A stretch of 64,000 bases of DNA, taken from NCBI GenBank assembly GCA_039193795.1, contig JBCCWI010000005.1:3657-67656 (forward strand), written 5' to 3'. The notes below the pieces were generated by a model. The model had not been told where the DNA came from. It saw only the letters and a list, made by a program, of their open reading frames with translations, and searched no databases. Shown one piece after another: positions 1 through 64,000 of the stretch. The position numbers and the translations under genes were made by a program. Source of the DNA: Actinomycetota bacterium (lineage in GTDB: Bacteria; Actinomycetota; Acidimicrobiia; Acidimicrobiales; Aldehydirespiratoraceae). Each line of letters opens with the position of its first letter. Within the stretch, counting starts at the first letter, position 1.

Positions 1-1
1 T

Positions 2-1408
2 CAACACGACCTCGGCGTCGTCGCCCCGGAAGGTGACGAGTGCGACCTGATCGCGCCGTTCGTAGGCGTCGGTGAGCAGACCGAGCGCGGTTCCGGTGCC
101 GAGTGCGGCGCGATCGGCAGCACCCATCGAACCGCTCGTGTCGACGACCAGGATCAGGAGACTGCCCGACGGGTATTCCTTCACAGCGAGCCGGACGTCA
201 TCGGTGGTGAGCACCGCTTCCGGGTCCGCGGCTCGTCGCTCGGCGACTCGCCGCACGGTTCCGGCGACGGCGATGGGACGGGTCGATGTCGGGTCGTACG
301 GCTCGTCGCGGACGAACCGTCCCTTGCTTGCGTCCGCCACCGCACGACGACCCGACGTGGCATCGCCGCCGGAGCGTGATCGCAGCTCGCGGGTCGGGGG
401 TCGGCGATCGTCGCCGACCGCCATCGGCTGCGACGCTTCCGATGACGCCTGCGGCGACTCGGCGTCTGCAGACGATCCGTCGTCGGCCGGACCGTCGGGT
501 TCGGTGCCGTCGCGGGGGACGGTGTCGTCGATCGCGTCTGCGAGGTCGTCGGGAGGCAGGACGGGGGGGTCGAACGGATTGCGGCGGCTGCGGTGGGCGA
601 GCACGAGCGGGGCGACGCGCCGGAGATCGGACGCATCCGCCACCGGCCGACCGTCGAGCGCTGCGTGGGCAGCGGCGGCGCGACAGAGCACGATGTCGGC
701 CCGAAGCCCTTCGGCGCCGACCGCGAGCGCAAGACGGCTCGCCGTCTCGACGAGCTCGTCGGGGATCTGCGCCGGCTCGGCGGCGGCGATGACACTGGCC
801 AACCGCTCGGTCTCTGCGGCGAGGTCGTCGGCGGCGCCTGCGTCGAACGACAAACGGCGGCGAACCGCCTCGGCGCGCTCGACCGGGTCACCGCTGGCGG
901 TGATGCTGACCGAGAGGCCGAATCGGTCGAGGAGTTGCGGTCGCAGTTCCCCCTCCTCGGGGTTCATCGAGCCAACGAGCACGAGGCGGGCGTCGTGCAC
1001 GTGGGACACGCCCTCCCGCTCGACCCGGTTCGTGCCCGAGACGGCGACGTCGAGCAGCGTGTCGACCAGATGGTCGGCCAACAGGTTGATCTCGTCGACG
1101 TAGAGAACTCCCCCGTGGGCGGCAGCGAGCAGCCCAGGGGTGAACCGCACCTCGTGCTCGGCGATGACCGTGTGCAGATCGAGACTGCCGATCAGCCGAT
1201 CCTCGGTGGTTCCGAGCGGCAGATCGACGAACGCGGCCTCGCCCGACAACAGATCGGCGAGGCCTCGGGCGAGCGTCGTCTTGGCCGACCCCTTCTCGCC
1301 GCGCAGCAGCACCCCACCGATCCGCGGATCGATGGCGACCAACTGCAGGGCGAGTTTGGCGTCGTCCTGGCCGACGACCGCAGCGAACGGGAACCGTCGA
1401 TCGGTCAC
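2..1408 (-). CDS. Magnesium/cobalt chelatase ATPase, ChlI/ChlD-like (AAA+ plus vWA), 3' end runs off the window
   Basis: Not in the ORF track. Manual translation from GTG at 1408, which overlaps the cobN stop: MTDRRFPFAAVVGQDDAKLALQLVAIDPRIGGVLLRGEKGSAKTT (Walker A). Near base 2 it reads DAYERRDQVALVTFRGDDAEVVL (vWA). Confidence 0.9.
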   Translation of the reverse strand, partial: MTDRRFPFAAVVGQDDAKLALQLVAIDPRIGGVLLRGEKGSAKTTLARGLADLLSGEAAFVDLPLGTTEDRLIGSLDLHTVIAEHEVRFTPGLLAAAHGGVLYVDEINLLADHLVDTLLDVAVSGTNRVEREGVSHVHDARLVLVGSMNPEEGELRPQLLDRFGLSVSITASGDPVERAEAVRRRLSFDAGAADDLAAETERLASVIAAAEPAQIPDELVETASRLALAVGAEGLRADIVLCRAAAAHAALDGRPVADASDLRRVAPLVLAHRSRRNPFDPPVLPPDDLADAIDDTVPRDGTEPDGPADDGSSADAESPQASSEASQPMAVGDDRRPPTRELRSRSGGDATSGRRAVADASKGRFVRDEPYDPTSTRPIAVAGTVRRVAERRAADPEAVLTTDDVRLAVKEYPSGSLLILVVDTSGSMGAADRAALGTGTALGLLTDAYERRDQVALVTFRGDDAEVVL

Positions 1409-4400
1409 CGGCGCTCTTCCCATGCCTCGGCTTCGAGGATCGCGGACTCGAGCGTCGCCCGAGCTTCGGGCGTGGCGTCCCACATGTCGCGCTGATCGGC
1501 TTCGAGGAGCCGTTCCGCGATCGACCGGAGCGCCCACGGATTGGACTCCTCGAAGAAGGCCTTCATCTCGGCATCGCCGACATAGGCCTCGGTGACCCGT
1601 TCGTACATCCAGTCCTCCACGACCTTGGCGGTGGCGTCGTAGCCGAAGAGATAGTCGACGGTGGCGGCGAGCTCGAACGCGCCCTTGTAGCCGTGCCGCT
1701 GCATGGCGCCGATCCACTTCGGGTTCAGCACGCGGCTGCGCACGACACGGGCGGCCTCCTCGGCCAACGTCCGAACCTTGGGGTTGGCCGGGTCGGCCGA
1801 GTCGCCGAACCACGCTTTGGGTTCGCGACCACTCAGCGCCCGGACCGCCGCGACCATGCCGCCGTGATCCTGGAGATAGTCGTCCGAGTCGAAGATGTCG
1901 TGCTCACGGTTGTCCTGATTCTTGACCGCCACCTCGATGGCGGCGAAACGGCGGCGCATCGCCTCCGGTTCAGAGGTGCCGAACCGGTCCCGTCCGTAGG
2001 CGAAGCCCGACCACGCGAGATACACCTCGGCCAGGTCGGCGTCGCTGCGCCAGTCGCGGGATTCGAGCACGGGGAGGATGCCCGAACCGTAGCCACCCGG
2101 CGGCGGCCCGTAGATACGAGCGTCGGCCACGCCAACGGCGGCGATCGGGTTCTGTTCGATCGGTTCATCGAGCGCGGCCACCATGGCCACGGCATCGTCG
2201 AGCAGTGCGATGACGTGGGGGAACGCATCGCGGAAGAACCCCGAGATGCGCAGGGTGACGTCGACTCTGGGTCGACCGAGCTCGGCGAGCGGAATCACCT
2301 CGAGCCCGACGACCCGCCCGCTCTCGTCGTTCCACTGCGGACGGACCCCCAGGAGCGCCAACGCTTCGGCGGCGTCGTCGCCGGTGGTCCGCATGGCCGC
2401 CGTGCCCCAGAGCACGAGACCGACCGTCGTCGGCGCTTCGCCCGTCTCGTCGACATGCTTCTCGACGAGACGTTCCGCCAACGACGACCCGACCTGCCAG
2501 GCCAGCGGCGACGGAATCGCCTTCGGGTCGACCGAGTAGAAGTTGCGGCCGGTCGGGAGCACATGGGCGCCCCCGCGGCTGGGCGCACCGCTCGGCCCGG
2601 CGGGTACGTACCGGCCTTCGAGCATGCGCAGCAGGTTGTCGATCTCGTCGGTCGTCTGTTCGAGCGATGGCACCAGCCGGGCAGCGACCCAGCGGAGGGT
2701 CGGATCGTCGGTCGAAGTCGAGTCCCAGCCGGTCGCCGCCAACGCCTCGACACGGGCACGACACTCGGCCTCGATGCGGTCGACACCGACCCGGTCGGCC
2801 GTGTCGAGGTCGAGGCCCAAGTCGGCAGCCACGGTCGCTCGTAGCGCCGGCACCGACCCCTGGGGCAGCCGGGTGACGGCCAGAGCGGTCTCGACGAGCG
2901 TGTCGCCTTCGGGCCCGCGGCCCAACAGGTGGAGGCCACCCCGGATCTGTGCGTCCTTCAAGGCGCAGAGGTAGCCGTCGACATGGAGGATCATGTCGTC
3001 GAAGTCGTCGGCGTCATCGGGGGCCGCATCCCCGAGTTCGAGATCGCGGTGGATCTCGGTCGAGACCAGCAGTTCCCACACCTGATCTCGGATCGCTGGC
3101 AGCTTGCCCGGGTCCATCGCCTCGTACTGGGCGTAGGCGTCGAGGAGCTGCTCGAGGCGGGCGACGTCGTCGTAGACGTCGGCCCGGGTGAGCGGCGGTG
3201 GCAGATGGTCGATGACGATGGCGTGGGTCCGCCGCTTGGCCTGCGTGCCCTCCCCGGGATCGTTGACGACGAACGGGTAGGCGAGCGGCAGGTCGCCGAG
3301 CGCGGCGTCGGGGAAACAGCTTCCCGAGAGCGCCAGCGCCTTGCCCGGCAGCCACTCGAGGGTGCCGTGCTTGCCGAGGTGCACCATCGCGTCGGCGCCC
3401 CACCCACCCTCCTCGGCGGACGCTGCGAGCCAGCGGTAGAACGCCAGGTAGTGATGGGGCGGCGGCATGTCGGGTGCGTGATAGGTGCCGATCGGATCCG
3501 GCCCGAACCCGCGGGGTGGCTGGATGGTCACCAGCACGCCGCCCAGATCGAGGCCCGGGAACACCAGCTCGCCGCCGTGGTGATACACCTCGCCGGGGGC
3601 CGGGCCCCACAGCGCTTCGACCTCGGATCGAGCGTCATCGGGAAGCCCGGAGAACCAGGACGTGTACGCGTCGGCATCGAGTCGCCCCGGCGCGTTGGCC
3701 AGCTGTTCGTCGCTGAGCGTCGGGAGGTCGTAGGTGAGCTTGTCGGCCAACTCGGCCATCAGGGCATCGCCGTCCTCGGGAATCCGGTCGACCCGGTGCC
3801 CGGCGCGGGCAAGCGCGTGGAGCAGATCGACAGCGGAGGCCGGCGTGTCGAGACCGACTGCGTTTCCGAGCCGACTCCGCTTGGTCGGGTAGGCCGACAG
3901 CACGAGGACGACACGGCGATCCGCAGGAGGTGTTCTCCGCAGTCGGGCATGCCGCACCGCGAGCCCGGCGAGACGCTCGGTTCGGTCGGCATCGGTCCGG
4001 GTGGCGACGATCTCCCCTCCCTGCTCGGCATCGTCGTCGACGATCTCCTTGAAGGCGAACGTCGGACCGATGATCCGGCCGTCGAACTCGGGGATCGCCA
4101 CGCCCATGCCGACGTCGACCGGTGACAGGCCGGCGTCATCCTCGGCCCATGCGGCCGCGGAGCGGCTCGACGCAGGAGCCTGGATGACCGGCACGTCGAG
4201 CTCCGCGAGCATCGGCACCTCCCACTGATCGCCGTCCTCGCCCGCCGTCGCGCCGGCGGCGAAGATCGATGTGATCACCGCATCGACCCGGTGTTCGATG
4301 CAGAGCCCGAGGGCCGGTACCTCGCCGGCGTCGTCGAGACGGAGCGAGTAGGTGAAGATCGGCAATGCGTCGCCGCCCTTGGCCTCGATTGCGTCGCACA

Positions 4401-4956
4401 GGTCGGCGACATAGGTCGTGTTCCCGGCGACGAGGTGGGCCCGGTAGAAGATGACGGCCACCAAGGGCCGATCGGCGTTGCGGGCCGCGTCCGGCCGACC
4501 GAGGCCGGCGCCGTCCCACACGCCCGTGCGGGGCAGCTCGACCGGCGGTTCGAAACCGAACCCGGTGAACAGCATCGTGTCCGAAACGAAGCGGAAGAGT
4601 TGGCCGATGTTCCCCGGGCCGCCGGCGACGAGGTAGCCGTGGGCCTCGGCCACGACCCCGGCGGGCGCGGTCGATCGCTCCGCCAGCTCCGCGTCGGGGA
4701 TCGCTTCGCCACCGACCGCCAGCACGGGGATCGAGGCGTCGGCGGCGGCCGCCAGCAACTCCTCGAACGCGCCCTCCCACGCCTTGGCTCCTCCGAGCAA
4801 GCGGACGATCATCACGTCGACCCCGGCGAGTGACGGTGCGGTGTCGAGCCGGTCGGGATTCGCCCACCGCACCGCACCGAAGCCCTCGGGCAGATCGTCG
4901 ACGGCGGAACGAGCCGCCAGCAGCTCGGTGTCGGCGTTGGAGAGGAAGAGGATCAT
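1405..4956 (-). CDS. cobN: Cobaltochelatase subunit CobN
   Basis: ORF 1405..4992 carries HLGKHGTLEWLPGK, LPTGRNFYSVDP, RISGFFRDAFP and KNQDNREHDIFDSDDY. Start placed at ATG 4956 (MILFLSNADTEL), with AAGGA upstream. Confidence 0.96.
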   Translation of the reverse strand: MILFLSNADTELLAARSAVDDLPEGFGAVRWANPDRLDTAPSLAGVDVMIVRLLGGAKAWEGAFEELLAAAADASIPVLAVGGEAIPDAELAERSTAPAGVVAEAHGYLVAGGPGNIGQLFRFVSDTMLFTGFGFEPPVELPRTGVWDGAGLGRPDAARNADRPLVAVIFYRAHLVAGNTTYVADLCDAIEAKGGDALPIFTYSLRLDDAGEVPALGLCIEHRVDAVITSIFAAGATAGEDGDQWEVPMLAELDVPVIQAPASSRSAAAWAEDDAGLSPVDVGMGVAIPEFDGRIIGPTFAFKEIVDDDAEQGGEIVATRTDADRTERLAGLAVRHARLRRTPPADRRVVLVLSAYPTKRSRLGNAVGLDTPASAVDLLHALARAGHRVDRIPEDGDALMAELADKLTYDLPTLSDEQLANAPGRLDADAYTSWFSGLPDDARSEVEALWGPAPGEVYHHGGELVFPGLDLGGVLVTIQPPRGFGPDPIGTYHAPDMPPPHHYLAFYRWLAASAEEGGWGADAMVHLGKHGTLEWLPGKALALSGSCFPDAALGDLPLAYPFVVNDPGEGTQAKRRTHAIVIDHLPPPLTRADVYDDVARLEQLLDAYAQYEAMDPGKLPAIRDQVWELLVSTEIHRDLELGDAAPDDADDFDDMILHVDGYLCALKDAQIRGGLHLLGRGPEGDTLVETALAVTRLPQGSVPALRATVAADLGLDLDTADRVGVDRIEAECRARVEALAATGWDSTSTDDPTLRWVAARLVPSLEQTTDEIDNLLRMLEGRYVPAGPSGAPSRGGAHVLPTGRNFYSVDPKAIPSPLAWQVGSSLAERLVEKHVDETGEAPTTVGLVLWGTAAMRTTGDDAAEALALLGVRPQWNDESGRVVGLEVIPLAELGRPRVDVTLRISGFFRDAFPHVIALLDDAVAMVAALDEPIEQNPIAAVGVADARIYGPPPGGYGSGILPVLESRDWRSDADLAEVYLAWSGFAYGRDRFGTSEPEAMRRRFAAIEVAVKNQDNREHDIFDSDDYLQDHGGMVAAVRALSGREPKAWFGDSADPANPKVRTLAEEAARVVRSRVLNPKWIGAMQRHGYKGAFELAATVDYLFGYDATAKVVEDWMYERVTEAYVGDAEMKAFFEESNPWALRSIAERLLEADQRDMWDATPEARATLESAILEAEAWEERR

Positions 4957-4978
4957 GTGGGGCGTCCTTGGATGGAGG

Positions 4979-6502
4979 TCATCGGCATTCACCGATCAAC
5001 CGGTAGAGCGCGGGCAGGTCGAGTGACGCGGCGAGATGATCGGCCAACCGGTCGAGCTCGGCCTCGCGATGGGTGGCGGGCGTGACGGCTCCGGGCGCGA
5101 ACGACGATCCCGAGCGTGCGGCGACCTGCCGCAGGAACGCGTGGCGGAACTCGTCCTCGTCGAACAGGCCGTGCAGTGTCGTACCGAACACGGCACCGGC
5201 CCGGAATCCCTCGGGTTCGCCGTCGAGCACGAGCCACGGTTCGTCGCTTGCATCACCGTCGGGGCGCACCCGGCCGTGATGGATCTGGTAGCCGACGATC
5301 GGGTGTCCGAGTGCGTGGCCCCGCCGACAGGCGAGCACCTTGTCGGCGGCGAAGGAGGTCGAAACGGGGAGTGCACCGAGGCCGTCGACGGCACCGGCCC
5401 GACTCTCGACGTCGTCGTCGATGTGGCGGCCGAGCATCTGGTAGCCGCCGCAGATCCCGAGCACCGTGGTGGTCGACGGCAGGTCGGTGATCGCTCGATC
5501 GAAGCCGCGATCACGCATCCAACGGAGGTCGTCGACCGTCGCCTTCGATCCCGGGATGATGACGAGGTCGGGTACCCCGAGCTCGCGGGCGGAGCGCACG
5601 AACCGCACGTCGACGTCGTCCTCGAGGGCCAGTGCATCGACATCGGTGAAGTTCGAGATGCGGGGCAACCGGATCACGGCGACATCGAGCGACGCCGATG
5701 CGTCGGACTCCGGCAATCGGTCGAGGGCGAGCGAGTCCTCGGCGTCGAGGCGGAGCGACTCCAGCATCGGAACCACGCCAAGCGTCGGGATCCCGGTGAG
5801 CGCCTCGAGCTGATCGGTGCCGTCGAGCAGCAGTGCGGGGTCGCCGCGGAGCTTGTTGATCACGAACGCTTTGATGCAGGCGGCCAGGTGCTCGGGCAGC
5901 ACGCCGACGGTTCCGTAGAGCGAGGCGAACACGCCGCCCGGATCGATGTCACCGACCACGATGGCGGGGAGGCCCGCGGCTTCGGCCAGGCGGAGGTTGA
6001 CGATGTCGTTGGCGAGCAGGTTGATCTCCGCAGGCGAGCCGGCGCCTTCGACCAGCACGACGTCGAACCTCGACCGCAGGTCGGCGAGTGCATCGAGCAC
6101 CATCTCGAACAGTTCGGGCTTGGCCGAGTGGTACGCCTGGGCGCTCATCGTCGCGTACGGCTTGCCGAGCACCACGACCTGACTCTCGCGCTCGCCGGTC
6201 GGCTTCAGGAGCACGGGATTCATCGCGACCTCGGGCTCGACGCCGGCCGCCTGGGCCTGCAGGTACTGAGCCCGCCCGATCTCGTGGCCGGAGGTGGTGA
6301 CGGCGGAGTTGAGCGCCATGTTCTGTGCTTTGAAGGGCGCCACCCGAACACCCGAGCGGGCGAGGAGACGGCACATGCCGGCGACCAACGTGGTCTTGCC
6401 CGAGTCCGAGGTCGTGCCGCACACCATCAACGCGCCGCGTTCGGGCGGGATGGCGTCGGCGTCGGCCGAACGGGGATGGAGCTCGGGTTCGTTGCGATCC
6501 AT
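4979..6502 (-). CDS. cobQ: Cobyric acid synthase
   Basis: GTTSDSGKT, PFKAQNMALNS, EGAGSPAEINL, RISNFTD and GICGGYQMLG motifs. Confidence 0.96.
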   Translation of the reverse strand: MDRNEPELHPRSADADAIPPERGALMVCGTTSDSGKTTLVAGMCRLLARSGVRVAPFKAQNMALNSAVTTSGHEIGRAQYLQAQAAGVEPEVAMNPVLLKPTGERESQVVVLGKPYATMSAQAYHSAKPELFEMVLDALADLRSRFDVVLVEGAGSPAEINLLANDIVNLRLAEAAGLPAIVVGDIDPGGVFASLYGTVGVLPEHLAACIKAFVINKLRGDPALLLDGTDQLEALTGIPTLGVVPMLESLRLDAEDSLALDRLPESDASASLDVAVIRLPRISNFTDVDALALEDDVDVRFVRSARELGVPDLVIIPGSKATVDDLRWMRDRGFDRAITDLPSTTTVLGICGGYQMLGRHIDDDVESRAGAVDGLGALPVSTSFAADKVLACRRGHALGHPIVGYQIHHGRVRPDGDASDEPWLVLDGEPEGFRAGAVFGTTLHGLFDEDEFRHAFLRQVAARSGSSFAPGAVTPATHREAELDRLADHLAASLDLPALYRLIGECR

Positions 6503-6529
6503 CCTCGTGGCTCGTCTGTCGGCAATGCG

Positions 6530-6640
6530 GGATCCGGCTGGCGATCTGGCTCCGAACGATCCGGTGCCGGCGTCGCCGACGATCGTTCGTCACAGTTGCG
6601 GGACAGCTCCGGATTCGCACCGGATTCCCCACCCGAGATG
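6530..6640 (-). ncRNA. Cobalamin (B12) riboswitch
   Basis: Minus strand reads GGGAATCCGGTGCGAATCCGGAGCTGTCCCGCAACTGT...GAGCCAGA, the conserved B12-element core, directly upstream of cobQ. Confidence 0.92.
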
Positions 6641-6646
6641 GCGCTG

Positions 6647-6652
6647 AGTATA
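6647..6652 (-). promoter_or_regulatory. -10 box (TATACT) for the riboswitch-cobQ transcript
   Basis: Near-consensus TATACT just 5' of the riboswitch. Confidence 0.55.
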
Positions 6653-6722
6653 CCGATCGGCGGCCGCCCGCCTTCATGGCCGTCGGTCGCCAAATCCCCT
6701 GATCTGGGTCACACTTGCCGCC

Positions 6723-7244
6723 ATGGCGCGTCGATCGATCGTTCTCATCAACACCGGCGAAGGCAAGGGGAAGTCCTCGTCCGCATTCGGCGTGATGTCG
6801 CGAGGGTGGGCTCGGGGTTGGAACGTGGGCGTCGTGCAGTTCGTGAAGGGCGGGAAGTGGAAGATCGGCGAACGCAAGCTCGCCGACCATCTCGACATCG
6901 AATGGCACACCCTCGGCGACGGCTTCACCTGGGAATCCACGGACATGGACGAGACCGTCGCGAAGGGCCGGCACGCATGGGGCGTCGCCAAGGACAAGCT
7001 TCAGAGCGGCGACTACCAGTTGCTGATCCTCGACGAAGTCACCTACACGATGAAGTACGGCTGGGTCGACGTCGCAGAGGTCGTCGAGGCGGTCCAGAAC
7101 CGGGCCGAGGGCACCAATGTGGTGATCACCGGGCGCTACGCGCCCCAGGAACTCATCGACATCGCCGACACGGTCACCGAGATGCGCAAGGTCAAACACG
7201 CCTATGACCAGGGAATCAAGGCGATGAAGGGCATCGAGTACTGA
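6723..7244 (+). CDS. cobO: Cob(I)yrinic acid a,c-diamide adenosyltransferase
   Basis: NTGEGKGKSSSAFG, VVQFVKG, ILDEV, VITGRYAP and KGIEY. Confidence 0.95.
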   Translation: MARRSIVLINTGEGKGKSSSAFGVMSRGWARGWNVGVVQFVKGGKWKIGERKLADHLDIEWHTLGDGFTWESTDMDETVAKGRHAWGVAKDKLQSGDYQLLILDEVTYTMKYGWVDVAEVVEAVQNRAEGTNVVITGRYAPQELIDIADTVTEMRKVKHAYDQGIKAMKGIEY

Positions 7245-7277
7245 GTCCGGGCCGGACATCGAGACTCGCCTTCCACC

Positions 7278-8624
7278 ATGACCACCCTCGGCCCTCGCCT
7301 GGTCGTCGCCGGCACCCACTCCGGGGTCGGCAAGACCACGATCGCGACCGGGCTGATGGTCGCCCTGCGTCGAGCCGGCCACACGGTCGCGTCGGCCAAG
7401 GTCGGGCCGGACTTCATCGATCCCGGCTACCACTCGCTGGCTACGGGACGGCCGCCGCGCAACCTCGATGCGTGGATGAGCGGGCTCGAACTGATCGGGC
7501 CACTGGCCGCTCGCGCCGGCACCGACGCCGACATCACGATCATCGAGGGGGTGATGGGCCTCTTCGACGGCGCGAACGACGGATCACCCTCCTCGACCGC
7601 CGACATCGCCATCGAACTCGATGCACCGGTCGCCCTCGTGGTCGACGGCTCATCGATGAGCAGTTCGGTGGCTGCGTTGGTTCAGGGGTACCGGGACCAC
7701 CGGCCCGAACTCCGATTCGCCGGGGTGATCCTCAATCGGGTCTCGACGGAACGACACCGAACCCTGCTGATCGAAGCGCTGGCGGCCATCGACGTTCCCG
7801 TGCTGGGCACGATCGCACGCGACGACGCGATGACGTGGCGCGACCGCCACCTCGGACTCGTGCCCGTCGACGAGCAGCCCGACGAGGTGCGGGCCTCGCT
7901 CGAGCGGCTGGGCGGAGCCGTGGGCGACGGATGCGACCTCGAGCGCGTGATGGCGATCGCCACCGCTGCGCCCGGGCGCACGGTCGACGCACCCCAGACC
8001 CCCGCACCCGGGTCGCCGGTGCCCATCGCGGTTGCGGGAGGACCAGCCTTCACGTTCCAGTACCGCGACAACATCGAGGCGCTTCAGGCGGCCGGGGCCG
8101 AGCTCCTTCCCTTCGATCCACTCGTCGATGAGCACCTTCCCGACGGCGTCGCCGGGCTCATCATCGGTGGGGGGTTCCCCGAGGTCTTCGCGCCTCGTCT
8201 CGCGGACAACCGCCGGCTGCTCGACGAGGTGGCGCACGCCGTCGGCGACGGACTCATCACCTGGGCGGAGTGTGGTGGTCTCCTGTGGCTGAGTCGATCA
8301 CTCGATGATCGCTCCATGGCCGGAGTGATCCCCGCCCGGACCACGATGAGCGATCGGCTCACGCTCGGATACCGCACCGCAACCGCCGCGACCGACACGC
8401 CACTCGCTCTGGCGGGGTCGGTGCTGCGAGGTCACGAATTCCACTACTCGGTCTGCGAGCCCGGAGGCGATGCGCTGCAGCTCACGTCGCGCTTCGACAT
8501 GCGTTCGGAGGGATTCGGTTCGCCGACGATGCTCGCGACCTATCTCCATCAGCATCTCGCCGCAGCTCCCGAGCGGGCGGAGCGGTTCGTCCAGTCCTGC
8601 CGAGAGGCCGACCGACACCGCTGA
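7278..8624 (+). CDS. cobB: Cobyrinate a,c-diamide synthase (CobB/CbiA)
   Basis: SGVGKTT, KVGPDFIDP, EGVMGLFDG, GGGFPE, AECGG and GHEFHYS. Confidence 0.95.
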   Translation: MTTLGPRLVVAGTHSGVGKTTIATGLMVALRRAGHTVASAKVGPDFIDPGYHSLATGRPPRNLDAWMSGLELIGPLAARAGTDADITIIEGVMGLFDGANDGSPSSTADIAIELDAPVALVVDGSSMSSSVAALVQGYRDHRPELRFAGVILNRVSTERHRTLLIEALAAIDVPVLGTIARDDAMTWRDRHLGLVPVDEQPDEVRASLERLGGAVGDGCDLERVMAIATAAPGRTVDAPQTPAPGSPVPIAVAGGPAFTFQYRDNIEALQAAGAELLPFDPLVDEHLPDGVAGLIIGGGFPEVFAPRLADNRRLLDEVAHAVGDGLITWAECGGLLWLSRSLDDRSMAGVIPARTTMSDRLTLGYRTATAATDTPLALAGSVLRGHEFHYSVCEPGGDALQLTSRFDMRSEGFGSPTMLATYLHQHLAAAPERAERFVQSCREADRHR

Positions 8625-8657
8625 TCCGTCGTGACAACGACCGAAGCCGACGCGTTA

Positions 8658-8678
8658 CCCTACGTCATGCCCTACGTC
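8658..8678 (+). promoter_or_regulatory. 9-bp direct repeat CCCTACGTC x2, candidate RHH operator
   Basis: Exact repeat at 8658-8666 and 8670-8678 in the 76-bp gap before the RHH-fusion gene. It overlaps a TACCCT -10-like hexamer at 8656-8661. Confidence 0.45.
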
Positions 8679-8700
8679 TGGATCGCAGGGCCTGACCACC

Positions 8701-9600
8701 ATGCGCAAGACCTCCGTCTACCTCCCCGATCGGCTCAAAGAACGTCTCGCCGCGCTCGCCGGCCATCTCGACGTGTCCGAAGCCGAACTCATCCGCGAAG
8801 CCATCGAGGCACGACTCGAGGAGCCCGGGATCGCACCGACCCCGCGCCCCGATCCCGCGATGCCCGGCCGCTTCGTCGGCGTCGGCGTCGGCCCCGGGCC
8901 AACCGACCTCGTCACCGTGCGCGCCATCGAGGCACTGCGCCGGGCCGACCGTGTCTTCGCGCCATGCACCTCGCTGGAGGCGGTCGGACGAGCCGAAGCG
9001 ATCGTCCGGGAGGCGGCGCCCGATATCGTCGTCGAACGGCTGGTGTTCGTGATGCAACCGGACCACGACGCCCGGGCAGATGCCCTGGTCGCCGTCTGCG
9101 ACCGGATCACCGAGCACCTGAACGCCGGTGAAGAGGTCGCCTTCATCACCCTCGGCGATCCCAACCTGTATTCGACCGTCTCCTCGGTGGTCGCCGGCGT
9201 TCGAGCCCGTCGCCCGAACACCGTCGTCGAGACGGTCGCCGGCATCATGGCCTTCCAGGCGCTCGCGGCCGAAGGCGGCGTCGTGCTCACCGATGAGCAG
9301 CAGAGCATCGTGCTGTTGCCGGCGAGCGTCGACGCCGAACTGATCGACGTCGAACTCGAGCGGCCGGATCGCACCGTCATCCTCTACAAGGGAGGCGGCC
9401 GGCTCGCCGCGGTCGCCGACCAACTCGAAGCGACCGGCCGGCTCGACGACGCCGTGCTGGGCGAACTCGTCGGGATGCCCGGCGAGCGGATCACCGCAGT
9501 GGCGGCGGTTCGCGATCAACCGGCGTCCTACCTCAGCACCGTCATCGCGCCGGCCCCCGAAGGCGTCGGACCGACACCGGGCATTGCGGAGGGCGCGTGA
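8701..9600 (+). CDS. cobI: Precorrin-2 C20-methyltransferase (CobI/CbiL) with N-terminal ribbon-helix-helix (CopG-like) domain
   Basis: N-terminus MRKTSVYLPDRLKERLAALAGHLDVSEAELIREAIE fits the RHH pattern, followed by GVGVGPGPTDLVT and FITLGDPNLYST (tetrapyrrole methylase). Confidence 0.88.
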   Translation: MRKTSVYLPDRLKERLAALAGHLDVSEAELIREAIEARLEEPGIAPTPRPDPAMPGRFVGVGVGPGPTDLVTVRAIEALRRADRVFAPCTSLEAVGRAEAIVREAAPDIVVERLVFVMQPDHDARADALVAVCDRITEHLNAGEEVAFITLGDPNLYSTVSSVVAGVRARRPNTVVETVAGIMAFQALAAEGGVVLTDEQQSIVLLPASVDAELIDVELERPDRTVILYKGGGRLAAVADQLEATGRLDDAVLGELVGMPGERITAVAAVRDQPASYLSTVIAPAPEGVGPTPGIAEGA

Positions 9601-10415
9601 CCGGCCGCATCTCGTTCGTGGGCGCCGGTCCGGGCGCCGACGACCTCGTGACCCTGCGCGGCGCGCGGCGTCTCGCTGACGCCGACATCGTGATCTGGGC
9701 CTCGTCGCTGGTACCCGCATCGATGTTGGATCACTGCCGCGAGGACGCCGTTCGGCACGACTCCGCCGTGATGACGCTCGAGGACGTCCTCGCGGTCTTC
9801 GACGCCAACCCGGACGCAGCGATCGTCCGTCTGCACTCGGGCGACCCGAGCGTGTATGGGGCGATCCAGGAGCAGATCGATTGGTGCCACTCCCACGGCC
9901 GAGCGTTCGAGGTCGTCCCCGGCGTCACCTCGGTCGCCGGCGCCGCCGCCGAGATTCGCCGGGAACTGACGATTCCCCAGCGCGGCCAGGCACTCGTCTA
10001 CACCCGGCTCGCCGGCCGCACCAAGGCGTCGATGCGGCCCGGCGAGGACGTGGGTGCGTTCACCCCCAACGGAACGACGATGGCGGTCTTCCTCTCCGGC
10101 GCGAGACCCGACGAGCTGCAGGCCGAACTCCTCCGGGACGGCTCGGCCTACACCGAGGACACGCCGGCCGTCGTCCTCGTTCGGGTCACCTGGCCCGACC
10201 AGCAGATCGTGCACACGACCGTCGGCGAACTCGCCGACGCCATCCGGTCGACCGGGGCGACGATGACCGTGCTCGTCTTGGTGGGTGACGTCCTCGAGGA
10301 CACGCCGGTGTCCGCCCGAAGCCACCTCTACGCCCCCGACTACACGACCGCCTACCGCCTGCGTTCCGTCGACGGCTCGACCCAGGGGCGAGCCAGCAAG
10401 CGGCGGACCAACTGA
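9597..10415 (+). CDS. cobM: Precorrin-4 C11-methyltransferase (CobM/CbiF)
   Basis: FVGAGPGADDL, RLHSGDPSVYGAIQEQ, ELTIP and RSHLY. Confidence 0.93.
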   Translation: MTGRISFVGAGPGADDLVTLRGARRLADADIVIWASSLVPASMLDHCREDAVRHDSAVMTLEDVLAVFDANPDAAIVRLHSGDPSVYGAIQEQIDWCHSHGRAFEVVPGVTSVAGAAAEIRRELTIPQRGQALVYTRLAGRTKASMRPGEDVGAFTPNGTTMAVFLSGARPDELQAELLRDGSAYTEDTPAVVLVRVTWPDQQIVHTTVGELADAIRSTGATMTVLVLVGDVLEDTPVSARSHLYAPDYTTAYRLRSVDGSTQGRASKRRTN

Positions 10416-10419
10416 CGTC

Positions 10420-11520
10420 ATGGGCACCACCGAGCCGGAGCTCTCGCCGGATGTCGCCAATGCGAAGGGGCTTCGCACCGGCTGGACCACGGGAACCTGC
10501 GCGTCCGCAGCCGCGAAAGCAGCGACCCGGTGGCTGGTCGACGGCACAGCACCCGACGAGGTGGAGGTCGCGCTCCCGAGCGGGGAGCGCGTGCGGTTTC
10601 CCACGGCCGACATCGATCCCGCCACCCCCTTCCGGGTCGCGGTGGTGAAAGACGCCGGCGACGACCCCGACTGCACCGACGGCGCCCACATCACGGCGAC
10701 CGTCGAGTGGGCCACCGACGGGATCGATCCGGTGGCCCTTCGGGGCGGCCACGGGGTGGGTCAGGTCACGAAGTCGGGCCTCGGGCTGGAGGTGGGGGGA
10801 CCAGCGATCAACCCGGTGCCGGCCAGGATGATCCGCCAGGCGATCGCCGAGGTGACCGATCGGCCGCTCGTCTGCACCATCTCGGTTCCCGGCGGCGAGC
10901 AGATGGCGGCGAAGACGTCCAACGCCCGGCTCGGTATCGAAGGCGGGATCTCCATCCTCGGCACGACCGGCATCGTCAAGCCGTTCTCCACCGCGAGCTA
11001 CCGAGCGAGCATCGTGCAACAGATCGACGTCGCCGCCGCCCAGGCCGCCGAGGTGGTCGTGCTGGCGACCGGCTCGCGCACCGACGACTGGGCTCAACGC
11101 ACCTGGCCCGACGTGCCACCGGTGGCGTTCGTCGAGGTCGGCGACTTCACCGGCATCGCGCTTCGGCGGGCGGCGGGGGCCGGGATCGGTACGATCCGCT
11201 TCGTCGGTATGGCCGGCAAGATCGCCAAGCTGGCAGCGGGGGTCATGATGACCCACTTCCATCGCAGCAAGGTCGACACCGAGCTCCTCGCCACCGTGGC
11301 CACAGACACGCATGCACCCCCCACGATCGTCGCTGCCGCCACCGAGACGAACACGGCCCGCCACTTCGCCGAACGCTGCATGGACGAAGGGGTACCCGCA
11401 CCGTTGGAACGTCTCTGCGAGCTGGCGGTGGCCAACTGTCGATCCCATGCCGGTGGCGATCTCGAGGTCGAAGTCGTCATGGTCGACTTCGACGGGATCG
11501 AGGAGCTGGCCCGTGCCTGA
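10420..11520 (+). CDS. cbiD: Cobalt-precorrin-5B C1-methyltransferase
   Basis: LRTGWTTGTCA, KDAGDDPDCT, PAINPVP and RLGIEGGISILGTTGIVKPFS. Start placed at ATG 10420. Confidence 0.95.
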   Translation: MGTTEPELSPDVANAKGLRTGWTTGTCASAAAKAATRWLVDGTAPDEVEVALPSGERVRFPTADIDPATPFRVAVVKDAGDDPDCTDGAHITATVEWATDGIDPVALRGGHGVGQVTKSGLGLEVGGPAINPVPARMIRQAIAEVTDRPLVCTISVPGGEQMAAKTSNARLGIEGGISILGTTGIVKPFSTASYRASIVQQIDVAAAQAAEVVVLATGSRTDDWAQRTWPDVPPVAFVEVGDFTGIALRRAAGAGIGTIRFVGMAGKIAKLAAGVMMTHFHRSKVDTELLATVATDTHAPPTIVAAATETNTARHFAERCMDEGVPAPLERLCELAVANCRSHAGGDLEVEVVMVDFDGIEELARA

Positions 11521-12715
11521 CACTGCGCCGATCGCCGTCGTGGGCCTGGTCGGCGGCGCATGGTTCGGCGTCGGCGCCGAGCGGGCGATCCGCGACGCGG
11601 ACGTGGTCGTCGGTGCCCGTCGCCACCTCGACGACCTTGCGGCCGACATCGAAGAACCGACCGAGTCCGTCGAGCTCGCCGGGCCACTCGACCAGCTACT
11701 CGACCTCGTCGCCGAGCGGTTCGCCGCCGGCCAACGCATCACGCTGCTCGCGAGCGGCGATCCCGGGTTCTTCGGGATCGAGCGACTGCTCGTCGGTCGA
11801 TTCGGCGACGCCGTCGACATCCACCCGGCTCCCTCATCGATCGCCCTGGCCTTCGCCCGGGCTCGGCTGCCGTGGGACGACGCCGCCGTCGTCTCCGCCC
11901 ACGGACGCTCCCTCGACCTCGCGCTCCCGCACATCCTCGATGCGCCGAAGGTCGCAGTGCTCGTTTCCGCGTCGACGCCGCCCGAAGCGATCGGCCGCGC
12001 CCTCGTGAGCGCCGGTGCGCCGCACCGCCACGCCATCGTGTGTTCGCGGCTCGGCGATCGAGACGAGACCGTCGTTCGCACGGACCTCGACGGCCTGGCG
12101 GCCGGCACGTTCGATCCGCTGTCGGTCGTGATCCTCACGACCGAGCCTGACCCCGTCGCACCGGAGGCGGCGCTCGAGTGGGGACGCCCGACGTCGGCCT
12201 ACCGACACCGGGCGAGCATGATCACCAAGCCCGAGGTCCGGGCCGCCGCGCTCAGCGCACTCGACCTCTTCGGGGCGGCCGTGATGTGGGATGTCGGCTC
12301 GTCGAGCGGCAGCGTCGCGATCGAAGCGGCCCGCCTCGCCCCGGGGTGTCGTGTATTCGCGATCGAGCGCGAACCCGCCGACGCCGAACGCATCCGTCAG
12401 AACGCAGGGAGGGTGGCCGTGAGTGTCGTCGAGGGCGCGGCGCCCGGGGCCTTCGCCGACCTGCCCGACCCGGATCGGGTGTTCGTGGGTGGCGGCGGCA
12501 TCGACGTCGTCGAGGCCGCCCTCGCGCGGATGCGGCCGAGCGGCATCCTCGCCGCCACGTTCGCCACGATCGACAACGCAGCCGCTGCGTCCCGCCTCGT
12601 CGGGGAGTCCGGTCGGATGGTGCAGATCGCCGTCAACCGAGCCGTGCCGATCGGCCCCGATCGAGCGCTGCGCTTCGAAGCCGACAACCCCGTGTTCCTG
12701 GTGGTGAGCCGATGA
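11513..12715 (+). CDS. cbiE: Precorrin-6Y C5,15-methyltransferase (CbiE-CbiT fusion, CobL-like)
   Basis: LLASGDPGFFGI, VVSAHGR, MITKPEVR, WDVGSSSGSVAIE and PDRVFVGGG. GTG start at 11513. Confidence 0.92.
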   Translation: MPDTAPIAVVGLVGGAWFGVGAERAIRDADVVVGARRHLDDLAADIEEPTESVELAGPLDQLLDLVAERFAAGQRITLLASGDPGFFGIERLLVGRFGDAVDIHPAPSSIALAFARARLPWDDAAVVSAHGRSLDLALPHILDAPKVAVLVSASTPPEAIGRALVSAGAPHRHAIVCSRLGDRDETVVRTDLDGLAAGTFDPLSVVILTTEPDPVAPEAALEWGRPTSAYRHRASMITKPEVRAAALSALDLFGAAVMWDVGSSSGSVAIEAARLAPGCRVFAIEREPADAERIRQNAGRVAVSVVEGAAPGAFADLPDPDRVFVGGGGIDVVEAALARMRPSGILAATFATIDNAAAASRLVGESGRMVQIAVNRAVPIGPDRALRFEADNPVFLVVSR

Positions 12716-14370
12716 CCGACACCATCGTGAGCGTCTCGATCACCGACGCGGGTCGACGCATCGCCCACCAGCTGCCGTTCGAGCACAGCCACGGCGATCT
12801 CGGCGAAACGGTCCGAGCCCGGTGGAACGACGTCGACGGGCTCGTTCTCGTCGCGGCCACCGGGATCGCCGTCCGGGTGATCGCCCCCTTGCTCACCGAC
12901 AAGGACGACGGGCCCTTCGTCGTCGCGGTCGACGACACGGGACGTTTCGCCGTGCCGCTCTGCGGTGGACACCGCGGCGCAAACGACACCGCCGAGCAGA
13001 TCGCCTCCCTCATCCAGGCCGAGGCCGTGATCACGACCGCGACCGACCGCCACGCGGTCGTCGCGCTCGACACCCTTCCTGGTGTCACGACCCACGGCGA
13101 CGTCGCGGCGGTCACGCGCGCGATCCTCGACGGCGAGCCGGTCGAGATCGACAACCCGCTCGGTTGGCCACTCCCCGACGCGCTCCCGGAATCCACGCCT
13201 GGCGCGCCCTGTCGGATCACGGTCACCGACCTCGCTCGCGATCCGGCGCCGGGCGAGGTGGTCCTCCATCCTCCGAGCCTCGTCCTCGGCGTCGGCGCCG
13301 CTTCGAACGCGGCCAGCGACGCTGCGTCGGCGCTGGTCGCCGACGCGATGGCCGAGCATGGTCTGGCCGAAGCATCGGTCGCGATGGTCGCCACGATCGA
13401 CCGACGCGAGGCCGACCCGGTCATCACGTCGCTCGGGCACCCGATCGTCTCCTTCCGCAACACCGATCTGTCCGATGTGGCCGTCCCGAACCCGAGCGAG
13501 GTGGTGCGGGCCGAGGTCGGCACCGCATCGGTGGCCGAGGCGGCCGCGCTGCTGGCCGCAGGGCCCGGCGCCGAGCTCGTGAGCGAGAAGCGCAAAGGGC
13601 CCGAAGCCACCCTTGCGATCGCTCGACGCCGTCGCCCGCTCGGCGAGGTCCGGGTCGTCGGGCTCGGCCCAGGGCACGCGCGACATCGCACGGCCGAGGC
13701 CGTCACTGCGATCCGGTCGGCCGATGTGGCGATCGGTTACCGCCTCTACGTCGATCAGTGCGAGGACCTCCTCTCACCGCGCCAGCGCATCATCCGCAGC
13801 CCGATCGGTGCCGAGGTCGACCGGTGCACCGAGGCCGTCCAACTCGCCAGCGAGGGGGCGACCGTGGCACTGGTGTGTTCGGGGGACTCCGGGGTGTTCG
13901 CCATGGCGACGCTGGCCCTGGAAGTGGCGCCGCGGCTCGGGAACCCGCCGATCCACGTCGTCGCCGGCGTGACGGCGAGCCTCGCCGCCGCGTCGATCCT
14001 CGGTGCGCCCCTCGCCCACGACCATGCCCTCATCAGCCTGTCGGATCTCATGACCCCGTGGCCGCTGATCGAGCGCCGGGTCCAAGCGATCGCCGAAGCC
14101 GACATGGCGGTGGCCTTCTACAACCCCCGGTCGCAGCGTCGCACCGAGCAGCTCGTTCGCGCCCACGAGATCCTGCTCCAGCACCGTCCGGACACGACGC
14201 CCGTGGGCGTGGTGGTCAACGCGACCCGCCCCACCGAGTCGGTGATGATCACCACCCTCGCCGACTTCGATCCGGCGAGCGTCGACATGTTCTCCATCGT
14301 GATCGTCGGCTCGTCCACCACCGAGATGCTCAACGGAAGGATGGTGACACCCCGTGGCTACGAATCGTGA
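12712..14370 (+). CDS. cobJ: CbiG-CobJ(CbiH) fusion: cobalt-precorrin-5A hydrolase plus precorrin-3B C17-methyltransferase
   Basis: CbiG motifs (GIAVRVIAP, GGHRGAN, VITTATD, SVAEAAAL) followed by VVGLGPG, SGDSGVFAMA, ISLSDLMTPW, YNPRSQRR and MVTPRGY. Confidence 0.93.
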   Translation: MTDTIVSVSITDAGRRIAHQLPFEHSHGDLGETVRARWNDVDGLVLVAATGIAVRVIAPLLTDKDDGPFVVAVDDTGRFAVPLCGGHRGANDTAEQIASLIQAEAVITTATDRHAVVALDTLPGVTTHGDVAAVTRAILDGEPVEIDNPLGWPLPDALPESTPGAPCRITVTDLARDPAPGEVVLHPPSLVLGVGAASNAASDAASALVADAMAEHGLAEASVAMVATIDRREADPVITSLGHPIVSFRNTDLSDVAVPNPSEVVRAEVGTASVAEAAALLAAGPGAELVSEKRKGPEATLAIARRRRPLGEVRVVGLGPGHARHRTAEAVTAIRSADVAIGYRLYVDQCEDLLSPRQRIIRSPIGAEVDRCTEAVQLASEGATVALVCSGDSGVFAMATLALEVAPRLGNPPIHVVAGVTASLAAASILGAPLAHDHALISLSDLMTPWPLIERRVQAIAEADMAVAFYNPRSQRRTEQLVRAHEILLQHRPDTTPVGVVVNATRPTESVMITTLADFDPASVDMFSIVIVGSSTTEMLNGRMVTPRGYES

Positions 14371-14578
14371 CCTCGTCGGTCCCACCACGGTCCGCATCGA
14401 CGACCGCTGCACCGCCTGCGGCAGCTGCCTGATCACCTGTGCGCCGCGAGCCCTCGTCCGAGCGCCGAAAAAGCCGCTGGTGATCGACGACCGGTGCACC
14501 GCCTGCGGAGCCTGCGTCGAGATCTGCCCGGTCGGCGCCATCGACGAGTTCGCCCTCGTGCCGAGAGGACGGGCGTGA
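14354..14578 (+). CDS. 2x[4Fe-4S] ferredoxin
   Basis: Two CxxCxxCxxxC motifs (CTACGSCLITC and CTACGACVEICP). Confidence 0.9.
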   Translation: MATNRDLVGPTTVRIDDRCTACGSCLITCAPRALVRAPKKPLVIDDRCTACGACVEICPVGAIDEFALVPRGRA

Positions 14579-15183
14579 GCGAGATCCACCCCATCGAGGT
14601 CGAGAGCTACCGGATCCTCGCCGAACGCGTGGACCTCTCGCACCGGACGCCGATCGATCGCTCGATCATCGAGCGAATGATCCACGCCACGGCCGATCTG
14701 TCGTTCGCCGACACCGCCCGCATCGGCGCCGGTGCGGGTGATGCACTGGTGACGGCCGTGATCTCCGGCGCGCCGGTCATCGTGGACGCGGCGATGGTCG
14801 CGGCCGGCATCACCCGCCACCCGACCCGCTGCTACCTGCCCGAGGTACCGGTGGCGCCCGAGGGCTCGACCCGCAGCGCAGCGGCCTTCCGACTGGCGGC
14901 CGAGGCGCACCCGTCGGGTGCGGTCTTCGTGTGCGGCAACGCGCCGACCGCGCTGTTCGAGCTGCTCCGTCTCCACGAGGCCGGGATGGTCGAGCCCGCC
15001 GCGGTCGTCGGGCTTCCGGTCGGATTCGTCGGTGCCAAGGAATCCAAGGCGGCGCTGTGGGCGAGCTCGCTCGCTGCCATCAGCGTCACCAATGAGGGAG
15101 AACGGGGCGGCAGCCCGGCCGCAGCAGGGGCATTCAACGCTGCGGTCCGTCACGCCGCTCGAGCTGGGGAGGAGTCGCCATGA
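14575..15183 (+). CDS. cobH: Precorrin-8X methylmutase (CobH/CbiC)
   Basis: HPIEVESYRI, RMIHATAD, TRSAAA, GNAPTALF, GLPVGFVGAKESK and GGSPAAA. GTG start at 14575. Confidence 0.94.
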   Translation: MSEIHPIEVESYRILAERVDLSHRTPIDRSIIERMIHATADLSFADTARIGAGAGDALVTAVISGAPVIVDAAMVAAGITRHPTRCYLPEVPVAPEGSTRSAAAFRLAAEAHPSGAVFVCGNAPTALFELLRLHEAGMVEPAAVVGLPVGFVGAKESKAALWASSLAAISVTNEGERGGSPAAAGAFNAAVRHAARAGEESP

Positions 15184-15911
15184 CCGTGTACCTCGTGGGC
15201 GCGGGCCCGGGCGATCCCGGGCTCATCACCGTGAAGGGTGCCGGGTTGCTCGCACGCGCCGACGTCGTCGTTCACGACCGGCTCGTCGGCCCCGATGTGC
15301 TCTCGCTCGCTCCGGGTGGCTGTGAACTGATCAGCGCCGCGAAGGAACCACGCCGACCCACCATGACGCAGGAGGAGATCAACGATCTGCTCGTCGAACG
15401 GGGCCGGCGCGGGCAATGTGTTGTGCGCCTCAAGGGCGGCGACCCCTGCATCTTCGCCCGCGGGGGCGAGGAGGCGGCTGCGTTGGCGGCGGCCGGCATC
15501 GACTTCGAGATCGTGCCTGGCATCACGTCGGCGATCGCCGCACCCGCCTACGCCGGCATCCCCGTGACGCTGCGCCACGAGGCACTGTCGGTCACCTTCG
15601 TCACCGGCCACGAGGACCCCCTCAGCGGACAGACGGTCGATTGGGATGCGATCGCAGCGACCAACGGAACGATCGTCGTGCTCATGGGGGCCGGCCGCGC
15701 ACGACAGATCGCAGACCGGCTGGAGGCCGCCGGGCTCACGCGGCACACACCGGCCGCATGGGTCCACTGGGGCACCTATGACCACCAGGAGGTCTGGCGT
15801 GGGTCGCTCGCCGATCTCGGGCGCGAACCGATCCCGTCCCCGGCGGTGCTCGTGATCGGTTCGGTCGCCGCCGTCGACGTGTCCTGGTTCGCGGGCCTCG
15901 CGGGCGGCTGA
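15180..15911 (+). CDS. cobA: Uroporphyrinogen-III C-methyltransferase
   Basis: VYLVGAGPGDPGLIT, VRLKGGDP, PGITSA and YAGIPVT. Confidence 0.94.
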   Translation: MTVYLVGAGPGDPGLITVKGAGLLARADVVVHDRLVGPDVLSLAPGGCELISAAKEPRRPTMTQEEINDLLVERGRRGQCVVRLKGGDPCIFARGGEEAAALAAAGIDFEIVPGITSAIAAPAYAGIPVTLRHEALSVTFVTGHEDPLSGQTVDWDAIAATNGTIVVLMGAGRARQIADRLEAAGLTRHTPAAWVHWGTYDHQEVWRGSLADLGREPIPSPAVLVIGSVAAVDVSWFAGLAGG

Positions 15912-15928
15912 CGCCGCCGAACGGACCA

Positions 15929-15960
15929 CGCTCCGAGATTCCTGGAGAAATCTCCGAGCG
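15929..15960 (+). terminator. Stem-loop after the cob operon
   Basis: CGCTC-C-GAGATT pairs with AATCTC-C-GAGCG; there is no U-tract. Confidence 0.4.
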
Positions 15961-15963
15961 GGC

Positions 15964-15989
15964 TGTCGAATCCGCCGTCGACGTGCGTC
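15964..15989 (+). promoter_or_regulatory. ECF42-type promoter TGTCGA-N16-CGTC
   Basis: Matches the ECF42 consensus as I recall it (-35 TGTCGA, -10 CG[A/T]C) and lies upstream of the SRPBCC-YciI-ECF operon. Confidence 0.65.
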
Positions 15990-16046
15990 ATCGCAGGTGA
16001 CAACGGCCCCACGCACTCGTCGGGCCCCGACACCGGAGGGAATCCG

Positions 16047-16508
16047 ATGACCAGACCACAGCCCGTCAACGTGACCGTCGAAGCGACGATCCCGGCGCCG
16101 CCCGAGGCGGTCTACGACCTCGTCGCCGACATCACCCGCATGGGTGAGTGGAGCCCCGAGACGACCGACGCCGACTGGATCAAGGGCGCGACCGGCGCCG
16201 TCGAGGGGGCCCGATTCAAGGGCACCAACCGGCTCGGCCGTGCCAGCTGGTCCACCAAGCCGACGATCACCGAAGCGCGACGGGGCGCCGCGTTCGCATT
16301 CAAGGTGCCCGGCAAGTCCGGCCCGACGTGGCGCTACGACTTCGAGGCGGTCGCCGGCGGTACCCGAGTGATCGAGTCCGTCCGGCAGGCGGCGCCGTCA
16401 CCGGCCATCATCAGGTTGATCCAACGCCGCAACGGCGTCACCGACCGATCCGCCCACCTCGCCGACGGCATGCGCACGACCTTGGTCAACCTCGCCGCCG
16501 CCGTCTGA
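16047..16508 (+). CDS. SRPBCC family protein
   Basis: VEATIPAPPEAVYDLVADITRMGEWSPE; GGAGG RBS. Confidence 0.88.
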   Translation: MTRPQPVNVTVEATIPAPPEAVYDLVADITRMGEWSPETTDADWIKGATGAVEGARFKGTNRLGRASWSTKPTITEARRGAAFAFKVPGKSGPTWRYDFEAVAGGTRVIESVRQAAPSPAIIRLIQRRNGVTDRSAHLADGMRTTLVNLAAAV

Positions 16509-16559
16509 CCGCCCCGACCCGAACGCAAACCCACCACACGATCTTCAGGAGACCGAACC

Positions 16560-16928
16560 ATGCAGTACATGATCTTCCACTACAGCGACGAGACCGCCCA
16601 CGCCGACATCGAGCCGGGCACGCCCGAGTTCGCGGAGATGATGGGCAAGTGGATGGCGCTCAACCAGAGCCTCATCGAAGCCGGCCACTTCGTCGGGGGC
16701 GCCAGCCTCGTCGACTCCAGCGCCGCCACCATGCTGACCAAGCAGACCGACGGCGGGGAGTCGATCACCGACGGCCCCTACGCCGACACGAAGGAGCAGA
16801 TCGGCGGCTTCTACATCGTCGATGTCCCCGACCTCGACACCGCCCTCGAGATCGCCCGCCGGATCCCCATCCCGGTCGGCCGCTTCGAGATCCGTCCCGT
16901 CGCCTTCAACCCGTCGACCGACCTCTGA
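16560..16928 (+). CDS. YciI/DGPF family protein
   Basis: TDGPYADTKEQIGGFYIVD and EIRP. Confidence 0.92.
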   Translation: MQYMIFHYSDETAHADIEPGTPEFAEMMGKWMALNQSLIEAGHFVGGASLVDSSAATMLTKQTDGGESITDGPYADTKEQIGGFYIVDVPDLDTALEIARRIPIPVGRFEIRPVAFNPSTDL

Positions 16929-18196
16929 GCACCGACGTCGACGCTGCGCTCACGCACCTGGCCCGGCAGGACTCGGGCCGGGTGCTCGCGCTGCTCGCCC
17001 GCCGATTCGACGACCTCGACCTGGCCGATGAGGCGGTGCAGGACGCCCTCGAACGGGCGGCGGCCCGGTGGCCACGCGACGGGATCCCCGACAACCCCGG
17101 CGGCTGGTTGATGACGGTCGCCCGGAATCGGGCGATCGACCTGCTCCGTCGACGCAGCGCACGGGAGCGGGCCGCCAGCGCACTCGCCGATCTCCCACCC
17201 GACGACGACCCGACCCCCTCCGACGACATGCCCCCCTTCGATCTCGACGCCGCCCCCGACGAGCGCCTTCGCCTCCTCTTGCTGTGCTGTCATCCCGCGC
17301 TCGGCCAGGACGCCCAGGTCGCGCTCACCTTGCGACTCGTCGCCGGTGTCACGACCGAGGAGATCGCGAGCGCATACCTCGTCCCCACCCCGACGATCGC
17401 CGCCCGCATCACCCGGGCCAAGAAGAAGATCCGGGTGGCCGGCATCCCGATGTCGCTCCCCGACGAACTGGAGCCCCGGCTGGGCGCGGTCCTGCGGATC
17501 GTCTACCTGATGTTCAACGAGGGCTACCTCTCCCGGTCCGGGACGCAGGGCCCGACCCGGGTCGACCTGTGCGAAGAGGCGATCCGTCTCAGCGACGTCG
17601 TGGTCTCGCTCCGCCCCGACGACCCCGAGGTCCTGGCGCTCCGAGCACTCATGGGATTCACCCACGCCCGAAGAGACGCTCGATTCGACGGGGATCACCT
17701 CGTCACCCTCGACGAACAGGACCGCAGCCGGTGGCACCGTGACGAGATCTCGGCCGCGTCTCGGCTGATCGCCGACGCGATGGGTCACAACCGGCCCGGG
17801 CCCTTCCAGTTCCAAGCGCTCATCGCCCTCCACCACACCCATCCCGCCGACGCGGACGCCATCGACTGGCCGATGATCGTGAAGCTCTACGACCAGTACG
17901 CAGCGTTCGACCCGTCGCCGATCGTGCGGCTCAACCGCGCGGCCGCGGTCGGCCAGGCGGATGGCCCGGACGCCGGGCTCGCCGCCCTCCGCTCCGTCGA
18001 CGGACTCGACGACTACCACCTCTACTGGGCGACGCTCGCCGACTTCTCAGCCCGCTCGGGCCGCACGGCCGAAGCGATCGAGGCCTACGACCGAGCACTC
18101 CAACTCACCGACAACCCGGCGGAGCGAGCCCACCTGATCGAACGCCGTCGGGTCGTGTCCGACGGGGGCGAACTCGGGACGGTCGACCCGGCGTAG
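16925..18196 (+). CDS. ECF sigma factor with C-terminal TPR extension (ECF42-like)
   Basis: DLADEAVQDAL, WLMTVARNRAID, CCHPAL, RITRAKKKI, YLMFNEGY, LDEQDRSRW and LNRAAAV; directly downstream of a YciI gene. Start is uncertain (CTG 16925 or GTG 16982). Confidence 0.9.
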   Translation: MSTDVDAALTHLARQDSGRVLALLARRFDDLDLADEAVQDALERAAARWPRDGIPDNPGGWLMTVARNRAIDLLRRRSARERAASALADLPPDDDPTPSDDMPPFDLDAAPDERLRLLLLCCHPALGQDAQVALTLRLVAGVTTEEIASAYLVPTPTIAARITRAKKKIRVAGIPMSLPDELEPRLGAVLRIVYLMFNEGYLSRSGTQGPTRVDLCEEAIRLSDVVVSLRPDDPEVLALRALMGFTHARRDARFDGDHLVTLDEQDRSRWHRDEISAASRLIADAMGHNRPGPFQFQALIALHHTHPADADAIDWPMIVKLYDQYAAFDPSPIVRLNRAAAVGQADGPDAGLAALRSVDGLDDYHLYWATLADFSARSGRTAEAIEAYDRALQLTDNPAERAHLIERRRVVSDGGELGTVDPA

Positions 18197-18205
18197 GATC
18201 CGAGC

Positions 18206-19225
18206 GTGATCGATCTCCGCTCTGACACCGTCACCCAACCGACCGCCGCGATGAAGCAGGCCATGGTCGACGCCCCCCTCGGCGACGACGTGTTCGGCGA
18301 CGACCCGACGGTGCATCGCCTCGAAGCGATGGTGGCCGAGCGGCTCGGCAAGGAGGCCGCGGTCTTCGTCACGAGCGGCACCCAATCGAACCTGCTCGCC
18401 TTGCTCGCCCACTGCGGGCGAGGCGATGAGTACATCGTCGGCGATCAGGCCCATTGCTACCGGTGGGAGGGCGGCGGCGCAGCGGTGCTCGGCAGCATCC
18501 AGCCCCAGGTCGTCCCCATGCTCGCCGACGGGCTCCCCGACCCGGTCGCGATCGCCGCGTCGGTCAAGCCCGATGATCCGCACTTCGCCCGCACCAAGGT
18601 CGTGTGCGTGGAGAACACCAAGGACGGCATCGTCCAGTCGATCGCCCGCATGGAGGAGGCGACCTCGGTCGCCCGTGCCCACGGGCTCGCCACCCACCTC
18701 GATGGCGCCCGCATGTGGAACGCGGTCGTGGCGCTTGGCGTCGACGGGGCCGCCTTCACTGCGCCGTTCGACACCGTGTCGCTGTGCCTGTCCAAGGGGC
18801 TCGGCGCACCGATGGGGTCGGTGCTGAGCGGTCCGGCCGACCTGATCGCCGAGGCTCGCAAGTGGCGCAAGATGGTGGGGGGTGGACTTCGCCAGGTCGG
18901 CATCGTCGCCGCGGCCGGCATCCACGCGATGGAGCACCACATCGACCGTCTCGCCGACGATCACGCGAACGCCGAAGCGCTCGCCGACGCGCTCGGCGCG
19001 ATCGACGGGGTCGAGATCACGGCCCGCAACACCAACATGGTGTTCTGCACCGCCGGCTCGGCCGACCCCGCTGCGCTCACCGAGGCGATGAGGGCCGACG
19101 GGGTGCTCGGCCGCTGGTACCGCAACGCCGACGGCGTCACCGAGACCCGTATGGTCACCCACCTCGACATCGCAGCGGGCGATGTCGCGACGGTCGCAGC
19201 CACCGTCGCCGACGCCGTCAGCTGA
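18206..19225 (+). CDS. ltaE: Low-specificity L-threonine aldolase
   Basis: IDLRSDTVT, GDDVFGDDPTV, SGTQSN, HLDGAR and CLSKGLGAP. Confidence 0.94.
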   Translation: MIDLRSDTVTQPTAAMKQAMVDAPLGDDVFGDDPTVHRLEAMVAERLGKEAAVFVTSGTQSNLLALLAHCGRGDEYIVGDQAHCYRWEGGGAAVLGSIQPQVVPMLADGLPDPVAIAASVKPDDPHFARTKVVCVENTKDGIVQSIARMEEATSVARAHGLATHLDGARMWNAVVALGVDGAAFTAPFDTVSLCLSKGLGAPMGSVLSGPADLIAEARKWRKMVGGGLRQVGIVAAAGIHAMEHHIDRLADDHANAEALADALGAIDGVEITARNTNMVFCTAGSADPAALTEAMRADGVLGRWYRNADGVTETRMVTHLDIAAGDVATVAATVADAVS

Positions 19226-19237
19226 CCCGGCGCCCGC

Positions 19238-20101
19238 CTACTCCTCGATCGCCGCGCACGGCTCGTCCCAGCGGCAGCCCTGCTCGGTGAGCCACGCCGC
19301 CCACGCCTGGGCGACTTCGGTCCGGCGTTCGCCCGCCACGCTGGCTTCCTCGACCGAATCCCAGGTCCGATAGACGATGTCCGCCTCGTCACCACCCGCA
19401 GCGACATGCCAGGCGACGAACGCATCGTCGACCGTCATCCAATCGTCGAGCCAGGTCTGGTTGATCGACGCAATGACCCCGGACTCGACCCGGAACGTCT
19501 CTGCCACCCGGATCGCACCGGCGCCGACGAGTTCCCGCACCGGCTGCAGGTTCTCGTACTCACACCTGATCACCACACTCCGATCGGTCTCGTCCGGCTG
19601 CACCGCACACGTCGGTTCGGTGTTGGCCGACCCCTGGGCGACGTCCCACGCGGCGAGCTGCAGCTGGGTCTTGCGGTCGACGTTCTCGAACTCGCTCTCA
19701 CCCGATGGGAACAGCTCTTCGAGGGTGTCGAGGTCGCCGACCCGAACCGCGGTGTTCCATCGCCCGACGAGCGCGAGGGCCTCGGTCTCCTCGACCGGGA
19801 CATCCGGCGTCACCTGCTCCGTGAGTGCCTGGTCCGCAGCTGAGTCGACCTCGGTCGCCGAGTCGCCCCCGAAGACGACCAACGCCACGATCAACGCGAT
19901 GACCGCCGCGGCCGCGCCGCCGAGCCAGAGCGCACGCCCAGGCGGCGGCCGCTCGTCGCCCGATGCGGCGAGCGGGTCGAGCACGAGTTGGGTCACCGCC
20001 GCAACACGATCGTCCGGTCGGGGACGGCACCCCCGTGCGACCGCATCCGCTTCGAGGTCGGCGAAGTAGCCGCGGAGTTGTGCTTCGATCGGTGTCGTCA
20101 T
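19238..20101 (-). CDS. Single-pass membrane protein, putative anti-sigma partner with possible NTF2/SnoaL-like extracytoplasmic domain
   Basis: ATG overlaps the sigma factor stop; short N-domain (IEAQLRGYF), TM segment WLGGAAAAVIALIVALVVFGG, then an acidic domain. Confidence 0.6.
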   Translation of the reverse strand: MTTPIEAQLRGYFADLEADAVARGCRPRPDDRVAAVTQLVLDPLAASGDERPPPGRALWLGGAAAAVIALIVALVVFGGDSATEVDSAADQALTEQVTPDVPVEETEALALVGRWNTAVRVGDLDTLEELFPSGESEFENVDRKTQLQLAAWDVAQGSANTEPTCAVQPDETDRSVVIRCEYENLQPVRELVGAGAIRVAETFRVESGVIASINQTWLDDWMTVDDAFVAWHVAAGGDEADIVYRTWDSVEEASVAGERRTEVAQAWAAWLTEQGCRWDEPCAAIEE

Positions 20102-20589
20102 CGGTCGACTCCCAGGTGTCCACGGAGCTTCTTCAGACCCCGTTCCGCATGGTTCTGCACCGTCGTCTTCTTGGTACCGAGCAGCTCGGCGACCTCCGAC
20201 ATCGTCCACTCGTAGCCATACACGAGGGTGACGACGATCCGCTGCTGCTCGGGCAGGCCCGAGAGCGCGGCCGGGAGGCCCGGTTCGACCCGCGGGAGGA
20301 GATGCGCCGGCGCATCCGGAAACCGAGGTGGACGCCGAGCCGAGAGCCGCCGCGCCTTGTTGCGAGCAACACCGAAGACGTACCCGATCGGGTTGGACTT
20401 GCCCGAGATGTCAGCCCAGTGCTCCCAGGCGAAGGCGACGGCATCGGCCACCGCCTCCTCGCCGACCTGTGGCCCGAACGACGCGGTCAGTGCATGCCGA
20501 AGCCTCGGCTCGGCGTCTGCGACCCAGGCCGAGAAGGCAGCCCTCGTTCGTTCGGGCATCCGCAGCCCTTCCCTCGTCGTCACACCCAT
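20098..20589 (-). CDS. ECF sigma-70 factor
   Basis: EEAVADAVAFAWEHW, YVFGVARN, LPEQQRIVVTL and EVAELLGTKKTTVQNHAERGLKKL. Start could be 20625, 20589 or 20559. Confidence 0.88.
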   Translation of the reverse strand: MGVTTREGLRMPERTRAAFSAWVADAEPRLRHALTASFGPQVGEEAVADAVAFAWEHWADISGKSNPIGYVFGVARNKARRLSARRPPRFPDAPAHLLPRVEPGLPAALSGLPEQQRIVVTLVYGYEWTMSEVAELLGTKKTTVQNHAERGLKKLRGHLGVDR

Positions 20590-20656
20590 GAGTGCATCGA
20601 CGCCGCTGTCCGTACCACCGGCCATCGGAGAAGATCAGCGGCGGCCGTCGCACCGA

Positions 20657-22000
20657 TCAGTCCCGCAAGGCTTGAAGTGGCCCGAGGTGGGCCTCGTAGT
20701 GCTGCCAGCGGGCGAGCGACGAGGTGTACACCGGCTGGCGGACCTGCCACTTGCTCGCTGTCTGCACCGAACCGCCGTCGACCTCTGCGTCGAGTACCGC
20801 GTCGTCCCAGTCGAGGCCGCAGAACTCGACCACCCGACGGGCGGTCGCTTCGGGGTCGGCGACCATCGCCTCGTAGTCGACGTCGAGCATCGGGTTCGGC
20901 AGCACGGTGGCCCAGTGGGCCATCAACGTCTCATAGCCCTGATGGAAGTGCACCAGATCGTCGAGGTCGAAGCTGTACTCCTGACCGTTCGTGAAGTTCT
21001 GGAAGAAGCACGACAGCGCGGTGTCGACCGGATCGCGACGACAGTGAATGAACCGAGCGCCGGGGAACAGCAGCGAGATCAGGCCGGCGAATCGGAAGTT
21101 GGTCGGCTGCTTGTCGATCACCCGCTGAGCGGACGGATCGAGCCCGCCGACGCGGTCGAGATACTGGCGGGCGAACACCTCGAGCACCTGCGCATCCGCA
21201 TCGACCACACACGCCGGATATCCCGCGGAACCCGCAACCTGGCCCGGGAGGGCGTGCACCATGCGGGTCACGTCGGAGCGCTCACCGGCACCGAACACCG
21301 CCGGGTGCCGGGCGAGCGTCTGTTCGAGCAGGGTCGTGCCGCTCCGAGGCATGCCGATCACGAACACCGGACGGGGGTCGTCGACACCGGATCCCTCATG
21401 AGCTGCGAAGAGATCACCGTCGAAGACCCGGACCGACTCCGCCACGAGGGCCTCGGCGCCAGCGCGGTCATAGGACACGTCCTTCGCTGCGTTGGCGGCG
21501 GCGAAGTGAGCGAAGGCCCGGTCGTAGGCACCGCGGTCATCGGCCAACTTCCCCGCCGCGAACCGCAACAACACCTCGTCCGCCGACGATCGGTCCAGCG
21601 CGGCCAACCGTTCCTCCACCGCCTCGAGGAGCCCGTCGTCGGCCTGACTCCGGACGTTCTGAGCGAGGCTGTAGTAGCCCTCGGCGTAGGAGGGGTCGAG
21701 CTCGATCGCCCGCCGGTAGTGGCGTTCGGCGTCGGCCATCTCCCCCATCTGGCTGAGCACACCGGCGAGGTTGCGCTGCATCGCCGGGTCGTCAGGCCGC
21801 GCCGCGACCGCCCGCTCGATGAGCTCGCGGCCCTCGGCCGGATGGCCCTGCTGCGCACGGATCAACCCCAGGAGATGCGACGCGTCCACATGGTCGGGCT
21901 GCACCCGCAACACGTCGGCGTAGACCTGCTCGGCCTCGGCGAGACGCCCCTGCTGATGCCAGCCCGCCGCGACCTGGAGCGCTTCGGCGACGGTCACCAT
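20657..22000 (-). CDS. TPR-repeat sulfotransferase family protein
   Basis: N-terminal TPRs; VFVIGMPRSGTTLLEQ (5'-PSB loop), IDKQP, RDPVDTALS and QTASKWQVRQPVY. Confidence 0.9.
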   Translation of the reverse strand: MVTVAEALQVAAGWHQQGRLAEAEQVYADVLRVQPDHVDASHLLGLIRAQQGHPAEGRELIERAVAARPDDPAMQRNLAGVLSQMGEMADAERHYRRAIELDPSYAEGYYSLAQNVRSQADDGLLEAVEERLAALDRSSADEVLLRFAAGKLADDRGAYDRAFAHFAAANAAKDVSYDRAGAEALVAESVRVFDGDLFAAHEGSGVDDPRPVFVIGMPRSGTTLLEQTLARHPAVFGAGERSDVTRMVHALPGQVAGSAGYPACVVDADAQVLEVFARQYLDRVGGLDPSAQRVIDKQPTNFRFAGLISLLFPGARFIHCRRDPVDTALSCFFQNFTNGQEYSFDLDDLVHFHQGYETLMAHWATVLPNPMLDVDYEAMVADPEATARRVVEFCGLDWDDAVLDAEVDGGSVQTASKWQVRQPVYTSSLARWQHYEAHLGPLQALRD

Positions 22001-22045
22001 GGGATCGAAGGCTAGTGGTCGTCCAGCCGCGGGCCGGGACGGGCC

Positions 22046-23167
22046 TCAGACCAGGCCGGCGACCCGGTAGGCACCTTCGAGGTCTTCGTGGTTGGTGTAG
22101 CAGCCCTTGAACTGCCGCTCGCCGGAGAAGCCGGTGCGGCCGTGGAAGCACCGCCAGTTGTCGAACACCAGCAGCCGGCCCGGCTGCCACTCGTGGAAGA
22201 GCGCCCGCGCCGGGTCGTTGAAGACCGCCCGGAACCCGTTGTACGCCTCGATCACGTCGTCGACCAGCCCGTCCTCGGGGAGCACCGGCGACCGGTCGTA
22301 GTTGTTGAACGAGATCTGCACCAGCGTGCCGTGCTCGTCGACCCGCAGCGGTGGCCGTTCGGCGATGAGGTGCACCCCGGGCTCGAGGTAGTGGGCGGTG
22401 ACGGCGTACTTCGTGAGCAGGTCGGCCGCCTCGGGGTTGGCGGACTGGAAGTCGCGGGCGGCCGCGAACCCGTCGACCAGCACACTGTCGCCCCCTTCGC
22501 CCGTCTTGAGCTGTTGGGCGAAGATGATCGTGCCGGGCCCGTCGTGGCTGTAGGTGCCGTCGGTGTGGACGTCGAGCGCGAACGACTCGTAGGCGGAGTC
22601 CATGTGTTCGAACGACCCGGAGTTCATGTTCCAGACGGTGCCGAAGATGCTCGCGCGCGGGTAGCCGATGCGAGCGGCCAACCGCTCGGTCGCGTCGGTC
22701 CCGAGATCGGCGCCGTCGAAGGCAGCCCAGCCATGTCGGCGGAGATGATCGAGCGCTTCGGACCAACCGGCGTCGTCGTCGAGGACGGAGAAGTCGAACC
22801 AGTGCGCGGACGGTGCGGAATCCCACAGGTCGACGCCCTCGGGGAGGGTGAATCCCGTGCCCACGCGCGGCGCGGGCGAGCGTCGATGGGTCGCCGTGTG
22901 CAGGAGGCGATCGAGGTCGTGACCGGTGCGGGCGCCGTCGTTCCACTCGACCTCGAGCCACGCACCGTCGGCGTGGACGGCGACCGGAGACACCATCGGG
23001 TCGATCGCGAACGTGTCGGTGAGCCGCTGCTTGGAGTCGGGATTGAGACTGTCGGCATCCTCGCCGTGATCACGGAGCCAGCGGCCCGGGATCACCTGCT
23101 CGTCGTCGAGCGCGGTGCCGCCGAGGACCACGGCGCGGTCGCGGATGGTGACGGTGATGTCGGTCAT
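22046..23167 (-). CDS. Fe(II)/2-oxoglutarate dioxygenase, gamma-butyrobetaine/trimethyllysine hydroxylase-like
   Basis: WLRDH...QRL N-domain, HTDGTY, LVDGF, FNNYDR and FDNWRCFHGR. Confidence 0.85.
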   Translation of the reverse strand: MTDITVTIRDRAVVLGGTALDDEQVIPGRWLRDHGEDADSLNPDSKQRLTDTFAIDPMVSPVAVHADGAWLEVEWNDGARTGHDLDRLLHTATHRRSPAPRVGTGFTLPEGVDLWDSAPSAHWFDFSVLDDDAGWSEALDHLRRHGWAAFDGADLGTDATERLAARIGYPRASIFGTVWNMNSGSFEHMDSAYESFALDVHTDGTYSHDGPGTIIFAQQLKTGEGGDSVLVDGFAAARDFQSANPEAADLLTKYAVTAHYLEPGVHLIAERPPLRVDEHGTLVQISFNNYDRSPVLPEDGLVDDVIEAYNGFRAVFNDPARALFHEWQPGRLLVFDNWRCFHGRTGFSGERQFKGCYTNHEDLEGAYRVAGLV

Positions 23168-23222
23168 GCTCCAGTCTGCCTCAGCGACCCGGACCTCCCG
23201 CGCCGCACCGTCGAGACGCCGG

Positions 23223-24791
23223 TCACGCCGACGCGGGCCCGGGATCGCGCAGGATCCGCACCTTGCCGTACATCGTCCCGTAGAGGATCCGCCCGTCGTC
23301 GTCGACGGTCACACCGGCTCCCAACGAGTTGAATTTCGAGCCGCCGAGGACGTAGTGGAACGCCGCTTCGCCGGTCGACCAGTCGACGGCCTCGATGGTC
23401 CACCGCCCGTCGCGGGCGCCGCACGTGTACACGAGGTCCGAGGCCTGCGCGACGAACGGCACCGAGTTGGGCGAGGACACCTCGGTGTTCACCCACGCCT
23501 CCTCGAGCCGCCGTTCATCCGGGTTCCACTCGTACTTGTGCAGCCCGTGGGGCGTGTACTCGGGCTTGTGCCCCAGCATGAAGCACAGCAACCGGCGACC
23601 ACGCAGCGGGATCCCGTCGGGGATCGACGCGGGCTCGTTGTTGACCGTCATCGCGCCATAGCCCGACACGGTGATCGACTGTTCGGTCTGGATCGCCGGG
23701 AGGTCGGGGTCGCCCATGTTGGCGGGACCGAGGCCGGCGATGCGGCGATCGGGGGCGTCCGGGAGCCGCTTCCAGTCATCGGGGATGTCGTCGCGCCACG
23801 CGTAGGTGATGTTGACGACCTCGTCGCCGTCACCGAACACGACGAAGCGATCCTCGTCGGGACCGAACCCCATGAGCGACGGTGTCGTGCCGCTGCCGTT
23901 GGCGGCACCGTTGCGGTACGGCATGGTCCACGCGCCGTCGGCCTCGTCGAGGCTGAGCCGGTCACCGGTCCAGATCACCTTGTGGTGGGTGTCGCACGAC
24001 GAGACATAGATGCCGCCGTCGTCATCGACACACGTGCTGGTGCGTACCCAGCCGAAGCCGGTGTGGCCGTACTCCTCGGCCTTGCGGGCGCAATAGTCCG
24101 GCGCCTGCTCCGCACCGCCGGTGATCTGGATGGCGTGGTGCTCGCTGAAGTCGCGTTTGAGCACGACCACCCATCCGTGATCGGTCGTCATCACGAGCCA
24201 GCCGTCGAAGGTCAGGTTGATCCCGACGAAGAAGCCCTCGATGTCGTCGGGCTTGTTCCAGCGATTGCGCTCGACGATCGGGGAGGCCGGATCGGTCGCG
24301 TCGGTCTCGACATACGCGACCGCGTGGTCCTTGCGGCCGAGGAAGAAGGTGTTGTCGCAATCGACGAGGGCGTAGACCCCGTCGAGGCCGGTCATGTACC
24401 GCAGGGACAGATCGATGGCGTGCTCGATCGCGTCCCAGCCGTCTCGGTCGTCGAGGCCGGCCAGGTTCGCTTCGAGCACGTCCTGCGGCGTCTTGCCCGA
24501 TCCACCCTCGATCTCGTGCTCGGCCAGCATCTCGAGCGTGTCGTAGTCGAGCTTGGCGATGGTCTCGCGCCCGTTGCTCCACACGACCCGGCGGCCATCG
24601 GGATAGCGACCCGAGATCATGCCGCCGAAGTGGCACGGCCCCATCCACGTGTACTGCAGATCGGTGTCGCCGAGGGTTCCGCCCGGCCCCTCGGGCCCCG
24701 CCCACGGCACATTGTCCTGCTGGTCGCTGCGGCCGTGGGCCATCGCGTTGCCGGAGGCGGCGAGGAAGGGGTTGCTCGGAGGTTGCTGCAT
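23223..24791 (-). CDS. Conserved-looking hypothetical protein (523 aa), probable beta-propeller
   Basis: Codon pattern typical of a real gene; beta-rich with GSGTTPSLMG and SSPNSVP motifs. Start placed at ATG 24791. Confidence 0.65.
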   Translation of the reverse strand: MQQPPSNPFLAASGNAMAHGRSDQQDNVPWAGPEGPGGTLGDTDLQYTWMGPCHFGGMISGRYPDGRRVVWSNGRETIAKLDYDTLEMLAEHEIEGGSGKTPQDVLEANLAGLDDRDGWDAIEHAIDLSLRYMTGLDGVYALVDCDNTFFLGRKDHAVAYVETDATDPASPIVERNRWNKPDDIEGFFVGINLTFDGWLVMTTDHGWVVVLKRDFSEHHAIQITGGAEQAPDYCARKAEEYGHTGFGWVRTSTCVDDDGGIYVSSCDTHHKVIWTGDRLSLDEADGAWTMPYRNGAANGSGTTPSLMGFGPDEDRFVVFGDGDEVVNITYAWRDDIPDDWKRLPDAPDRRIAGLGPANMGDPDLPAIQTEQSITVSGYGAMTVNNEPASIPDGIPLRGRRLLCFMLGHKPEYTPHGLHKYEWNPDERRLEEAWVNTEVSSPNSVPFVAQASDLVYTCGARDGRWTIEAVDWSTGEAAFHYVLGGSKFNSLGAGVTVDDDGRILYGTMYGKVRILRDPGPASA

Positions 24792-24810
24792 GATCGACTC
24801 GGGTACGCGG

Positions 24811-25578
24811 TCAGGCGGCGAAGGGCTCGGCCACGAAGCCGACCCGGTGCACGACTCGCCGGCCCGAGAAGTCGGCCATGGCGATGTGCTGGGTGCTGCG
24901 GTTGTCCCAGATGACGATGTCACCGTCGGACCACACGTGGCGGTAGGTGAAATCGAGTCGGGCGAGATGCTTGAGCAGCATCGCGAGGATCGCCTCCGAC
25001 TCGATCGGTGGGAGGTTGACGATGCCGCGCACGAAGGTCTCGTTGACATAGAGGCAGGGCCGCCCGCTGACCGGGTGGTGGCGGATCACCGGGTGTTCGG
25101 CTGCGACCCCCGGCCCGATCTCGTGCCGCGCACGTCGGTTGGCGAGCAGGGTGCGCATGCCGTTGGAGAGCGAGTCGTGGGCGGCCTCGGCATCCAGCCA
25201 GAGCGTGTCGCCGCCGACGTCGGGCCGCATCCGCATCACGAGTGCTGCGCCCGACGACGGGGCGTCGGTGAAGGTCTCGTCCGCATGCCAGCGGTCGGCC
25301 TTGTACCCCTCGGCGCTGTCGAACACACAGACGATGTCGGAGTCGGGATGGCGGGGGTTCTGAGGCTGTGGCGGCTCGGGCGACCCGAAGACCGCGCCGA
25401 GCGCCAGGTGCTGCTCGATCGTCGGCGACGCACCGGGGATCACCAGCACCTTGTGGTCGACCAGTGCGGCCCGAAGCGCCTCGTGGTTGCGCGTGTCGAG
25501 CAGCTCGTCGAGCGGCTGCTCGAGACGAGCGGCGAACCGGGCGGTGAGCGGCGTGATGGCCAGGGTGGCGGTGGTCAT
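24811..25578 (-). CDS. TauD/TfdA family dioxygenase
   Basis: WHADETF, GGDTLW, HPVIRHHP and GDIVIWDNRSTQH. Confidence 0.9.
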   Translation of the reverse strand: MTTATLAITPLTARFAARLEQPLDELLDTRNHEALRAALVDHKVLVIPGASPTIEQHLALGAVFGSPEPPQPQNPRHPDSDIVCVFDSAEGYKADRWHADETFTDAPSSGAALVMRMRPDVGGDTLWLDAEAAHDSLSNGMRTLLANRRARHEIGPGVAAEHPVIRHHPVSGRPCLYVNETFVRGIVNLPPIESEAILAMLLKHLARLDFTYRHVWSDGDIVIWDNRSTQHIAMADFSGRRVVHRVGFVAEPFAA

Positions 25579-26045
25579 GGGGGACTCCCGATCGGGGTGG
25601 CGACGAACCCCGCCGAGGACGGGAGCCCGGCGGTGTGTTCGAGTGATTCGACGAGCGAACGAAGCGCCGGTGCGAATGCGGCGAGATCATCGTCGATCCC
25701 GCCGACCGTCGCCTCGGCCAGCGCCCGCACGACGGTGTCTTGGCGGGTACGCCCGGCGTCGGTGAGCACGACCAGCCGGCCGCGGCCGTCGGCCGGGTCG
25801 GGCCGGCGTTCGATCAGCCGCTGGTGCTCGAGCCGGTTGAGGGTGGCGGTGAGTCCGCCCGAGGTCTGCACGACGAAGCGGGCGATGGCCCGTGGGCTCG
25901 CGATGCCGTCGTCGGCATGGGCGAGCAGTGAGAGCACGCGGAGTTCAGCCGGGGTGAGGTCGGCCTCGGCGCACACGTCCGTGGCGACCGCTTCGGTGAG
26001 GCGGCCGAGACGACCGAGGAGGAACGTGAAGGTCACCGGATCCAC
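25575..26045 (-). CDS. MarR family regulator
   Basis: LTPAELRVLSLL, TSGGLTATLNRLE and RRPDPADGRGRLVVLTDAG. GTG start at 26045, probably leaderless. Confidence 0.9.
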   Translation of the reverse strand: MDPVTFTFLLGRLGRLTEAVATDVCAEADLTPAELRVLSLLAHADDGIASPRAIARFVVQTSGGLTATLNRLEHQRLIERRPDPADGRGRLVVLTDAGRTRQDTVVRALAEATVGGIDDDLAAFAPALRSLVESLEHTAGLPSSAGFVATPIGSPP

Positions 26046-26051
26046 TCCCGG

Positions 26052-26080
26052 AGAATAGCTTGACACAAAGCTTTCTGCAA
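26052..26080 (-). promoter_or_regulatory. Promoter TTGCAG-N17-TATTCT with an overlapping palindrome (candidate MarR operator)
   Basis: -35 at 26075-26080, -10 at 26052-26057. The imperfect palindrome TTGACACAAAGCTTTCTGCAA spans 26060-26080. Confidence 0.6.
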
Positions 26081-26151
26081 AGACAGACGCGCGGTCCTAC
26101 GGTGATCGAGGAAGTGCATCCGAACCCCCGACCGAAGCCGTAGGTACGAAC

Positions 26152-26595
26152 ATGGCCCGCTACGCCACCACGATTCGCACGGACCTCTCCCCCTCCGAGG
26201 CCTTCGTGTACGTCGCCAAGCTCACCAACCTCCCCAAGTGGGACCCCGGTGTGAAGGCCGCGACCCAGGTGCGTGGCGACGGGCCCGGGCCCGACGCGGC
26301 CTACGAGGTGACGCTCTCGAACCCCCAAGCGATGACGCTCACCTACGAGACCACCGGCTTCGACGGTGACGCCCTCACCACGACCCTCGTCGCGAAGCAC
26401 TCGTGGTTCACGTCCGTCGACACCGTCACCGCCGTCCCCCACGGTGACGGTGCCGACGTGACGTACGACGCCGAACTGCGCCTGCGCGGTCCGCTGGCGC
26501 TGGGCGACGTCTTCATGCGTGCCACCTTCAACAAGATCGGCAACAAGGCGGCCAAGGGTCTCACCAAGGCGCTCGACGGCCAGAAGGTCGCCTGA
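26152..26595 (+). CDS. SRPBCC family protein
   Basis: EAFVYVAKLTNLPKWDPGV pattern. Confidence 0.85.
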   Translation: MARYATTIRTDLSPSEAFVYVAKLTNLPKWDPGVKAATQVRGDGPGPDAAYEVTLSNPQAMTLTYETTGFDGDALTTTLVAKHSWFTSVDTVTAVPHGDGADVTYDAELRLRGPLALGDVFMRATFNKIGNKAAKGLTKALDGQKVA

Positions 26596-26600
26596 CGGTC

Positions 26601-27578
26601 GTGGGCCTCATCGACTCGGCTCTCGAGCTGCCGATCGCGCCCAGCTTCACCCGGATCGGCCCGCTCGTCCGCGCCCGTACCGAAGGCTGGACCGACCTCG
26701 CCGACTACGACCTCGCCGGGCGTCGCATCGTGATCACCGGCGCAACCTCCGGGCTCGGTCTCGCCGCCGCTCAACGCCTGGCCGAACTCGGCGCCGGCTT
26801 GATCGTGGTCGGGCGCAACGTCGACAAGACCGACGGCGTCGTCGCCTCCCTCCCCGCCCCGAGCGGGGCCACGCACGCGGCCGCCTACGCCGACATGAGC
26901 GATCTCGCCGCCGTCCGAGCCCTCGGCGAACAGCTCGCCACCGACCACCCCGACATCGACACCCTGATCCACAACGCCGGCGCCCTGCTCGCCGATCGCA
27001 CCGTCACCCCCGAGGGCATCGAAGTCACGGTCGCGTCGCAGGTCCTCGGCCCGTTCCTGCTCACGTCGCTGCTGCTCCCGACCCTCTCCGCCAACCAGCC
27101 GGCGCGGGTGCTGACCATGTCGTCGGGTGGGATGTACTCCGCCCCGCTCACCGTCAGCCGGCTCGAGATGGGCCAGCCCGACTCCGACGACCCTTACAAG
27201 GGGGCCGAACAGTACGCCCGCGCCAAGCGAGCCCAGGTCACGCTCGCCGAGATGTGGGCCGACGCCTTCGCCGACTCGGGCGTCCGGTTCCACTCGCTGC
27301 ACCCGGGCTGGGCCGACACCCCCGGTGTCGAGGACGCACTGCCGACCTTCCGCAAGATCGTCGGACCGTTGCTTCGCACGCCGGCCGAAGGGGCCGACAC
27401 CCTGGTGTGGCTCGCCGCCGACGACGCCGCGATCGAGCAGAACGGACGCTTCTGGCACGACCGCGCACCCCGTTCGATCCACCGCCTCCCGCAGACGCGC
27501 CGCAACGATACGCCGGAGCGGCGCCGCAAGCTCTGGGCGTGGGTCGTCGAACAGGCCGGCGTCGAACCTCAGCTCTGA
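26601..27578 (+). CDS. SDR oxidoreductase (DHRS12-like)
   Basis: ITGATSGLG, HNAG, SSGGMY, YARAK and HPGWADTPGV. Confidence 0.9.
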   Translation: MGLIDSALELPIAPSFTRIGPLVRARTEGWTDLADYDLAGRRIVITGATSGLGLAAAQRLAELGAGLIVVGRNVDKTDGVVASLPAPSGATHAAAYADMSDLAAVRALGEQLATDHPDIDTLIHNAGALLADRTVTPEGIEVTVASQVLGPFLLTSLLLPTLSANQPARVLTMSSGGMYSAPLTVSRLEMGQPDSDDPYKGAEQYARAKRAQVTLAEMWADAFADSGVRFHSLHPGWADTPGVEDALPTFRKIVGPLLRTPAEGADTLVWLAADDAAIEQNGRFWHDRAPRSIHRLPQTRRNDTPERRRKLWAWVVEQAGVEPQL

Positions 27579-28963
27579 TCGGCGAGGCGGAACCGGATCA
27601 CCCCGTCGTCGTTGCGCACGGTGTGGATTCCGAGCGGCTTGGTGACCGGGGCGCGGGTCGGTGATCCGTCGCGGAGCGCGAAGCGTCCGTTGTGCTTGGC
27701 GCACTCCAGCTCATCACCGACGATCGCACCTTCGGACAGCCGGACCCGTCGCGAGTGCGTGCACACGCCGTCGAGCGCACTGACCGCGCCCGACGCCGAG
27801 CGGCACACCACATAGGGCACCCCGTCGACCTCGACCTCACGCAGCGAACCCGGCCCGAGATCGTCGACCGTGCACACCTCGATCCACCCGTCGGCATCGG
27901 CGCGTCCCTGGATGGCGACCGGCACCTCGTCCTCGGATTCGGGGATGTCGCGAGGAAGCTCGAAGCTCGGGTCGTCGGCCTGGCCCCGGGCAGCGGTGAG
28001 GATCTCGCGGTAGGCGGCCAGCGTCGAAGGTGACGCCGGCGGGAGGTCGTCGCGGATCGCCTCGTGGAGGTCGGGCAGGTTGCGGTACGGCACGCTCGGG
28101 AACATGTGGTGTTCGACGTGGTAGTTCATGTTGAGGTACAGGAACCGGAAGATCGGGTTCATGTAGACCGTGCGGGTGTTGCGGCGATGGTCGAGCACGT
28201 TCTCGGCCAGTCCGGCGTGCTGGGTCGTGCCGAAGAACGACATGAGCCAGGCGCCGTAGAACGTCGGTCCCAACACGAACAACAGCGGCACCGCGGTCGT
28301 CGCCGCCACACAACCGGCGAGGATCGCCACGATCACGAGCCCGAAGACCCGCGCCTCCCACACGACCCGACGATGCAGCGCCGCCGGTACGTAGTCGTCC
28401 ACGTCCTCGTCGAGACGGCCGCGCGCATGGCGGAAGATCCGACGGATCAGGGTGGGGACGCCGACGAGACCGAGCAGGTTGAGCGTCCATGCCCGGAGGT
28501 TCATCGGTCGGGGGAACACGATCTCGGCGTCTCGGCCCACGATGATCGTGTCGCTGTGATGGCGCACGTGCGACCAGCGCCAGACCGTCGGCTCGCGCAG
28601 CAACATGAACGACGCCGGGTAGTAGACGAGGTCGTTCAGGAGTCCGCTGCGAAATGCGGTGCCGTGGCCACACTCGTGCCAGCGGGCGTCGGCGGCACCG
28701 CCGGCGAGCGCGCCGTAGACGAGGAACGCCGGCACGGCCCACCAGGATCCCAGCGTCGAGGCCGCCCACAGCCCCGATGCGACGATCAGCCCGACCCACA
28801 GCACGGTGTCGAGCCCGGCCCGGAGGTTGGTCCGGCCGGTCAGCTCGGCGAGCTCGGCGAATCCGATCGGCGATCGGTACCACTCGGCGTCGGCCAGCCC
28901 GGCTTCGAGCGCGCGCTGGGACTCGGGACCGGTCAGCGAGTAGTCCCGAGTCGGGGGCGCCAT
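27569..28963 (-). CDS. mocD: MocD-type membrane di-iron oxygenase (desaturase family) fused to MocE-type Rieske ferredoxin
   Basis: RDYSLTG..AEWY, His boxes HECGH, HVRHH and NMNYHVEHH; C-terminal CTH...CAKH Rieske motif. ATG at 28963. Confidence 0.85.
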   Translation of the reverse strand: MAPPTRDYSLTGPESQRALEAGLADAEWYRSPIGFAELAELTGRTNLRAGLDTVLWVGLIVASGLWAASTLGSWWAVPAFLVYGALAGGAADARWHECGHGTAFRSGLLNDLVYYPASFMLLREPTVWRWSHVRHHSDTIIVGRDAEIVFPRPMNLRAWTLNLLGLVGVPTLIRRIFRHARGRLDEDVDDYVPAALHRRVVWEARVFGLVIVAILAGCVAATTAVPLLFVLGPTFYGAWLMSFFGTTQHAGLAENVLDHRRNTRTVYMNPIFRFLYLNMNYHVEHHMFPSVPYRNLPDLHEAIRDDLPPASPSTLAAYREILTAARGQADDPSFELPRDIPESEDEVPVAIQGRADADGWIEVCTVDDLGPGSLREVEVDGVPYVVCRSASGAVSALDGVCTHSRRVRLSEGAIVGDELECAKHNGRFALRDGSPTRAPVTKPLGIHTVRNDDGVIRFRLADQS

Positions 28964-29826
28964 CAGTCGATCAGCTCCCGGAGCCGCCGCATCCGCGGTT
29001 TCACCAGGTCCTCGAGCAGACCGGCCCGGTCCGCCTCGGCCGCGAGCGCCGCCTCGCCCCACAGCGCACGGCCGACCATGAAGCCCGAACCGCCCGCCCG
29101 CACGGCGATCTCCACCTGGGTCAGGTAGGTGTCGAAGGAGCCGCCGCCCGACAGCAGCACCCAGGGCATCGTCGCGATCTCGGAGATGGTGCGGCAGGCG
29201 GCGAACCAGTGATCGTGGTCGGGATCCGAGGGATCGACCGGGAACGGGAGCTTCAACAGATCGGGCCCGATCGCAGCGAAGCGACGCGCCGTCTCCAACA
29301 CGAGCTTGGTCCGGATCGACGGATCATCGAGCTGGTAGAAGAGCGGTTCCAGCACCACGGGGATGCCGACCCGCCGGCACTCGGCGACGACGTCGCGCCC
29401 GACCTGCTCCTGGGCTTCGGCGAGCGGGCGATCGGGCCGGTACGGCAACAAGAGCTTGGCGCACGACGCCCCACTCGCCTTCGCCTGCTCGACCGACCAA
29501 CCGTCGAGCAGCTCGGTCGGCCCCTTCTCCGGGTCGCCGAGGTACCCCTGCGCCTCGAGGGCGGCGGTGAACCCGATGTCGACCGGCTTCGCTCCGGAGT
29601 CGATCAACTGGGGGATCGAGTACTCGGGTTCGAGCATCACGCCGGTGGCGTCGGGAGCGATCGCCCGCACCATCTGGTCCTTGAGATCGGTGATCTCCTG
29701 CCCGGTGAGGCTGTCGGGATCGTCGGGCCGGACGAACGCACGAAGCGAGTCGCGGTGATCGATGGCGAAGACGCCGAACCGGCGCTTGTCGTTGGTGAGG
29801 TCGTCGAGCATGGAAGCCATCTGCAT
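28963..29826 (-). CDS. LacD/YihT-type class I aldolase
   Basis: C-terminal part of ORF 28963..31644: FAIDHRDSL, LLKLPFP, PWVLLSGG and SGFMVGRALW. ATG at 29826. Confidence 0.82.
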   Translation of the reverse strand: MQMASMLDDLTNDKRRFGVFAIDHRDSLRAFVRPDDPDSLTGQEITDLKDQMVRAIAPDATGVMLEPEYSIPQLIDSGAKPVDIGFTAALEAQGYLGDPEKGPTELLDGWSVEQAKASGASCAKLLLPYRPDRPLAEAQEQVGRDVVAECRRVGIPVVLEPLFYQLDDPSIRTKLVLETARRFAAIGPDLLKLPFPVDPSDPDHDHWFAACRTISEIATMPWVLLSGGGSFDTYLTQVEIAVRAGGSGFMVGRALWGEAALAAEADRAGLLEDLVKPRMRRLRELID

Positions 29827-30665
29827 CAGGGGCGCACCTTCGGGAGTTCCCAGCCGAAGCGGTCCCAGTCCTCCTCGATCCACGTGTAGGCGTCGTGGAA
29901 GCAGGGAGGGGTGACACGCTCGCCGTCGACGAGTTCGCCGGCCAGGTAGTTGAGGAAGAACATGTGGCTGCCGGGCGCCGCTGCGGTCGAGTGGAAGCCC
30001 TTGGTGACGATGGCGCAGTCGCCGTCGCTCGCGGTGAGGACCTCGTCGAAGTCCTCGTCGGTGCGCCAGTTTCGATGCATGCAGAAGCCGTCGGCGGGGT
30101 CGAGCCGGAAGTAGTAGGTCTCCTCGAGATACGGCGACCCGTTGAAGCCGTCGTGGCAGTGGGGCGGCCACCCCGACCACGAGCCGCGCGGGACGTAGAC
30201 CTCGTAGAGGATGAGACGCTCGGCGTCGATCGGCGGGGCGAGCACGTTGTTGACCTGGCGGTAGGCGGCACCGCCGCCACGGAGTTCGCTGGTCATCGAC
30301 GCGGGTTCGATGATGCGGGCGGGATAGATGCCCTCGGCCGGGGCCGAACCGATCGCGAACTCGAACGACTCGTCGACGGCGACGATCTCGATCGCCGCAC
30401 CCGGCGGCGCGTACCCGACCCGAGGCATCTCCTCGAAGACCGACGTGCGGGACAGAGTGGTCTCGATGTCGCCGACCTTCACCGTGGCCGATCCGCTGAG
30501 CGGCACGACGGCGGTCTCCTGATCGGTGAGCAGGTGGTCGTGGCGTTCGCCGGGCTTCAGGCCGACGATCGCAAAGCTGAGATAGGTCCAACCCGCCGAC
30601 TCGGGCGTGATCTCCATCTGGACGGTCTTGGACCGGTCGGGGGTGAAGAGGTGTTCGTTCATCAT
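29826..30665 (-). CDS. iolB: 5-deoxy-glucuronate isomerase (IolB paralog 1)
   Basis: ITPESAGWTY, WSGWPPHCHD, LEETYYFR and FFLNYLAG. Confidence 0.88.
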   Translation of the reverse strand: MMNEHLFTPDRSKTVQMEITPESAGWTYLSFAIVGLKPGERHDHLLTDQETAVVPLSGSATVKVGDIETTLSRTSVFEEMPRVGYAPPGAAIEIVAVDESFEFAIGSAPAEGIYPARIIEPASMTSELRGGGAAYRQVNNVLAPPIDAERLILYEVYVPRGSWSGWPPHCHDGFNGSPYLEETYYFRLDPADGFCMHRNWRTDEDFDEVLTASDGDCAIVTKGFHSTAAAPGSHMFFLNYLAGELVDGERVTPPCFHDAYTWIEEDWDRFGWELPKVRP

Positions 30666-31672
30666 GCTCCTGCGATTTCCGAGATGGCGACGGGACGGCC
30701 CTCGTCCATCGAGCGTTTGGCGGCCATGCCGATGACGAGCGGGGCTCGCCCATCGGCACCACTGATCGGAGTCGGGGTACCGTTCTCGACCGAGTCGACG
30801 AACGCCGCCCACTGATCGAGATAGCTGGCGGTGTAGCGCTCGAGGAAGAAGTTCTGGAGCGGCGGTTGGCGATAGCCCTGATCGGTGGCCAGCACGGCGT
30901 TGACGTCGTGGTGGTTGTTCGACTGGGCCATGCCGTTGCTGCCGAAGGCCTCGACCCGCTGGTCGTAGCCATAGGCGGCACGGCGGCTGATGTCGATCGT
31001 GGTGAGGCAGCCGTTCTCATGGGTGAGGACGATGACGGCCGTGTCGACGTCGCCGGCCTCGCCGATGGCAGGGTCGACGCGCACCCGGCCGAGGGCGTAC
31101 ACCGACTCGACCTCGCTGCCGGTGACGTAGCGGGCCATGTCGAAGTCGTGGATCGCCATGTCGTTGAAGATCCCGCCCGACACCTCGATGTAGGCGATCG
31201 GCGGCGGCGCCGGATCGCGGCTGGTGATGTTGACGACCTCGACGTCGCCGACCGCACCATGGGCGACCGCGTCGGCGACGGCCTTGTGCGACGGATCGAA
31301 ACGGCGGTTGAAGCCGATGTGCAGCGGCACGCCGGCGGCCTCGACGGCGGCGAGACCTCGGTCGACCTCGGCGACGTCGAGGCTGATCGGCTTCTCGCAG
31401 AAGATGGCCCGGCCCGCCTCGGCGGCGGCGACCATGACGTCCACATGGGTGTCGGTCGAGGTGCAGATCGCGACCGCATCGGCGTCGATCGCCATCGCAT
31501 CCTCCTGGCTCGTCGCCACGGCCACGCCGAGCTCGGCGCCGACGGTCTCGGCCGCCTCGCTGAAGACGTCGAACACGCCGACGACCTCGGCGCCGGCGAC
31601 CCGACGATGCAGATACTCGGCGTGCATCGAACCGATGCGGCCACAGCCGAGCACGACGAAACGAACGGTCAT
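30662..31672 (-). CDS. iolG: Inositol 2-dehydrogenase
   Basis: GCGRIG, FCEKPI, GFNRRFD, SRDPAPP, DMAIHDFD, YGYDQRVE and FFLERY. ATG at 31672. Confidence 0.9.
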   Translation of the reverse strand: MTVRFVVLGCGRIGSMHAEYLHRRVAGAEVVGVFDVFSEAAETVGAELGVAVATSQEDAMAIDADAVAICTSTDTHVDVMVAAAEAGRAIFCEKPISLDVAEVDRGLAAVEAAGVPLHIGFNRRFDPSHKAVADAVAHGAVGDVEVVNITSRDPAPPPIAYIEVSGGIFNDMAIHDFDMARYVTGSEVESVYALGRVRVDPAIGEAGDVDTAVIVLTHENGCLTTIDISRRAAYGYDQRVEAFGSNGMAQSNNHHDVNAVLATDQGYRQPPLQNFFLERYTASYLDQWAAFVDSVENGTPTPISGADGRAPLVIGMAAKRSMDEGRPVAISEIAGA

Positions 31673-32664
31673 GAACCGGCCTCGCTTTCGTTGTTGGAGG
31701 AGTAGAGCGCCGGCTTGGCCGGCAGATCGACACCGACGGGGCCACCGTCGGCCGCGGCGGACGCAGCGGCGGCCTCGACCACGGCCTGGGCGGCGTAACC
31801 GTCCCAGGCGGACGGGCCCCGGGCGGCACGGGCGTCGACCGAGGCGAGGAAGTCGCGCATCTCGACCCGGTACGTGTCGAGGAACGGTGAGAACCAGTCG
31901 TCGCCGATCTCCCCGGCGACCACGCCGTCGGCCCGCACCGCGGCCCGCAGCGGTTCGGCGGCGACGACGTTGCCACGTTCGGCGGTGACTTCGACCGACA
32001 CCTCGTACCCGGTGGCGATGTCGTCGAACTCGAGCACGGCGACGGCACCACCTGCGAGGCGACAGGTGGCGATGATCATGCGGGTGCCGGCGCCTCCGGC
32101 GACGACCGACGTGGCGACCGAGACGATCTCGTCGGCGCCGAGCCACCGCACCGTGTGGATGTCGTGGATGATCGACTCGACGAGCATCTGCGGCACGCTG
32201 CGCGAGCCGTCGTTGGTGTTGCGGTGCACGCAGCGGATGTGCCGCGCCGCACCGATGCGATCGAGCGCTGCGGCCACTTGGGTGTGGCGCTCGTCGTAGA
32301 CCCGCATGAAACCGAGCTGGATCAACCGCCGCCCGAGGGCGACCTCGGTGTCGACGATCTCACGGGCATCGGCGAGCTCCACGGTGAGCGGCTTCTCGGC
32401 CAGGATCGGCAGGCCCCGCTCGAGGCCGGCCATGACATAGCGGTGGTGGAAGCGGTCGGGGCATGCGATGACTAGGGCATCGGCATCGTCGATGCGATCC
32501 ATGCCTTCGGCCACCCACTCGCAGCCGAGTTCGGCGGCGAGGGCTCGACCGGTCGCCTCGTCGGGATCGGCGACCCAGGCCAGCTCGGCGCCGGCGAGAT
32601 CGACGACGTGGCGGGCGTGACACGCCCCCATGCCGCCGACACCGATGACACCGACCCGGATCAC
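31669..32664 (-). CDS. Gfo/Idh/MocA oxidoreductase (inositol dehydrogenase-like)
   Basis: GVIGVGGMG, AEKPL, GFMRVYD, IIHDIH and GPSAWDGY. GTG at 32664. Confidence 0.87.
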   Translation of the reverse strand: MIRVGVIGVGGMGACHARHVVDLAGAELAWVADPDEATGRALAAELGCEWVAEGMDRIDDADALVIACPDRFHHRYVMAGLERGLPILAEKPLTVELADAREIVDTEVALGRRLIQLGFMRVYDERHTQVAAALDRIGAARHIRCVHRNTNDGSRSVPQMLVESIIHDIHTVRWLGADEIVSVATSVVAGGAGTRMIIATCRLAGGAVAVLEFDDIATGYEVSVEVTAERGNVVAAEPLRAAVRADGVVAGEIGDDWFSPFLDTYRVEMRDFLASVDARAARGPSAWDGYAAQAVVEAAAASAAADGGPVGVDLPAKPALYSSNNESEAGS

Positions 32665-33488
32665 GACCGCAGCTCCGGGGGGAGTTCGCCCAGCTCGGGC
32701 CCGGGGCGGGGCTCGTCGGCCACACCGAGGATCGTCTGGTCCCAGTCGATGTCCTGGCCGGTGAGGAAGCCGCTCTCGGGCGAGCAGAGGTGCACGATCG
32801 TGTGGGCGATCTCGTCGGGCTTGATCAGCTTGCCCATCGGCTGCACGGCCTCGGCCCGCTCGAGCCAGCCGTCGGTCGCGCCTTCGTGGCGGCGCTGGGT
32901 GATGTCTTCCGCGGGCGTGTCCATCCAGCCCGGGTTGAGCATGTTCACCCGAACCCGGTGCCGCATGAGGGTGAAGGCCATGTTGCGGGTGGCGGCGACC
33001 AGCGCCATCTTCGACGCCGAGTACGGCAACAGATTGGGCGCACCGCCGTGACGGGCGACCGAGCCGATCAGCACGATCGAGCCGTCGACGCCCTCGCGCA
33101 CCATGAGCTTGGCGGATTCCTGAGCGACGAGGCAGGCGGCGCGCACGTTGAGGGCCATCATCTCGTCCCACATCTCGGCGGTGGAGTCCCACACCGAGCC
33201 GCGGAAGGTGGCCGCCGCACAGTTGACGGTGGCGTGCACGGTGCCGAACGCGTCGTCGGTTGCGGCGATACACTGCGCCGGCCCGTCGGGGTCGGACAGA
33301 TCGATCGACACGAACTCGGCCCGACAGCCGTCGCCGGTGAGCGACGCTGCGGCAGCCTCACCCTTGGCCGGATCGCGACCGACCAATATCAGCCCACTCG
33401 CGCCCTTCTCCTTGAGCAGGGCAGCGGTGGCGTAGCCGAGGCCCTGGGTGCCTCCGGTGATGAGCGCGACCCGCCCGTCGAAACTCAC
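32661..33488 (-). CDS. SDR oxidoreductase
   Basis: ITGGTQGLG, YSASK and NPGWMDT. GTG at 33488. Confidence 0.88.
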   Translation of the reverse strand: MSFDGRVALITGGTQGLGYATAALLKEKGASGLILVGRDPAKGEAAAASLTGDGCRAEFVSIDLSDPDGPAQCIAATDDAFGTVHATVNCAAATFRGSVWDSTAEMWDEMMALNVRAACLVAQESAKLMVREGVDGSIVLIGSVARHGGAPNLLPYSASKMALVAATRNMAFTLMRHRVRVNMLNPGWMDTPAEDITQRRHEGATDGWLERAEAVQPMGKLIKPDEIAHTIVHLCSPESGFLTGQDIDWDQTILGVADEPRPGPELGELPPELRS

Positions 33489-33490
33489 GA

Positions 33491-35344
33491 CTACCAACCC
33501 GCCCGCTGGTCGGTCTTGCCCTCGTCGAGTTCGGCTCGCGCCTCGCGGACCGACGTATACGCCGACACCTCCGGGACGCCGACCTCCCACCACGACCCAC
33601 CCTCGGTCCAGCTGTTCTGGTGGGTCTGGAGGGCGATGACCGTCGTGCGGTCGGCTTCCTTGGCCCGCTTCCAGGCGGCCTCGAGTTCGTCGATCGTCGA
33701 CACGGTTTCCGCGATGCACCCCATCGCCGCAGCGTGGGCGGCGAAGTCGACGCGCACCTCCTCGACGATCTTGGAGTCGGCGATCAGGTTGTTGAACGGG
33801 TTGCCGCCCTGATTGACCTGGAGGCGATTGATCACGGCGAAACCGCCGTTGTCGCAGACGATCACGATCATCTTGTGACCCGACAGCACCGAGCTGTAGA
33901 GGTCGCTGTTCATCATCAGGTAGGAGCCGTCGCCCACGAAGACGGTGACGTCCTTGTCGGGGAGCGCCATCGCCGCACCCCACCCGCCGGAGATCTCGTA
34001 GCCCATGCACGAGAAGCCGTACTCACAGTCGAAGCTGTTGAGTGACTTCTGGCGCCAGCCGTTGTTGACCTCACCCGGGAAGCCGCCGGCGGCGGCGAGG
34101 GCGAAGTCCTCGGGACCGGCGAGGCGATCGACCACGCCCACGACCTGGGCGTACGTTGGCAGCTCGTCGCCGTTGGCGTCGGGGGCCGCGATCTTGTCGA
34201 TGTAGGCGTGGTACTGCGCCACCTCGGCCGACGCGGTCTCGCCCCACGACTCCGGCGCCCGGTAGTCGCCGATACGGCCGGTGAGATCGGTGAGCGCCTC
34301 GCGAGCGTCGCCGACCACCGGCAACGCCAGGTGCTTGGTGGCGTCCCAGCGAGCGGTGTTGATGCCGACGATCTTCACGTCGGCGTTCTTGAAGACGGTC
34401 CACGAACCGGTGGTGAAGTCCTCGAGCCGGGTGCCGACCGCCAGCACCACGTCGGCCTCGGCGGCCAGGTTGTTGGCCGACTCACACCCGGTCACGCCGA
34501 TCGGTCCGGCGTACATCGGATGCGAGGCGAGCAGCGACGCCTTGCCGGCGACGGTCTCGACGACCGGGATGTTGTGGGTCTCGGCGAACGCGGCGAGCTC
34601 GGCCTCGGCGAACGAGTAGTGCACGCCACCACCGGCGATGATCAGCGGCTTCTCCGCAGCCGCGATCGCAGCCGCGGCCGAGTCGAGCTGATGGATGTCA
34701 GCGCGGGGCCGGACGAGCTGATGGATCTGTTCGTCGAAGAAGCGGATCGGGAAGTCGTAGGCCTCGGCGGCGACGTCCTGAGGCAGCCCGATGAACGCCG
34801 GGCCACAGTCGGCGGGATCGAGCATCGTCTGCACGGCGTGGGGCAGCGATGACACGACCTGCTCCGGCTTCATGATGCGATCCCAGTAGCGGCTCACCGA
34901 GCGGAAGGCGTCGTTGACCGTCGTCGACGGCTCACCGAAGTGCTCGACCTGCTGCAACACCGGGTCGGGAAGTCGGCTGGCGAACGTGTCGCCGGCGATG
35001 AGCAGCAACGGGATGCGATTGGAGTGAGCCACGCCCGCCGCGGTGACCATGTTGGTCGCGCCGGGGCCGACCGAGCTGGTCGCCACCATGATCTGACGCC
35101 GGCGCACGGTCTTGGCGTAGGCGGTGGCGGCCAGCGCCATGCCCTGTTCGTTCTGCCCCCGCCACGTCGGCAGCTCGTCTTGATGTTGCTCGAGTGCATG
35201 CCCGAGGCAGGTGACGTTGCCGTGCCCGAAGATGGCGAACACACCGGGGAACAGCGGCTCGACGTCGCCGTCGGGCATGACCGTCTTCTGGGCGATGAGG
35301 TATCGGACGATGGCCTCGGCCGTCGTGAGTCGGATCGTCTCCAT
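33491..35344 (-). CDS. iolD: THcHDO hydrolase
   Basis: IFGHGNV, NEQGMA, PDPVLQQ, EYGFSCMGYEI, GDGSYLM and WWEVGVPEVS. Confidence 0.96.
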   Translation of the reverse strand: METIRLTTAEAIVRYLIAQKTVMPDGDVEPLFPGVFAIFGHGNVTCLGHALEQHQDELPTWRGQNEQGMALAATAYAKTVRRRQIMVATSSVGPGATNMVTAAGVAHSNRIPLLLIAGDTFASRLPDPVLQQVEHFGEPSTTVNDAFRSVSRYWDRIMKPEQVVSSLPHAVQTMLDPADCGPAFIGLPQDVAAEAYDFPIRFFDEQIHQLVRPRADIHQLDSAAAAIAAAEKPLIIAGGGVHYSFAEAELAAFAETHNIPVVETVAGKASLLASHPMYAGPIGVTGCESANNLAAEADVVLAVGTRLEDFTTGSWTVFKNADVKIVGINTARWDATKHLALPVVGDAREALTDLTGRIGDYRAPESWGETASAEVAQYHAYIDKIAAPDANGDELPTYAQVVGVVDRLAGPEDFALAAAGGFPGEVNNGWRQKSLNSFDCEYGFSCMGYEISGGWGAAMALPDKDVTVFVGDGSYLMMNSDLYSSVLSGHKMIVIVCDNGGFAVINRLQVNQGGNPFNNLIADSKIVEEVRVDFAAHAAAMGCIAETVSTIDELEAAWKRAKEADRTTVIALQTHQNSWTEGGSWWEVGVPEVSAYTSVREARAELDEGKTDQRAGW

Positions 35345-35362
35345 GGTCTCTCCTGATCCTGG

Positions 35363-36541
35363 TCAGTCGCGCGGGCTCAGCCGCTCGACGGTCTCCCACT
35401 TCTCGGACTCCCACGAGCGCAACAGAGCGTCCTGCACGCTCACGTAGTCGATCGCCTCGGCGAACCCGGGGTCGTGTTGGCGCCCGTTCGCGACCGACGT
35501 GAGGAACTCGAACTCCTCGATGACCTTGAGGTCCTCGTAGCCGATCGGGTTGGCGTCGCCCGGCACGAAGTTGCCGTGGTAGGGGAAGCGATCGCCGGAG
35601 TAGACGGTCTTGTAGCCGAGCTCGGGCTCAGCGGCCCGGAACAACTTCAACTCGTTCATGGTCTCGAGGTTCCACATCAACGAACCCTCGGTGCCGTACA
35701 CCTCGAACGCACACTGGCTCTGCGGACCGACGATCGAGCGGCTCGCCTCGAACACCCCACGAGCGCCGTTCTCGAACACGCACATCGCGCCGAAGTAGTC
35801 CTCGTTCTCGACCGTGCCCGTCGGATCACCGGGCTTGCCGGCGTCGTAGTGGGTGCCGCCCGGCTTCGGGAGCGGACGTTCGGGGATCTGGATGTGACCC
35901 GTACCGACGACCTTCTCGATACCGCCGATCAGCATGTGGGCCAGGTCGACCGAATGGCTGAGGATGTCCGACGACACGCCGTGGCCGGCCTCGTCGAGCA
36001 TGAACCGCCAGCTCAGCAGGCCCATCGGGTCGGCGCCGTACATCGAGAAGAAGCGGCCCCGGTAGTTGGTGATCTCCCCGAGCTCACCCGAGTCGATCAG
36101 CTGCTTCGCGTATTGCACCAGCGGTGCCCAGCGGTAGTTGTAGCCGACGCCGGTGATGACCCCGGCGGCCCGGGTCGCGGCCTCGATCCGCACGGTCTGC
36201 TCGGGCTTCCCGCCGACCGGCTTCTCGCAGAAGATGTGCTTGCCGGCTTCGGCTGCAGCGATCGCGATCGGCTCGTGGAGCATGTTCGGCGCGCAGATGA
36301 CCACCACGTCGATCTCGTCGTTGTTGACGAGGTCGTTCCAGTCGACCGAGCCGTGGCGGAAGCCGAAGTCGGCGACGGCCTGCTCGACCCGCGACGCCAT
36401 GTTGTCGCTGATCATGACGAGCTCGGCGTCGAAGTCGCGTTCGGGGAAGAGGGTCGGGATGCGCAGGATCGAGCGGGTGTGGGCCTGGCCCATCCACCCG
36501 AAGCCGACGACACCGACGCGGATCTTCTTGCGGTTGCTCAC
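35363..36541 (-). CDS. Gfo/Idh/MocA oxidoreductase
   Basis: GFGWMG, FCEKPVG, GYNYR and IGYEDLKVIE. Confidence 0.88.
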   Translation of the reverse strand: MSNRKKIRVGVVGFGWMGQAHTRSILRIPTLFPERDFDAELVMISDNMASRVEQAVADFGFRHGSVDWNDLVNNDEIDVVVICAPNMLHEPIAIAAAEAGKHIFCEKPVGGKPEQTVRIEAATRAAGVITGVGYNYRWAPLVQYAKQLIDSGELGEITNYRGRFFSMYGADPMGLLSWRFMLDEAGHGVSSDILSHSVDLAHMLIGGIEKVVGTGHIQIPERPLPKPGGTHYDAGKPGDPTGTVENEDYFGAMCVFENGARGVFEASRSIVGPQSQCAFEVYGTEGSLMWNLETMNELKLFRAAEPELGYKTVYSGDRFPYHGNFVPGDANPIGYEDLKVIEEFEFLTSVANGRQHDPGFAEAIDYVSVQDALLRSWESEKWETVERLSPRD

Positions 36542-37479
36542 GGGTGCTTCTTCTCCAGGACCTCGTAGACGTGGGGGTTGACGACGTCGATCGGGCGCTC
36601 GCCGGCCAGGACCTGGCGGGCGTTCTCGATCGCGCCGGAGTACATGCGCACCCGTCCCTTGTCGGTGGCGGAGGCGATGTGGGGGGTGACCACGACGTTG
36701 TCGCGGTGCAGCAGGGTGTGCTCGGGGTCGAGCGGCTCCGGGGCGGTGACGTCGAGCCCGGCTGCGTAGACCTTGCCCGAGTCGAGCGCGTCGATCAGCG
36801 CCTGGGTGTCGATCACGCCACCGCGGGCAGCGTTGACGATCACGACGTCGTCCCGCATGCGGGCGAAGGCGCCGGCGTCCAGCAGATCGCGGGTCTCGTC
36901 GGTGAGCGGGGTGTGCATCGTGATCACCCGGCTCTCGGCGAGGATCGTGTCGAAATCGACCTGCTCGTGCTCGGTCACCTCGACGTAGGGGTCACACACG
37001 AGGACCCGCATGTCCATCGCCGCACACATGCGCGCGACCCGGCTGCCGATCCGTCCATGACCGACGACGCCCACCGTGGCGCCGCTCAGCTCGATGCCTT
37101 CGTGAGCGGCGTAGAAGTCCTGGCGACCGGCACGAAGCCGGGCGACGTTGTTGGCGGTGAACTTGGTGGCCGCCATCAGCAGGCTCATCGTGTGTTCGGC
37201 GGTGGAGATCGAGGGCGCGTCGGGCGTGTTGCAGACGACGACACCCTGCGCCGCCGCGGCGTCGAGGTCGACGGTGTCGAAGCCGATGCCCGAACGCGAG
37301 ATCACCTCCAGCATCGTTCCCGAGGCGATGCGGTCCGCCGGCCACAGCGACGCGCCGGCGATGGCGGCCCGGCAGGTCGGCAGCTCGGCCTCGTCGGGCC
37401 CGACGACCTCCCAGTCGGGGCCGAACAATTCGGCGAACCCCGGCGGTAGCGGGCGGTCGATGAAGATGCGCTCAGGCAT
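36538..37479 (-). CDS. D-isomer-specific 2-hydroxyacid dehydrogenase
   Basis: GVVGHGRIG, VNAARGG, AGLDV..EP and TPHIAS. Confidence 0.9.
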   Translation of the reverse strand: MPERIFIDRPLPPGFAELFGPDWEVVGPDEAELPTCRAAIAGASLWPADRIASGTMLEVISRSGIGFDTVDLDAAAAQGVVVCNTPDAPSISTAEHTMSLLMAATKFTANNVARLRAGRQDFYAAHEGIELSGATVGVVGHGRIGSRVARMCAAMDMRVLVCDPYVEVTEHEQVDFDTILAESRVITMHTPLTDETRDLLDAGAFARMRDDVVIVNAARGGVIDTQALIDALDSGKVYAAGLDVTAPEPLDPEHTLLHRDNVVVTPHIASATDKGRVRMYSGAIENARQVLAGERPIDVVNPHVYEVLEKKHP

Positions 37480-38395
37480 GGTCGCTCCCGGCGTGGGTCT
37501 TGCCGTCGGGCGTCACCATCGGACAGCGCGGGTCGAGGGGCATGCCCTCCCACTCGTCGCGGATCCAGTGGTGCGCGGGGTCGTCGCAGAAGGCCATCGA
37601 CCGGACGCCACCCGGACCGGCGAGGACGTTGAGGTAGTACATGTCGTAGCCCGGCGCCGCGATGCACGGACCGTGATACCCGCGCGGGATCAAGAAGACG
37701 TCGCCGTCGTGCACCGTCACGTTCTCGTCGATCACCCGATCGTCGGTGTAGGTGCGATGCATCCCGAACCCCTCGGCGGTGTAGTCGGCCGTGCCCGCCC
37801 GTCCGATGCGGAAGTAGTAGATCTCCTCGTTGTTGACCTCGCACTCGGGGCTGTCGTCGTGTTTGTGCGGGGGATACGAGGACCAGTTGCCGTCGGGCGT
37901 GTACACCTCGACACACATGATCTTGTCGGCGTGGCTCCACTTCTCGGGCGAGCCGAAGTTCGAGATCTGGCGGGTCGCCTGCCCTCCCCCGCGCACCTCG
38001 ATCCCGATGCCGTCGGTGGGCCCGTACTTCGGTGGAAGCGCAGCGTCGCAGTGGGAGCTCGTGATCGCCACCTCGCCGCCCGCACCGCTGATCGTGAACG
38101 ACGAGTCGCGGCCGACATAGAGGAAGTCGCTGACGCGAGCGAAGACGGACTCGCGACCGTCGAGCGTGAACGTCTCGGGACCGCTGGCGGCCTCGACGGC
38201 GACCGTGACCCCAGTCGCCGACAGGGGGAGGATCATCACCTCCCGGTCGCCGGTGTGGAGTGTGCGGGGAGACGCGACGCCGAGGTCGATCACGTCGAGT
38301 CCGGTGTAGGTCCAGCCGGCCTGCTCGGACGTGAGCGAGACCGGATCGGTGGCTGTCGCGAGCGACCCGTGGGGGCGGTGCAGGCCGGTGCTCAT
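37472..38395 (-). CDS. iolB: 5-deoxy-glucuronate isomerase (IolB paralog 2)
   Basis: GNWSSYPPHKHD, EEIYYF, GYHGP and YYLNVLAGP. Confidence 0.92.
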   Translation of the reverse strand: MSTGLHRPHGSLATATDPVSLTSEQAGWTYTGLDVIDLGVASPRTLHTGDREVMILPLSATGVTVAVEAASGPETFTLDGRESVFARVSDFLYVGRDSSFTISGAGGEVAITSSHCDAALPPKYGPTDGIGIEVRGGGQATRQISNFGSPEKWSHADKIMCVEVYTPDGNWSSYPPHKHDDSPECEVNNEEIYYFRIGRAGTADYTAEGFGMHRTYTDDRVIDENVTVHDGDVFLIPRGYHGPCIAAPGYDMYYLNVLAGPGGVRSMAFCDDPAHHWIRDEWEGMPLDPRCPMVTPDGKTHAGSDHA

Positions 38396-39345
38396 CGGGG
38401 ATCACGCTCCTGGAGGAAGGCGTCGACCTCGGCGCCGGTCGGCATGTCGTCGGCACACATCATGCGGCCGGCGACGATCGCGCCGGCGGCGTTCCCGTAG
38501 CGGACGGTGTCGGGCAGCGACCAGCCTTCGAGCAGGCCATGGCAGAAGGCGCCGCCGAACGCATCGCCGGAGCCGAGACCGCAGACGACCTCGACCGGGT
38601 AGGGGGCGAGACGTTCCCGGATCTGGCTGGTCGCGACCATGACGCCGTCGCCGCCGAGCTTCACGATCGCCGCGTCGAGGCCGCGCTCGAGCATGCGGTC
38701 GGCCGCCTCGTCGGGATCGTCGGTGCCGACGGCGACCTCGCACTCCTTGCGGTTGCCGATCGCGATCGTCACATGATCGAGCATCGGGGAGATCGCCCGG
38801 TGTGCCTGCTCCTCGCTCTCCCAGAACATCGGCCGCCAGTCGAGATCGAGCACGGTGTGGCGCTGACGCCCACGTCGCGCCAACAGTTCCGTGACCGTCT
38901 CGCGGCTGCGGTCGAACGCGAAGCGGCTGGCCGGTGTCCAGAAGATGCGCGCCTCGTCGACGGCGGCGAGCAGCTCCGGCGTGGTCTCGATCTCCATGTC
39001 GGGGGCGGCCGGCTCCCGGTAGAAGATGATCGTCGGGTCCTCGGGCGGGTCGAGCTCGGCGAACGCGAGCGGCGTCTTCAGCGTCGGGTGGGTCGCGACG
39101 AAGCGCGGGTCGACGTCGAAGGTGTGTTCGAGGGCGTGCGCGACGTAGCGACCGAACTGGTCATCGCCGACGCGCGTCGCCAGGGCCACGTCGTGCCCGT
39201 AGCGCGCGGTGGCGACGGCGACATTGGTCGCCGTGCCACCGATGGACTTCCGGAAGGTCGTGACGTCGGACATCGTCACGCCGGGTTGTTCGGCGTAGAG
39301 GTCGACGCTCACCCTTCCGATCGAGAGAAGATCGAGCGACGACAT
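38392..39345 (-). CDS. iolC: 5-dehydro-2-deoxygluconokinase
   Basis: IGRVSVDLY, GGTATNVA, LDLDWRP and GLGSGDAFGG. Confidence 0.92.
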   Translation of the reverse strand: MSSLDLLSIGRVSVDLYAEQPGVTMSDVTTFRKSIGGTATNVAVATARYGHDVALATRVGDDQFGRYVAHALEHTFDVDPRFVATHPTLKTPLAFAELDPPEDPTIIFYREPAAPDMEIETTPELLAAVDEARIFWTPASRFAFDRSRETVTELLARRGRQRHTVLDLDWRPMFWESEEQAHRAISPMLDHVTIAIGNRKECEVAVGTDDPDEAADRMLERGLDAAIVKLGGDGVMVATSQIRERLAPYPVEVVCGLGSGDAFGGAFCHGLLEGWSLPDTVRYGNAAGAIVAGRMMCADDMPTGAEVDAFLQERDPR

Positions 39346-39475
39346 CGACGATCAGCCTCCTCGACCCTGCGGGTCGTTGACGGGCATGGCGGGATACGGC
39401 TCGCGTCGGCGAGTGCCCCGGGTGGTCTCCTGGACCGTGCGACGAACCGGCGGGATGCGATGCATCGGTCGAGCC

Positions 39476-40264
39476 CTACGCGCCCTGCGCCTGCTCGATC
39501 TCGTGCTGGAGCGCTTCGAGTTCGGCGCCGCCGGCCATCAGCGAGGTCAGCTCGGTCTGGGTGATCTCGTCCTTGGCGAAGTTGCCCATCGATTGCCCAC
39601 GGTTGAGGATCAGGAAGCGATCCCCGACCGGGTAGGCGTGGTTCGGGTTGTGGGTGATGAAGATCACCCCGAGGCCGCGCTTGGCGGCCTCGACGATGTA
39701 GCGCAACACGACGCCCGACTGCTTCACGCCGAGAGCGGAGGTCGGCTCGTCGAGGATCAGCACCTTGGCGCCGAAGTACACCGCCCGGGCGATGGCGACC
39801 GACTGGCGCTCGCCACCGGAGAGGGTCCCGACCGGCTGCTCGGTGTCGCGGATGTCGATGCCCATCTTGGCCATCTCCTCCTTGGCGATCCGCTTGGCCT
39901 TGGCGGTGTCGATCCATTCGAGGGGCCACACGCCCTTCGTGGGTTCGGAGCCGAGGAAGAAGTTCCGCCACACCGACATGAGCGGGACCATGGCGAGGTC
40001 CTGGTACACGGCGGCGATGCCGGCATCGAGCGCGTCGCGAGGGTTCTTGAAGTCGACCTCTTGCCCCTCGAGCTTGAACGAGCCCTCGCTGTGCTCGTGC
40101 ACCCCGGCGAGGATCTTGATGAAGGTCGACTTGCCGGCGCCGTTGTCGCCGAGCACACAGGTGACCTGGCCGGCGCGTACCTCGGTCGTGACCCCCTGCA
40201 GGGCGATGATGTTGCCGTAGAACTTCGAGATGTTCTCGAGTTCGAGCAGTGGCGTGTCTGACAT
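39476..40264 (-). CDS. Sugar ABC transporter ATP-binding protein
   Basis: [16 protein letters not shown] and ILDEPT. Confidence 0.94.
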
Positions 40265-40273
40265 CTCTGCCTC

Positions 40274-42805
40274 CTAGGAACGGGCCGATTCGGCCTTGGT
40301 GCGGATGTAGTTGTTGGCGACCACCGACAGCAGCAGGATCGCCCCGAGGAACACGAATCTCCAGTCCGAGTTCCACCGGGCGGACGGGATGCCCTGGATC
40401 GCCATCGCCATGATCACCGCGCCGATGCCGGCGCCCATCGTGGAGCCGTAGCCACCGGTGAGGGCCGTACCGCCCACCACCGCGGCGATGATGTAGAGGA
40501 ACTCCTGACCGTCGCCGGTGCTGGCCTGGATCGTGTTGAGCCGGAACGCCAGCAGCATGCCGACCAGCCAGGCGGCGGCGGAGACCACCATGAACAGCTG
40601 GGTCTTGGTGCGAGCGGCGGGCACACCGACCTGCCGGGCCGCGTCCTTGTTGCCGCCGACCGCGAAGGTCCAGCTGCCGAACCGGGTGCGGGCGAGCACC
40701 CACGAGACGATGGCGGTGAAGCCGACGAACCAGAGGATGCGGACACTGAACTTCGTGGTGTTCAGCCCCGCGTCGAGCTCGGCCTGAGTGACCCACAGGA
40801 GTCGTGCGATCACACCGACGAGGATGAAGGCGACGCTCACCAACATGATGTTGCGGGCGAGACGATCGGCACTGACGTCGGGGAAGCGGCGAGCCTCGAA
40901 ACGAGCGTTCGCCAGACCCCAGATCGCGATGACCGCGGCGATGATCAGCATGACAGCGAAGGCCTGCGCACGGAACTTCGCCGACGTCGACTCGGCCCGC
41001 ACGAAGAAGGCCATCAGCGTGATCGACAGCGAGGTGACCAACAACAGGAGCGTGGCGAGTCCGGCGTTGACGCGGCGGGCGTTGGTGGCGGCGGAGACGA
41101 TGCCGACCGCCGCCATGCTCGCGAGCACCATGAACAGGATCGCCCGGGCGCCCTGCTCGGTCGCCAGGTTGATGAAGCCGATCGTCGCCAGCGAGGCGAC
41201 GATGATGGCCGAGACGACCTTGGTGCGGGTCTCGCCGAGGAACAGATCGAGCGGCTCGAATCCGCTCGTCAGGTCGGCCCGAACCGACAGTGCGGCGGCG
41301 ACGAGCGCGGCGAGCAGGGCGAGCACGAGCGCCCACCGGCCACTGAGCCAGTCGAACGCGACCGTGAGGTCCTCGGCGTTGCCCGAGTCGAGCCAGCGGG
41401 CGACGATGATCGCACCGAGCAATCCGGCGAACCCCAGGATGAGCGAGGCGGTGTAGCCGCCACCCGCGCCTGCGGGAGCGGTGATCCGCAGCGAACGCAG
41501 GACCGCGAGGGTGACGACGGCCAGGAGCGCCGCGAGGAGGAAGTAGTGATCGTCGCTCGCGTAGTCGGCGAACGGGAAGTCACGGAAGAACCGGAAGATC
41601 GGGGTGACGACGAAGTACCAGTCGTCGCCGAGGTAGGCGTCGAGGTCGCCGAAACGGAGCATGCGGATGATCGTGACGACGACCACACCGCCGATCGCCG
41701 CGAGCGAGAGCGTTCGCCCGTCGACCATCACGTGTGTGTCGTCGAGCTCGGCCGGACGGGGTGCGTAGCGCCACAGGCACCAGCCGGAGGTGGCGACCAA
41801 CATGCCGAGACCGATGATGATCGCAGCGGTCAGGTTGTCGGTCGTGCCGTCGGTGTCGTGGAGACGCCACACGCCGGCGACGCCGATCGCGACACCGCCG
41901 AGGAAGGTGCCGAGGCCGGCGGGGTTGAGGGTGTCGCGGCGCCGGAAGTGGAACTCGTAGACGGCGAGGATCACCAGGCAGAGGCCGGCGATGATGCCGA
42001 TCGAGTAGACCCAGTCGCGGCTCTCCCAGATGTGATCGTTGCGGGTCCACTCGCCGGCGAAGATGTCGCGGAGCAGCCCGTAGCCCTTGTCGCTGGTGTT
42101 GCCGCCGGTCTCGACGATGTTGGTGGAGAAGCTGCCGCCGAGCTCGAGCGTGTCGGCGAGGTCGCCGCTGGCCCGCAGCTCCTCGACCGCATCGGCACCG
42201 ATCTGGTCTTCGAGGTCGGCGAGTGCGGCCTGGTACTCCTTGGTCTCGTCGGCGTAGATCTGCAGGTCGTCGAGCTTGCCGACTTCGATCTGGTCGACGA
42301 TCAGCTTCGCGAAGCCGGGCTTGGCGCCGCGGAGGACGAAGAACGATCCCAGTGTCACGATGAAACTGGGGAGCGATGTTCGGTTGACGAGGAAGCCGTT
42401 CCACCAACCGAGGGCGAGGGCGGCGGCGAGCGAGATCGGCAACGCCACCCACAGGCTGTAGCCGGCGCCGGCCAACAGGCCGTTGACGTCGCGCACGAGC
42501 AAGACGGTGAGGATCGCCAGCGCGCCGGTGGCGGCGCCGGACGAGAGATCGAATTCGCCGCCGATCATCAGCAGCGCGACGGCGACGGCCATGATGCCGA
42601 GCGGTGAGGCGGCCTGGTCGAGGATTCGCTGGGCGCCGCTGGCGTTGCCGAACGAGACCGAGACGGCCCAGAAGAAGACCCAGATGAACACGGCGCCGAG
42701 CGCGGCGCCGATCTCGGGTCGGATGAACGCCCGCTGGAATACCCCCCGGTACGCCAGTCGCTCGTCTGGTTTCGAGGCGGTGGCCTCGGTTGCGGTGTCA
42801 CTCAT
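40274..42805 (-). CDS. Sugar ABC transporter permease with a very large membrane insertion
   Basis: MIGGEFDLS and LPSFIVTLG at the N-terminus; AVGGNKDAARQVG and IAAVVGGTALTGG at the C-terminus; 843 aa in total. Confidence 0.88.
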   Translation of the reverse strand: MSDTATEATASKPDERLAYRGVFQRAFIRPEIGAALGAVFIWVFFWAVSVSFGNASGAQRILDQAASPLGIMAVAVALLMIGGEFDLSSGAATGALAILTVLLVRDVNGLLAGAGYSLWVALPISLAAALALGWWNGFLVNRTSLPSFIVTLGSFFVLRGAKPGFAKLIVDQIEVGKLDDLQIYADETKEYQAALADLEDQIGADAVEELRASGDLADTLELGGSFSTNIVETGGNTSDKGYGLLRDIFAGEWTRNDHIWESRDWVYSIGIIAGLCLVILAVYEFHFRRRDTLNPAGLGTFLGGVAIGVAGVWRLHDTDGTTDNLTAAIIIGLGMLVATSGWCLWRYAPRPAELDDTHVMVDGRTLSLAAIGGVVVVTIIRMLRFGDLDAYLGDDWYFVVTPIFRFFRDFPFADYASDDHYFLLAALLAVVTLAVLRSLRITAPAGAGGGYTASLILGFAGLLGAIIVARWLDSGNAEDLTVAFDWLSGRWALVLALLAALVAAALSVRADLTSGFEPLDLFLGETRTKVVSAIIVASLATIGFINLATEQGARAILFMVLASMAAVGIVSAATNARRVNAGLATLLLLVTSLSITLMAFFVRAESTSAKFRAQAFAVMLIIAAVIAIWGLANARFEARRFPDVSADRLARNIMLVSVAFILVGVIARLLWVTQAELDAGLNTTKFSVRILWFVGFTAIVSWVLARTRFGSWTFAVGGNKDAARQVGVPAARTKTQLFMVVSAAAWLVGMLLAFRLNTIQASTGDGQEFLYIIAAVVGGTALTGGYGSTMGAGIGAVIMAMAIQGIPSARWNSDWRFVFLGAILLLSVVANNYIRTKAESARS

Positions 42806-42843
42806 CGGTGACAGCTCCCCCCACTGTTGATTCCCGATACGGG

Positions 42844-43013
42844 ACGATGTCGGTCTCGGGACCCGATCCCCCGATGGGTCCCGAACGATGTCGGTTGCGC
42901 TTCGGGTGAAGCGCCTGACCGGGCGACCCCGGGACGGACGTCGCGTCCGTCCCGGGATCGACCCTGATCAGATGGTTGTCGGGTCAGCGTCGCCGACCCG
43001 ACGGATGCTGACC
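42844..43013 (-). repeat. Array of four stem-loops between the SBP and permease genes
   Basis: Stems at 42856-42884, 42897-42914, 42928-42956 (13-bp perfect) and 42982-43013; ACGATGTCGGT direct repeat at 42844 and 42885. Confidence 0.65.
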
Positions 43014-43017
43014 TGGA

Positions 43018-44109
43018 TCAGCGGGTGCCCTGAGCGGACAGTTCCTTGACCGCACCGGCGTTCTCCGGCGTGACGAAGCCCGGACCGGTGAGCACCGGGA
43101 GACCGCCGCCAGCCTGGTTGCTGTTGGTGGCCTCGAGGTACATCAGGACGATCGGCAGGTAGCCCTGGAGGTACTGCTGCTGATCGACGGTGAAGGCGAC
43201 GTCGCCGGCCTCGATGGCGTCGAGGAGCTGCGGCGTGAGGTCGAAGCCACCGATGGTGAGTTCGACGCCGAGGTCCTGGCTGGCCTGCAGGGCCGACATG
43301 GTGATCACCGGACCGACGCCGAGGACGCCGTCGATCTCGGGGTTGGCCTCGAGCACAGCGGCGATGCCGTTGATCTGCTCGGTCTGGTCAGCGTCGAGAC
43401 CGACGAACTGGGTGATGACCTCGCCGTTGAAGGTCTCTTCGAGACCCTCGCAGCGCTCGGTCAGACCGACGTTCGACTGCTCCTGCTGGGCGCAGAGCAC
43501 CGTGGTGGCACCGAGGTCGTTGAAGCGCAGACCAGCACCCTGGCCGGCGACGTCTTCGGACTGACCGATGTGGGTCGTGGCGCCGATGGTCTGGTAGTCG
43601 TTCAGGCCCGAGTTGAGCGTGTAGACCGGGATGCCCTCAGCGACCGCGCCCTGGAGCGGGCCGATGAGCTGATCGGGCGAGGGCAGCGAGGCGGCGATGC
43701 CGTCGGAACCCTCGGCGATGGCAGCCTCGATGTCGGACACCATCTGGCCCGGATCGTTGTTGCCCGGCATCCAGACACAGGTGACACCGACGTCGGCGCA
43801 CGCGGCCTCCATGCCACGGTTGACGACCGACCAGAACGGACCGTCGTCGGAGTGCGTGATCATGTGGAAGGTGAGGTCACCGCCCTGGGTCTGATCGACC
43901 GCCTCTTCACCGTCGTCGCTGTCGTCGGCATCGTCGCTGTCGTCAGCGGTCTCGCTGGCGCTGGCCGAATCGCTCGAGCTCGCGCTCTCGCTCTCGCTGC
44001 TGCTGTCCGAGTCGCTGGCACCCTCGTCGCCGTCGTCGTCGCTGCCGCAGGCGGCGGTGACGAGAACGATCGCGAGGAGCACTGCCAGCCAACGGAAGTG
44101 CTTCTTCAT
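43018..44109 (-). CDS. Sugar (inositol) ABC transporter substrate-binding lipoprotein
   Basis: Lipobox VTAAC, acidic linker, FWSVV and VDQQQYLQGYLP. Confidence 0.92.
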   Translation of the reverse strand: MKKHFRWLAVLLAIVLVTAACGSDDDGDEGASDSDSSSESESASSSDSASASETADDSDDADDSDDGEEAVDQTQGGDLTFHMITHSDDGPFWSVVNRGMEAACADVGVTCVWMPGNNDPGQMVSDIEAAIAEGSDGIAASLPSPDQLIGPLQGAVAEGIPVYTLNSGLNDYQTIGATTHIGQSEDVAGQGAGLRFNDLGATTVLCAQQEQSNVGLTERCEGLEETFNGEVITQFVGLDADQTEQINGIAAVLEANPEIDGVLGVGPVITMSALQASQDLGVELTIGGFDLTPQLLDAIEAGDVAFTVDQQQYLQGYLPIVLMYLEATNSNQAGGGLPVLTGPGFVTPENAGAVKELSAQGTR

Positions 44110-44158
44110 TTGTCCCCCTCCTCAGGGTTTGGGTTTGGGCCGCGCCCAAGGCGCGAGT

Positions 44159-45073
44159 TCACGAGGCCTCCAGAGCGCTCGTGAACTGCGCATTGATAGC
44201 ACGGAGGTATTCGATGCTCCGAAGAACGTCGAGCTTGGGGCCTTCGCCGGGTGCCGGTTCGGCGCCGGTGATGGCCGCGTCCTGTTCGAGCACGTACCAG
44301 CCGTCGTAGCCGGTGCGCTCCAGTTCGGTGACGACCTCGGCGACGGGGACGTCGCCGTCGCCCATGGGGCAGAACATGCCGTTCTGCACGCCTTCCATGA
44401 TCGACCGCTCGCCGGCGAAGACCGGCGCGGCCCGGTCGAGGTGGACGTCCTTGAGGTGGACGTGCACGATGCGGTCGCGGGCGTCGGCGAGGAACTCGAC
44501 GGGGTCGTAGCCGCCGATCATCAGGTGCCCCATGTCGAAGGTCCAGCCGACCTCGCTGCGGTCGAGGACGTTCTTCACGTCCTCGGGCCGTTCGATCATG
44601 GTGCCGAGGTGGGGGTGGATCGCCTGACGCATGCCGTGGGCGGCGACGACCTCCTCGACCTGCGCCAGCATCGACGCCGCGTGATCCCAGGCCTCGGCGT
44701 CGATCTCGATGCGCGGGGCCCAGTCGAAGGTCGTGACCATCGAGGTGATGAACAGCGAGCCACCGGCGCCGCCCATGAGTGCAGCGGCCCGTTCGGCTGC
44801 GGCCAACGACGCGTCGCGCTGGTCGGGGTCGTGGAGCACGAGCGGGACGAATCCGCCGATCATCTCCAGATCGTGTTCGGCGCAGACCGCCCGGAGTGCC
44901 TCGGGCTCGGTGGGCAGGTAGCCGTCGGAGCCGAGCTCGGTGGCGGTGAGCCCGAGCTCTCGCATCTCACCCAGGACTCGCTCGACCGGGAGCTCGAGCC
45001 CCCAACCGGGCACCTCGCACACACCCCAGCTGATCGGCGCGCCTGCGACACGATCGAAGAAACTCAACGTCAC
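44159..45073 (-). CDS. iolE: Myo-inosose-2 dehydratase-like TIM-barrel protein
   Basis: APISWGVCE, HPHLGT, DMGH, HVHLKD, GDGDV and VLEQD, in iol context. Confidence 0.8.
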   Translation of the reverse strand: MTLSFFDRVAGAPISWGVCEVPGWGLELPVERVLGEMRELGLTATELGSDGYLPTEPEALRAVCAEHDLEMIGGFVPLVLHDPDQRDASLAAAERAAALMGGAGGSLFITSMVTTFDWAPRIEIDAEAWDHAASMLAQVEEVVAAHGMRQAIHPHLGTMIERPEDVKNVLDRSEVGWTFDMGHLMIGGYDPVEFLADARDRIVHVHLKDVHLDRAAPVFAGERSIMEGVQNGMFCPMGDGDVPVAEVVTELERTGYDGWYVLEQDAAITGAEPAPGEGPKLDVLRSIEYLRAINAQFTSALEAS

Positions 45074-45109
45074 CCCCCGGTGATCCCAACCTGGCCGAAC
45101 GCCATTGCG

Positions 45110-45123
45110 TTAGAGCGCTCCAA
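45110..45123. promoter_or_regulatory. LacI-family operator TTAGAGCGCTCCAA
   Basis: Near-perfect palindrome with a central CG in the divergent iolE/LacI gap, downstream of a minus-strand TTGACA (45147-45152). Confidence 0.75.
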
Positions 45124-45208
45124 TCGTTACGGTCCAGAATCGGGGTTGTCAAGCGGAATGACGCTTTGCAACGCTTCGTGAGGCCACGGCGTTCGGGGGA
45201 GGAGACCG

Positions 45209-46210
45209 GTGAGCAGACCGACGATGGAGACCGTCGCCGAGCGCGCCGGCGTCTCTCGGGCCCTCGTCAGCCTGGTGATGAACAACTCGCCGAAGGTCTC
45301 CGACGCCAAGCGCGAGGCCGTGCTGAAGGCCGCCGAGGAGCTCGGGTACCGACCCAACCTCCACGCCCGCAACCTGGCCCAGCAACGCACCAAAACCATC
45401 GGGATGATCATCAACGACATCCACAACCCGTTCTTCGCCGAGGTCGTCAACGGGGTCGAGGCCGCCGCCGAGGAGCAAGGGCTCGACGTCTTGATCCTCA
45501 ACGGCGGGCGCGAGGCCGATCGCGAGCGGCGAGCGGTCGAGACCCACCTCCAGTTCCAGGTCGAGGCGCTGGTGCTGGTCGGTCCGAAACTCGAGGACGA
45601 CGACATCTTGCGCGCCTCCTACGTCGTGCCGACCGTGGTCGTCGCCGCCGGCCGCGACCACCCCGGCGTCGACACCATCACCACCGACGACGAGGTCGGT
45701 GCGCAGCTCGCGGTCGAACACCTCGTCGCCCTCGGCCACACCGACATCGTCCACATCGACGGCGCGACCAACATCTCGGCACGACCGCGCGCGCGCGGCT
45801 ACGAGAAGGCGATGCGGTCGGCGGGGCTCGAGACCCGCATCCTGCGCGGCGGCGACGACGAGGCCGACGGTGAGGAGCCCGTGGTCGAGATGATCGAGAC
45901 CGCCCGCATCCCGACCGCGATCTTCGCCTTCAACGACCTGGTGGCCGCCGGCGCGCTCAGCACCCTCGACAGCGCAGGGCTCCGTGTGCCCGACGACGTC
46001 TCGGTCGTCGGCTACGACAACACGTTCATCGCCGCCCTCAGCCACATGTCCCTCACCGCGGTCAACCAGCCCCGCCAGACGATGGGCCGCCTGGCCGTCC
46101 GCACGATCCTCGAGCGCATCGAGGACGGCCGCACCGAGCCCGCCCGCATCGAACTCGCGCCGACCCTCGCGGTGCGGGGCAGCACCACCCAGCCGAGGAG
46201 GCGCCGATGA
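45209..46210 (+). CDS. LacI family transcriptional regulator
   Basis: TMETVAERAGVSRALVS, LGYRPN, NPFF and VPDDVSVVGYD. Confidence 0.95.
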   Translation: MSRPTMETVAERAGVSRALVSLVMNNSPKVSDAKREAVLKAAEELGYRPNLHARNLAQQRTKTIGMIINDIHNPFFAEVVNGVEAAAEEQGLDVLILNGGREADRERRAVETHLQFQVEALVLVGPKLEDDDILRASYVVPTVVVAAGRDHPGVDTITTDDEVGAQLAVEHLVALGHTDIVHIDGATNISARPRARGYEKAMRSAGLETRILRGGDDEADGEEPVVEMIETARIPTAIFAFNDLVAAGALSTLDSAGLRVPDDVSVVGYDNTFIAALSHMSLTAVNQPRQTMGRLAVRTILERIEDGRTEPARIELAPTLAVRGSTTQPRRRR

Positions 46211-47310
46211 ACACGACCGGCTCCACCCGCATCGGCGTGATCGGCACCTCGTGGTGGGCCGACTCGATGTATCTGCCGGCACTGCGAGGGCTCGACGGGG
46301 TCGACGTCGTCGCGGTGCTCGGCCGCAATCCCGACCGAGCGGCGGCGTTCGCCACCACCTGGGAGATCCCCGGCGTCTTCACCGACGCCGACGGGTTCTT
46401 CGACCAACCGCTCGACGCGGTGATCATCGCGTCGGCCAACGACTCTCATCACCCGCTCGCGATGCGTGCGCTCGACGTCGGGCTCGACGTCTTGTGCGAG
46501 AAGCCGCTGGGCCTCGACGTCGACCAGGCCGAGGAGATGACGACGGCGGCCCGAGCCGCCGGCGCGGTGACCCTCGTGCCGTTCACCTATCGCTACATGC
46601 CCGTCAACCGGTACGTGAAGCGGCTCCTCGACGAGGGGTACATCGGCGAGGCGTTCCACCTCGGTCTTCGGTACTTCACCGGCTTCGCCCGCGACGGCGA
46701 GTACGCCTGGCGCTTCGACCGATCGGAGGCGGGCAGCGGCGTGATCGGCGACATCGGCAGCCACTTCCTGTATCTGGCCCGCTGGTTCTTCGGCGAGGTC
46801 ACGTCGATCGGCTGCCTGGCCCGCTCGTTCGTGCCCCGCGACGAACGGCCGGACGGGCGGCCGTATGAGCGCGGCGAGGACTCCGCCCTGATGACGCTCG
46901 AGTTCGCGTCGGGCGCCTACGCGACGGTCCAGGCCAGCGCCGTGTGCCACGAACCCACCCCGTTCGGACAGGTGCACGAGCTCGACCTCCACGGCAGCGA
47001 CGGCACCCTCCACGCCCACTGCGACTGGGACACGGTCCAGGAGGTGCGGGGTGTTCGTGCGGACGCGACCGGGCCGGCGACACCCCTGCCGATCCCCGAC
47101 GACATCTGGAACGGAGCACGGCGCGACACCGTGCACAACACCTACCGCGACGTCTTCCGCGGCACCGGCGCGATGATCGGCGACTTCGTCGACGCCGTCC
47201 GCACCCGCCGTCCCTGCGATCCGGACTTCGCCGACGGCCTTCGGATCCAACAGCTCTGTGACGCCGCCGTCGCCAGCGCCGCGGCCGACGGCGCCCGCCT
47301 GACCGTGTGA
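46207..47310 (+). CDS. Gfo/Idh/MocA oxidoreductase
   Basis: LCEKPLG, GVIGDIGSH and PDFADG. Confidence 0.88.
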   Translation: MNTTGSTRIGVIGTSWWADSMYLPALRGLDGVDVVAVLGRNPDRAAAFATTWEIPGVFTDADGFFDQPLDAVIIASANDSHHPLAMRALDVGLDVLCEKPLGLDVDQAEEMTTAARAAGAVTLVPFTYRYMPVNRYVKRLLDEGYIGEAFHLGLRYFTGFARDGEYAWRFDRSEAGSGVIGDIGSHFLYLARWFFGEVTSIGCLARSFVPRDERPDGRPYERGEDSALMTLEFASGAYATVQASAVCHEPTPFGQVHELDLHGSDGTLHAHCDWDTVQEVRGVRADATGPATPLPIPDDIWNGARRDTVHNTYRDVFRGTGAMIGDFVDAVRTRRPCDPDFADGLRIQQLCDAAVASAAADGARLTV

Positions 47311-47978
47311 CGAGCCGATCGTGGGCGGCGGTGGTGATGGGCGCCGCGCTCGTCGTCGCGGCCTGCGGCGCCGACGACCCGATCGGCGACCCCGCCGACG
47401 CGGCGATCGGCATCCGCGCGACCGGGTGCGGCCTGGCCGATCGGCTGGGGACCGGCGCGATCATCGCCGACGACGACCGTGCGGTGATCGTGACGTCGGC
47501 GCACACCGTGGCCGGCGCCGAGACGGTGACCGCCGAGCTCGGGAACGGTCGCACCGCGGTGGAAGTCCTCGTGCTCGACACCGAGCGCGACATCGCCGTG
47601 CTGAGCGCGCCGGCGTGGATCGGTCCGGCGCGCCGACTCGGGACGCCCCGCGCCGACGACGAGGCCAGCCTCGCCGTGTGGACCCCCGACGAACCGGTCG
47701 CCGTGGTCGACACGACGATCACCCGGCTGCTGCGGGTCACCATCGAGGACATCTATCTCCAGGATGAACACGAACGGCGGGCCTTCGAGATCTCCGCCGA
47801 CATCGTGCCCGGCGACTCGGGCGCCCCGATCGTGGCCGCCGACGGATCGGTGCTCGGCATCGTCTACGCCCGCTCGCGGAGTCGCGACGGCGTCGCCTTC
47901 GCGGTCTCGGCGCTGGAACTCGCTCCGGTGGTCGCCGGGGCCGGACGCGAGCCGACCGACCCGGGACGCTGCGTCTGA
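47307..47978 (+). CDS. Trypsin-like (S1, MarP-like) serine protease lipoprotein
   Basis: Lipobox VVAAC; catalytic triad TSAH, DIAVL and GDSG. Confidence 0.85.
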   Translation: MTSRSWAAVVMGAALVVAACGADDPIGDPADAAIGIRATGCGLADRLGTGAIIADDDRAVIVTSAHTVAGAETVTAELGNGRTAVEVLVLDTERDIAVLSAPAWIGPARRLGTPRADDEASLAVWTPDEPVAVVDTTITRLLRVTIEDIYLQDEHERRAFEISADIVPGDSGAPIVAADGSVLGIVYARSRSRDGVAFAVSALELAPVVAGAGREPTDPGRCV

Positions 47979-48028
47979 CCACAACGACGCTGGCGGTCCC
48001 GACCGGCGGTCGCGCATACTCGACCCAC

Positions 48029-49213
48029 ATGTCCGACGCTCCGGTGGTCCACATCGATCCGTCCTCGTTCTGGGACGACCCCTACCCGACACTGCGGGCG
48101 ATGCGAGCCGAGACCCCGATCTGCGCCGTCCCCGAGCTCGGCGCCACGCTGCTGACCCGGCGCGACGACATCCACACGTGCGAGAAGAACGTCGAGGTCT
48201 TCTCCTCAGATCAGCCCGGAGGGCTGATGAACGTCCTCATGGGCAAGAACATGATGCGCGCCGACGGCGAAGAGCATCGGCGCGAACGATTCGTCTACTA
48301 CCCGGCGATCTCGCCGCGGCGCGTCAAGGCGGTGTGGGCCCAGCAGTTCAGCCGCATCGCCGACGCCGTGCTGGCCGACCTCGCCCCCGCCATCGAACAC
48401 GGGACCGACCTGGTGCCGACGTACGCCACCGCGATCAGTGGCGAGTGCCTCAAGGCGATGACCGGTCTGACCAACATCACGTTCCAGGAGATGGACGCCT
48501 GGAGCCAGGCGATGATCGACGGGATCGCCAACTACGGCGGCGACCCCGACATCGAGGCGGCGTGTCACACAGCCACTGCGGCGATCGACGCCGCCATCGA
48601 CGATCGGCTCGACGCACTCCGGTCGCGACCCGACGACAGCCTGCTCTCGGTGATGACGGCCGCGGGCATGCCCGAGTCGAACGTCCGGGCCAACATCAAG
48701 CTCACGATCTCGGGCGGACAGAACGAACCACGCGACGCGATCGCCGGCACGGTGTGGGCGGTCCTGACCCACCCCGACCAGCGCGCCCACATCGAGGACG
48801 GCACCACCACCTGGCTCGACGCCTTCGAGGAGTACTGCCGATGGATCTCGCCGATCGGCATGTCACCTCGACGGATCGCCACCGAGCACCGGTTCGGCGG
48901 GGTTCGGTTCGAGCCCGAGGAACGGGTCTTCTTGATGTTCAGCTCGGCCAACCACGACGAGGACCACTTCGAGCACCCCGAACGATTCGACGTTCGCCGC
49001 GACACCACCGCGGCCTTGGCGTTCGGCGCCGGACCTCACTTCTGCGCCGGCGCCGCCGCATCTCGATCGATGGTCGGTGACATCGCGCTGCCCCGGCTGT
49101 TCGAACGCTTCCCGGATCTCGAACTCGACCCCGATGCTGCGCCGGCGCACTTCGGCGGCTGGGCATTCCGAGGACCACTCCACCTCGGCGTGCGAGGCCG
49201 TCGTCGCACGTGA
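48029..49213 (+). CDS. Cytochrome P450
   Basis: EYCR (ExxR), HPERFD, FGAGPHFCAG heme motif; atypical I-helix GGQNEP. Confidence 0.95.
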   Translation: MSDAPVVHIDPSSFWDDPYPTLRAMRAETPICAVPELGATLLTRRDDIHTCEKNVEVFSSDQPGGLMNVLMGKNMMRADGEEHRRERFVYYPAISPRRVKAVWAQQFSRIADAVLADLAPAIEHGTDLVPTYATAISGECLKAMTGLTNITFQEMDAWSQAMIDGIANYGGDPDIEAACHTATAAIDAAIDDRLDALRSRPDDSLLSVMTAAGMPESNVRANIKLTISGGQNEPRDAIAGTVWAVLTHPDQRAHIEDGTTTWLDAFEEYCRWISPIGMSPRRIATEHRFGGVRFEPEERVFLMFSSANHDEDHFEHPERFDVRRDTTAALAFGAGPHFCAGAAASRSMVGDIALPRLFERFPDLELDPDAAPAHFGGWAFRGPLHLGVRGRRRT

Positions 49214-49989
49214 GACGGACGCGCTGGAGAACGACGCCGTCTCGTATTGCCGCGGCGCTGCTCCTCGCCGCCGTTGCCGCCGCGTGCGCCGCACCGCTGT
49301 CTCCGGAGGAAGAGATGCTTCGAGACGCGCTCGAAGACCTGGGCGACCGGATCCACGCAAGCCGAGCCGTGGTGGAGGTTCGGGCATCCGGATGCGGAGC
49401 GGAGCCGACGGTCGCGAGCGGGGTCGTCCTTCGCCACAACGCCCGCACGGTCGTGGCAGTGCCGGCCCAGGTGGTCGCCGGCGCCACGGCCGTCGAGGGC
49501 GAGGGGTGGCCGTTCCCCCTACCGGTCGACATGGAGGTGGTGGCGTTCGATCCCCGGCTCGATGTCGCACTGCTCCAGGCGACGCTCACCGTTCCCGCCG
49601 GCCGCGAGCGTCGAGACGTTGCCGGGGACTTCACCAACGGGGTCGACGTGTCCACCGGCGAGACACCCGATCGGGCCGAGGTGCTGCGCTGGACCCCGAC
49701 CGGCACCGCGGCGGTCGTCGTCGACATCGTCGGCCCGTTCGAGGAGACGCTCGGGGACATCTACGGAGACCAGGAGGTCGTGCGTCAGGTCCTCCAGGTC
49801 AACGGGGACTTCGTCGCCGGTGCGCTTCCAGCCGGCGCTCCGATCATCGACGAGGGGGGCGATCTGATCGGGATCATCGACGATCGTTCCCCCGCCGACG
49901 GCAGCGCCTGGGCCGCGGTGGCGACGGAGTTGATGCCGGCCCTCGAGACGGTCGGGTACGACGTCGTCGACAACGGGACCTGCCCCTGA
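49210..49989 (+). CDS. Trypsin-like fold lipoprotein, probably catalytically inactive
   Basis: Aligns by eye with the 47307 protease, but has PAQV in place of SAHT and LPAGAP in place of GDSGAP. Confidence 0.7.
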   Translation: MRRTRWRTTPSRIAAALLLAAVAAACAAPLSPEEEMLRDALEDLGDRIHASRAVVEVRASGCGAEPTVASGVVLRHNARTVVAVPAQVVAGATAVEGEGWPFPLPVDMEVVAFDPRLDVALLQATLTVPAGRERRDVAGDFTNGVDVSTGETPDRAEVLRWTPTGTAAVVVDIVGPFEETLGDIYGDQEVVRQVLQVNGDFVAGALPAGAPIIDEGGDLIGIIDDRSPADGSAWAAVATELMPALETVGYDVVDNGTCP

Positions 49990-50015
49990 GCACGGCCACC
50001 GGTACCCTCCCCGAC

Positions 50016-50957
50016 ATGATCCTGGGGTTCGATGTCGGGGGAACCAATGCGAGGGCGCTGCTGATCGACCCGGAGACGGGCGAGATCCGCGACCGAGATC
50101 GCGAGTCGAGTCGAGGCGCGGGCCCCGTGCTGCTCGAGACCCTGCTGCGCATGGTCGACCGCATGGAGCGCCACAACGACTGCCAGATCGAGGCGATCGG
50201 CCTCGGTGTGGCGGGACTCGCCCACCGGTCGGGCGTCATCCACTACTCCCCGAATCTCCCCGAACTGGTCGAGTACCCCCTCGGGACCGAACTCCAGGGC
50301 CGCGTCGATCGGCCGGTCGTCGTGATGAACGACGCGACCGCCGGCACCTGGGCCGAGGCCAAGCTCGGAGCGGGACGCGGCAGCGACGACTTCATGCTCA
50401 TCACCCTCGGCACGGGCATCGGCAGCGGTTTCGTGGTCGGCGGACACCTGATCCACGGCCACAACGGGTTCGCAGGCGAGTCGGGCCACATGGTGGTCGA
50501 CGCCAACGGGCCGACCCACCACACCGGACAACAGGGACCGTGGGAGTACTACGCGTCGGGCACCGCACTCGGCCAGATCGGCCGATCGCAGGCCCAGGTC
50601 GGTCTGTTCCCCTCCGCCCTGAGCCTGGCCGGCTCGGTGGCGGCGATCACCGGCTTCACCGTCGCCGAGGCGCTGAGCCGGGGCGACAAGGAGGCCGAGC
50701 GGATCTTCGACGGCTTCTGCCGCCAGGTCGCGGTCGGGCTCGCCAACCTGGTCATGATTTTCGATCCGGAGCGGATCGTGCTCGGCGGCGGGCTGACCGA
50801 CATCGGCGAGCCATTGCGCTCCGGCGTGCAGTACTGGCTCGACAACCTCACCCTCGGCGCCGAGTACCGGCCCCCGGTCGAGGTCGTGATGGCCCAGCTC
50901 GGCGACGATGCCGGCGCGCTCGGTGCCGCGCTGTGGGCGAGGGAGAGCGCCGACTGA
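50016..50957 (+). CDS. ROK family kinase (glucokinase-like)
   Basis: GFDVGGTN, NDA, TLGTGIGSG and GESGHM. ATG at 50016. Confidence 0.92.
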   Translation: MILGFDVGGTNARALLIDPETGEIRDRDRESSRGAGPVLLETLLRMVDRMERHNDCQIEAIGLGVAGLAHRSGVIHYSPNLPELVEYPLGTELQGRVDRPVVVMNDATAGTWAEAKLGAGRGSDDFMLITLGTGIGSGFVVGGHLIHGHNGFAGESGHMVVDANGPTHHTGQQGPWEYYASGTALGQIGRSQAQVGLFPSALSLAGSVAAITGFTVAEALSRGDKEAERIFDGFCRQVAVGLANLVMIFDPERIVLGGGLTDIGEPLRSGVQYWLDNLTLGAEYRPPVEVVMAQLGDDAGALGAALWARESAD

Positions 50958-50987
50958 GCCACGGCTGCTCCCGGAGATCGCGCCGAG

Positions 50988-52022
50988 CTACCCGTCCGAG
51001 GCGCGGCCGGCACCCTTCGCCCGGCTCGGGCTGACCCGCGGCGGCTCGTGAGGCATCTTCGGATACACCGGCGGCCAGGGGGCATCGCCGAGCCCGGCCG
51101 CCCAGTCCCGCTCGTGCCACTCGAGCAACGGGTCGAGTGACTGTGGATCGTCGGGCATGGCCGACCAGGCATCGCCGCGGTCGGCGAGGAGTCCCGGAAC
51201 GGTCGCGATCGTGACGTCCTCGGGTTCGACGTCGGCGACGTCGTCCCAGGTCATCGGCATCGACACCTGGGCGCCGACGCGCGGGCGAGCCGACCACGCG
51301 CCGAACACGGTCTTGTGGGGCGCGTTCTGGTTGAAGTCGACGAAGACCCGTTCGCCGCGTTCCTCCTTCCACCACTCGCAGGTGAGCAGGTCGGGTCGAC
51401 GACGCTGCAGCTCCCGAGCGAGCGCGACCGCGGCGTAGCGCACGTGGAACCCGTCCCACTCCGGCCGCAGCCGGACATAGATGTGGATCCCCTTGCTGCC
51501 CGAGGTCTTGGGCCACGCGCGGATCCCGATCTCGTCGAGGACCGCTCGCACCTCGAGCGCCGCGGCCCGCACGTCGTCGAAGGTCGTACCGGGCTGCGGG
51601 TCGAGATCGATTCGCAGCTCGTCGGCGTGGGCGAGATCGTCGGCCTGGTGCGGCCAGACGTGGAAGCCGAGGCAGCCCATGTTCACCGCCCACACGATGT
51701 GGGCCATGTCGTGCGCGACCAGTGCGTTGGAGGGAGTGCCGTTGGGGGTGCTGAGGGTGACCGTCCGGAGCCAGTCCGGCGCTCCCTTCGGCACCCGTTT
51801 CTGGAAGAACGACTTGCCGCGGGCACCGTCGGGGTATCGCTCCATCAGCAGTGGACGTCCGCCGACCGCCCGCATGAACGGCTCGGCGACCGCCAGGTAG
51901 TACTCGACCAGATCGAGCTTGGTCTCACCTCGCTTCGGGAAGAACTCCTTCGACGGGCTCGTCACCCGTGCGTCGACGCCGTCGATGTCGAGGAGTACCG
52001 GATCTTCGCCTGACGCGGCCAT
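50988..52022 (-). CDS. Stand-alone LigD-type primase-polymerase domain (Prim-PolC-like)
   Basis: TKLDLVEYY, RYPDG, FFQKR, IDLDP, KTSGSKGIH, WWKEERG and DFNQN. ATG at 52022. Confidence 0.9.
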   Translation of the reverse strand: MAASGEDPVLLDIDGVDARVTSPSKEFFPKRGETKLDLVEYYLAVAEPFMRAVGGRPLLMERYPDGARGKSFFQKRVPKGAPDWLRTVTLSTPNGTPSNALVAHDMAHIVWAVNMGCLGFHVWPHQADDLAHADELRIDLDPQPGTTFDDVRAAALEVRAVLDEIGIRAWPKTSGSKGIHIYVRLRPEWDGFHVRYAAVALARELQRRRPDLLTCEWWKEERGERVFVDFNQNAPHKTVFGAWSARPRVGAQVSMPMTWDDVADVEPEDVTIATVPGLLADRGDAWSAMPDDPQSLDPLLEWHERDWAAGLGDAPWPPVYPKMPHEPPRVSPSRAKGAGRASDG

Positions 52023-52113
52023 GACCGGTGACGCTACCTCCTGACCGTGCTTCACTTTCGGGCGACCGCGGCCGACGGAGAAGCGACGACGGCGAACGAC
52101 GAACGGCGGATCC

Positions 52114-52824
52114 GTGACCGAACCCACCAACGACTCCGAGCACGACCCGAGCGCGGGACCCCTCGGCGGGGCCGGCGACGAACCGGCCCCGACCGGGCAG
52201 AGCGTTCCCGGCATCCCCGCGCCCCCTCCGGCCGCGGACGAGATCCCGCCCCCGCCGATGCCCGGCGCCACCGCGCCGCCCCCTCCCCCGCCGCCGGGCG
52301 CCGCCGGCGGACGGCCCCGGGTCGGGATCGGCGCCGACGGCTCGATCCAGCACACGACCGCACCCGAGGAGTCCTGGTTCAGCCGGATCCCCCTGGGCGT
52401 GCGGATCATCGCGCCGATCGTCATCGTCTTCGGCGTGATCGGCTGGTGGACCAGCCGAGGTCAGACCGACGCCGAGGACCTCGGGCCCGGCGACTGCTTC
52501 GCCATCCCGACCGCCGACGAGTTCGAGTCGGTGACCGACCAGAGCTGTGACGAGCCACACGAGGCCGAGATCGTCGCGATCGTCCAGGCCCCGTTCGGGA
52601 CGGCGTGGCCCGGCACCGGCGACATCGACGCCATCGTCGCCTCCGAGGACGCGTGCTTCGTGGTGATCGCCGAACTCACCCTCGTCGACGAGAACATCCC
52701 CCTCGACGCCGAGCTCGGCTTCTTCTTCACCGATCAGAGCGTGTGGAACGGAGGCGACCGCGAGGTGATGTGTTACGTCACCGCACCGGCGCCACTGGTC
52801 GGATCGGTGTTCCCGGGCGGCTGA
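52114..52824 (+). CDS. Membrane protein with Pro-rich N-terminus and septum-formation-family domain
   Basis: TM segment, then LGPGDCF...CDEPHEAE...WNGGDREVMC. Confidence 0.75.
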   Translation: MTEPTNDSEHDPSAGPLGGAGDEPAPTGQSVPGIPAPPPAADEIPPPPMPGATAPPPPPPPGAAGGRPRVGIGADGSIQHTTAPEESWFSRIPLGVRIIAPIVIVFGVIGWWTSRGQTDAEDLGPGDCFAIPTADEFESVTDQSCDEPHEAEIVAIVQAPFGTAWPGTGDIDAIVASEDACFVVIAELTLVDENIPLDAELGFFFTDQSVWNGGDREVMCYVTAPAPLVGSVFPGG

Positions 52825-53943
52825 TCAGTCCTGATCGACCGGCGGCACGAGCACCTCGACCGCCACGAGCGTCGCGGCAGCGGTGGCGAGCATGACCGCC
52901 CCGACCACGCTCAGAGTCTCGAAGCTGCCGGCCGACACCAGCGCGCCGCCGAGCAGCGGTCCGATCGCCCGACCGGCCGCCATCGCCGCCTGGGCGTCGC
53001 CGGCGCGCTCCGCCGGGAAGCGCGACCGGGCGGCGAGGATGGCGTAGGCGCCGGGCGTCGCCGCCCAGAAGGCGGCGCCCCACACCACGAGGATCACCCA
53101 CATGAACGCGGCTTCGTCGGCGAACCCGACGGCGAGCGCGCAGGCGGCGGTGACGAAGTAGAACGCGCCGGCGTACGGGCGACGGCCGCGGTAGCGGGCG
53201 GACGGGATGCTCGCCGCGGCGTTGGCGGAAAACACCAGCGAGATCGTCAGGGCGGACATGCCGTACTGCTCCTGACCGATCGCACCGATGAACACGAACA
53301 CCGCCGAGCCGCCGAGCGTGGCCAGCGACAGCGCGGCGATGACGACGAGCGCAGCCCGCACCGCCCGGTTGCGGCCCGTCCGATCGGTGTCCGGCGGCAC
53401 CCGGACCTTCGGAACCCGGGCGAGCGGGATCAGGGTGATCCCGGCCAACACGACGAACACCGCCCGGACGTCGAGGGTGTCGATCACCAGACCGAACACC
53501 GGCGAGGCGACCACGGCGGCGATCGGACCGACGACGGTGAGGTCGCTGGTTCGCTCGGCGTCGCCGAACACCTGGGAGTAGGCCAACCAGGTCAGCGTCC
53601 CGAGCGCGAGACCGGCGATCGAACGCAGGGCGACGAGCGCCACCAACGACGGTGCCGCCGCACTCCCGAGGTTGACGGCCGCGAGGACGACCAGGGCGCC
53701 GATGAACAACCGGCTCGACGGGCGGGTGACCCGGCCGGCGAGGCTCGACCCGATCACGAAGCAGGCCAGTTGGGCGGCGGAGAACAGGGCGACCGTGCCG
53801 GTGCCCACGTCGAACTCGTCGGCCAACGGCGCCAGCACCAACGGTGTGGCGACGAACGTGGCGGTGGCGACCGCCATCGCCAGCACGATCCCGATCTCCG
53901 TCTGGACCCGGAAGGCGTTCTGCAACCGGTACGGGACGTGCAT
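52825..53943 (-). CDS. MFS transporter
   Basis: About 12 hydrophobic segments; GPLLGGAL. Confidence 0.82.
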   Translation of the reverse strand: MHVPYRLQNAFRVQTEIGIVLAMAVATATFVATPLVLAPLADEFDVGTGTVALFSAAQLACFVIGSSLAGRVTRPSSRLFIGALVVLAAVNLGSAAAPSLVALVALRSIAGLALGTLTWLAYSQVFGDAERTSDLTVVGPIAAVVASPVFGLVIDTLDVRAVFVVLAGITLIPLARVPKVRVPPDTDRTGRNRAVRAALVVIAALSLATLGGSAVFVFIGAIGQEQYGMSALTISLVFSANAAASIPSARYRGRRPYAGAFYFVTAACALAVGFADEAAFMWVILVVWGAAFWAATPGAYAILAARSRFPAERAGDAQAAMAAGRAIGPLLGGALVSAGSFETLSVVGAVMLATAAATLVAVEVLVPPVDQD

Positions 53944-54001
53944 GCCGTCACCCTACGCGCCACCGGACGCGCCGCTCACCAACGCATTCGGAGGGACTCG
54001 C

Positions 54002-54030
54002 TCGGTGCCCCGACAGCGTCGGGGCACCGA
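54002..54030 (-). terminator. Perfect 13-bp stem-loop, probable terminator
   Basis: TCGGTGCCCCGAC-AGC-GTCGGGGCACCGA, 17 nt past the stop of the 1227-aa gene. Confidence 0.7.
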
Positions 54031-54046
54031 TGGCGAAGCGGATCCG

Positions 54047-57000
54047 CTACGGGGTGTCGACCACGAGCAGCCCGGTGGGCGCCGAGTTGTTCCCGGCCGC
54101 GTCCTGGGCTCGCACCTGGTAGCGGTAGCGGGTTCCCGGGTCGAGGCCCACGTCGACGAAGGTGAGCTGGTTGGCGGGCAGGAAGGCCACGAACTGCCAG
54201 TTCCGGTGGATGAGGTAGCCGGTCACGCCCACGTCGTCGATCGCCGCGTCCCACGTGACGGTCGCCTCGTCGCCGGCCCCGCTGAGCACCGCGGCCGCGT
54301 TGGCGGGCGTGTTCGGGGGCGTGACGTCGGGTCCACCGTTCGACACCGTGATCGCCTGGATCGGCGATGGCGCCGAGTAGGAGTTGTCCTGGGCCTGAGC
54401 CCGCACCTGATAGCGGTACGCCTCGCCCTGCACCACGTTGGTGTCGATCCACGACGACTCGGTCAACGGCACGAACCGGACGAACTGGAAGTCGCGGTGG
54501 ATGACGTAGCCCTTCACGTCGGCGACGCGTTCCCAGGTCACCGTGACCTCGTCGACGCCGTTGGTGGCGAGCACGACGTTGGCCGGCGTGCCGAACGGCG
54601 GCAACGGATCGTTGTCGCCGACGGTGATCGTCTGCACCGGCGACGGTGCCGAGTAGGAGTTGTCCGGGGCCTGGGCCCGGACCTGGTAGGCGTAGGTTTC
54701 ACCAGCCACGACCCCGGTGTCGTCCCATTGGGTGGTGCCGGCCGGCAGCCACTTCAGGAACTGGAAGTCGCGATGGATGAGGTAGCCCTTGACGTCGCCG
54801 ACGGGGTCCCACTCGATCGACACGGTGTCGGCGCCGTTGGTGGCGAGCTCGACGTTTCCGGGCGTACCGAACGGCGGCGCGACCCCGAACTCGATCGCGT
54901 CGTCGACACCGTTGCCGTTGGCGTCGGTGCCGCCCTCGGCGTCGCTGCCGTCGACCCGTCCGTCGTTGTTGGTGTCGAGCGCCGCGTAGGCGGTGCCAAC
55001 GATGTCGAACGTGCCGTCGTCGTCGGAGTCGAGGTCGACATGGTCCGGGTCGCCGTCGCCGTCGCTGTCGGGCGCGGTCGTCACCGTTCCCTGGAGGCCG
55101 AGCGAGTCGACCTGGAAGTCGCCGTCGGCGTCGGCGAGGCCGATCTCGATCACGTCGGCGATGCCGTCGCCGTCGGAGTCGAGATCGAGTCGGTTGGGCA
55201 GCCCGTCGTTGTCGGGGTCGGGGTTGTTCGGGGGGATCGGCGTGATGGTGACGTCGCCCAGGGCCGCGACCCACTCGCCGTACGCAGAGGAGTCGACGTA
55301 CCAGTCGACGCCTGCGGCGACGTTGACGGTGCGCAGCACGACGCCGTCGAGGCTGTACACCAGCGTGGTGCCGATGACCTCGATCGAGAGCCGCGAGCCC
55401 TGGGCGTAGGTGATGAAGTTGCCCTGCCCTGTGCCCGACTCGTAGATCTGGATGGTGCCACGGGCCAGGTAGATCGCGTGGTCGATGTCGCTGAAGTCGC
55501 CGTTGCTCTCGACGTCGCCGAGCCCGAACATCACGTACTCGAGATCGGGGACGTGATCGACCTCGAACGACAGTGAGAAGTCGGTGCCGGGCGGGATGCC
55601 ATAGGTGGAGAAGCGATCCGAGTTCACCCACGCCTGCCAGGTGCGGGTGCCGCCGTTCCAGGTCACGTCGTCGCCGTCGACCGACGCGGAGGCCGACACG
55701 AGCGGCCAGGTGTCGACCGCGGCGATGGCGACCGGGTCGTCGGCGATGTCGACGAGCCCGTCGTTGTCGCCGTCGACGTCGGCGTTGTCCCCCACCCCGT
55801 CGCCGTCGGCGTCGGCCGACTCGTTCGGATCGTTCGGGAAGACGTCGGCGTTGTCCCCGACCCCGTCGCCGTCGGTGTCGGCGGTCTCACCCGGGTCGTT
55901 CGGGAAGGCGTCGCCGTTGTCCCCGACCCCGTCGCCGTCGGTGTCGGCCGACTCGTTCGGATCGTTCGGGAAGACGTCGGCGTTGTCGCCCACCCCGTCG
56001 CCGTCGGTGTCGGCCGACTCGTTCGGGTCGTAGGGGAAGGCGTCGTTGACGTCGTCGACGCCGTCGTTGTCGTCGTCGGGATCGACATTGTCGGGGATCC
56101 CGTCGCCGTCGAAGTCGCCGGTGGTGTTCACCAGGATCGGCTGCGACGACTGACCGGTCGAGTATCCGACCGGCACGGCGCTGACCCGGTAGGCGAAGCT
56201 CTGATCGGGCGGCGGGGTGTCGTCGAAGGAGGTCTGGGTGGTCGAACCGATCACCACACCGTCGCGGACGATGTCGTAGCGAAGTACGCCGGGACCGAGG
56301 TCGGCCGGCGCGTCCCAGCTCAGTGCGACCGTCGCGCCCTGGACGGTGTGGGTCAGGTTCTCGACCTGGGAGATGACGGGGCAGAACCGGCCGAAGCCGT
56401 CGACGTCCCCGGTGAAGTCGCCGCCGATGTACACACAGCCCCGCGTGTCGGCGTAGGCCGCGTACGGGCCCTCGTTCCAGAAGCGCATGTTCGGCAACCA
56501 GTTCCACTCGCTGCCGTCGGGGCGATACAGGATCACGCCGCCGCGGTCGTCGAGATCCCAGTCCTCGCCGTTGGTGGAGTTCCAGTAGCTGCCGCGGCAG
56601 TGACAGCCGAAGAGCACCACGTCGGACGACAACATCTCGCCGACCTGGAAGTCGCCGCCGTGGTTGTTGCCGCCGCGCCAGCTGCCGGAGCTGCAGTCGG
56701 CGAACACGGTGATGAAGCCGGTCGCCACACATCCTTCGTCAGCCCAGCTGTCGGCGTTGCGGAACTGCAGGTAGTGCTGCTCGCCGCCGAGCCAGTACTG
56801 GTCACCGACGACGACCGACGCATAGGTCCGGGACCAGTTGCCGTTGAGCGAGATCGGATAGCCCGGGACGGTCGAACCATCGTTGAGCGAGACGATCGCA
56901 GCCGTGCGGGTGCTCGCGCTGGCGTTCACGGAGGTGAACGAGCCGGTCAAGATGACCTGGGCACGCGCCGGGTCGACGCTCACGTCGAACACGCCGCCAC

Positions 57001-57730
57001 CCGAGGGGCGCGGATCCCAGCTCTTGTCGAGCCGACCGGTCACCGCGTCGATGCGGGCGGTGCGGTAGCGGCCGTGGGCGAACTGGTCGTCGACGAGGCG
57101 GTTGTAGTCACCGACGACGTAGATCTCGTCGCCCACCACCTCGAGGTCGCGGACCGAGGCCTCGAAGTTCGAACCCACGTTGGCGATCGACGCCTGGAAG
57201 GTCGGATCGATCGCGCCGGTGATCGGGTCGAGTGCGACCAGGCCTTCGCGGGAGGTCCCGTTGACCGAGTCGAACTCGCCGCCCACGATCAGCTTGCCGT
57301 CGTGCACGTCGAGCGCCCAGACGGCGTCGTCGAAGGTCGGGCGCCAGGTGTCGATGAAGTCGTTGTTCTCGAGGTCGTACGCGGCGATGAAGGGCTGGGC
57401 GTGGGTCGTCGCGCCGGCGAAGGGGCGCTCGGAGACGGTCGTGAACGACCCGCCGACGAAGATGCGCTCACCGACCTGGGCGAAGGCGTGGACCTGCCAG
57501 TCCTGCCCGACCGACGGGGGGACCCGTCCCTGGACCCCGCCACCCGGGATCGGATCGACACCGAGGATGTCGGGGTTCACCGGGCTGGCCGGTGCCGCAC
57601 CCGGCGCCGCTGCTTGGGCGACGCCGGCGATCGCTGCGATCGAGGCCGCCACGACCGCCAGTACGAGGAATGCCTCAGCGATCCCTCGACCCGAACGGGC
57701 GCGGGGGATCGATCGAGTTGTTGGTCGCAT
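54047..57730 (-). CDS. Large secreted protein: beta-propeller, FN3, thrombospondin type 3-like Ca-binding repeats, three C-terminal FN3-like domains
   Basis: Signal peptide ending AQA; repeated xxVGGxF blades; DxDGDG repeats; repeated YQVRAQ FN3 motifs. Confidence 0.85.
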   Translation of the reverse strand: MRPTTRSIPRARSGRGIAEAFLVLAVVAASIAAIAGVAQAAAPGAAPASPVNPDILGVDPIPGGGVQGRVPPSVGQDWQVHAFAQVGERIFVGGSFTTVSERPFAGATTHAQPFIAAYDLENNDFIDTWRPTFDDAVWALDVHDGKLIVGGEFDSVNGTSREGLVALDPITGAIDPTFQASIANVGSNFEASVRDLEVVGDEIYVVGDYNRLVDDQFAHGRYRTARIDAVTGRLDKSWDPRPSGGGVFDVSVDPARAQVILTGSFTSVNASASTRTAAIVSLNDGSTVPGYPISLNGNWSRTYASVVVGDQYWLGGEQHYLQFRNADSWADEGCVATGFITVFADCSSGSWRGGNNHGGDFQVGEMLSSDVVLFGCHCRGSYWNSTNGEDWDLDDRGGVILYRPDGSEWNWLPNMRFWNEGPYAAYADTRGCVYIGGDFTGDVDGFGRFCPVISQVENLTHTVQGATVALSWDAPADLGPGVLRYDIVRDGVVIGSTTQTSFDDTPPPDQSFAYRVSAVPVGYSTGQSSQPILVNTTGDFDGDGIPDNVDPDDDNDGVDDVNDAFPYDPNESADTDGDGVGDNADVFPNDPNESADTDGDGVGDNGDAFPNDPGETADTDGDGVGDNADVFPNDPNESADADGDGVGDNADVDGDNDGLVDIADDPVAIAAVDTWPLVSASASVDGDDVTWNGGTRTWQAWVNSDRFSTYGIPPGTDFSLSFEVDHVPDLEYVMFGLGDVESNGDFSDIDHAIYLARGTIQIYESGTGQGNFITYAQGSRLSIEVIGTTLVYSLDGVVLRTVNVAAGVDWYVDSSAYGEWVAALGDVTITPIPPNNPDPDNDGLPNRLDLDSDGDGIADVIEIGLADADGDFQVDSLGLQGTVTTAPDSDGDGDPDHVDLDSDDDGTFDIVGTAYAALDTNNDGRVDGSDAEGGTDANGNGVDDAIEFGVAPPFGTPGNVELATNGADTVSIEWDPVGDVKGYLIHRDFQFLKWLPAGTTQWDDTGVVAGETYAYQVRAQAPDNSYSAPSPVQTITVGDNDPLPPFGTPANVVLATNGVDEVTVTWERVADVKGYVIHRDFQFVRFVPLTESSWIDTNVVQGEAYRYQVRAQAQDNSYSAPSPIQAITVSNGGPDVTPPNTPANAAAVLSGAGDEATVTWDAAIDDVGVTGYLIHRNWQFVAFLPANQLTFVDVGLDPGTRYRYQVRAQDAAGNNSAPTGLLVVDTP
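55775..56045 (-). repeat. Intragenic 66-bp tandem repeat, about 4 copies
   Basis: Encodes DNADVFPNDPNESADTDGDGVG units; gacgtcggcgttgtcc recurs at 55775 and 55841. Confidence 0.85.
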
Positions 57731-57960
57731 GGGGTCCCTCCACGAACGCCATCACCGGAGTTGTGCTCAGACGGTAGCCACGGCCGATCACACAGCGCAT
57801 GATCCAAACCGCCCATTCCCACCGCCCGTGATCACCGTCCTAGCGGGTGGGCGGCGCCGAGACAACGGTTCGGCCCGCTTGTTCACCTGTCTGTCATGGT
57901 CGCAGCGGCGCCGACGGCGGTTGGGGGGAGTTAGCCGGTTGACCAACTAGCCTTCGGCCC

Positions 57961-59817
57961 ATGCCCGAGCTTCGCAGCACGACGACGACCCAGGGACGCA
58001 ACATGGCCGGCGCCCGCGCGCTGTGGCGCGCGACCGGCATGACCGACGACGACTTCGAGAAGCCGATCATCGCGGTGTCGAACTCGTTCACCCAGTTCGT
58101 GCCCGGCCACGTGCACCTCAAGGACCTCGGGCAGCTCGTCTGCCGAGAGATCGAGGCCGCCGGCGGTGTCGCCAAGGAGTTCAACACGATCGCCGTCGAC
58201 GACGGCATCGCGATGGGTCACGACGGCATGCTCTACAGCCTCCCGAGCCGCGACCTGATCGCCGACTCGGTCGAGTACATGGTCAACGCCCACTGCGCCG
58301 ACGCGCTCGTGTGCATCTCCAACTGCGACAAGATCACCCCCGGCATGTTGATGGCGACGATGCGTCTCAACATCCCGACCATCTTCGTCACCGGCGGCCC
58401 GATGGAGGCAGGCAAGACCCGCCTCGCCGGGGTCGAGGTCAAGCTCGACCTCATCGATCCGATGATCAAGGCCGGCGACAAGAGTGTCAGCGACGAAGAC
58501 GTGCTCGAGATGGAACGCTCGGCCTGCCCGACCTGCGGCTCCTGCTCGGGCATGTTCACCGCCAACTCGATGAACTGTCTCGCCGAGGCGCTCGGGCTGG
58601 CCCTGCCCGGCAACGGCACCGTCGTCGCCACCCACAGCGATCGCGAGCAACTGTTCCTCCAGGCCGGCCGCACGGTGGTCGACCTGGCGAAGCGCTACTA
58701 CCACAAGGACGACGAGTCGGTCCTTCCTCGCAACATCTGCACCAAGGAGGCGTTCGAGAACGCGATGACCCTCGACATCGCGATGGGCGGCTCGACCAAC
58801 ACGGTGCTGCACATCCTCGCCGCCGCCCGCGAGGCCGGGGTCGACTTCACGATGAACGACATCGATCGCCTCAGCCGCGTGTCGCCGTCGATCTGCAAGG
58901 TCGCTCCGGCGACGGAGACCTACCACATCGAAGACGTGCATCGAGCCGGCGGCATCATGGGGATCCTCGGCGAACTCGATCGCGGCGGCCTGCTCCACAC
59001 CGACATCCCGACCGTGCACGCCGACACGATGGCCGATGCCCTCGACCGGTGGGACGTCGCCCGCGACCCTTCGGCCGAGGTCCAGGAGTTCTACCGGGCG
59101 GGCCCGGCCGGTATCCGCACGACCGTCGCCTTCAGCCAGAGCACCCGATGGGACAGCCTCGACCTCGATCGCGAACACGGCTGCATCCGCAGCGTCCCGA
59201 ACGCCTACTTCCAGGACGGCGGCCTCGCCGTGCTGTTCGGCAACATCGCCGAGAACGGCTGCATCGTGAAGACCGCCGGCGTCGACGAGGAGATCTTCAC
59301 CTTCTCGGGCCCGGCGCGGGTCTTCGAATCCCAGGACTCGGCCTGCGACGGCATCCTCGACGAGTCCCACATCCAGGCCGGCGACGTCGTCGTGATCCGC
59401 TACGAGGGCCCGAAGGGCGGCCCCGGCATGCAGGAGATGCTGTACCCGACCAGCTACATCAAGTCGCGTGGGCTCGGGAAGGAGTGTGCGCTGCTGACCG
59501 ACGGTCGCTTCTCGGGCGGCACGTCGGGACTCTCGATCGGCCACGCCTCGCCCGAGGCGGCCGAGGGCGGAGCGATCGCCCTGATCGAAGAGGGCGACAT
59601 CGTCGACATCGACATCCCGAACCGCACGATCAACATCCGGGTCAGCGACGAGGTCATCGCCGAGCGTCGGGCCGCGATGGAGGCCCGAAGCGCCCACGCG
59701 TGGAAGCCCGCCGAGGACCGACCCCGCAAGGTGTCCGCGGCCCTGTGGGCCTACGCGGCCATGACGACCAGCGCCGACAAGGGCGCGGTGCGAGACATCA
59801 CCCAGATCCAACGCTGA
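57961..59817 (+). CDS. ilvD: Dihydroxy-acid dehydratase
   Basis: [47 protein letters not shown] and TDGRFSGG. Confidence 0.98.
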
Positions 59818-59867
59818 CCACCGACCCGACCGCCGACATCCGAACCCGAGAACCGACTGCTGAGAAG

Positions 59868-60416
59868 ATGAACGAGAACGAGCCCAAAGAACCGGTGCGA
59901 GGTCCCGACGCCGTCCGCAAGAGCCTGATCGATGCCGCCGTGCAACTGATGGCGATGCGCTCGCCGCGTCAGATCTCGGGCCGCGAACTCGCGAAGCACG
60001 CCGGCGTGAACTACGGCTTGATCCACCACTACTTCGGCAGCAAGGACGCCGTGTTCGCCGAGGCGGTCAGCGTCGCGACCGAGGAGATGGGCCAGCGCTG
60101 GGACGAGGACGGCATCTTGCCGGTCAACACCAGCGACGACGCCGGCAGCTACCGCACATTCGCCAAGCTCGAACTCGACGAGGCCCGATCCCCGATGACC
60201 GACCTGATGCACCGAATCGTCCGGGGCCAGGCGACCGCCACCGGCCGCGACGAGAACGACCCCGACCTGTTGGCCGAGGTCGCGCTGTGCGCTGCGCTGC
60301 AGTTCGGATGGGGCGCCTTCGAGGAGGAGATCGTCGCCGGGCTGCACGACTTCGGGGTCGAACGCGACGCCCTCCGCGAGCGGGTGTCCGCACTGTCGAT
60401 GCGTCTCGGTTCGTGA
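59868..60416 (+). CDS. TetR/AcrR family regulator
   Basis: RELAKHAGVNYGLIHHYFGSK. ATG at 59868. Confidence 0.88.
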   Translation: MNENEPKEPVRGPDAVRKSLIDAAVQLMAMRSPRQISGRELAKHAGVNYGLIHHYFGSKDAVFAEAVSVATEEMGQRWDEDGILPVNTSDDAGSYRTFAKLELDEARSPMTDLMHRIVRGQATATGRDENDPDLLAEVALCAALQFGWGAFEEEIVAGLHDFGVERDALRERVSALSMRLGS

Positions 60417-61675
60417 CCGACGTGCGCTCGCGGAGCGCCCGGTCCGAAGCGCTCGTCGTCGCCTACCTCGGATTCATCGGGGCCCTGCTGGCGTTCGGCA
60501 TCGACACGGCGCTGCCCGCCTTCGACGAGATCCGCGACGAGTTCGACCTCGCCGACGGCAGCGGCGAGGTCAGCCTCATCGTCACCGCCTACTTCCTCGG
60601 GATGGCCGTCGGTCAGCTCCCGGTCGGCCCGCTCTCCGATCGGTTCGGCCGCCGTCCGATCCTCCTCGGCTCGCTCGCGCTCTACATCCTGGGCGCCATC
60701 GGTGCGACGGTCGCCGGCGACTTCACGACGGTCCTGATCTCCCGCTTCGTGTGGGGCATCGGCGCCTCGGGACCGGCGGTGATCTCCTACGCGATCGCTC
60801 GGGATCTGTACGAGGGCGATCAGATGGCCCGCGTGTTGTCGCTGGTGATGGCGGTCTTCCTCGTCGGACCGACCGTCGCCCCGCTGATCGGCGAGGGGCT
60901 CATCGCCGTTCTGCCCTGGCAGGCGGTCTTCGGCGGAGCCGCCGTGCTCGCGGCGGTCGGGATGGCGTGGACGCTCCGATTCGACGAGTCGCTGCCTCCC
61001 GAGAAGCGGCGCCCGATCCAGCCGGCGTCGATCGGCCGGGCGATCCGCACGACCCTCACCCACCGGGCGTCGACCGGCTACCTCGCCGCGATGACCTTCA
61101 GCTACGGCGCGTTCTTCGTGTTCCTCGGCAGCTCCCAGCCGATCGTCGACGAGGTCTATGGCCGACCGGAGTGGTTCGCCGCCACCTTCGCTGCCGTTTC
61201 GGCGGTCCAGGGCATCTCGGTCTGGCGGGTCAGCCGGATCGTCGAACGGGTCGGTACGGCCCGCGTCGCCCGCATCGCCTACGTCACCAATCTCGGCGCC
61301 TACGTGTTGCTCACCATCGCCACGCTCCTGGCCGACGGCGTGCCGGGCTTCGCCGTGTGGGCGGTGCTGATCGCGCTCGCGTCGACGGCGGGCACGATCG
61401 TGTCGACCGCGGCGGTCTCGCTCAACCTCCAACCGATGGAGCGCATCGCCGGAACCGCGGCGGCCGTGCGCGGCGTCGCGACCCTCGGGCTCGGGTCGAT
61501 CCTGGCGTCGCTGATCGACCGGCAGATCGACGACACGATCACGCCGATGGCCATCGGCGGCCTCGTCTACTGCGCGATCGGGCTCGTGATCCTCCTGTGG
61601 GCCGAGGGCGGCTCACTCGAGGTCGTCGATCCCGACCGCGGCCGCCACACCCCCGGTGCCCACTCACCCGCCTAG
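60413..61675 (+). CDS. Bcr/CflA-type MFS efflux transporter
   Basis: IDTALPAF, GPLSDRFGRRP, AIARDLYEG and GPTVAPLIG. GTG overlaps the TetR stop. Confidence 0.9.
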   Translation: MTDVRSRSARSEALVVAYLGFIGALLAFGIDTALPAFDEIRDEFDLADGSGEVSLIVTAYFLGMAVGQLPVGPLSDRFGRRPILLGSLALYILGAIGATVAGDFTTVLISRFVWGIGASGPAVISYAIARDLYEGDQMARVLSLVMAVFLVGPTVAPLIGEGLIAVLPWQAVFGGAAVLAAVGMAWTLRFDESLPPEKRRPIQPASIGRAIRTTLTHRASTGYLAAMTFSYGAFFVFLGSSQPIVDEVYGRPEWFAATFAAVSAVQGISVWRVSRIVERVGTARVARIAYVTNLGAYVLLTIATLLADGVPGFAVWAVLIALASTAGTIVSTAAVSLNLQPMERIAGTAAAVRGVATLGLGSILASLIDRQIDDTITPMAIGGLVYCAIGLVILLWAEGGSLEVVDPDRGRHTPGAHSPA

Positions 61676-61684
61676 GGTCCGGCC

Positions 61685-62971
61685 ATGGCCATCCTGATCG
61701 CGACCGTGCTCTGCCTGCTCCTGGCGGGGTGGACCGATCGCCGCCGTCGCATCTACGCCGACCTCGAGACGATCCCGGCCGCCGCCGTCTACGCGGGCCG
61801 CAACGAGGTCAAGGGCCGCGCCTGGCACCCCCGCCCCACCCTCTCGCACCACTCGCGCACCCCGTGCGTCGAATGGGTGTACGAGCTCGACGAGGAGCGT
61901 CGCAAGACGACGACCGACAGCGAGGGAAAGAAGACGACGACCACGTTCTGGGAGACGATCGAGCGCGAGGAGGGCGGACGTCCCCACTTCGAACTGGTCG
62001 ACGACTCGGGCTCGGTGCGGGTCGTGATCGAGGAGGCGACGGTCAGCCATCGCCAACTGATGAGCGAGACCTTCGAGGTCGACGACCCCCGCGGCTTCTT
62101 CGAGAAGATGTTCTCGTTCGGCCCGAACCGGACGGGTCGCTATCGCCGCACCGAGACCGGCGTCGCGATCGGCGACGACGTGTTCGTGTCCGGCGAGGCG
62201 TCGCTGCGCGACGACGTCGTCGAGCCGCAGATCTCCCACGGGCGACCCTTCCTCGTCTCGACCCGATCCGAGGACTCCCACCGCAACTGGCTCGGGTTCT
62301 TCACCGGATTCCTGCTCGTCGTCGCCGTGGTCACCGCTGGGGTCGCCGGCAACGCGATCGACGCGGCGTGGGGCATCCCCGTCTTCGTCGGGGTGACCGT
62401 CGCGCTGATCCTGTCGGGGTTGTTGATCAGCCTGTACAACCGACTCCAGCACCAGGTGCAGTCGGCGGCGCGGGCTTGGAGCCTCATCGACGTCCAGCTG
62501 GCCCGCCGTCACGACCTGATCCCACGCCTCGCGACCGTCGCGAAGGGCCTCGCCGACCACGAACGGGTGCTGCTCGAGAGTCTCTCGATCGCCCGTACCT
62601 CCCTCGCCGGACAACCCCCCACCGACGAGACCGTGGCCCGGGCCGACCACGAAGCCGCCGAGCAGACCGAACGCATCCGCCAGCTCCTGATCGTGATCGA
62701 GGCCTACCCGGACCTGAAGGCCGACCAGGCGATGCTCGAGGTGCAGCGCCAGATCGCGGATTCGGAGAACCGCATCGCCTGCACCCGGGGCTTCTACAAC
62801 GACAGTGTCACGCTGCTTCGGTCCCAGCGCCAGACGTTCCCCGGCGTGCTGGTCGCCCGGGTCGCCGATCGCCGGCGCTTCGCCCTCTTCACCGCCGACG
62901 GCTTCGAGCGGACCGTGCCGACCATCGACTTCGATTGGAACGTCGGGCGCGAGGACACCGGTCAGGACTGA
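61685..62971 (+). CDS. LemA family protein with N-terminal GIDE-like domain
   Basis: C-terminal YNRL..AWSLIDVQLARRHDLIP, EAYPDLKAD and ENRIA..R.FYN; N-terminal PCVEWVYE..W..I..FELVDDSG. Confidence 0.82.
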   Translation: MAILIATVLCLLLAGWTDRRRRIYADLETIPAAAVYAGRNEVKGRAWHPRPTLSHHSRTPCVEWVYELDEERRKTTTDSEGKKTTTTFWETIEREEGGRPHFELVDDSGSVRVVIEEATVSHRQLMSETFEVDDPRGFFEKMFSFGPNRTGRYRRTETGVAIGDDVFVSGEASLRDDVVEPQISHGRPFLVSTRSEDSHRNWLGFFTGFLLVVAVVTAGVAGNAIDAAWGIPVFVGVTVALILSGLLISLYNRLQHQVQSAARAWSLIDVQLARRHDLIPRLATVAKGLADHERVLLESLSIARTSLAGQPPTDETVARADHEAAEQTERIRQLLIVIEAYPDLKADQAMLEVQRQIADSENRIACTRGFYNDSVTLLRSQRQTFPGVLVARVADRRRFALFTADGFERTVPTIDFDWNVGREDTGQD

Positions 62972-63007
62972 CCCGACGGGCGCTTCGGCGTCGTACGCCG
63001 TCGCTGC

Positions 63008-63769
63008 TCAGCGTGGACCGATGTCGAACCACTCGGCGAGGGTGTCATCCCAGGCCGACTCGGCGACCGGTGTCTCGACCGTGTCGCCACCACGACGGAC
63101 CTTCAGCCGATCGGCGAGCAGGGTGACCCGATCGGCACCATCGCCGAGGAGCCGGGTCGCGAACGGCCACCGTTGCCAGTGGGCGTCGGCATCGTCGTAG
63201 AGCCGGCGACTGGCGGTCGCGAACTGGTCGAGCTCATGCGCCACCCGTTTGAAGCGGTACTTCGCCGCCGGAAGCCCGTCCTCGATCTCGGTCAGCGTCG
63301 TCCCCTGAGGGCTCGGCACGAACTGGTACTCGGACGCGCCGCCGTCCTGGGGTTCGCCGCTCGACAGATCGAGCGGGCGGATGAACGAGTCCCCGAAACC
63401 GACGTCGACCAGGTACGGCCGATCCAGTTGAACCTCGACGGCGAGGTGGTCGACGACGGTGTTGGGACCGTCGAGCAGAACCGCCGCCCCGAGACGACGA
63501 ACCGCGAACCCGAGCTGCTCGAGGAGCCACGCGAACCCCCCGTTCGCTTCGAAGCACCAGCCGCCCCGACCGCGATCGACGATCTTGTCGAGGATCGCCT
63601 CCTGGTCGACGGTCACCGGCACGCGGCGGTACACGTCGAGGTTCTCGAACGGCACGGCGACCAGGTGGGCGTGCTGCAGGGCCGCGAGCGCGCCGACGTC
63701 GAGCTGCGCCGGCCGCTCGACGCCGAGCCGGGTCAGGTACGCATCGACACGACTCACGAGGTGGGCCAC
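63008..63769 (-). CDS. Arylamine N-acetyltransferase
   Basis: VPFENLD, RGGWCFEAN, DHL and LVDVGFG (Cys-His-Asp triad). Confidence 0.93.
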   Translation of the reverse strand: MAHLVSRVDAYLTRLGVERPAQLDVGALAALQHAHLVAVPFENLDVYRRVPVTVDQEAILDKIVDRGRGGWCFEANGGFAWLLEQLGFAVRRLGAAVLLDGPNTVVDHLAVEVQLDRPYLVDVGFGDSFIRPLDLSSGEPQDGGASEYQFVPSPQGTTLTEIEDGLPAAKYRFKRVAHELDQFATASRRLYDDADAHWQRWPFATRLLGDGADRVTLLADRLKVRRGGDTVETPVAESAWDDTLAEWFDIGPR

Positions 63770-64000
63770 ACTCGGGCTCGACGATGCGCTTCACCCCGAC
63801 GATCTCTGCCCTGACGCACTCTCCGATCGGTGCGGCCCACGCCCTGCTCGCTCATCGGGTGAATGATCGGCCGCTGCTCGATCTCTCGCAAGCAGCGCCG
63901 TCGTACGCGCCACCACCCGTCGTGCTCGAGGCCGTCGCTCGCGGCACCTCGGATCGGATCACGACGGGCTACGCCCCCCAACCCGGCCTCCCCGCCCTGC

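What the first reader, a model, noticed from the sequence alone, without database searches (positions are those of the whole stretch)
8631..9600. Ribbon-helix-helix DNA-binding domain fused to the precorrin-2 methyltransferase, with a direct repeat in its upstream gap
Seen: the first ~40 aa (MRKTSVYLPDRLKERLAALAGHLDVSEAELIREAIE) have the beta-strand/helix/helix pattern of CopG/MetJ/NikR-type RHH repressors and join an intact CobI/CbiL domain through a Pro-rich linker. The gene heads the tightly packed cobI-to-cobA run. The 76-bp gap upstream holds an exact CCCTACGTC repeat (12-bp period) overlapping a -10-like TACCCT. Known: RHH dimers bind short tandem sub-sites, tetrapyrrole methylases are dimers, and B12 genes are usually riboswitch-controlled. 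Inference: this is a trigger enzyme that autoregulates ring-synthesis genes in response to SAM/SAH or precorrin, analogous to PutA. I do not know of this being described for B12 synthesis.
Basis: partly seen in the sequence, partly recalled or inferred. Interest (0 to 1): 0.85.

Follow-up and report, generated by a model that had tools for sequence, protein, structure and literature searches.

The report
DNA-binding B12 enzyme with conserved operator
A vitamin B12 pathway enzyme (CobI/CbiL) in a group of marine and soil actinobacteria carries a small DNA-binding domain, and a matching repeated DNA site sits at its own promoter, so the enzyme probably switches off its own operon, a control not found in print for B12 synthesis.

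Summary
Window 8701-9600 (+) encodes a 299-aa protein with RHH_1 (res 4-41, 26.9 bits, cut-off 20.5), a Pro-rich linker and a full CobI/CbiL domain (TIGR01467, 186.9 bits, cut-off 163). CCCTACGTC is exact at 8658-8666 and 8670-8678.

The fusion is a conserved family in Acidimicrobiia. The window's pattern recurs just before the start codon in 28 of 39 distinct fused loci. Seven more have variant spacing or an inverted copy at the cobO promoter. None of 45 unfused loci has it.

The site is the only strong one in six genomes. It overlaps or abuts a TANNNT -10 placed for leaderless mRNA in 28 of 40. Unfused relatives instead carry a cobalamin riboswitch there: 14 of 45 by Rfam, 27 of 45 by nhmmer, against 0 of 40 fused.

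Best reading: the enzyme is also an autorepressor of cobI-cobM-cbiD-cbiET-cbiGH-cbiC-cobA. DNA binding, the sign of regulation and any ligand response are inferred, not shown.

One correction: cobO and cobB precede the gene on the same strand. Nine literature searches found no description.

The parts
8656..8667 (+). Operator unit 1 (TACCCTACGTCA). It contains the -10-like TACCCT (8656-8661) and repeat copy 1, CCCTACGTC (8658-8666).
   Evidence: The unit consensus T-R-CCCTAYGT comes from 29 instances.
8668..8679 (+). Operator unit 2 (TGCCCTACGTCT). It contains repeat copy 2, CCCTACGTC (8670-8678), and ends 22 nt before the ATG.
   Evidence: The tandem site is the only strong PWM hit in the 4.81-Mb genome: 34.0 bits against a next best of 16.4.
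8701..9600 (+). The RHH-cobI/cbiL fusion gene (299 aa).
   Evidence: It is the only TIGR01467 hit over the cut-off in the genome.
8710..8823 (+). Ribbon-helix-helix domain (res 4-41): extended strand at about res 4-9, helices at 10-23 and 27-40.
   Evidence: Pfam RHH_1. AF2 secondary structure. The predicted homodimer interface includes res 1-10, 12-16, 19 and 27-39. The nearest solved relative is the VapB26 RHH, 5x3t, E 7.3e-6.
8824..8865 (+). Pro-rich linker (res 42-55).
   Evidence: Low conservation, 0.45 against 0.72 for the RHH and 0.76 for the methylase. The pLDDT block for res 41-50 is 61.
8866..9555 (+). Precorrin-2 / cobalt-factor II C20-methyltransferase domain (res 56-285).
   Evidence: TIGR01467. 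Foldseek to CbiL 8xj3, E 4.7e-20, TMt 0.82. Of 69 columns at least 90% conserved in unfused CobI, 49 keep the same residue at 90% or more in fused proteins.
9597..15911 (+). Downstream genes presumably under the same promoter: cobM/cbiF 9597-10415; cbiD (within 10285-11520); cbiE/T (within 11312-12715); cbiG-cbiH fusion (within 12178-14370); cbiC 14494-15183; cobA 15180-15911.
   Evidence: Pfam. The order cobI-cobM-cbiD-cbiET is conserved in the related loci.
6723..8624 (+). Upstream same-strand genes cobO (6723-7244) and cobB/cbiA (7278-8624). They are context, not shown to be part of the regulated unit.
6529..6629 (-). Cobalamin riboswitch aptamer that heads the divergent cobQ (6502..4979) and cobN (4992..1405) unit. 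Context only.
   Evidence: Rfam RF00174, 38.8 bits, gathering 31.5. Pfam.

Best explanation
The gene encodes a bifunctional protein. It is a normal CobI/CbiL methyltransferase, the first step that commits precorrin-2 or cobalt-factor II to the corrin branch (established pathway knowledge). Its N-terminal ribbon-helix-helix domain makes it a transcription factor for its own operon.

The two RHH domains of one methylase homodimer pair into one RHH2 DNA-reading module. Two such dimers sit on the two 12-bp units T-R-CCCTAYGT-NN. These units overlap or abut the -10 element of the cobI promoter. Binding blocks RNA polymerase, so cobI-cobM-cbiD-cbiET-cbiGH-cbiC-cobA is repressed by its own first product.

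In this lineage the protein-operator pair stands where related Acidimicrobiia have a cobalamin riboswitch.

Shown here:
- the domain architecture and its conservation;
- the operator's conservation, its uniqueness in the genome and its position;
- its strict co-occurrence with the RHH domain;
- its exclusivity with the riboswitch at that place;
- a confident predicted dimer that uses both domains.

Inferred: DNA binding itself, repression rather than activation, and the stoichiometry.

Open: whether occupancy of the methylase domain (SAM/SAH, precorrin-2 or factor II, their products) changes DNA binding, which would make it a true trigger enzyme like PutA, or whether it is a plain concentration-sensing negative feedback. 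I put about 0.45 on ligand control, given that it binds DNA.
For: (1) RHH_1 scores over the gathering cut-off and the CobI equivalog model over its cut-off, in one frame.

(2) The 120 best homologs listed of 1894 (285-335 aa, 57-87% identity) cover 90-100% of the query (118 of them at least 94%), and most carry PF01402+PF00590. In a 41-sequence alignment the RHH part is about as conserved as the enzyme part (0.72 against 0.76; linker 0.45). S5, Y7, L8, P9, L12, K13, R15, L16, S26, E27, A28 and R32 are at least 90% conserved.

(3) An HMM of the RHH part hits the N-terminus of cobI in 40 of 40 fused loci. It hits nothing within the held DNA (up to 4 kb either side of cobI) in 0 of 45 unfused loci.

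(4) A pattern taken from the window alone (CCCTACGT-N4-CCCTACGT) has at most 3 of 16 mismatches within 150 nt of the start in 28 of 39 distinct fused loci, at protein identities down to 43%. The 45 unfused loci have at least 4 mismatches, mostly 5-8. Three more fused loci have an 11-bp period and three a 10-bp period.

(5) L082 lacks a site at cobI but has an inverted pair, ACGTAGGG-N7-CCCTACGT, just upstream of cobO-cobB-RHHcobI. L049 has both kinds of site. No unfused locus has any unit pair in 329.5 kb.

(6) The site is unique. In G000 it scores 34.0 bits against a next best of 16.4. In 5 of 5 other genomes (3.2-6.7 Mb) the best match is the cobI site. The two other 1-mismatch hits lie inside or at the start of unrelated genes.

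(7) A TANNNT hexamer lies 5-9 nt before the start codon in 28 of 40 fused genes (39 loci plus the window), against a background of 0.24%. It is usually the TACCCT of the proximal unit.

(8) A cobalamin riboswitch lies directly upstream on the same strand in 14 of 45 unfused loci by Rfam gathering and in 27 of 45 by an nhmmer profile, against 0 of 40 fused loci.

(9) The homodimer model scores ipSAE 0.87, 0.87 and 0.86 against a best control of 0.00. The mark was reached by 20 of 30 proteins solved as pairs and 1 of 23 solved as single chains. The runs agree in at least 88% of contacts, and the partner's pLDDT is at least 84. The interface includes both RHH residues and methylase residues.

(10) The nearest solved RHH is VapB26. 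Passages of PMC5737657 report that it binds its own promoter DNA as a homodimer and list DNA-perturbed residues including L12, K13, E27, A28 and R32. These same positions are conserved here.
Against: There is no direct evidence of DNA binding, of a transcription start or of expression.

In the window itself, and in its closest relative L002, the repeat ends 20-23 nt before the ATG and no TANNNT sits at the leaderless position. The promoter geometry seen in most orthologs therefore does not simply transfer. The consensus scan found no sigma-70-like promoter or terminator in 6400-9000.

cobO-cobB lie upstream on the same strand, so read-through transcription is possible.

The fused genes are mostly one clade: 37 of 40 on one side of the tree, with three label changes needed. 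The exclusivity with the riboswitch therefore rests on few independent events.

Two fused loci (L005, L083) show no site in the DNA held, and two (L003, L042) show only one good unit.

The PWM was built from the same loci it scores. Only the window-derived pattern count is free of that.

The dimer model may pass by likeness to solved CbiL and RHH dimers.

The closest standalone relatives of the RHH are antitoxin-like proteins of 70-84 aa.
Confidence: 0.75

Rival explanations
1. The protein binds the same operator but acts as an activator (or as both activator and repressor) of the cobI promoter.
For: In the loci where a separate TANNNT follows the repeat (for example L020, L032-L034, L037, L066), the units cover roughly -41 to -19. 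An activator could sit there. From recall, some RHH proteins activate transcription.
Against: In the larger class the proximal unit is itself the -10 hexamer, TACCCT placed 6-8 nt before the start. That placement fits occlusion of the polymerase. From recall, most RHH regulators are repressors, and the nearest relative VapB26 is described as an autorepressor.
Confidence: 0.08
2. The repeat is a promoter element or the site of another factor, and the fused RHH serves something else, such as extra dimerisation, protein-protein contact, or another DNA or RNA target.
For: No binding data exist. Two fused loci have no site in the DNA held. The RHH resembles antitoxin domains.
Against: The motif is present only where the RHH is present: 0 of 45 unfused loci have it. 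The unfused L052, nested among fused genes, has neither the RHH nor the motif. The motif moves with the promoter in L082 and L049. There is only one site per genome. Tandem or inverted short units about a helical turn apart are the usual form of RHH operators (recalled).
Confidence: 0.08
3. The RHH reading frame is not translated: the true start is the internal Met (MPGRFVG) and the upstream part is a leader.
For: An ATG exists at codon 54. Several database entries were called from later starts.
Against: The Met is not conserved; the consensus there is PVPGRL. The upstream 40 codons are conserved at the protein level, with RHH_1 and family-HMM scores of 40-81 bits in 40 of 40 loci. The frame is open from the RHH start in all of them.
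Confidence: 0.01
4. The repeat in the window is a chance duplication without function.
For: Taken alone it is only moderately rare: 99 of 20000 shuffles, and 1.9% of 76-nt windows.
Against: It is conserved across orthologs down to 43% protein identity while the flanks are not alignable.
Confidence: 0.01

Closest known systems
PutA (proline utilisation A) of enterobacteria, a trigger enzyme with an N-terminal RHH domain (recalled, not tested here)
   Same: One polypeptide holds an N-terminal ribbon-helix-helix domain and a metabolic enzyme. Its operator lies in its own control region, and the enzyme represses the genes of its own pathway.
   Different: PutA is catabolic, is a flavoenzyme, and switches by substrate-driven reduction and membrane binding. 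Here the enzyme is a biosynthetic SAM-dependent class III methyltransferase, no switch is known, and the regulon is a single site.
MetJ, NikR and CopG/Arc-type RHH repressors (recalled)
   Same: An RHH dimer reads short repeated units. In MetJ and NikR a small-molecule or metal-binding part tunes repression, and MetJ uses SAM as co-repressor.
   Different: Their effector parts are not enzymes of the regulated pathway. Here the partner domain is an intact CobI/CbiL.
VapB26 antitoxin RHH domain (PDB 5x3t)
   Same: It is the closest solved sequence relative of res 1-49 (E 7.3e-6). It binds its own promoter as a homodimer, and the probe used contains CTACG (passages of PMC5737657).
   Different: VapB26 has a C-terminal toxin-binding tail and a PIN toxin partner. 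Here the tail is replaced by a linker and a methyltransferase, and the next gene is cobM.
CbiL/CobI precorrin-2 (cobalt-factor II) C20-methyltransferases (PDB 8xj3, 2e0k, 2qbu)
   Same: Same fold and family, same predicted homodimer, and the same place in the cob operon.
   Different: The solved and the unfused proteins match only res 51 onward of the query, so they lack the DNA-binding extension.
Cobalamin riboswitch (RF00174) control of cob operons
   Same: It occupies the same position, directly upstream of cobI-cobM-cbiD, in related Acidimicrobiia. It presumably serves the same purpose, feedback control of ring synthesis.
   Different: It is an RNA that senses the end product. Here a protein made from the operon itself appears to do the job. 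The window keeps a riboswitch only for cobQ-cobN.

Membership tests
Ribbon-helix-helix (Pfam RHH_1, PF01402) | Profile match over the curated cut-off | tested here: met
   26.9 bits in the whole protein and 32.1 bits for res 1-53 alone, against a cut-off of 20.5.
Ribbon-helix-helix (Pfam RHH_1, PF01402) | Strand-helix-helix topology | tested here: met
   The AF2 model has res 4-9 extended and helices at 10-23 and 27-40, with block pLDDT of 81-85.
Ribbon-helix-helix (Pfam RHH_1, PF01402) | Dimer through the paired N-terminal strands | tested here: met
   Model only. The homodimer ipSAE is 0.87 against a best control of 0.00, and the interface includes res 1-10, 12-16, 19 and 27-39. The pass may come from likeness to solved dimers.
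Ribbon-helix-helix (Pfam RHH_1, PF01402) | Sequence-specific DNA binding | not testable with these tools
   Indirect only: a conserved repeated site co-occurs with the domain.
CobI/CbiL precorrin-2 C20-methyltransferase (TIGR01467) | Equivalog model over its cut-off across the full length | tested here: met
   186.9 bits against 163.25, model positions 1-229 of 230. It is the only such hit in the genome.
CobI/CbiL precorrin-2 C20-methyltransferase (TIGR01467) | CbiL fold | tested here: met
   Foldseek gives 8xj3 at E 4.7e-20 with TMt 0.82, followed by 2e0k and 2qbu.
CobI/CbiL precorrin-2 C20-methyltransferase (TIGR01467) | Conserved family residues kept | tested here: met
   Of 69 columns at least 90% conserved in unfused proteins, 49 are the same at 90% or more in fused ones. 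The majority residue is the same in 68 of 69.
CobI/CbiL precorrin-2 C20-methyltransferase (TIGR01467) | C20 methylation activity | not testable with these tools
   Inferred from family membership, from its being the only copy, and from the complete operon.
Trigger enzymes (enzyme that is also a transcription factor, PutA type) | Enzyme and DNA-binding domain in one polypeptide | tested here: met
Trigger enzymes (enzyme that is also a transcription factor, PutA type) | Operator in the control region of its own pathway genes | tested here: met
   By comparative genomics only.
Trigger enzymes (enzyme that is also a transcription factor, PutA type) | Switch between the two roles set by substrate, product or cofactor | not testable with these tools
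   No fusion-specific residues in the methylase domain point to an effector.
Type II antitoxin (VapB-like) | C-terminal toxin-binding region and an adjacent toxin gene | tested here: not met
   After the RHH come a linker and the methylase, and the next gene is cobM. Only the RHH part resembles VapB26.
Riboswitch-controlled cobI operon | RF00174 directly upstream of cobI on the same strand | tested here: not met
   The only riboswitch in the window is at 6529-6629 on the minus strand. None of 40 fused loci has one there.

The most novel reading that the evidence does not exclude
The enzyme at the branch point into corrin synthesis is itself the flux sensor. Occupancy of the CobI dimer by precorrin-2 or cobalt-factor II, or by SAM/SAH, changes how its two RHH domains pair or reach the DNA, so the ring-synthesis operon is induced by its own substrate or shut by its product. 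This protein switch replaced the B12 riboswitch at that promoter in a large clade of Acidimicrobiia. It would be the first trigger enzyme of tetrapyrrole or B12 biosynthesis.
Probability: 0.35. Interest if true: 0.85.

Novelty: new variant of a known kind. Interest (0 to 1): 0.78.

Why it matters
Control of B12 synthesis is generally ascribed to cobalamin riboswitches (recalled). Here a whole clade of environmental Actinomycetota seems to have put a protein switch, built into the first committed enzyme, in the place of the riboswitch.

If that is true, it adds a biosynthetic SAM-dependent methyltransferase to the short list of RHH trigger enzymes. It gives a clean natural case of an RNA sensor exchanged for a protein sensor at the same promoter. 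It also offers a compact, single-site regulator-operator pair that can be tested in vitro at once.

It also warns that the absence of a riboswitch upstream of cob genes does not mean that they are unregulated. This matters when B12 producers are predicted from metagenomes.

Tried and rejected
- Consensus promoter and terminator scan of 6400-9000: nothing found.
- The repeat finder on 8560-8760 with a seed of 6 did not report the 9-nt repeat. The pattern search did.
- Earlier findings of this scan were not open to the session.
- RNA evidence: no RNA holder was listed for window 7800-9800, so no reads were laid and no transcription start could be sought.
- Longer fused forms: a search with res 1-50 among proteins of 525-2000 aa found none at E <= 0.001. 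The tool itself rates this as weak evidence.
- Other partners of this RHH subtype: a profile of 24 RHH parts against 1.84 billion representatives gave 2318 hits at E <= 0.001. The best 150 are mostly short standalone or cut proteins and fused proteins of about 290-320 aa. I scanned 20 of those 150, those of odd length, with Pfam. Thirteen are pieces of RHH+TP_methylase, and none shows a clear second partner over a cut-off.
- Two extra 1-mismatch sites in other genomes lie in or at the start of unrelated genes, an arylsulfotransferase and a tyrosine phosphatase, so I dropped them.
- Alignment A2 held two wrong-strand references (L003, L005). I discarded it and made A3 without them.
- Literature: nine full-text searches gave nothing on an RHH-CobI/CbiL fusion. 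PMC3493377 was read by passages and is unrelated. Supplements were not consulted. Subscription journals are not covered.
Full report
**What is in the window**

ORF 8701-9600 (+) gives a 299-aa protein, P0001. Pfam finds RHH_1 at res 4-41 (26.9 bits, gathering 20.5; 32.1 bits when the first 53 residues are scanned alone) and TP_methylase at res 58-265. NCBIfam's equivalog model for precorrin-2 C20-methyltransferase, TIGR01467, scores 186.9 bits against a cut-off of 163.25 over positions 1-229 of 230. The two parts are joined by the Pro-rich stretch EEPGIAPTPRPDPAMPGR.

The gap to the upstream gene is 76 nt. It holds CCCTACGTC exactly at 8658-8666 and 8670-8678, with TACCCT at 8656-8661. Alone, such a repeat is only moderately rare: it arises in 99 of 20000 dinucleotide shuffles of the gap and in 122 of 6393 windows of 76 nt.

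**The surroundings**

On the plus strand the order is:
- cobO 6723-7244
- cobB/cbiA 7278-8624
- RHH-cobI 8701-9600
- cobM/cbiF 9597-10415 (overlaps the cobI stop)
- cbiD
- cbiE/T
- a cbiG-cbiH fusion
- cbiC 14494-15183
- cobA 15180-15911

On the minus strand a cobalamin riboswitch (6629..6529, 38.8 bits) heads cobQ and cobN. No riboswitch reaches gathering on the plus strand. So the gene heads the packed cobI-to-cobA run but is not the first cob gene on its strand. It is the only hit over the TIGR01467 cut-off in the 4.81-Mb, 79.6%-complete genome.

**The fusion is a family, not an accident**

The 120 best database homologs listed of 1894 (285-335 aa, 57-87% identity) cover 90-100% of the query (118 of them at least 94%). 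Most carry PF01402+PF00590, and those with names come from Actinomycetota, Acidimicrobiia or Ilumatobacter.

In an alignment of 41 of them the RHH part is about as conserved as the enzyme part. The mean majority fraction is 0.72 for the RHH, 0.76 for the methylase and 0.45 for the linker. S5, Y7, L8, P9, L12, K13, R15, L16, S26, E27, A28 and R32 are at least 90% conserved. The Met of MPGRFVG is not conserved; the consensus is PVPGRL. That argues against an internal start.

A scan of one genome per species returned 80 loci, 79 of them titled Acidimicrobiia or unclassified Actinomycetota MAGs and one (L064) Solirubrobacteraceae. Together with the loci, this gave 40 loci with the RHH part (39 distinct, since L017 is the same contig as L002) and 45 without it. 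A family HMM of the RHH part hits the N-terminus of cobI in 40 of 40 fused loci. It hits nothing in six frames of the 45 unfused loci.

Three Atlas clusters of 63-75 members carry TP_methylase with RHH_1 in 59-72% of members. The architecture is therefore visible to automatic annotation.

**The enzyme part looks ordinary**

Foldseek places the AF2 model (pLDDT 87.9) next to CbiL structures: 8xj3 at E 4.7e-20 with TMt 0.82, then 2e0k and 2qbu. Of 69 alignment columns at least 90% conserved in unfused CobI, 49 keep the same residue at 90% or more in the fused proteins, and 68 keep the same majority residue. No position is conserved only in the fused set.

**The repeat is conserved exactly where the RHH is present**

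I took a pattern from the window alone, CCCTACGT-N4-CCCTACGT, with 16 specified bases. Within -150..+3 of the start codon, 28 of 39 distinct fused loci have at most 3 mismatches, at protein identities down to 43%. The 45 unfused loci, searched over -300..+30 on both strands, have at least 4 and mostly 5-8 mismatches.

The remaining 11 fused loci break down as follows:
- three have the two units 11 bp apart (L040, L047, L049);
- three have them 10 bp apart (L044, L070, L075);
- two have one good unit beside a degenerate one (L003, L042);
- one has no site at cobI but an inverted pair, ACGTAGGG-N7-CCCTACGT, just upstream of cobO, the first gene of its cobO-cobB-RHHcobI unit (L082);
- two show nothing in the DNA held (L005, L083).

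L049 has both a site at cobI and an inverted pair before cobO. L036 has a palindromic form.

A search for any two units within 8-30 nt, with summed mismatches of at most 1 and in any orientation, finds such pairs in 24 of 39 fused loci and the window. It finds none in the 45 unfused loci.

The consensus from 29 instances is T-G-CCCTACGT-CG-T-A-CCCTACGT, 30.7 bits over 29 positions. That PWM was built from the loci it scores. Only its use on other DNA is informative: the maximum in 329.5 kb of unfused loci is 10.2 bits, and within fused loci the site is the only strong hit.

**One site per genome**

In the window's genome the site scores 34.0 bits and the next best scores 16.4. In five other genomes of 3.2-6.7 Mb the best match to the degenerate pattern (0-1 mismatch) is the cobI site in 5 of 5. 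The counts at 2 mismatches are similar to those of the reversed control pattern. The two other 1-mismatch hits lie inside an arylsulfotransferase gene and at the start of a tyrosine phosphatase gene.

**Position**

A TANNNT hexamer ends 5-9 nt before the start codon in 28 of 40 fused genes (39 loci plus the window), against 0.24% at arbitrary positions. From recall, TANNNT is the actinobacterial -10 form, and this spacing is the signature of leaderless mRNAs.

In 18 of these loci the hexamer is the TACCCT of the proximal unit. In nine others a separate TAGGGT-like hexamer follows the repeat, which then covers the spacer and the -35 region. L051 and L065 fit the first class if the GTG two codons upstream is the start.

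The window and L002 are exceptions. Their repeat ends 20-23 nt before the ATG with no such hexamer, so there the TACCCT at 8656-8661 may be the -10 of a short-leader transcript. This is unverified.

The gene upstream of the fused cobI varies: cobB on the same strand, divergent cobB, divergent cobA, a divergent riboswitch, or unrelated DNA. Downstream, cobM-cbiD-cbiET stays constant. That fits a promoter directly in front of the fused gene.

**Exchange with the riboswitch**

Rfam at gathering finds a cobalamin riboswitch directly upstream of cobI on the same strand in 14 of 45 unfused loci and in 0 of 40 fused loci. An nhmmer profile built from 11 of those riboswitches raises the unfused count to 27 of 45 and leaves the fused count at 0 of 40. 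Fused loci do have riboswitches nearby, but these serve other units: they are divergent in L028 and L031, and about 2 kb upstream in L017, L019, L042 and L047.

**Phylogeny**

I built a tree of the methylase domain with 84 rows. One unfused row, shorter than 180 aa after trimming, and the duplicate L017 were left out. The tree puts 37 of 40 fused rows on one side of the midpoint root, with one unfused gene (L052) nested among them. L003, L042 and L005 sit next to two riboswitch-bearing genes. Three label changes are needed.

The association of the RHH, the operator and the missing riboswitch therefore rests on few independent events. L052, which lacks both the RHH and the units, and the relocated operators of L082 and L049 are the most independent pieces.

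**Structure**

The AF2 model has an extended segment at res 4-9, helices at 10-23 and 27-40, a low-confidence linker and then the methylase fold.

The two-copy model scores ipSAE 0.87, 0.87 and 0.86 against a best control of 0.00. The mark was reached by 20 of 30 proteins solved as pairs and 1 of 23 solved as single chains. The runs agree in at least 88% of contacts, and the partner's pLDDT is at least 84. The confident interface holds RHH residues (1-10, 12-16, 19, 27-39) as well as methylase residues (67-77, 153-210).

This suggests that one enzyme dimer carries one RHH2 module, so two dimers would fill the two units. The pass may reflect likeness to solved CbiL and RHH dimers. It supports binding but does not show it.

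**Origin of the RHH**

The closest solved sequence is the RHH of the antitoxin VapB26 (5x3t, E 7.3e-6, res 1-49 against 1-47). Standalone relatives of 70-84 aa with 56-73% identity exist.

Passages of PMC5737657 report that VapB26 binds its own promoter as a homodimer, on a probe that contains CTACG. They list DNA-perturbed residues including L12, K13, E27, A28 and R32. These positions are conserved in the fusion family. The fusion lacks the antitoxin's toxin-binding tail and has no toxin neighbour, so it is not an antitoxin.

**Reading**

The best-supported explanation is a bifunctional CobI that represses its own promoter through a two-unit operator. It stands in for the riboswitch that related genomes have at that spot.

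CobI acts at the branch point from precorrin-2 (pathway knowledge). A sensor there could report flux into the corrin branch, but nothing here shows a ligand effect. Activation instead of repression, another factor binding the repeat, and the other rivals are rated in their own section.

**Novelty**

Nine full-text searches found no description of an RHH-CobI/CbiL fusion or of a protein regulator of this kind for B12 synthesis. The library lacks most subscription journals, and supplements were closed.

I rate the finding as a new variant of a known kind: RHH trigger enzymes and autorepressors.

Noticed in passing
window 6529-6629 (-), with cobQ 6502..4979 and cobN 4992..1405: A cobalamin riboswitch aptamer (38.8 bits, partial model 46-168) heads the divergent cobQ-cobN unit. 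In this genome the late steps and the chelatase seem to be riboswitch-controlled, while the ring-methylation operon has the RHH site.
   Followed up: partly
window 12178-14370 (+): One ORF carries CbiG_N, CbiG_C and a TP_methylase domain, a cbiG-cbiH fusion. The cluster mixes cbiD and cbiG, which I recall as markers of the early-cobalt route, with a CobN-type chelatase.
   Followed up: no
L082 about 2003-2027 and L049 about -1944 relative to cobI: An inverted pair of the same unit (ACGTAGGG-N7-CCCTAYGT) lies just upstream of cobO in two fused loci. In those genomes the protein may also control cobO-cobB.
   Followed up: partly
L036, -48 to -25 before the start: Here the site is palindromic (GCCCTACGTAGGGC followed by ACGTAGGG), which hints that each unit is a half-palindrome centred on TACGTA.
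   Followed up: no
genomes G001-G015 (same genus as the window): A cobI match was found in only 2 of 15 other genomes of the genus, and only one of these (G004, E 2.9e-162) is a close match; the other (G003) is weak (E 1.2e-11, 27% identity). In the family the count is 6 of 36. B12 ring synthesis is therefore patchy among close relatives, though this search used one protein only.
   Followed up: no
L003, L042, L005 (fused loci near the base of the tree): These three have T instead of S at strand position 5 (VRKTTVYLP) and a degenerate operator or none. This is a possible case of protein-operator covariation.
   Followed up: no
proteins P0154 (363 aa) and P0168 (745 aa): This RHH subtype sits at res 61-103 of a 363-aa protein with no TP_methylase hit, and at res 184-225 of a 745-aa protein with a weak, distant TP_methylase hit. 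These may be miscalled genes or other architectures.
   Followed up: partly
unfused loci L091, L094, L080, L096, L062, L074, L095: They share the window's layout, with a riboswitch on the opposite strand about 2.1-2.9 kb upstream of cobI. L062 and L074 do have a riboswitch-like nhmmer hit directly upstream of cobI. The other five have neither an RHH nor a detected riboswitch there, so what controls their cobI operon is open.
   Followed up: no
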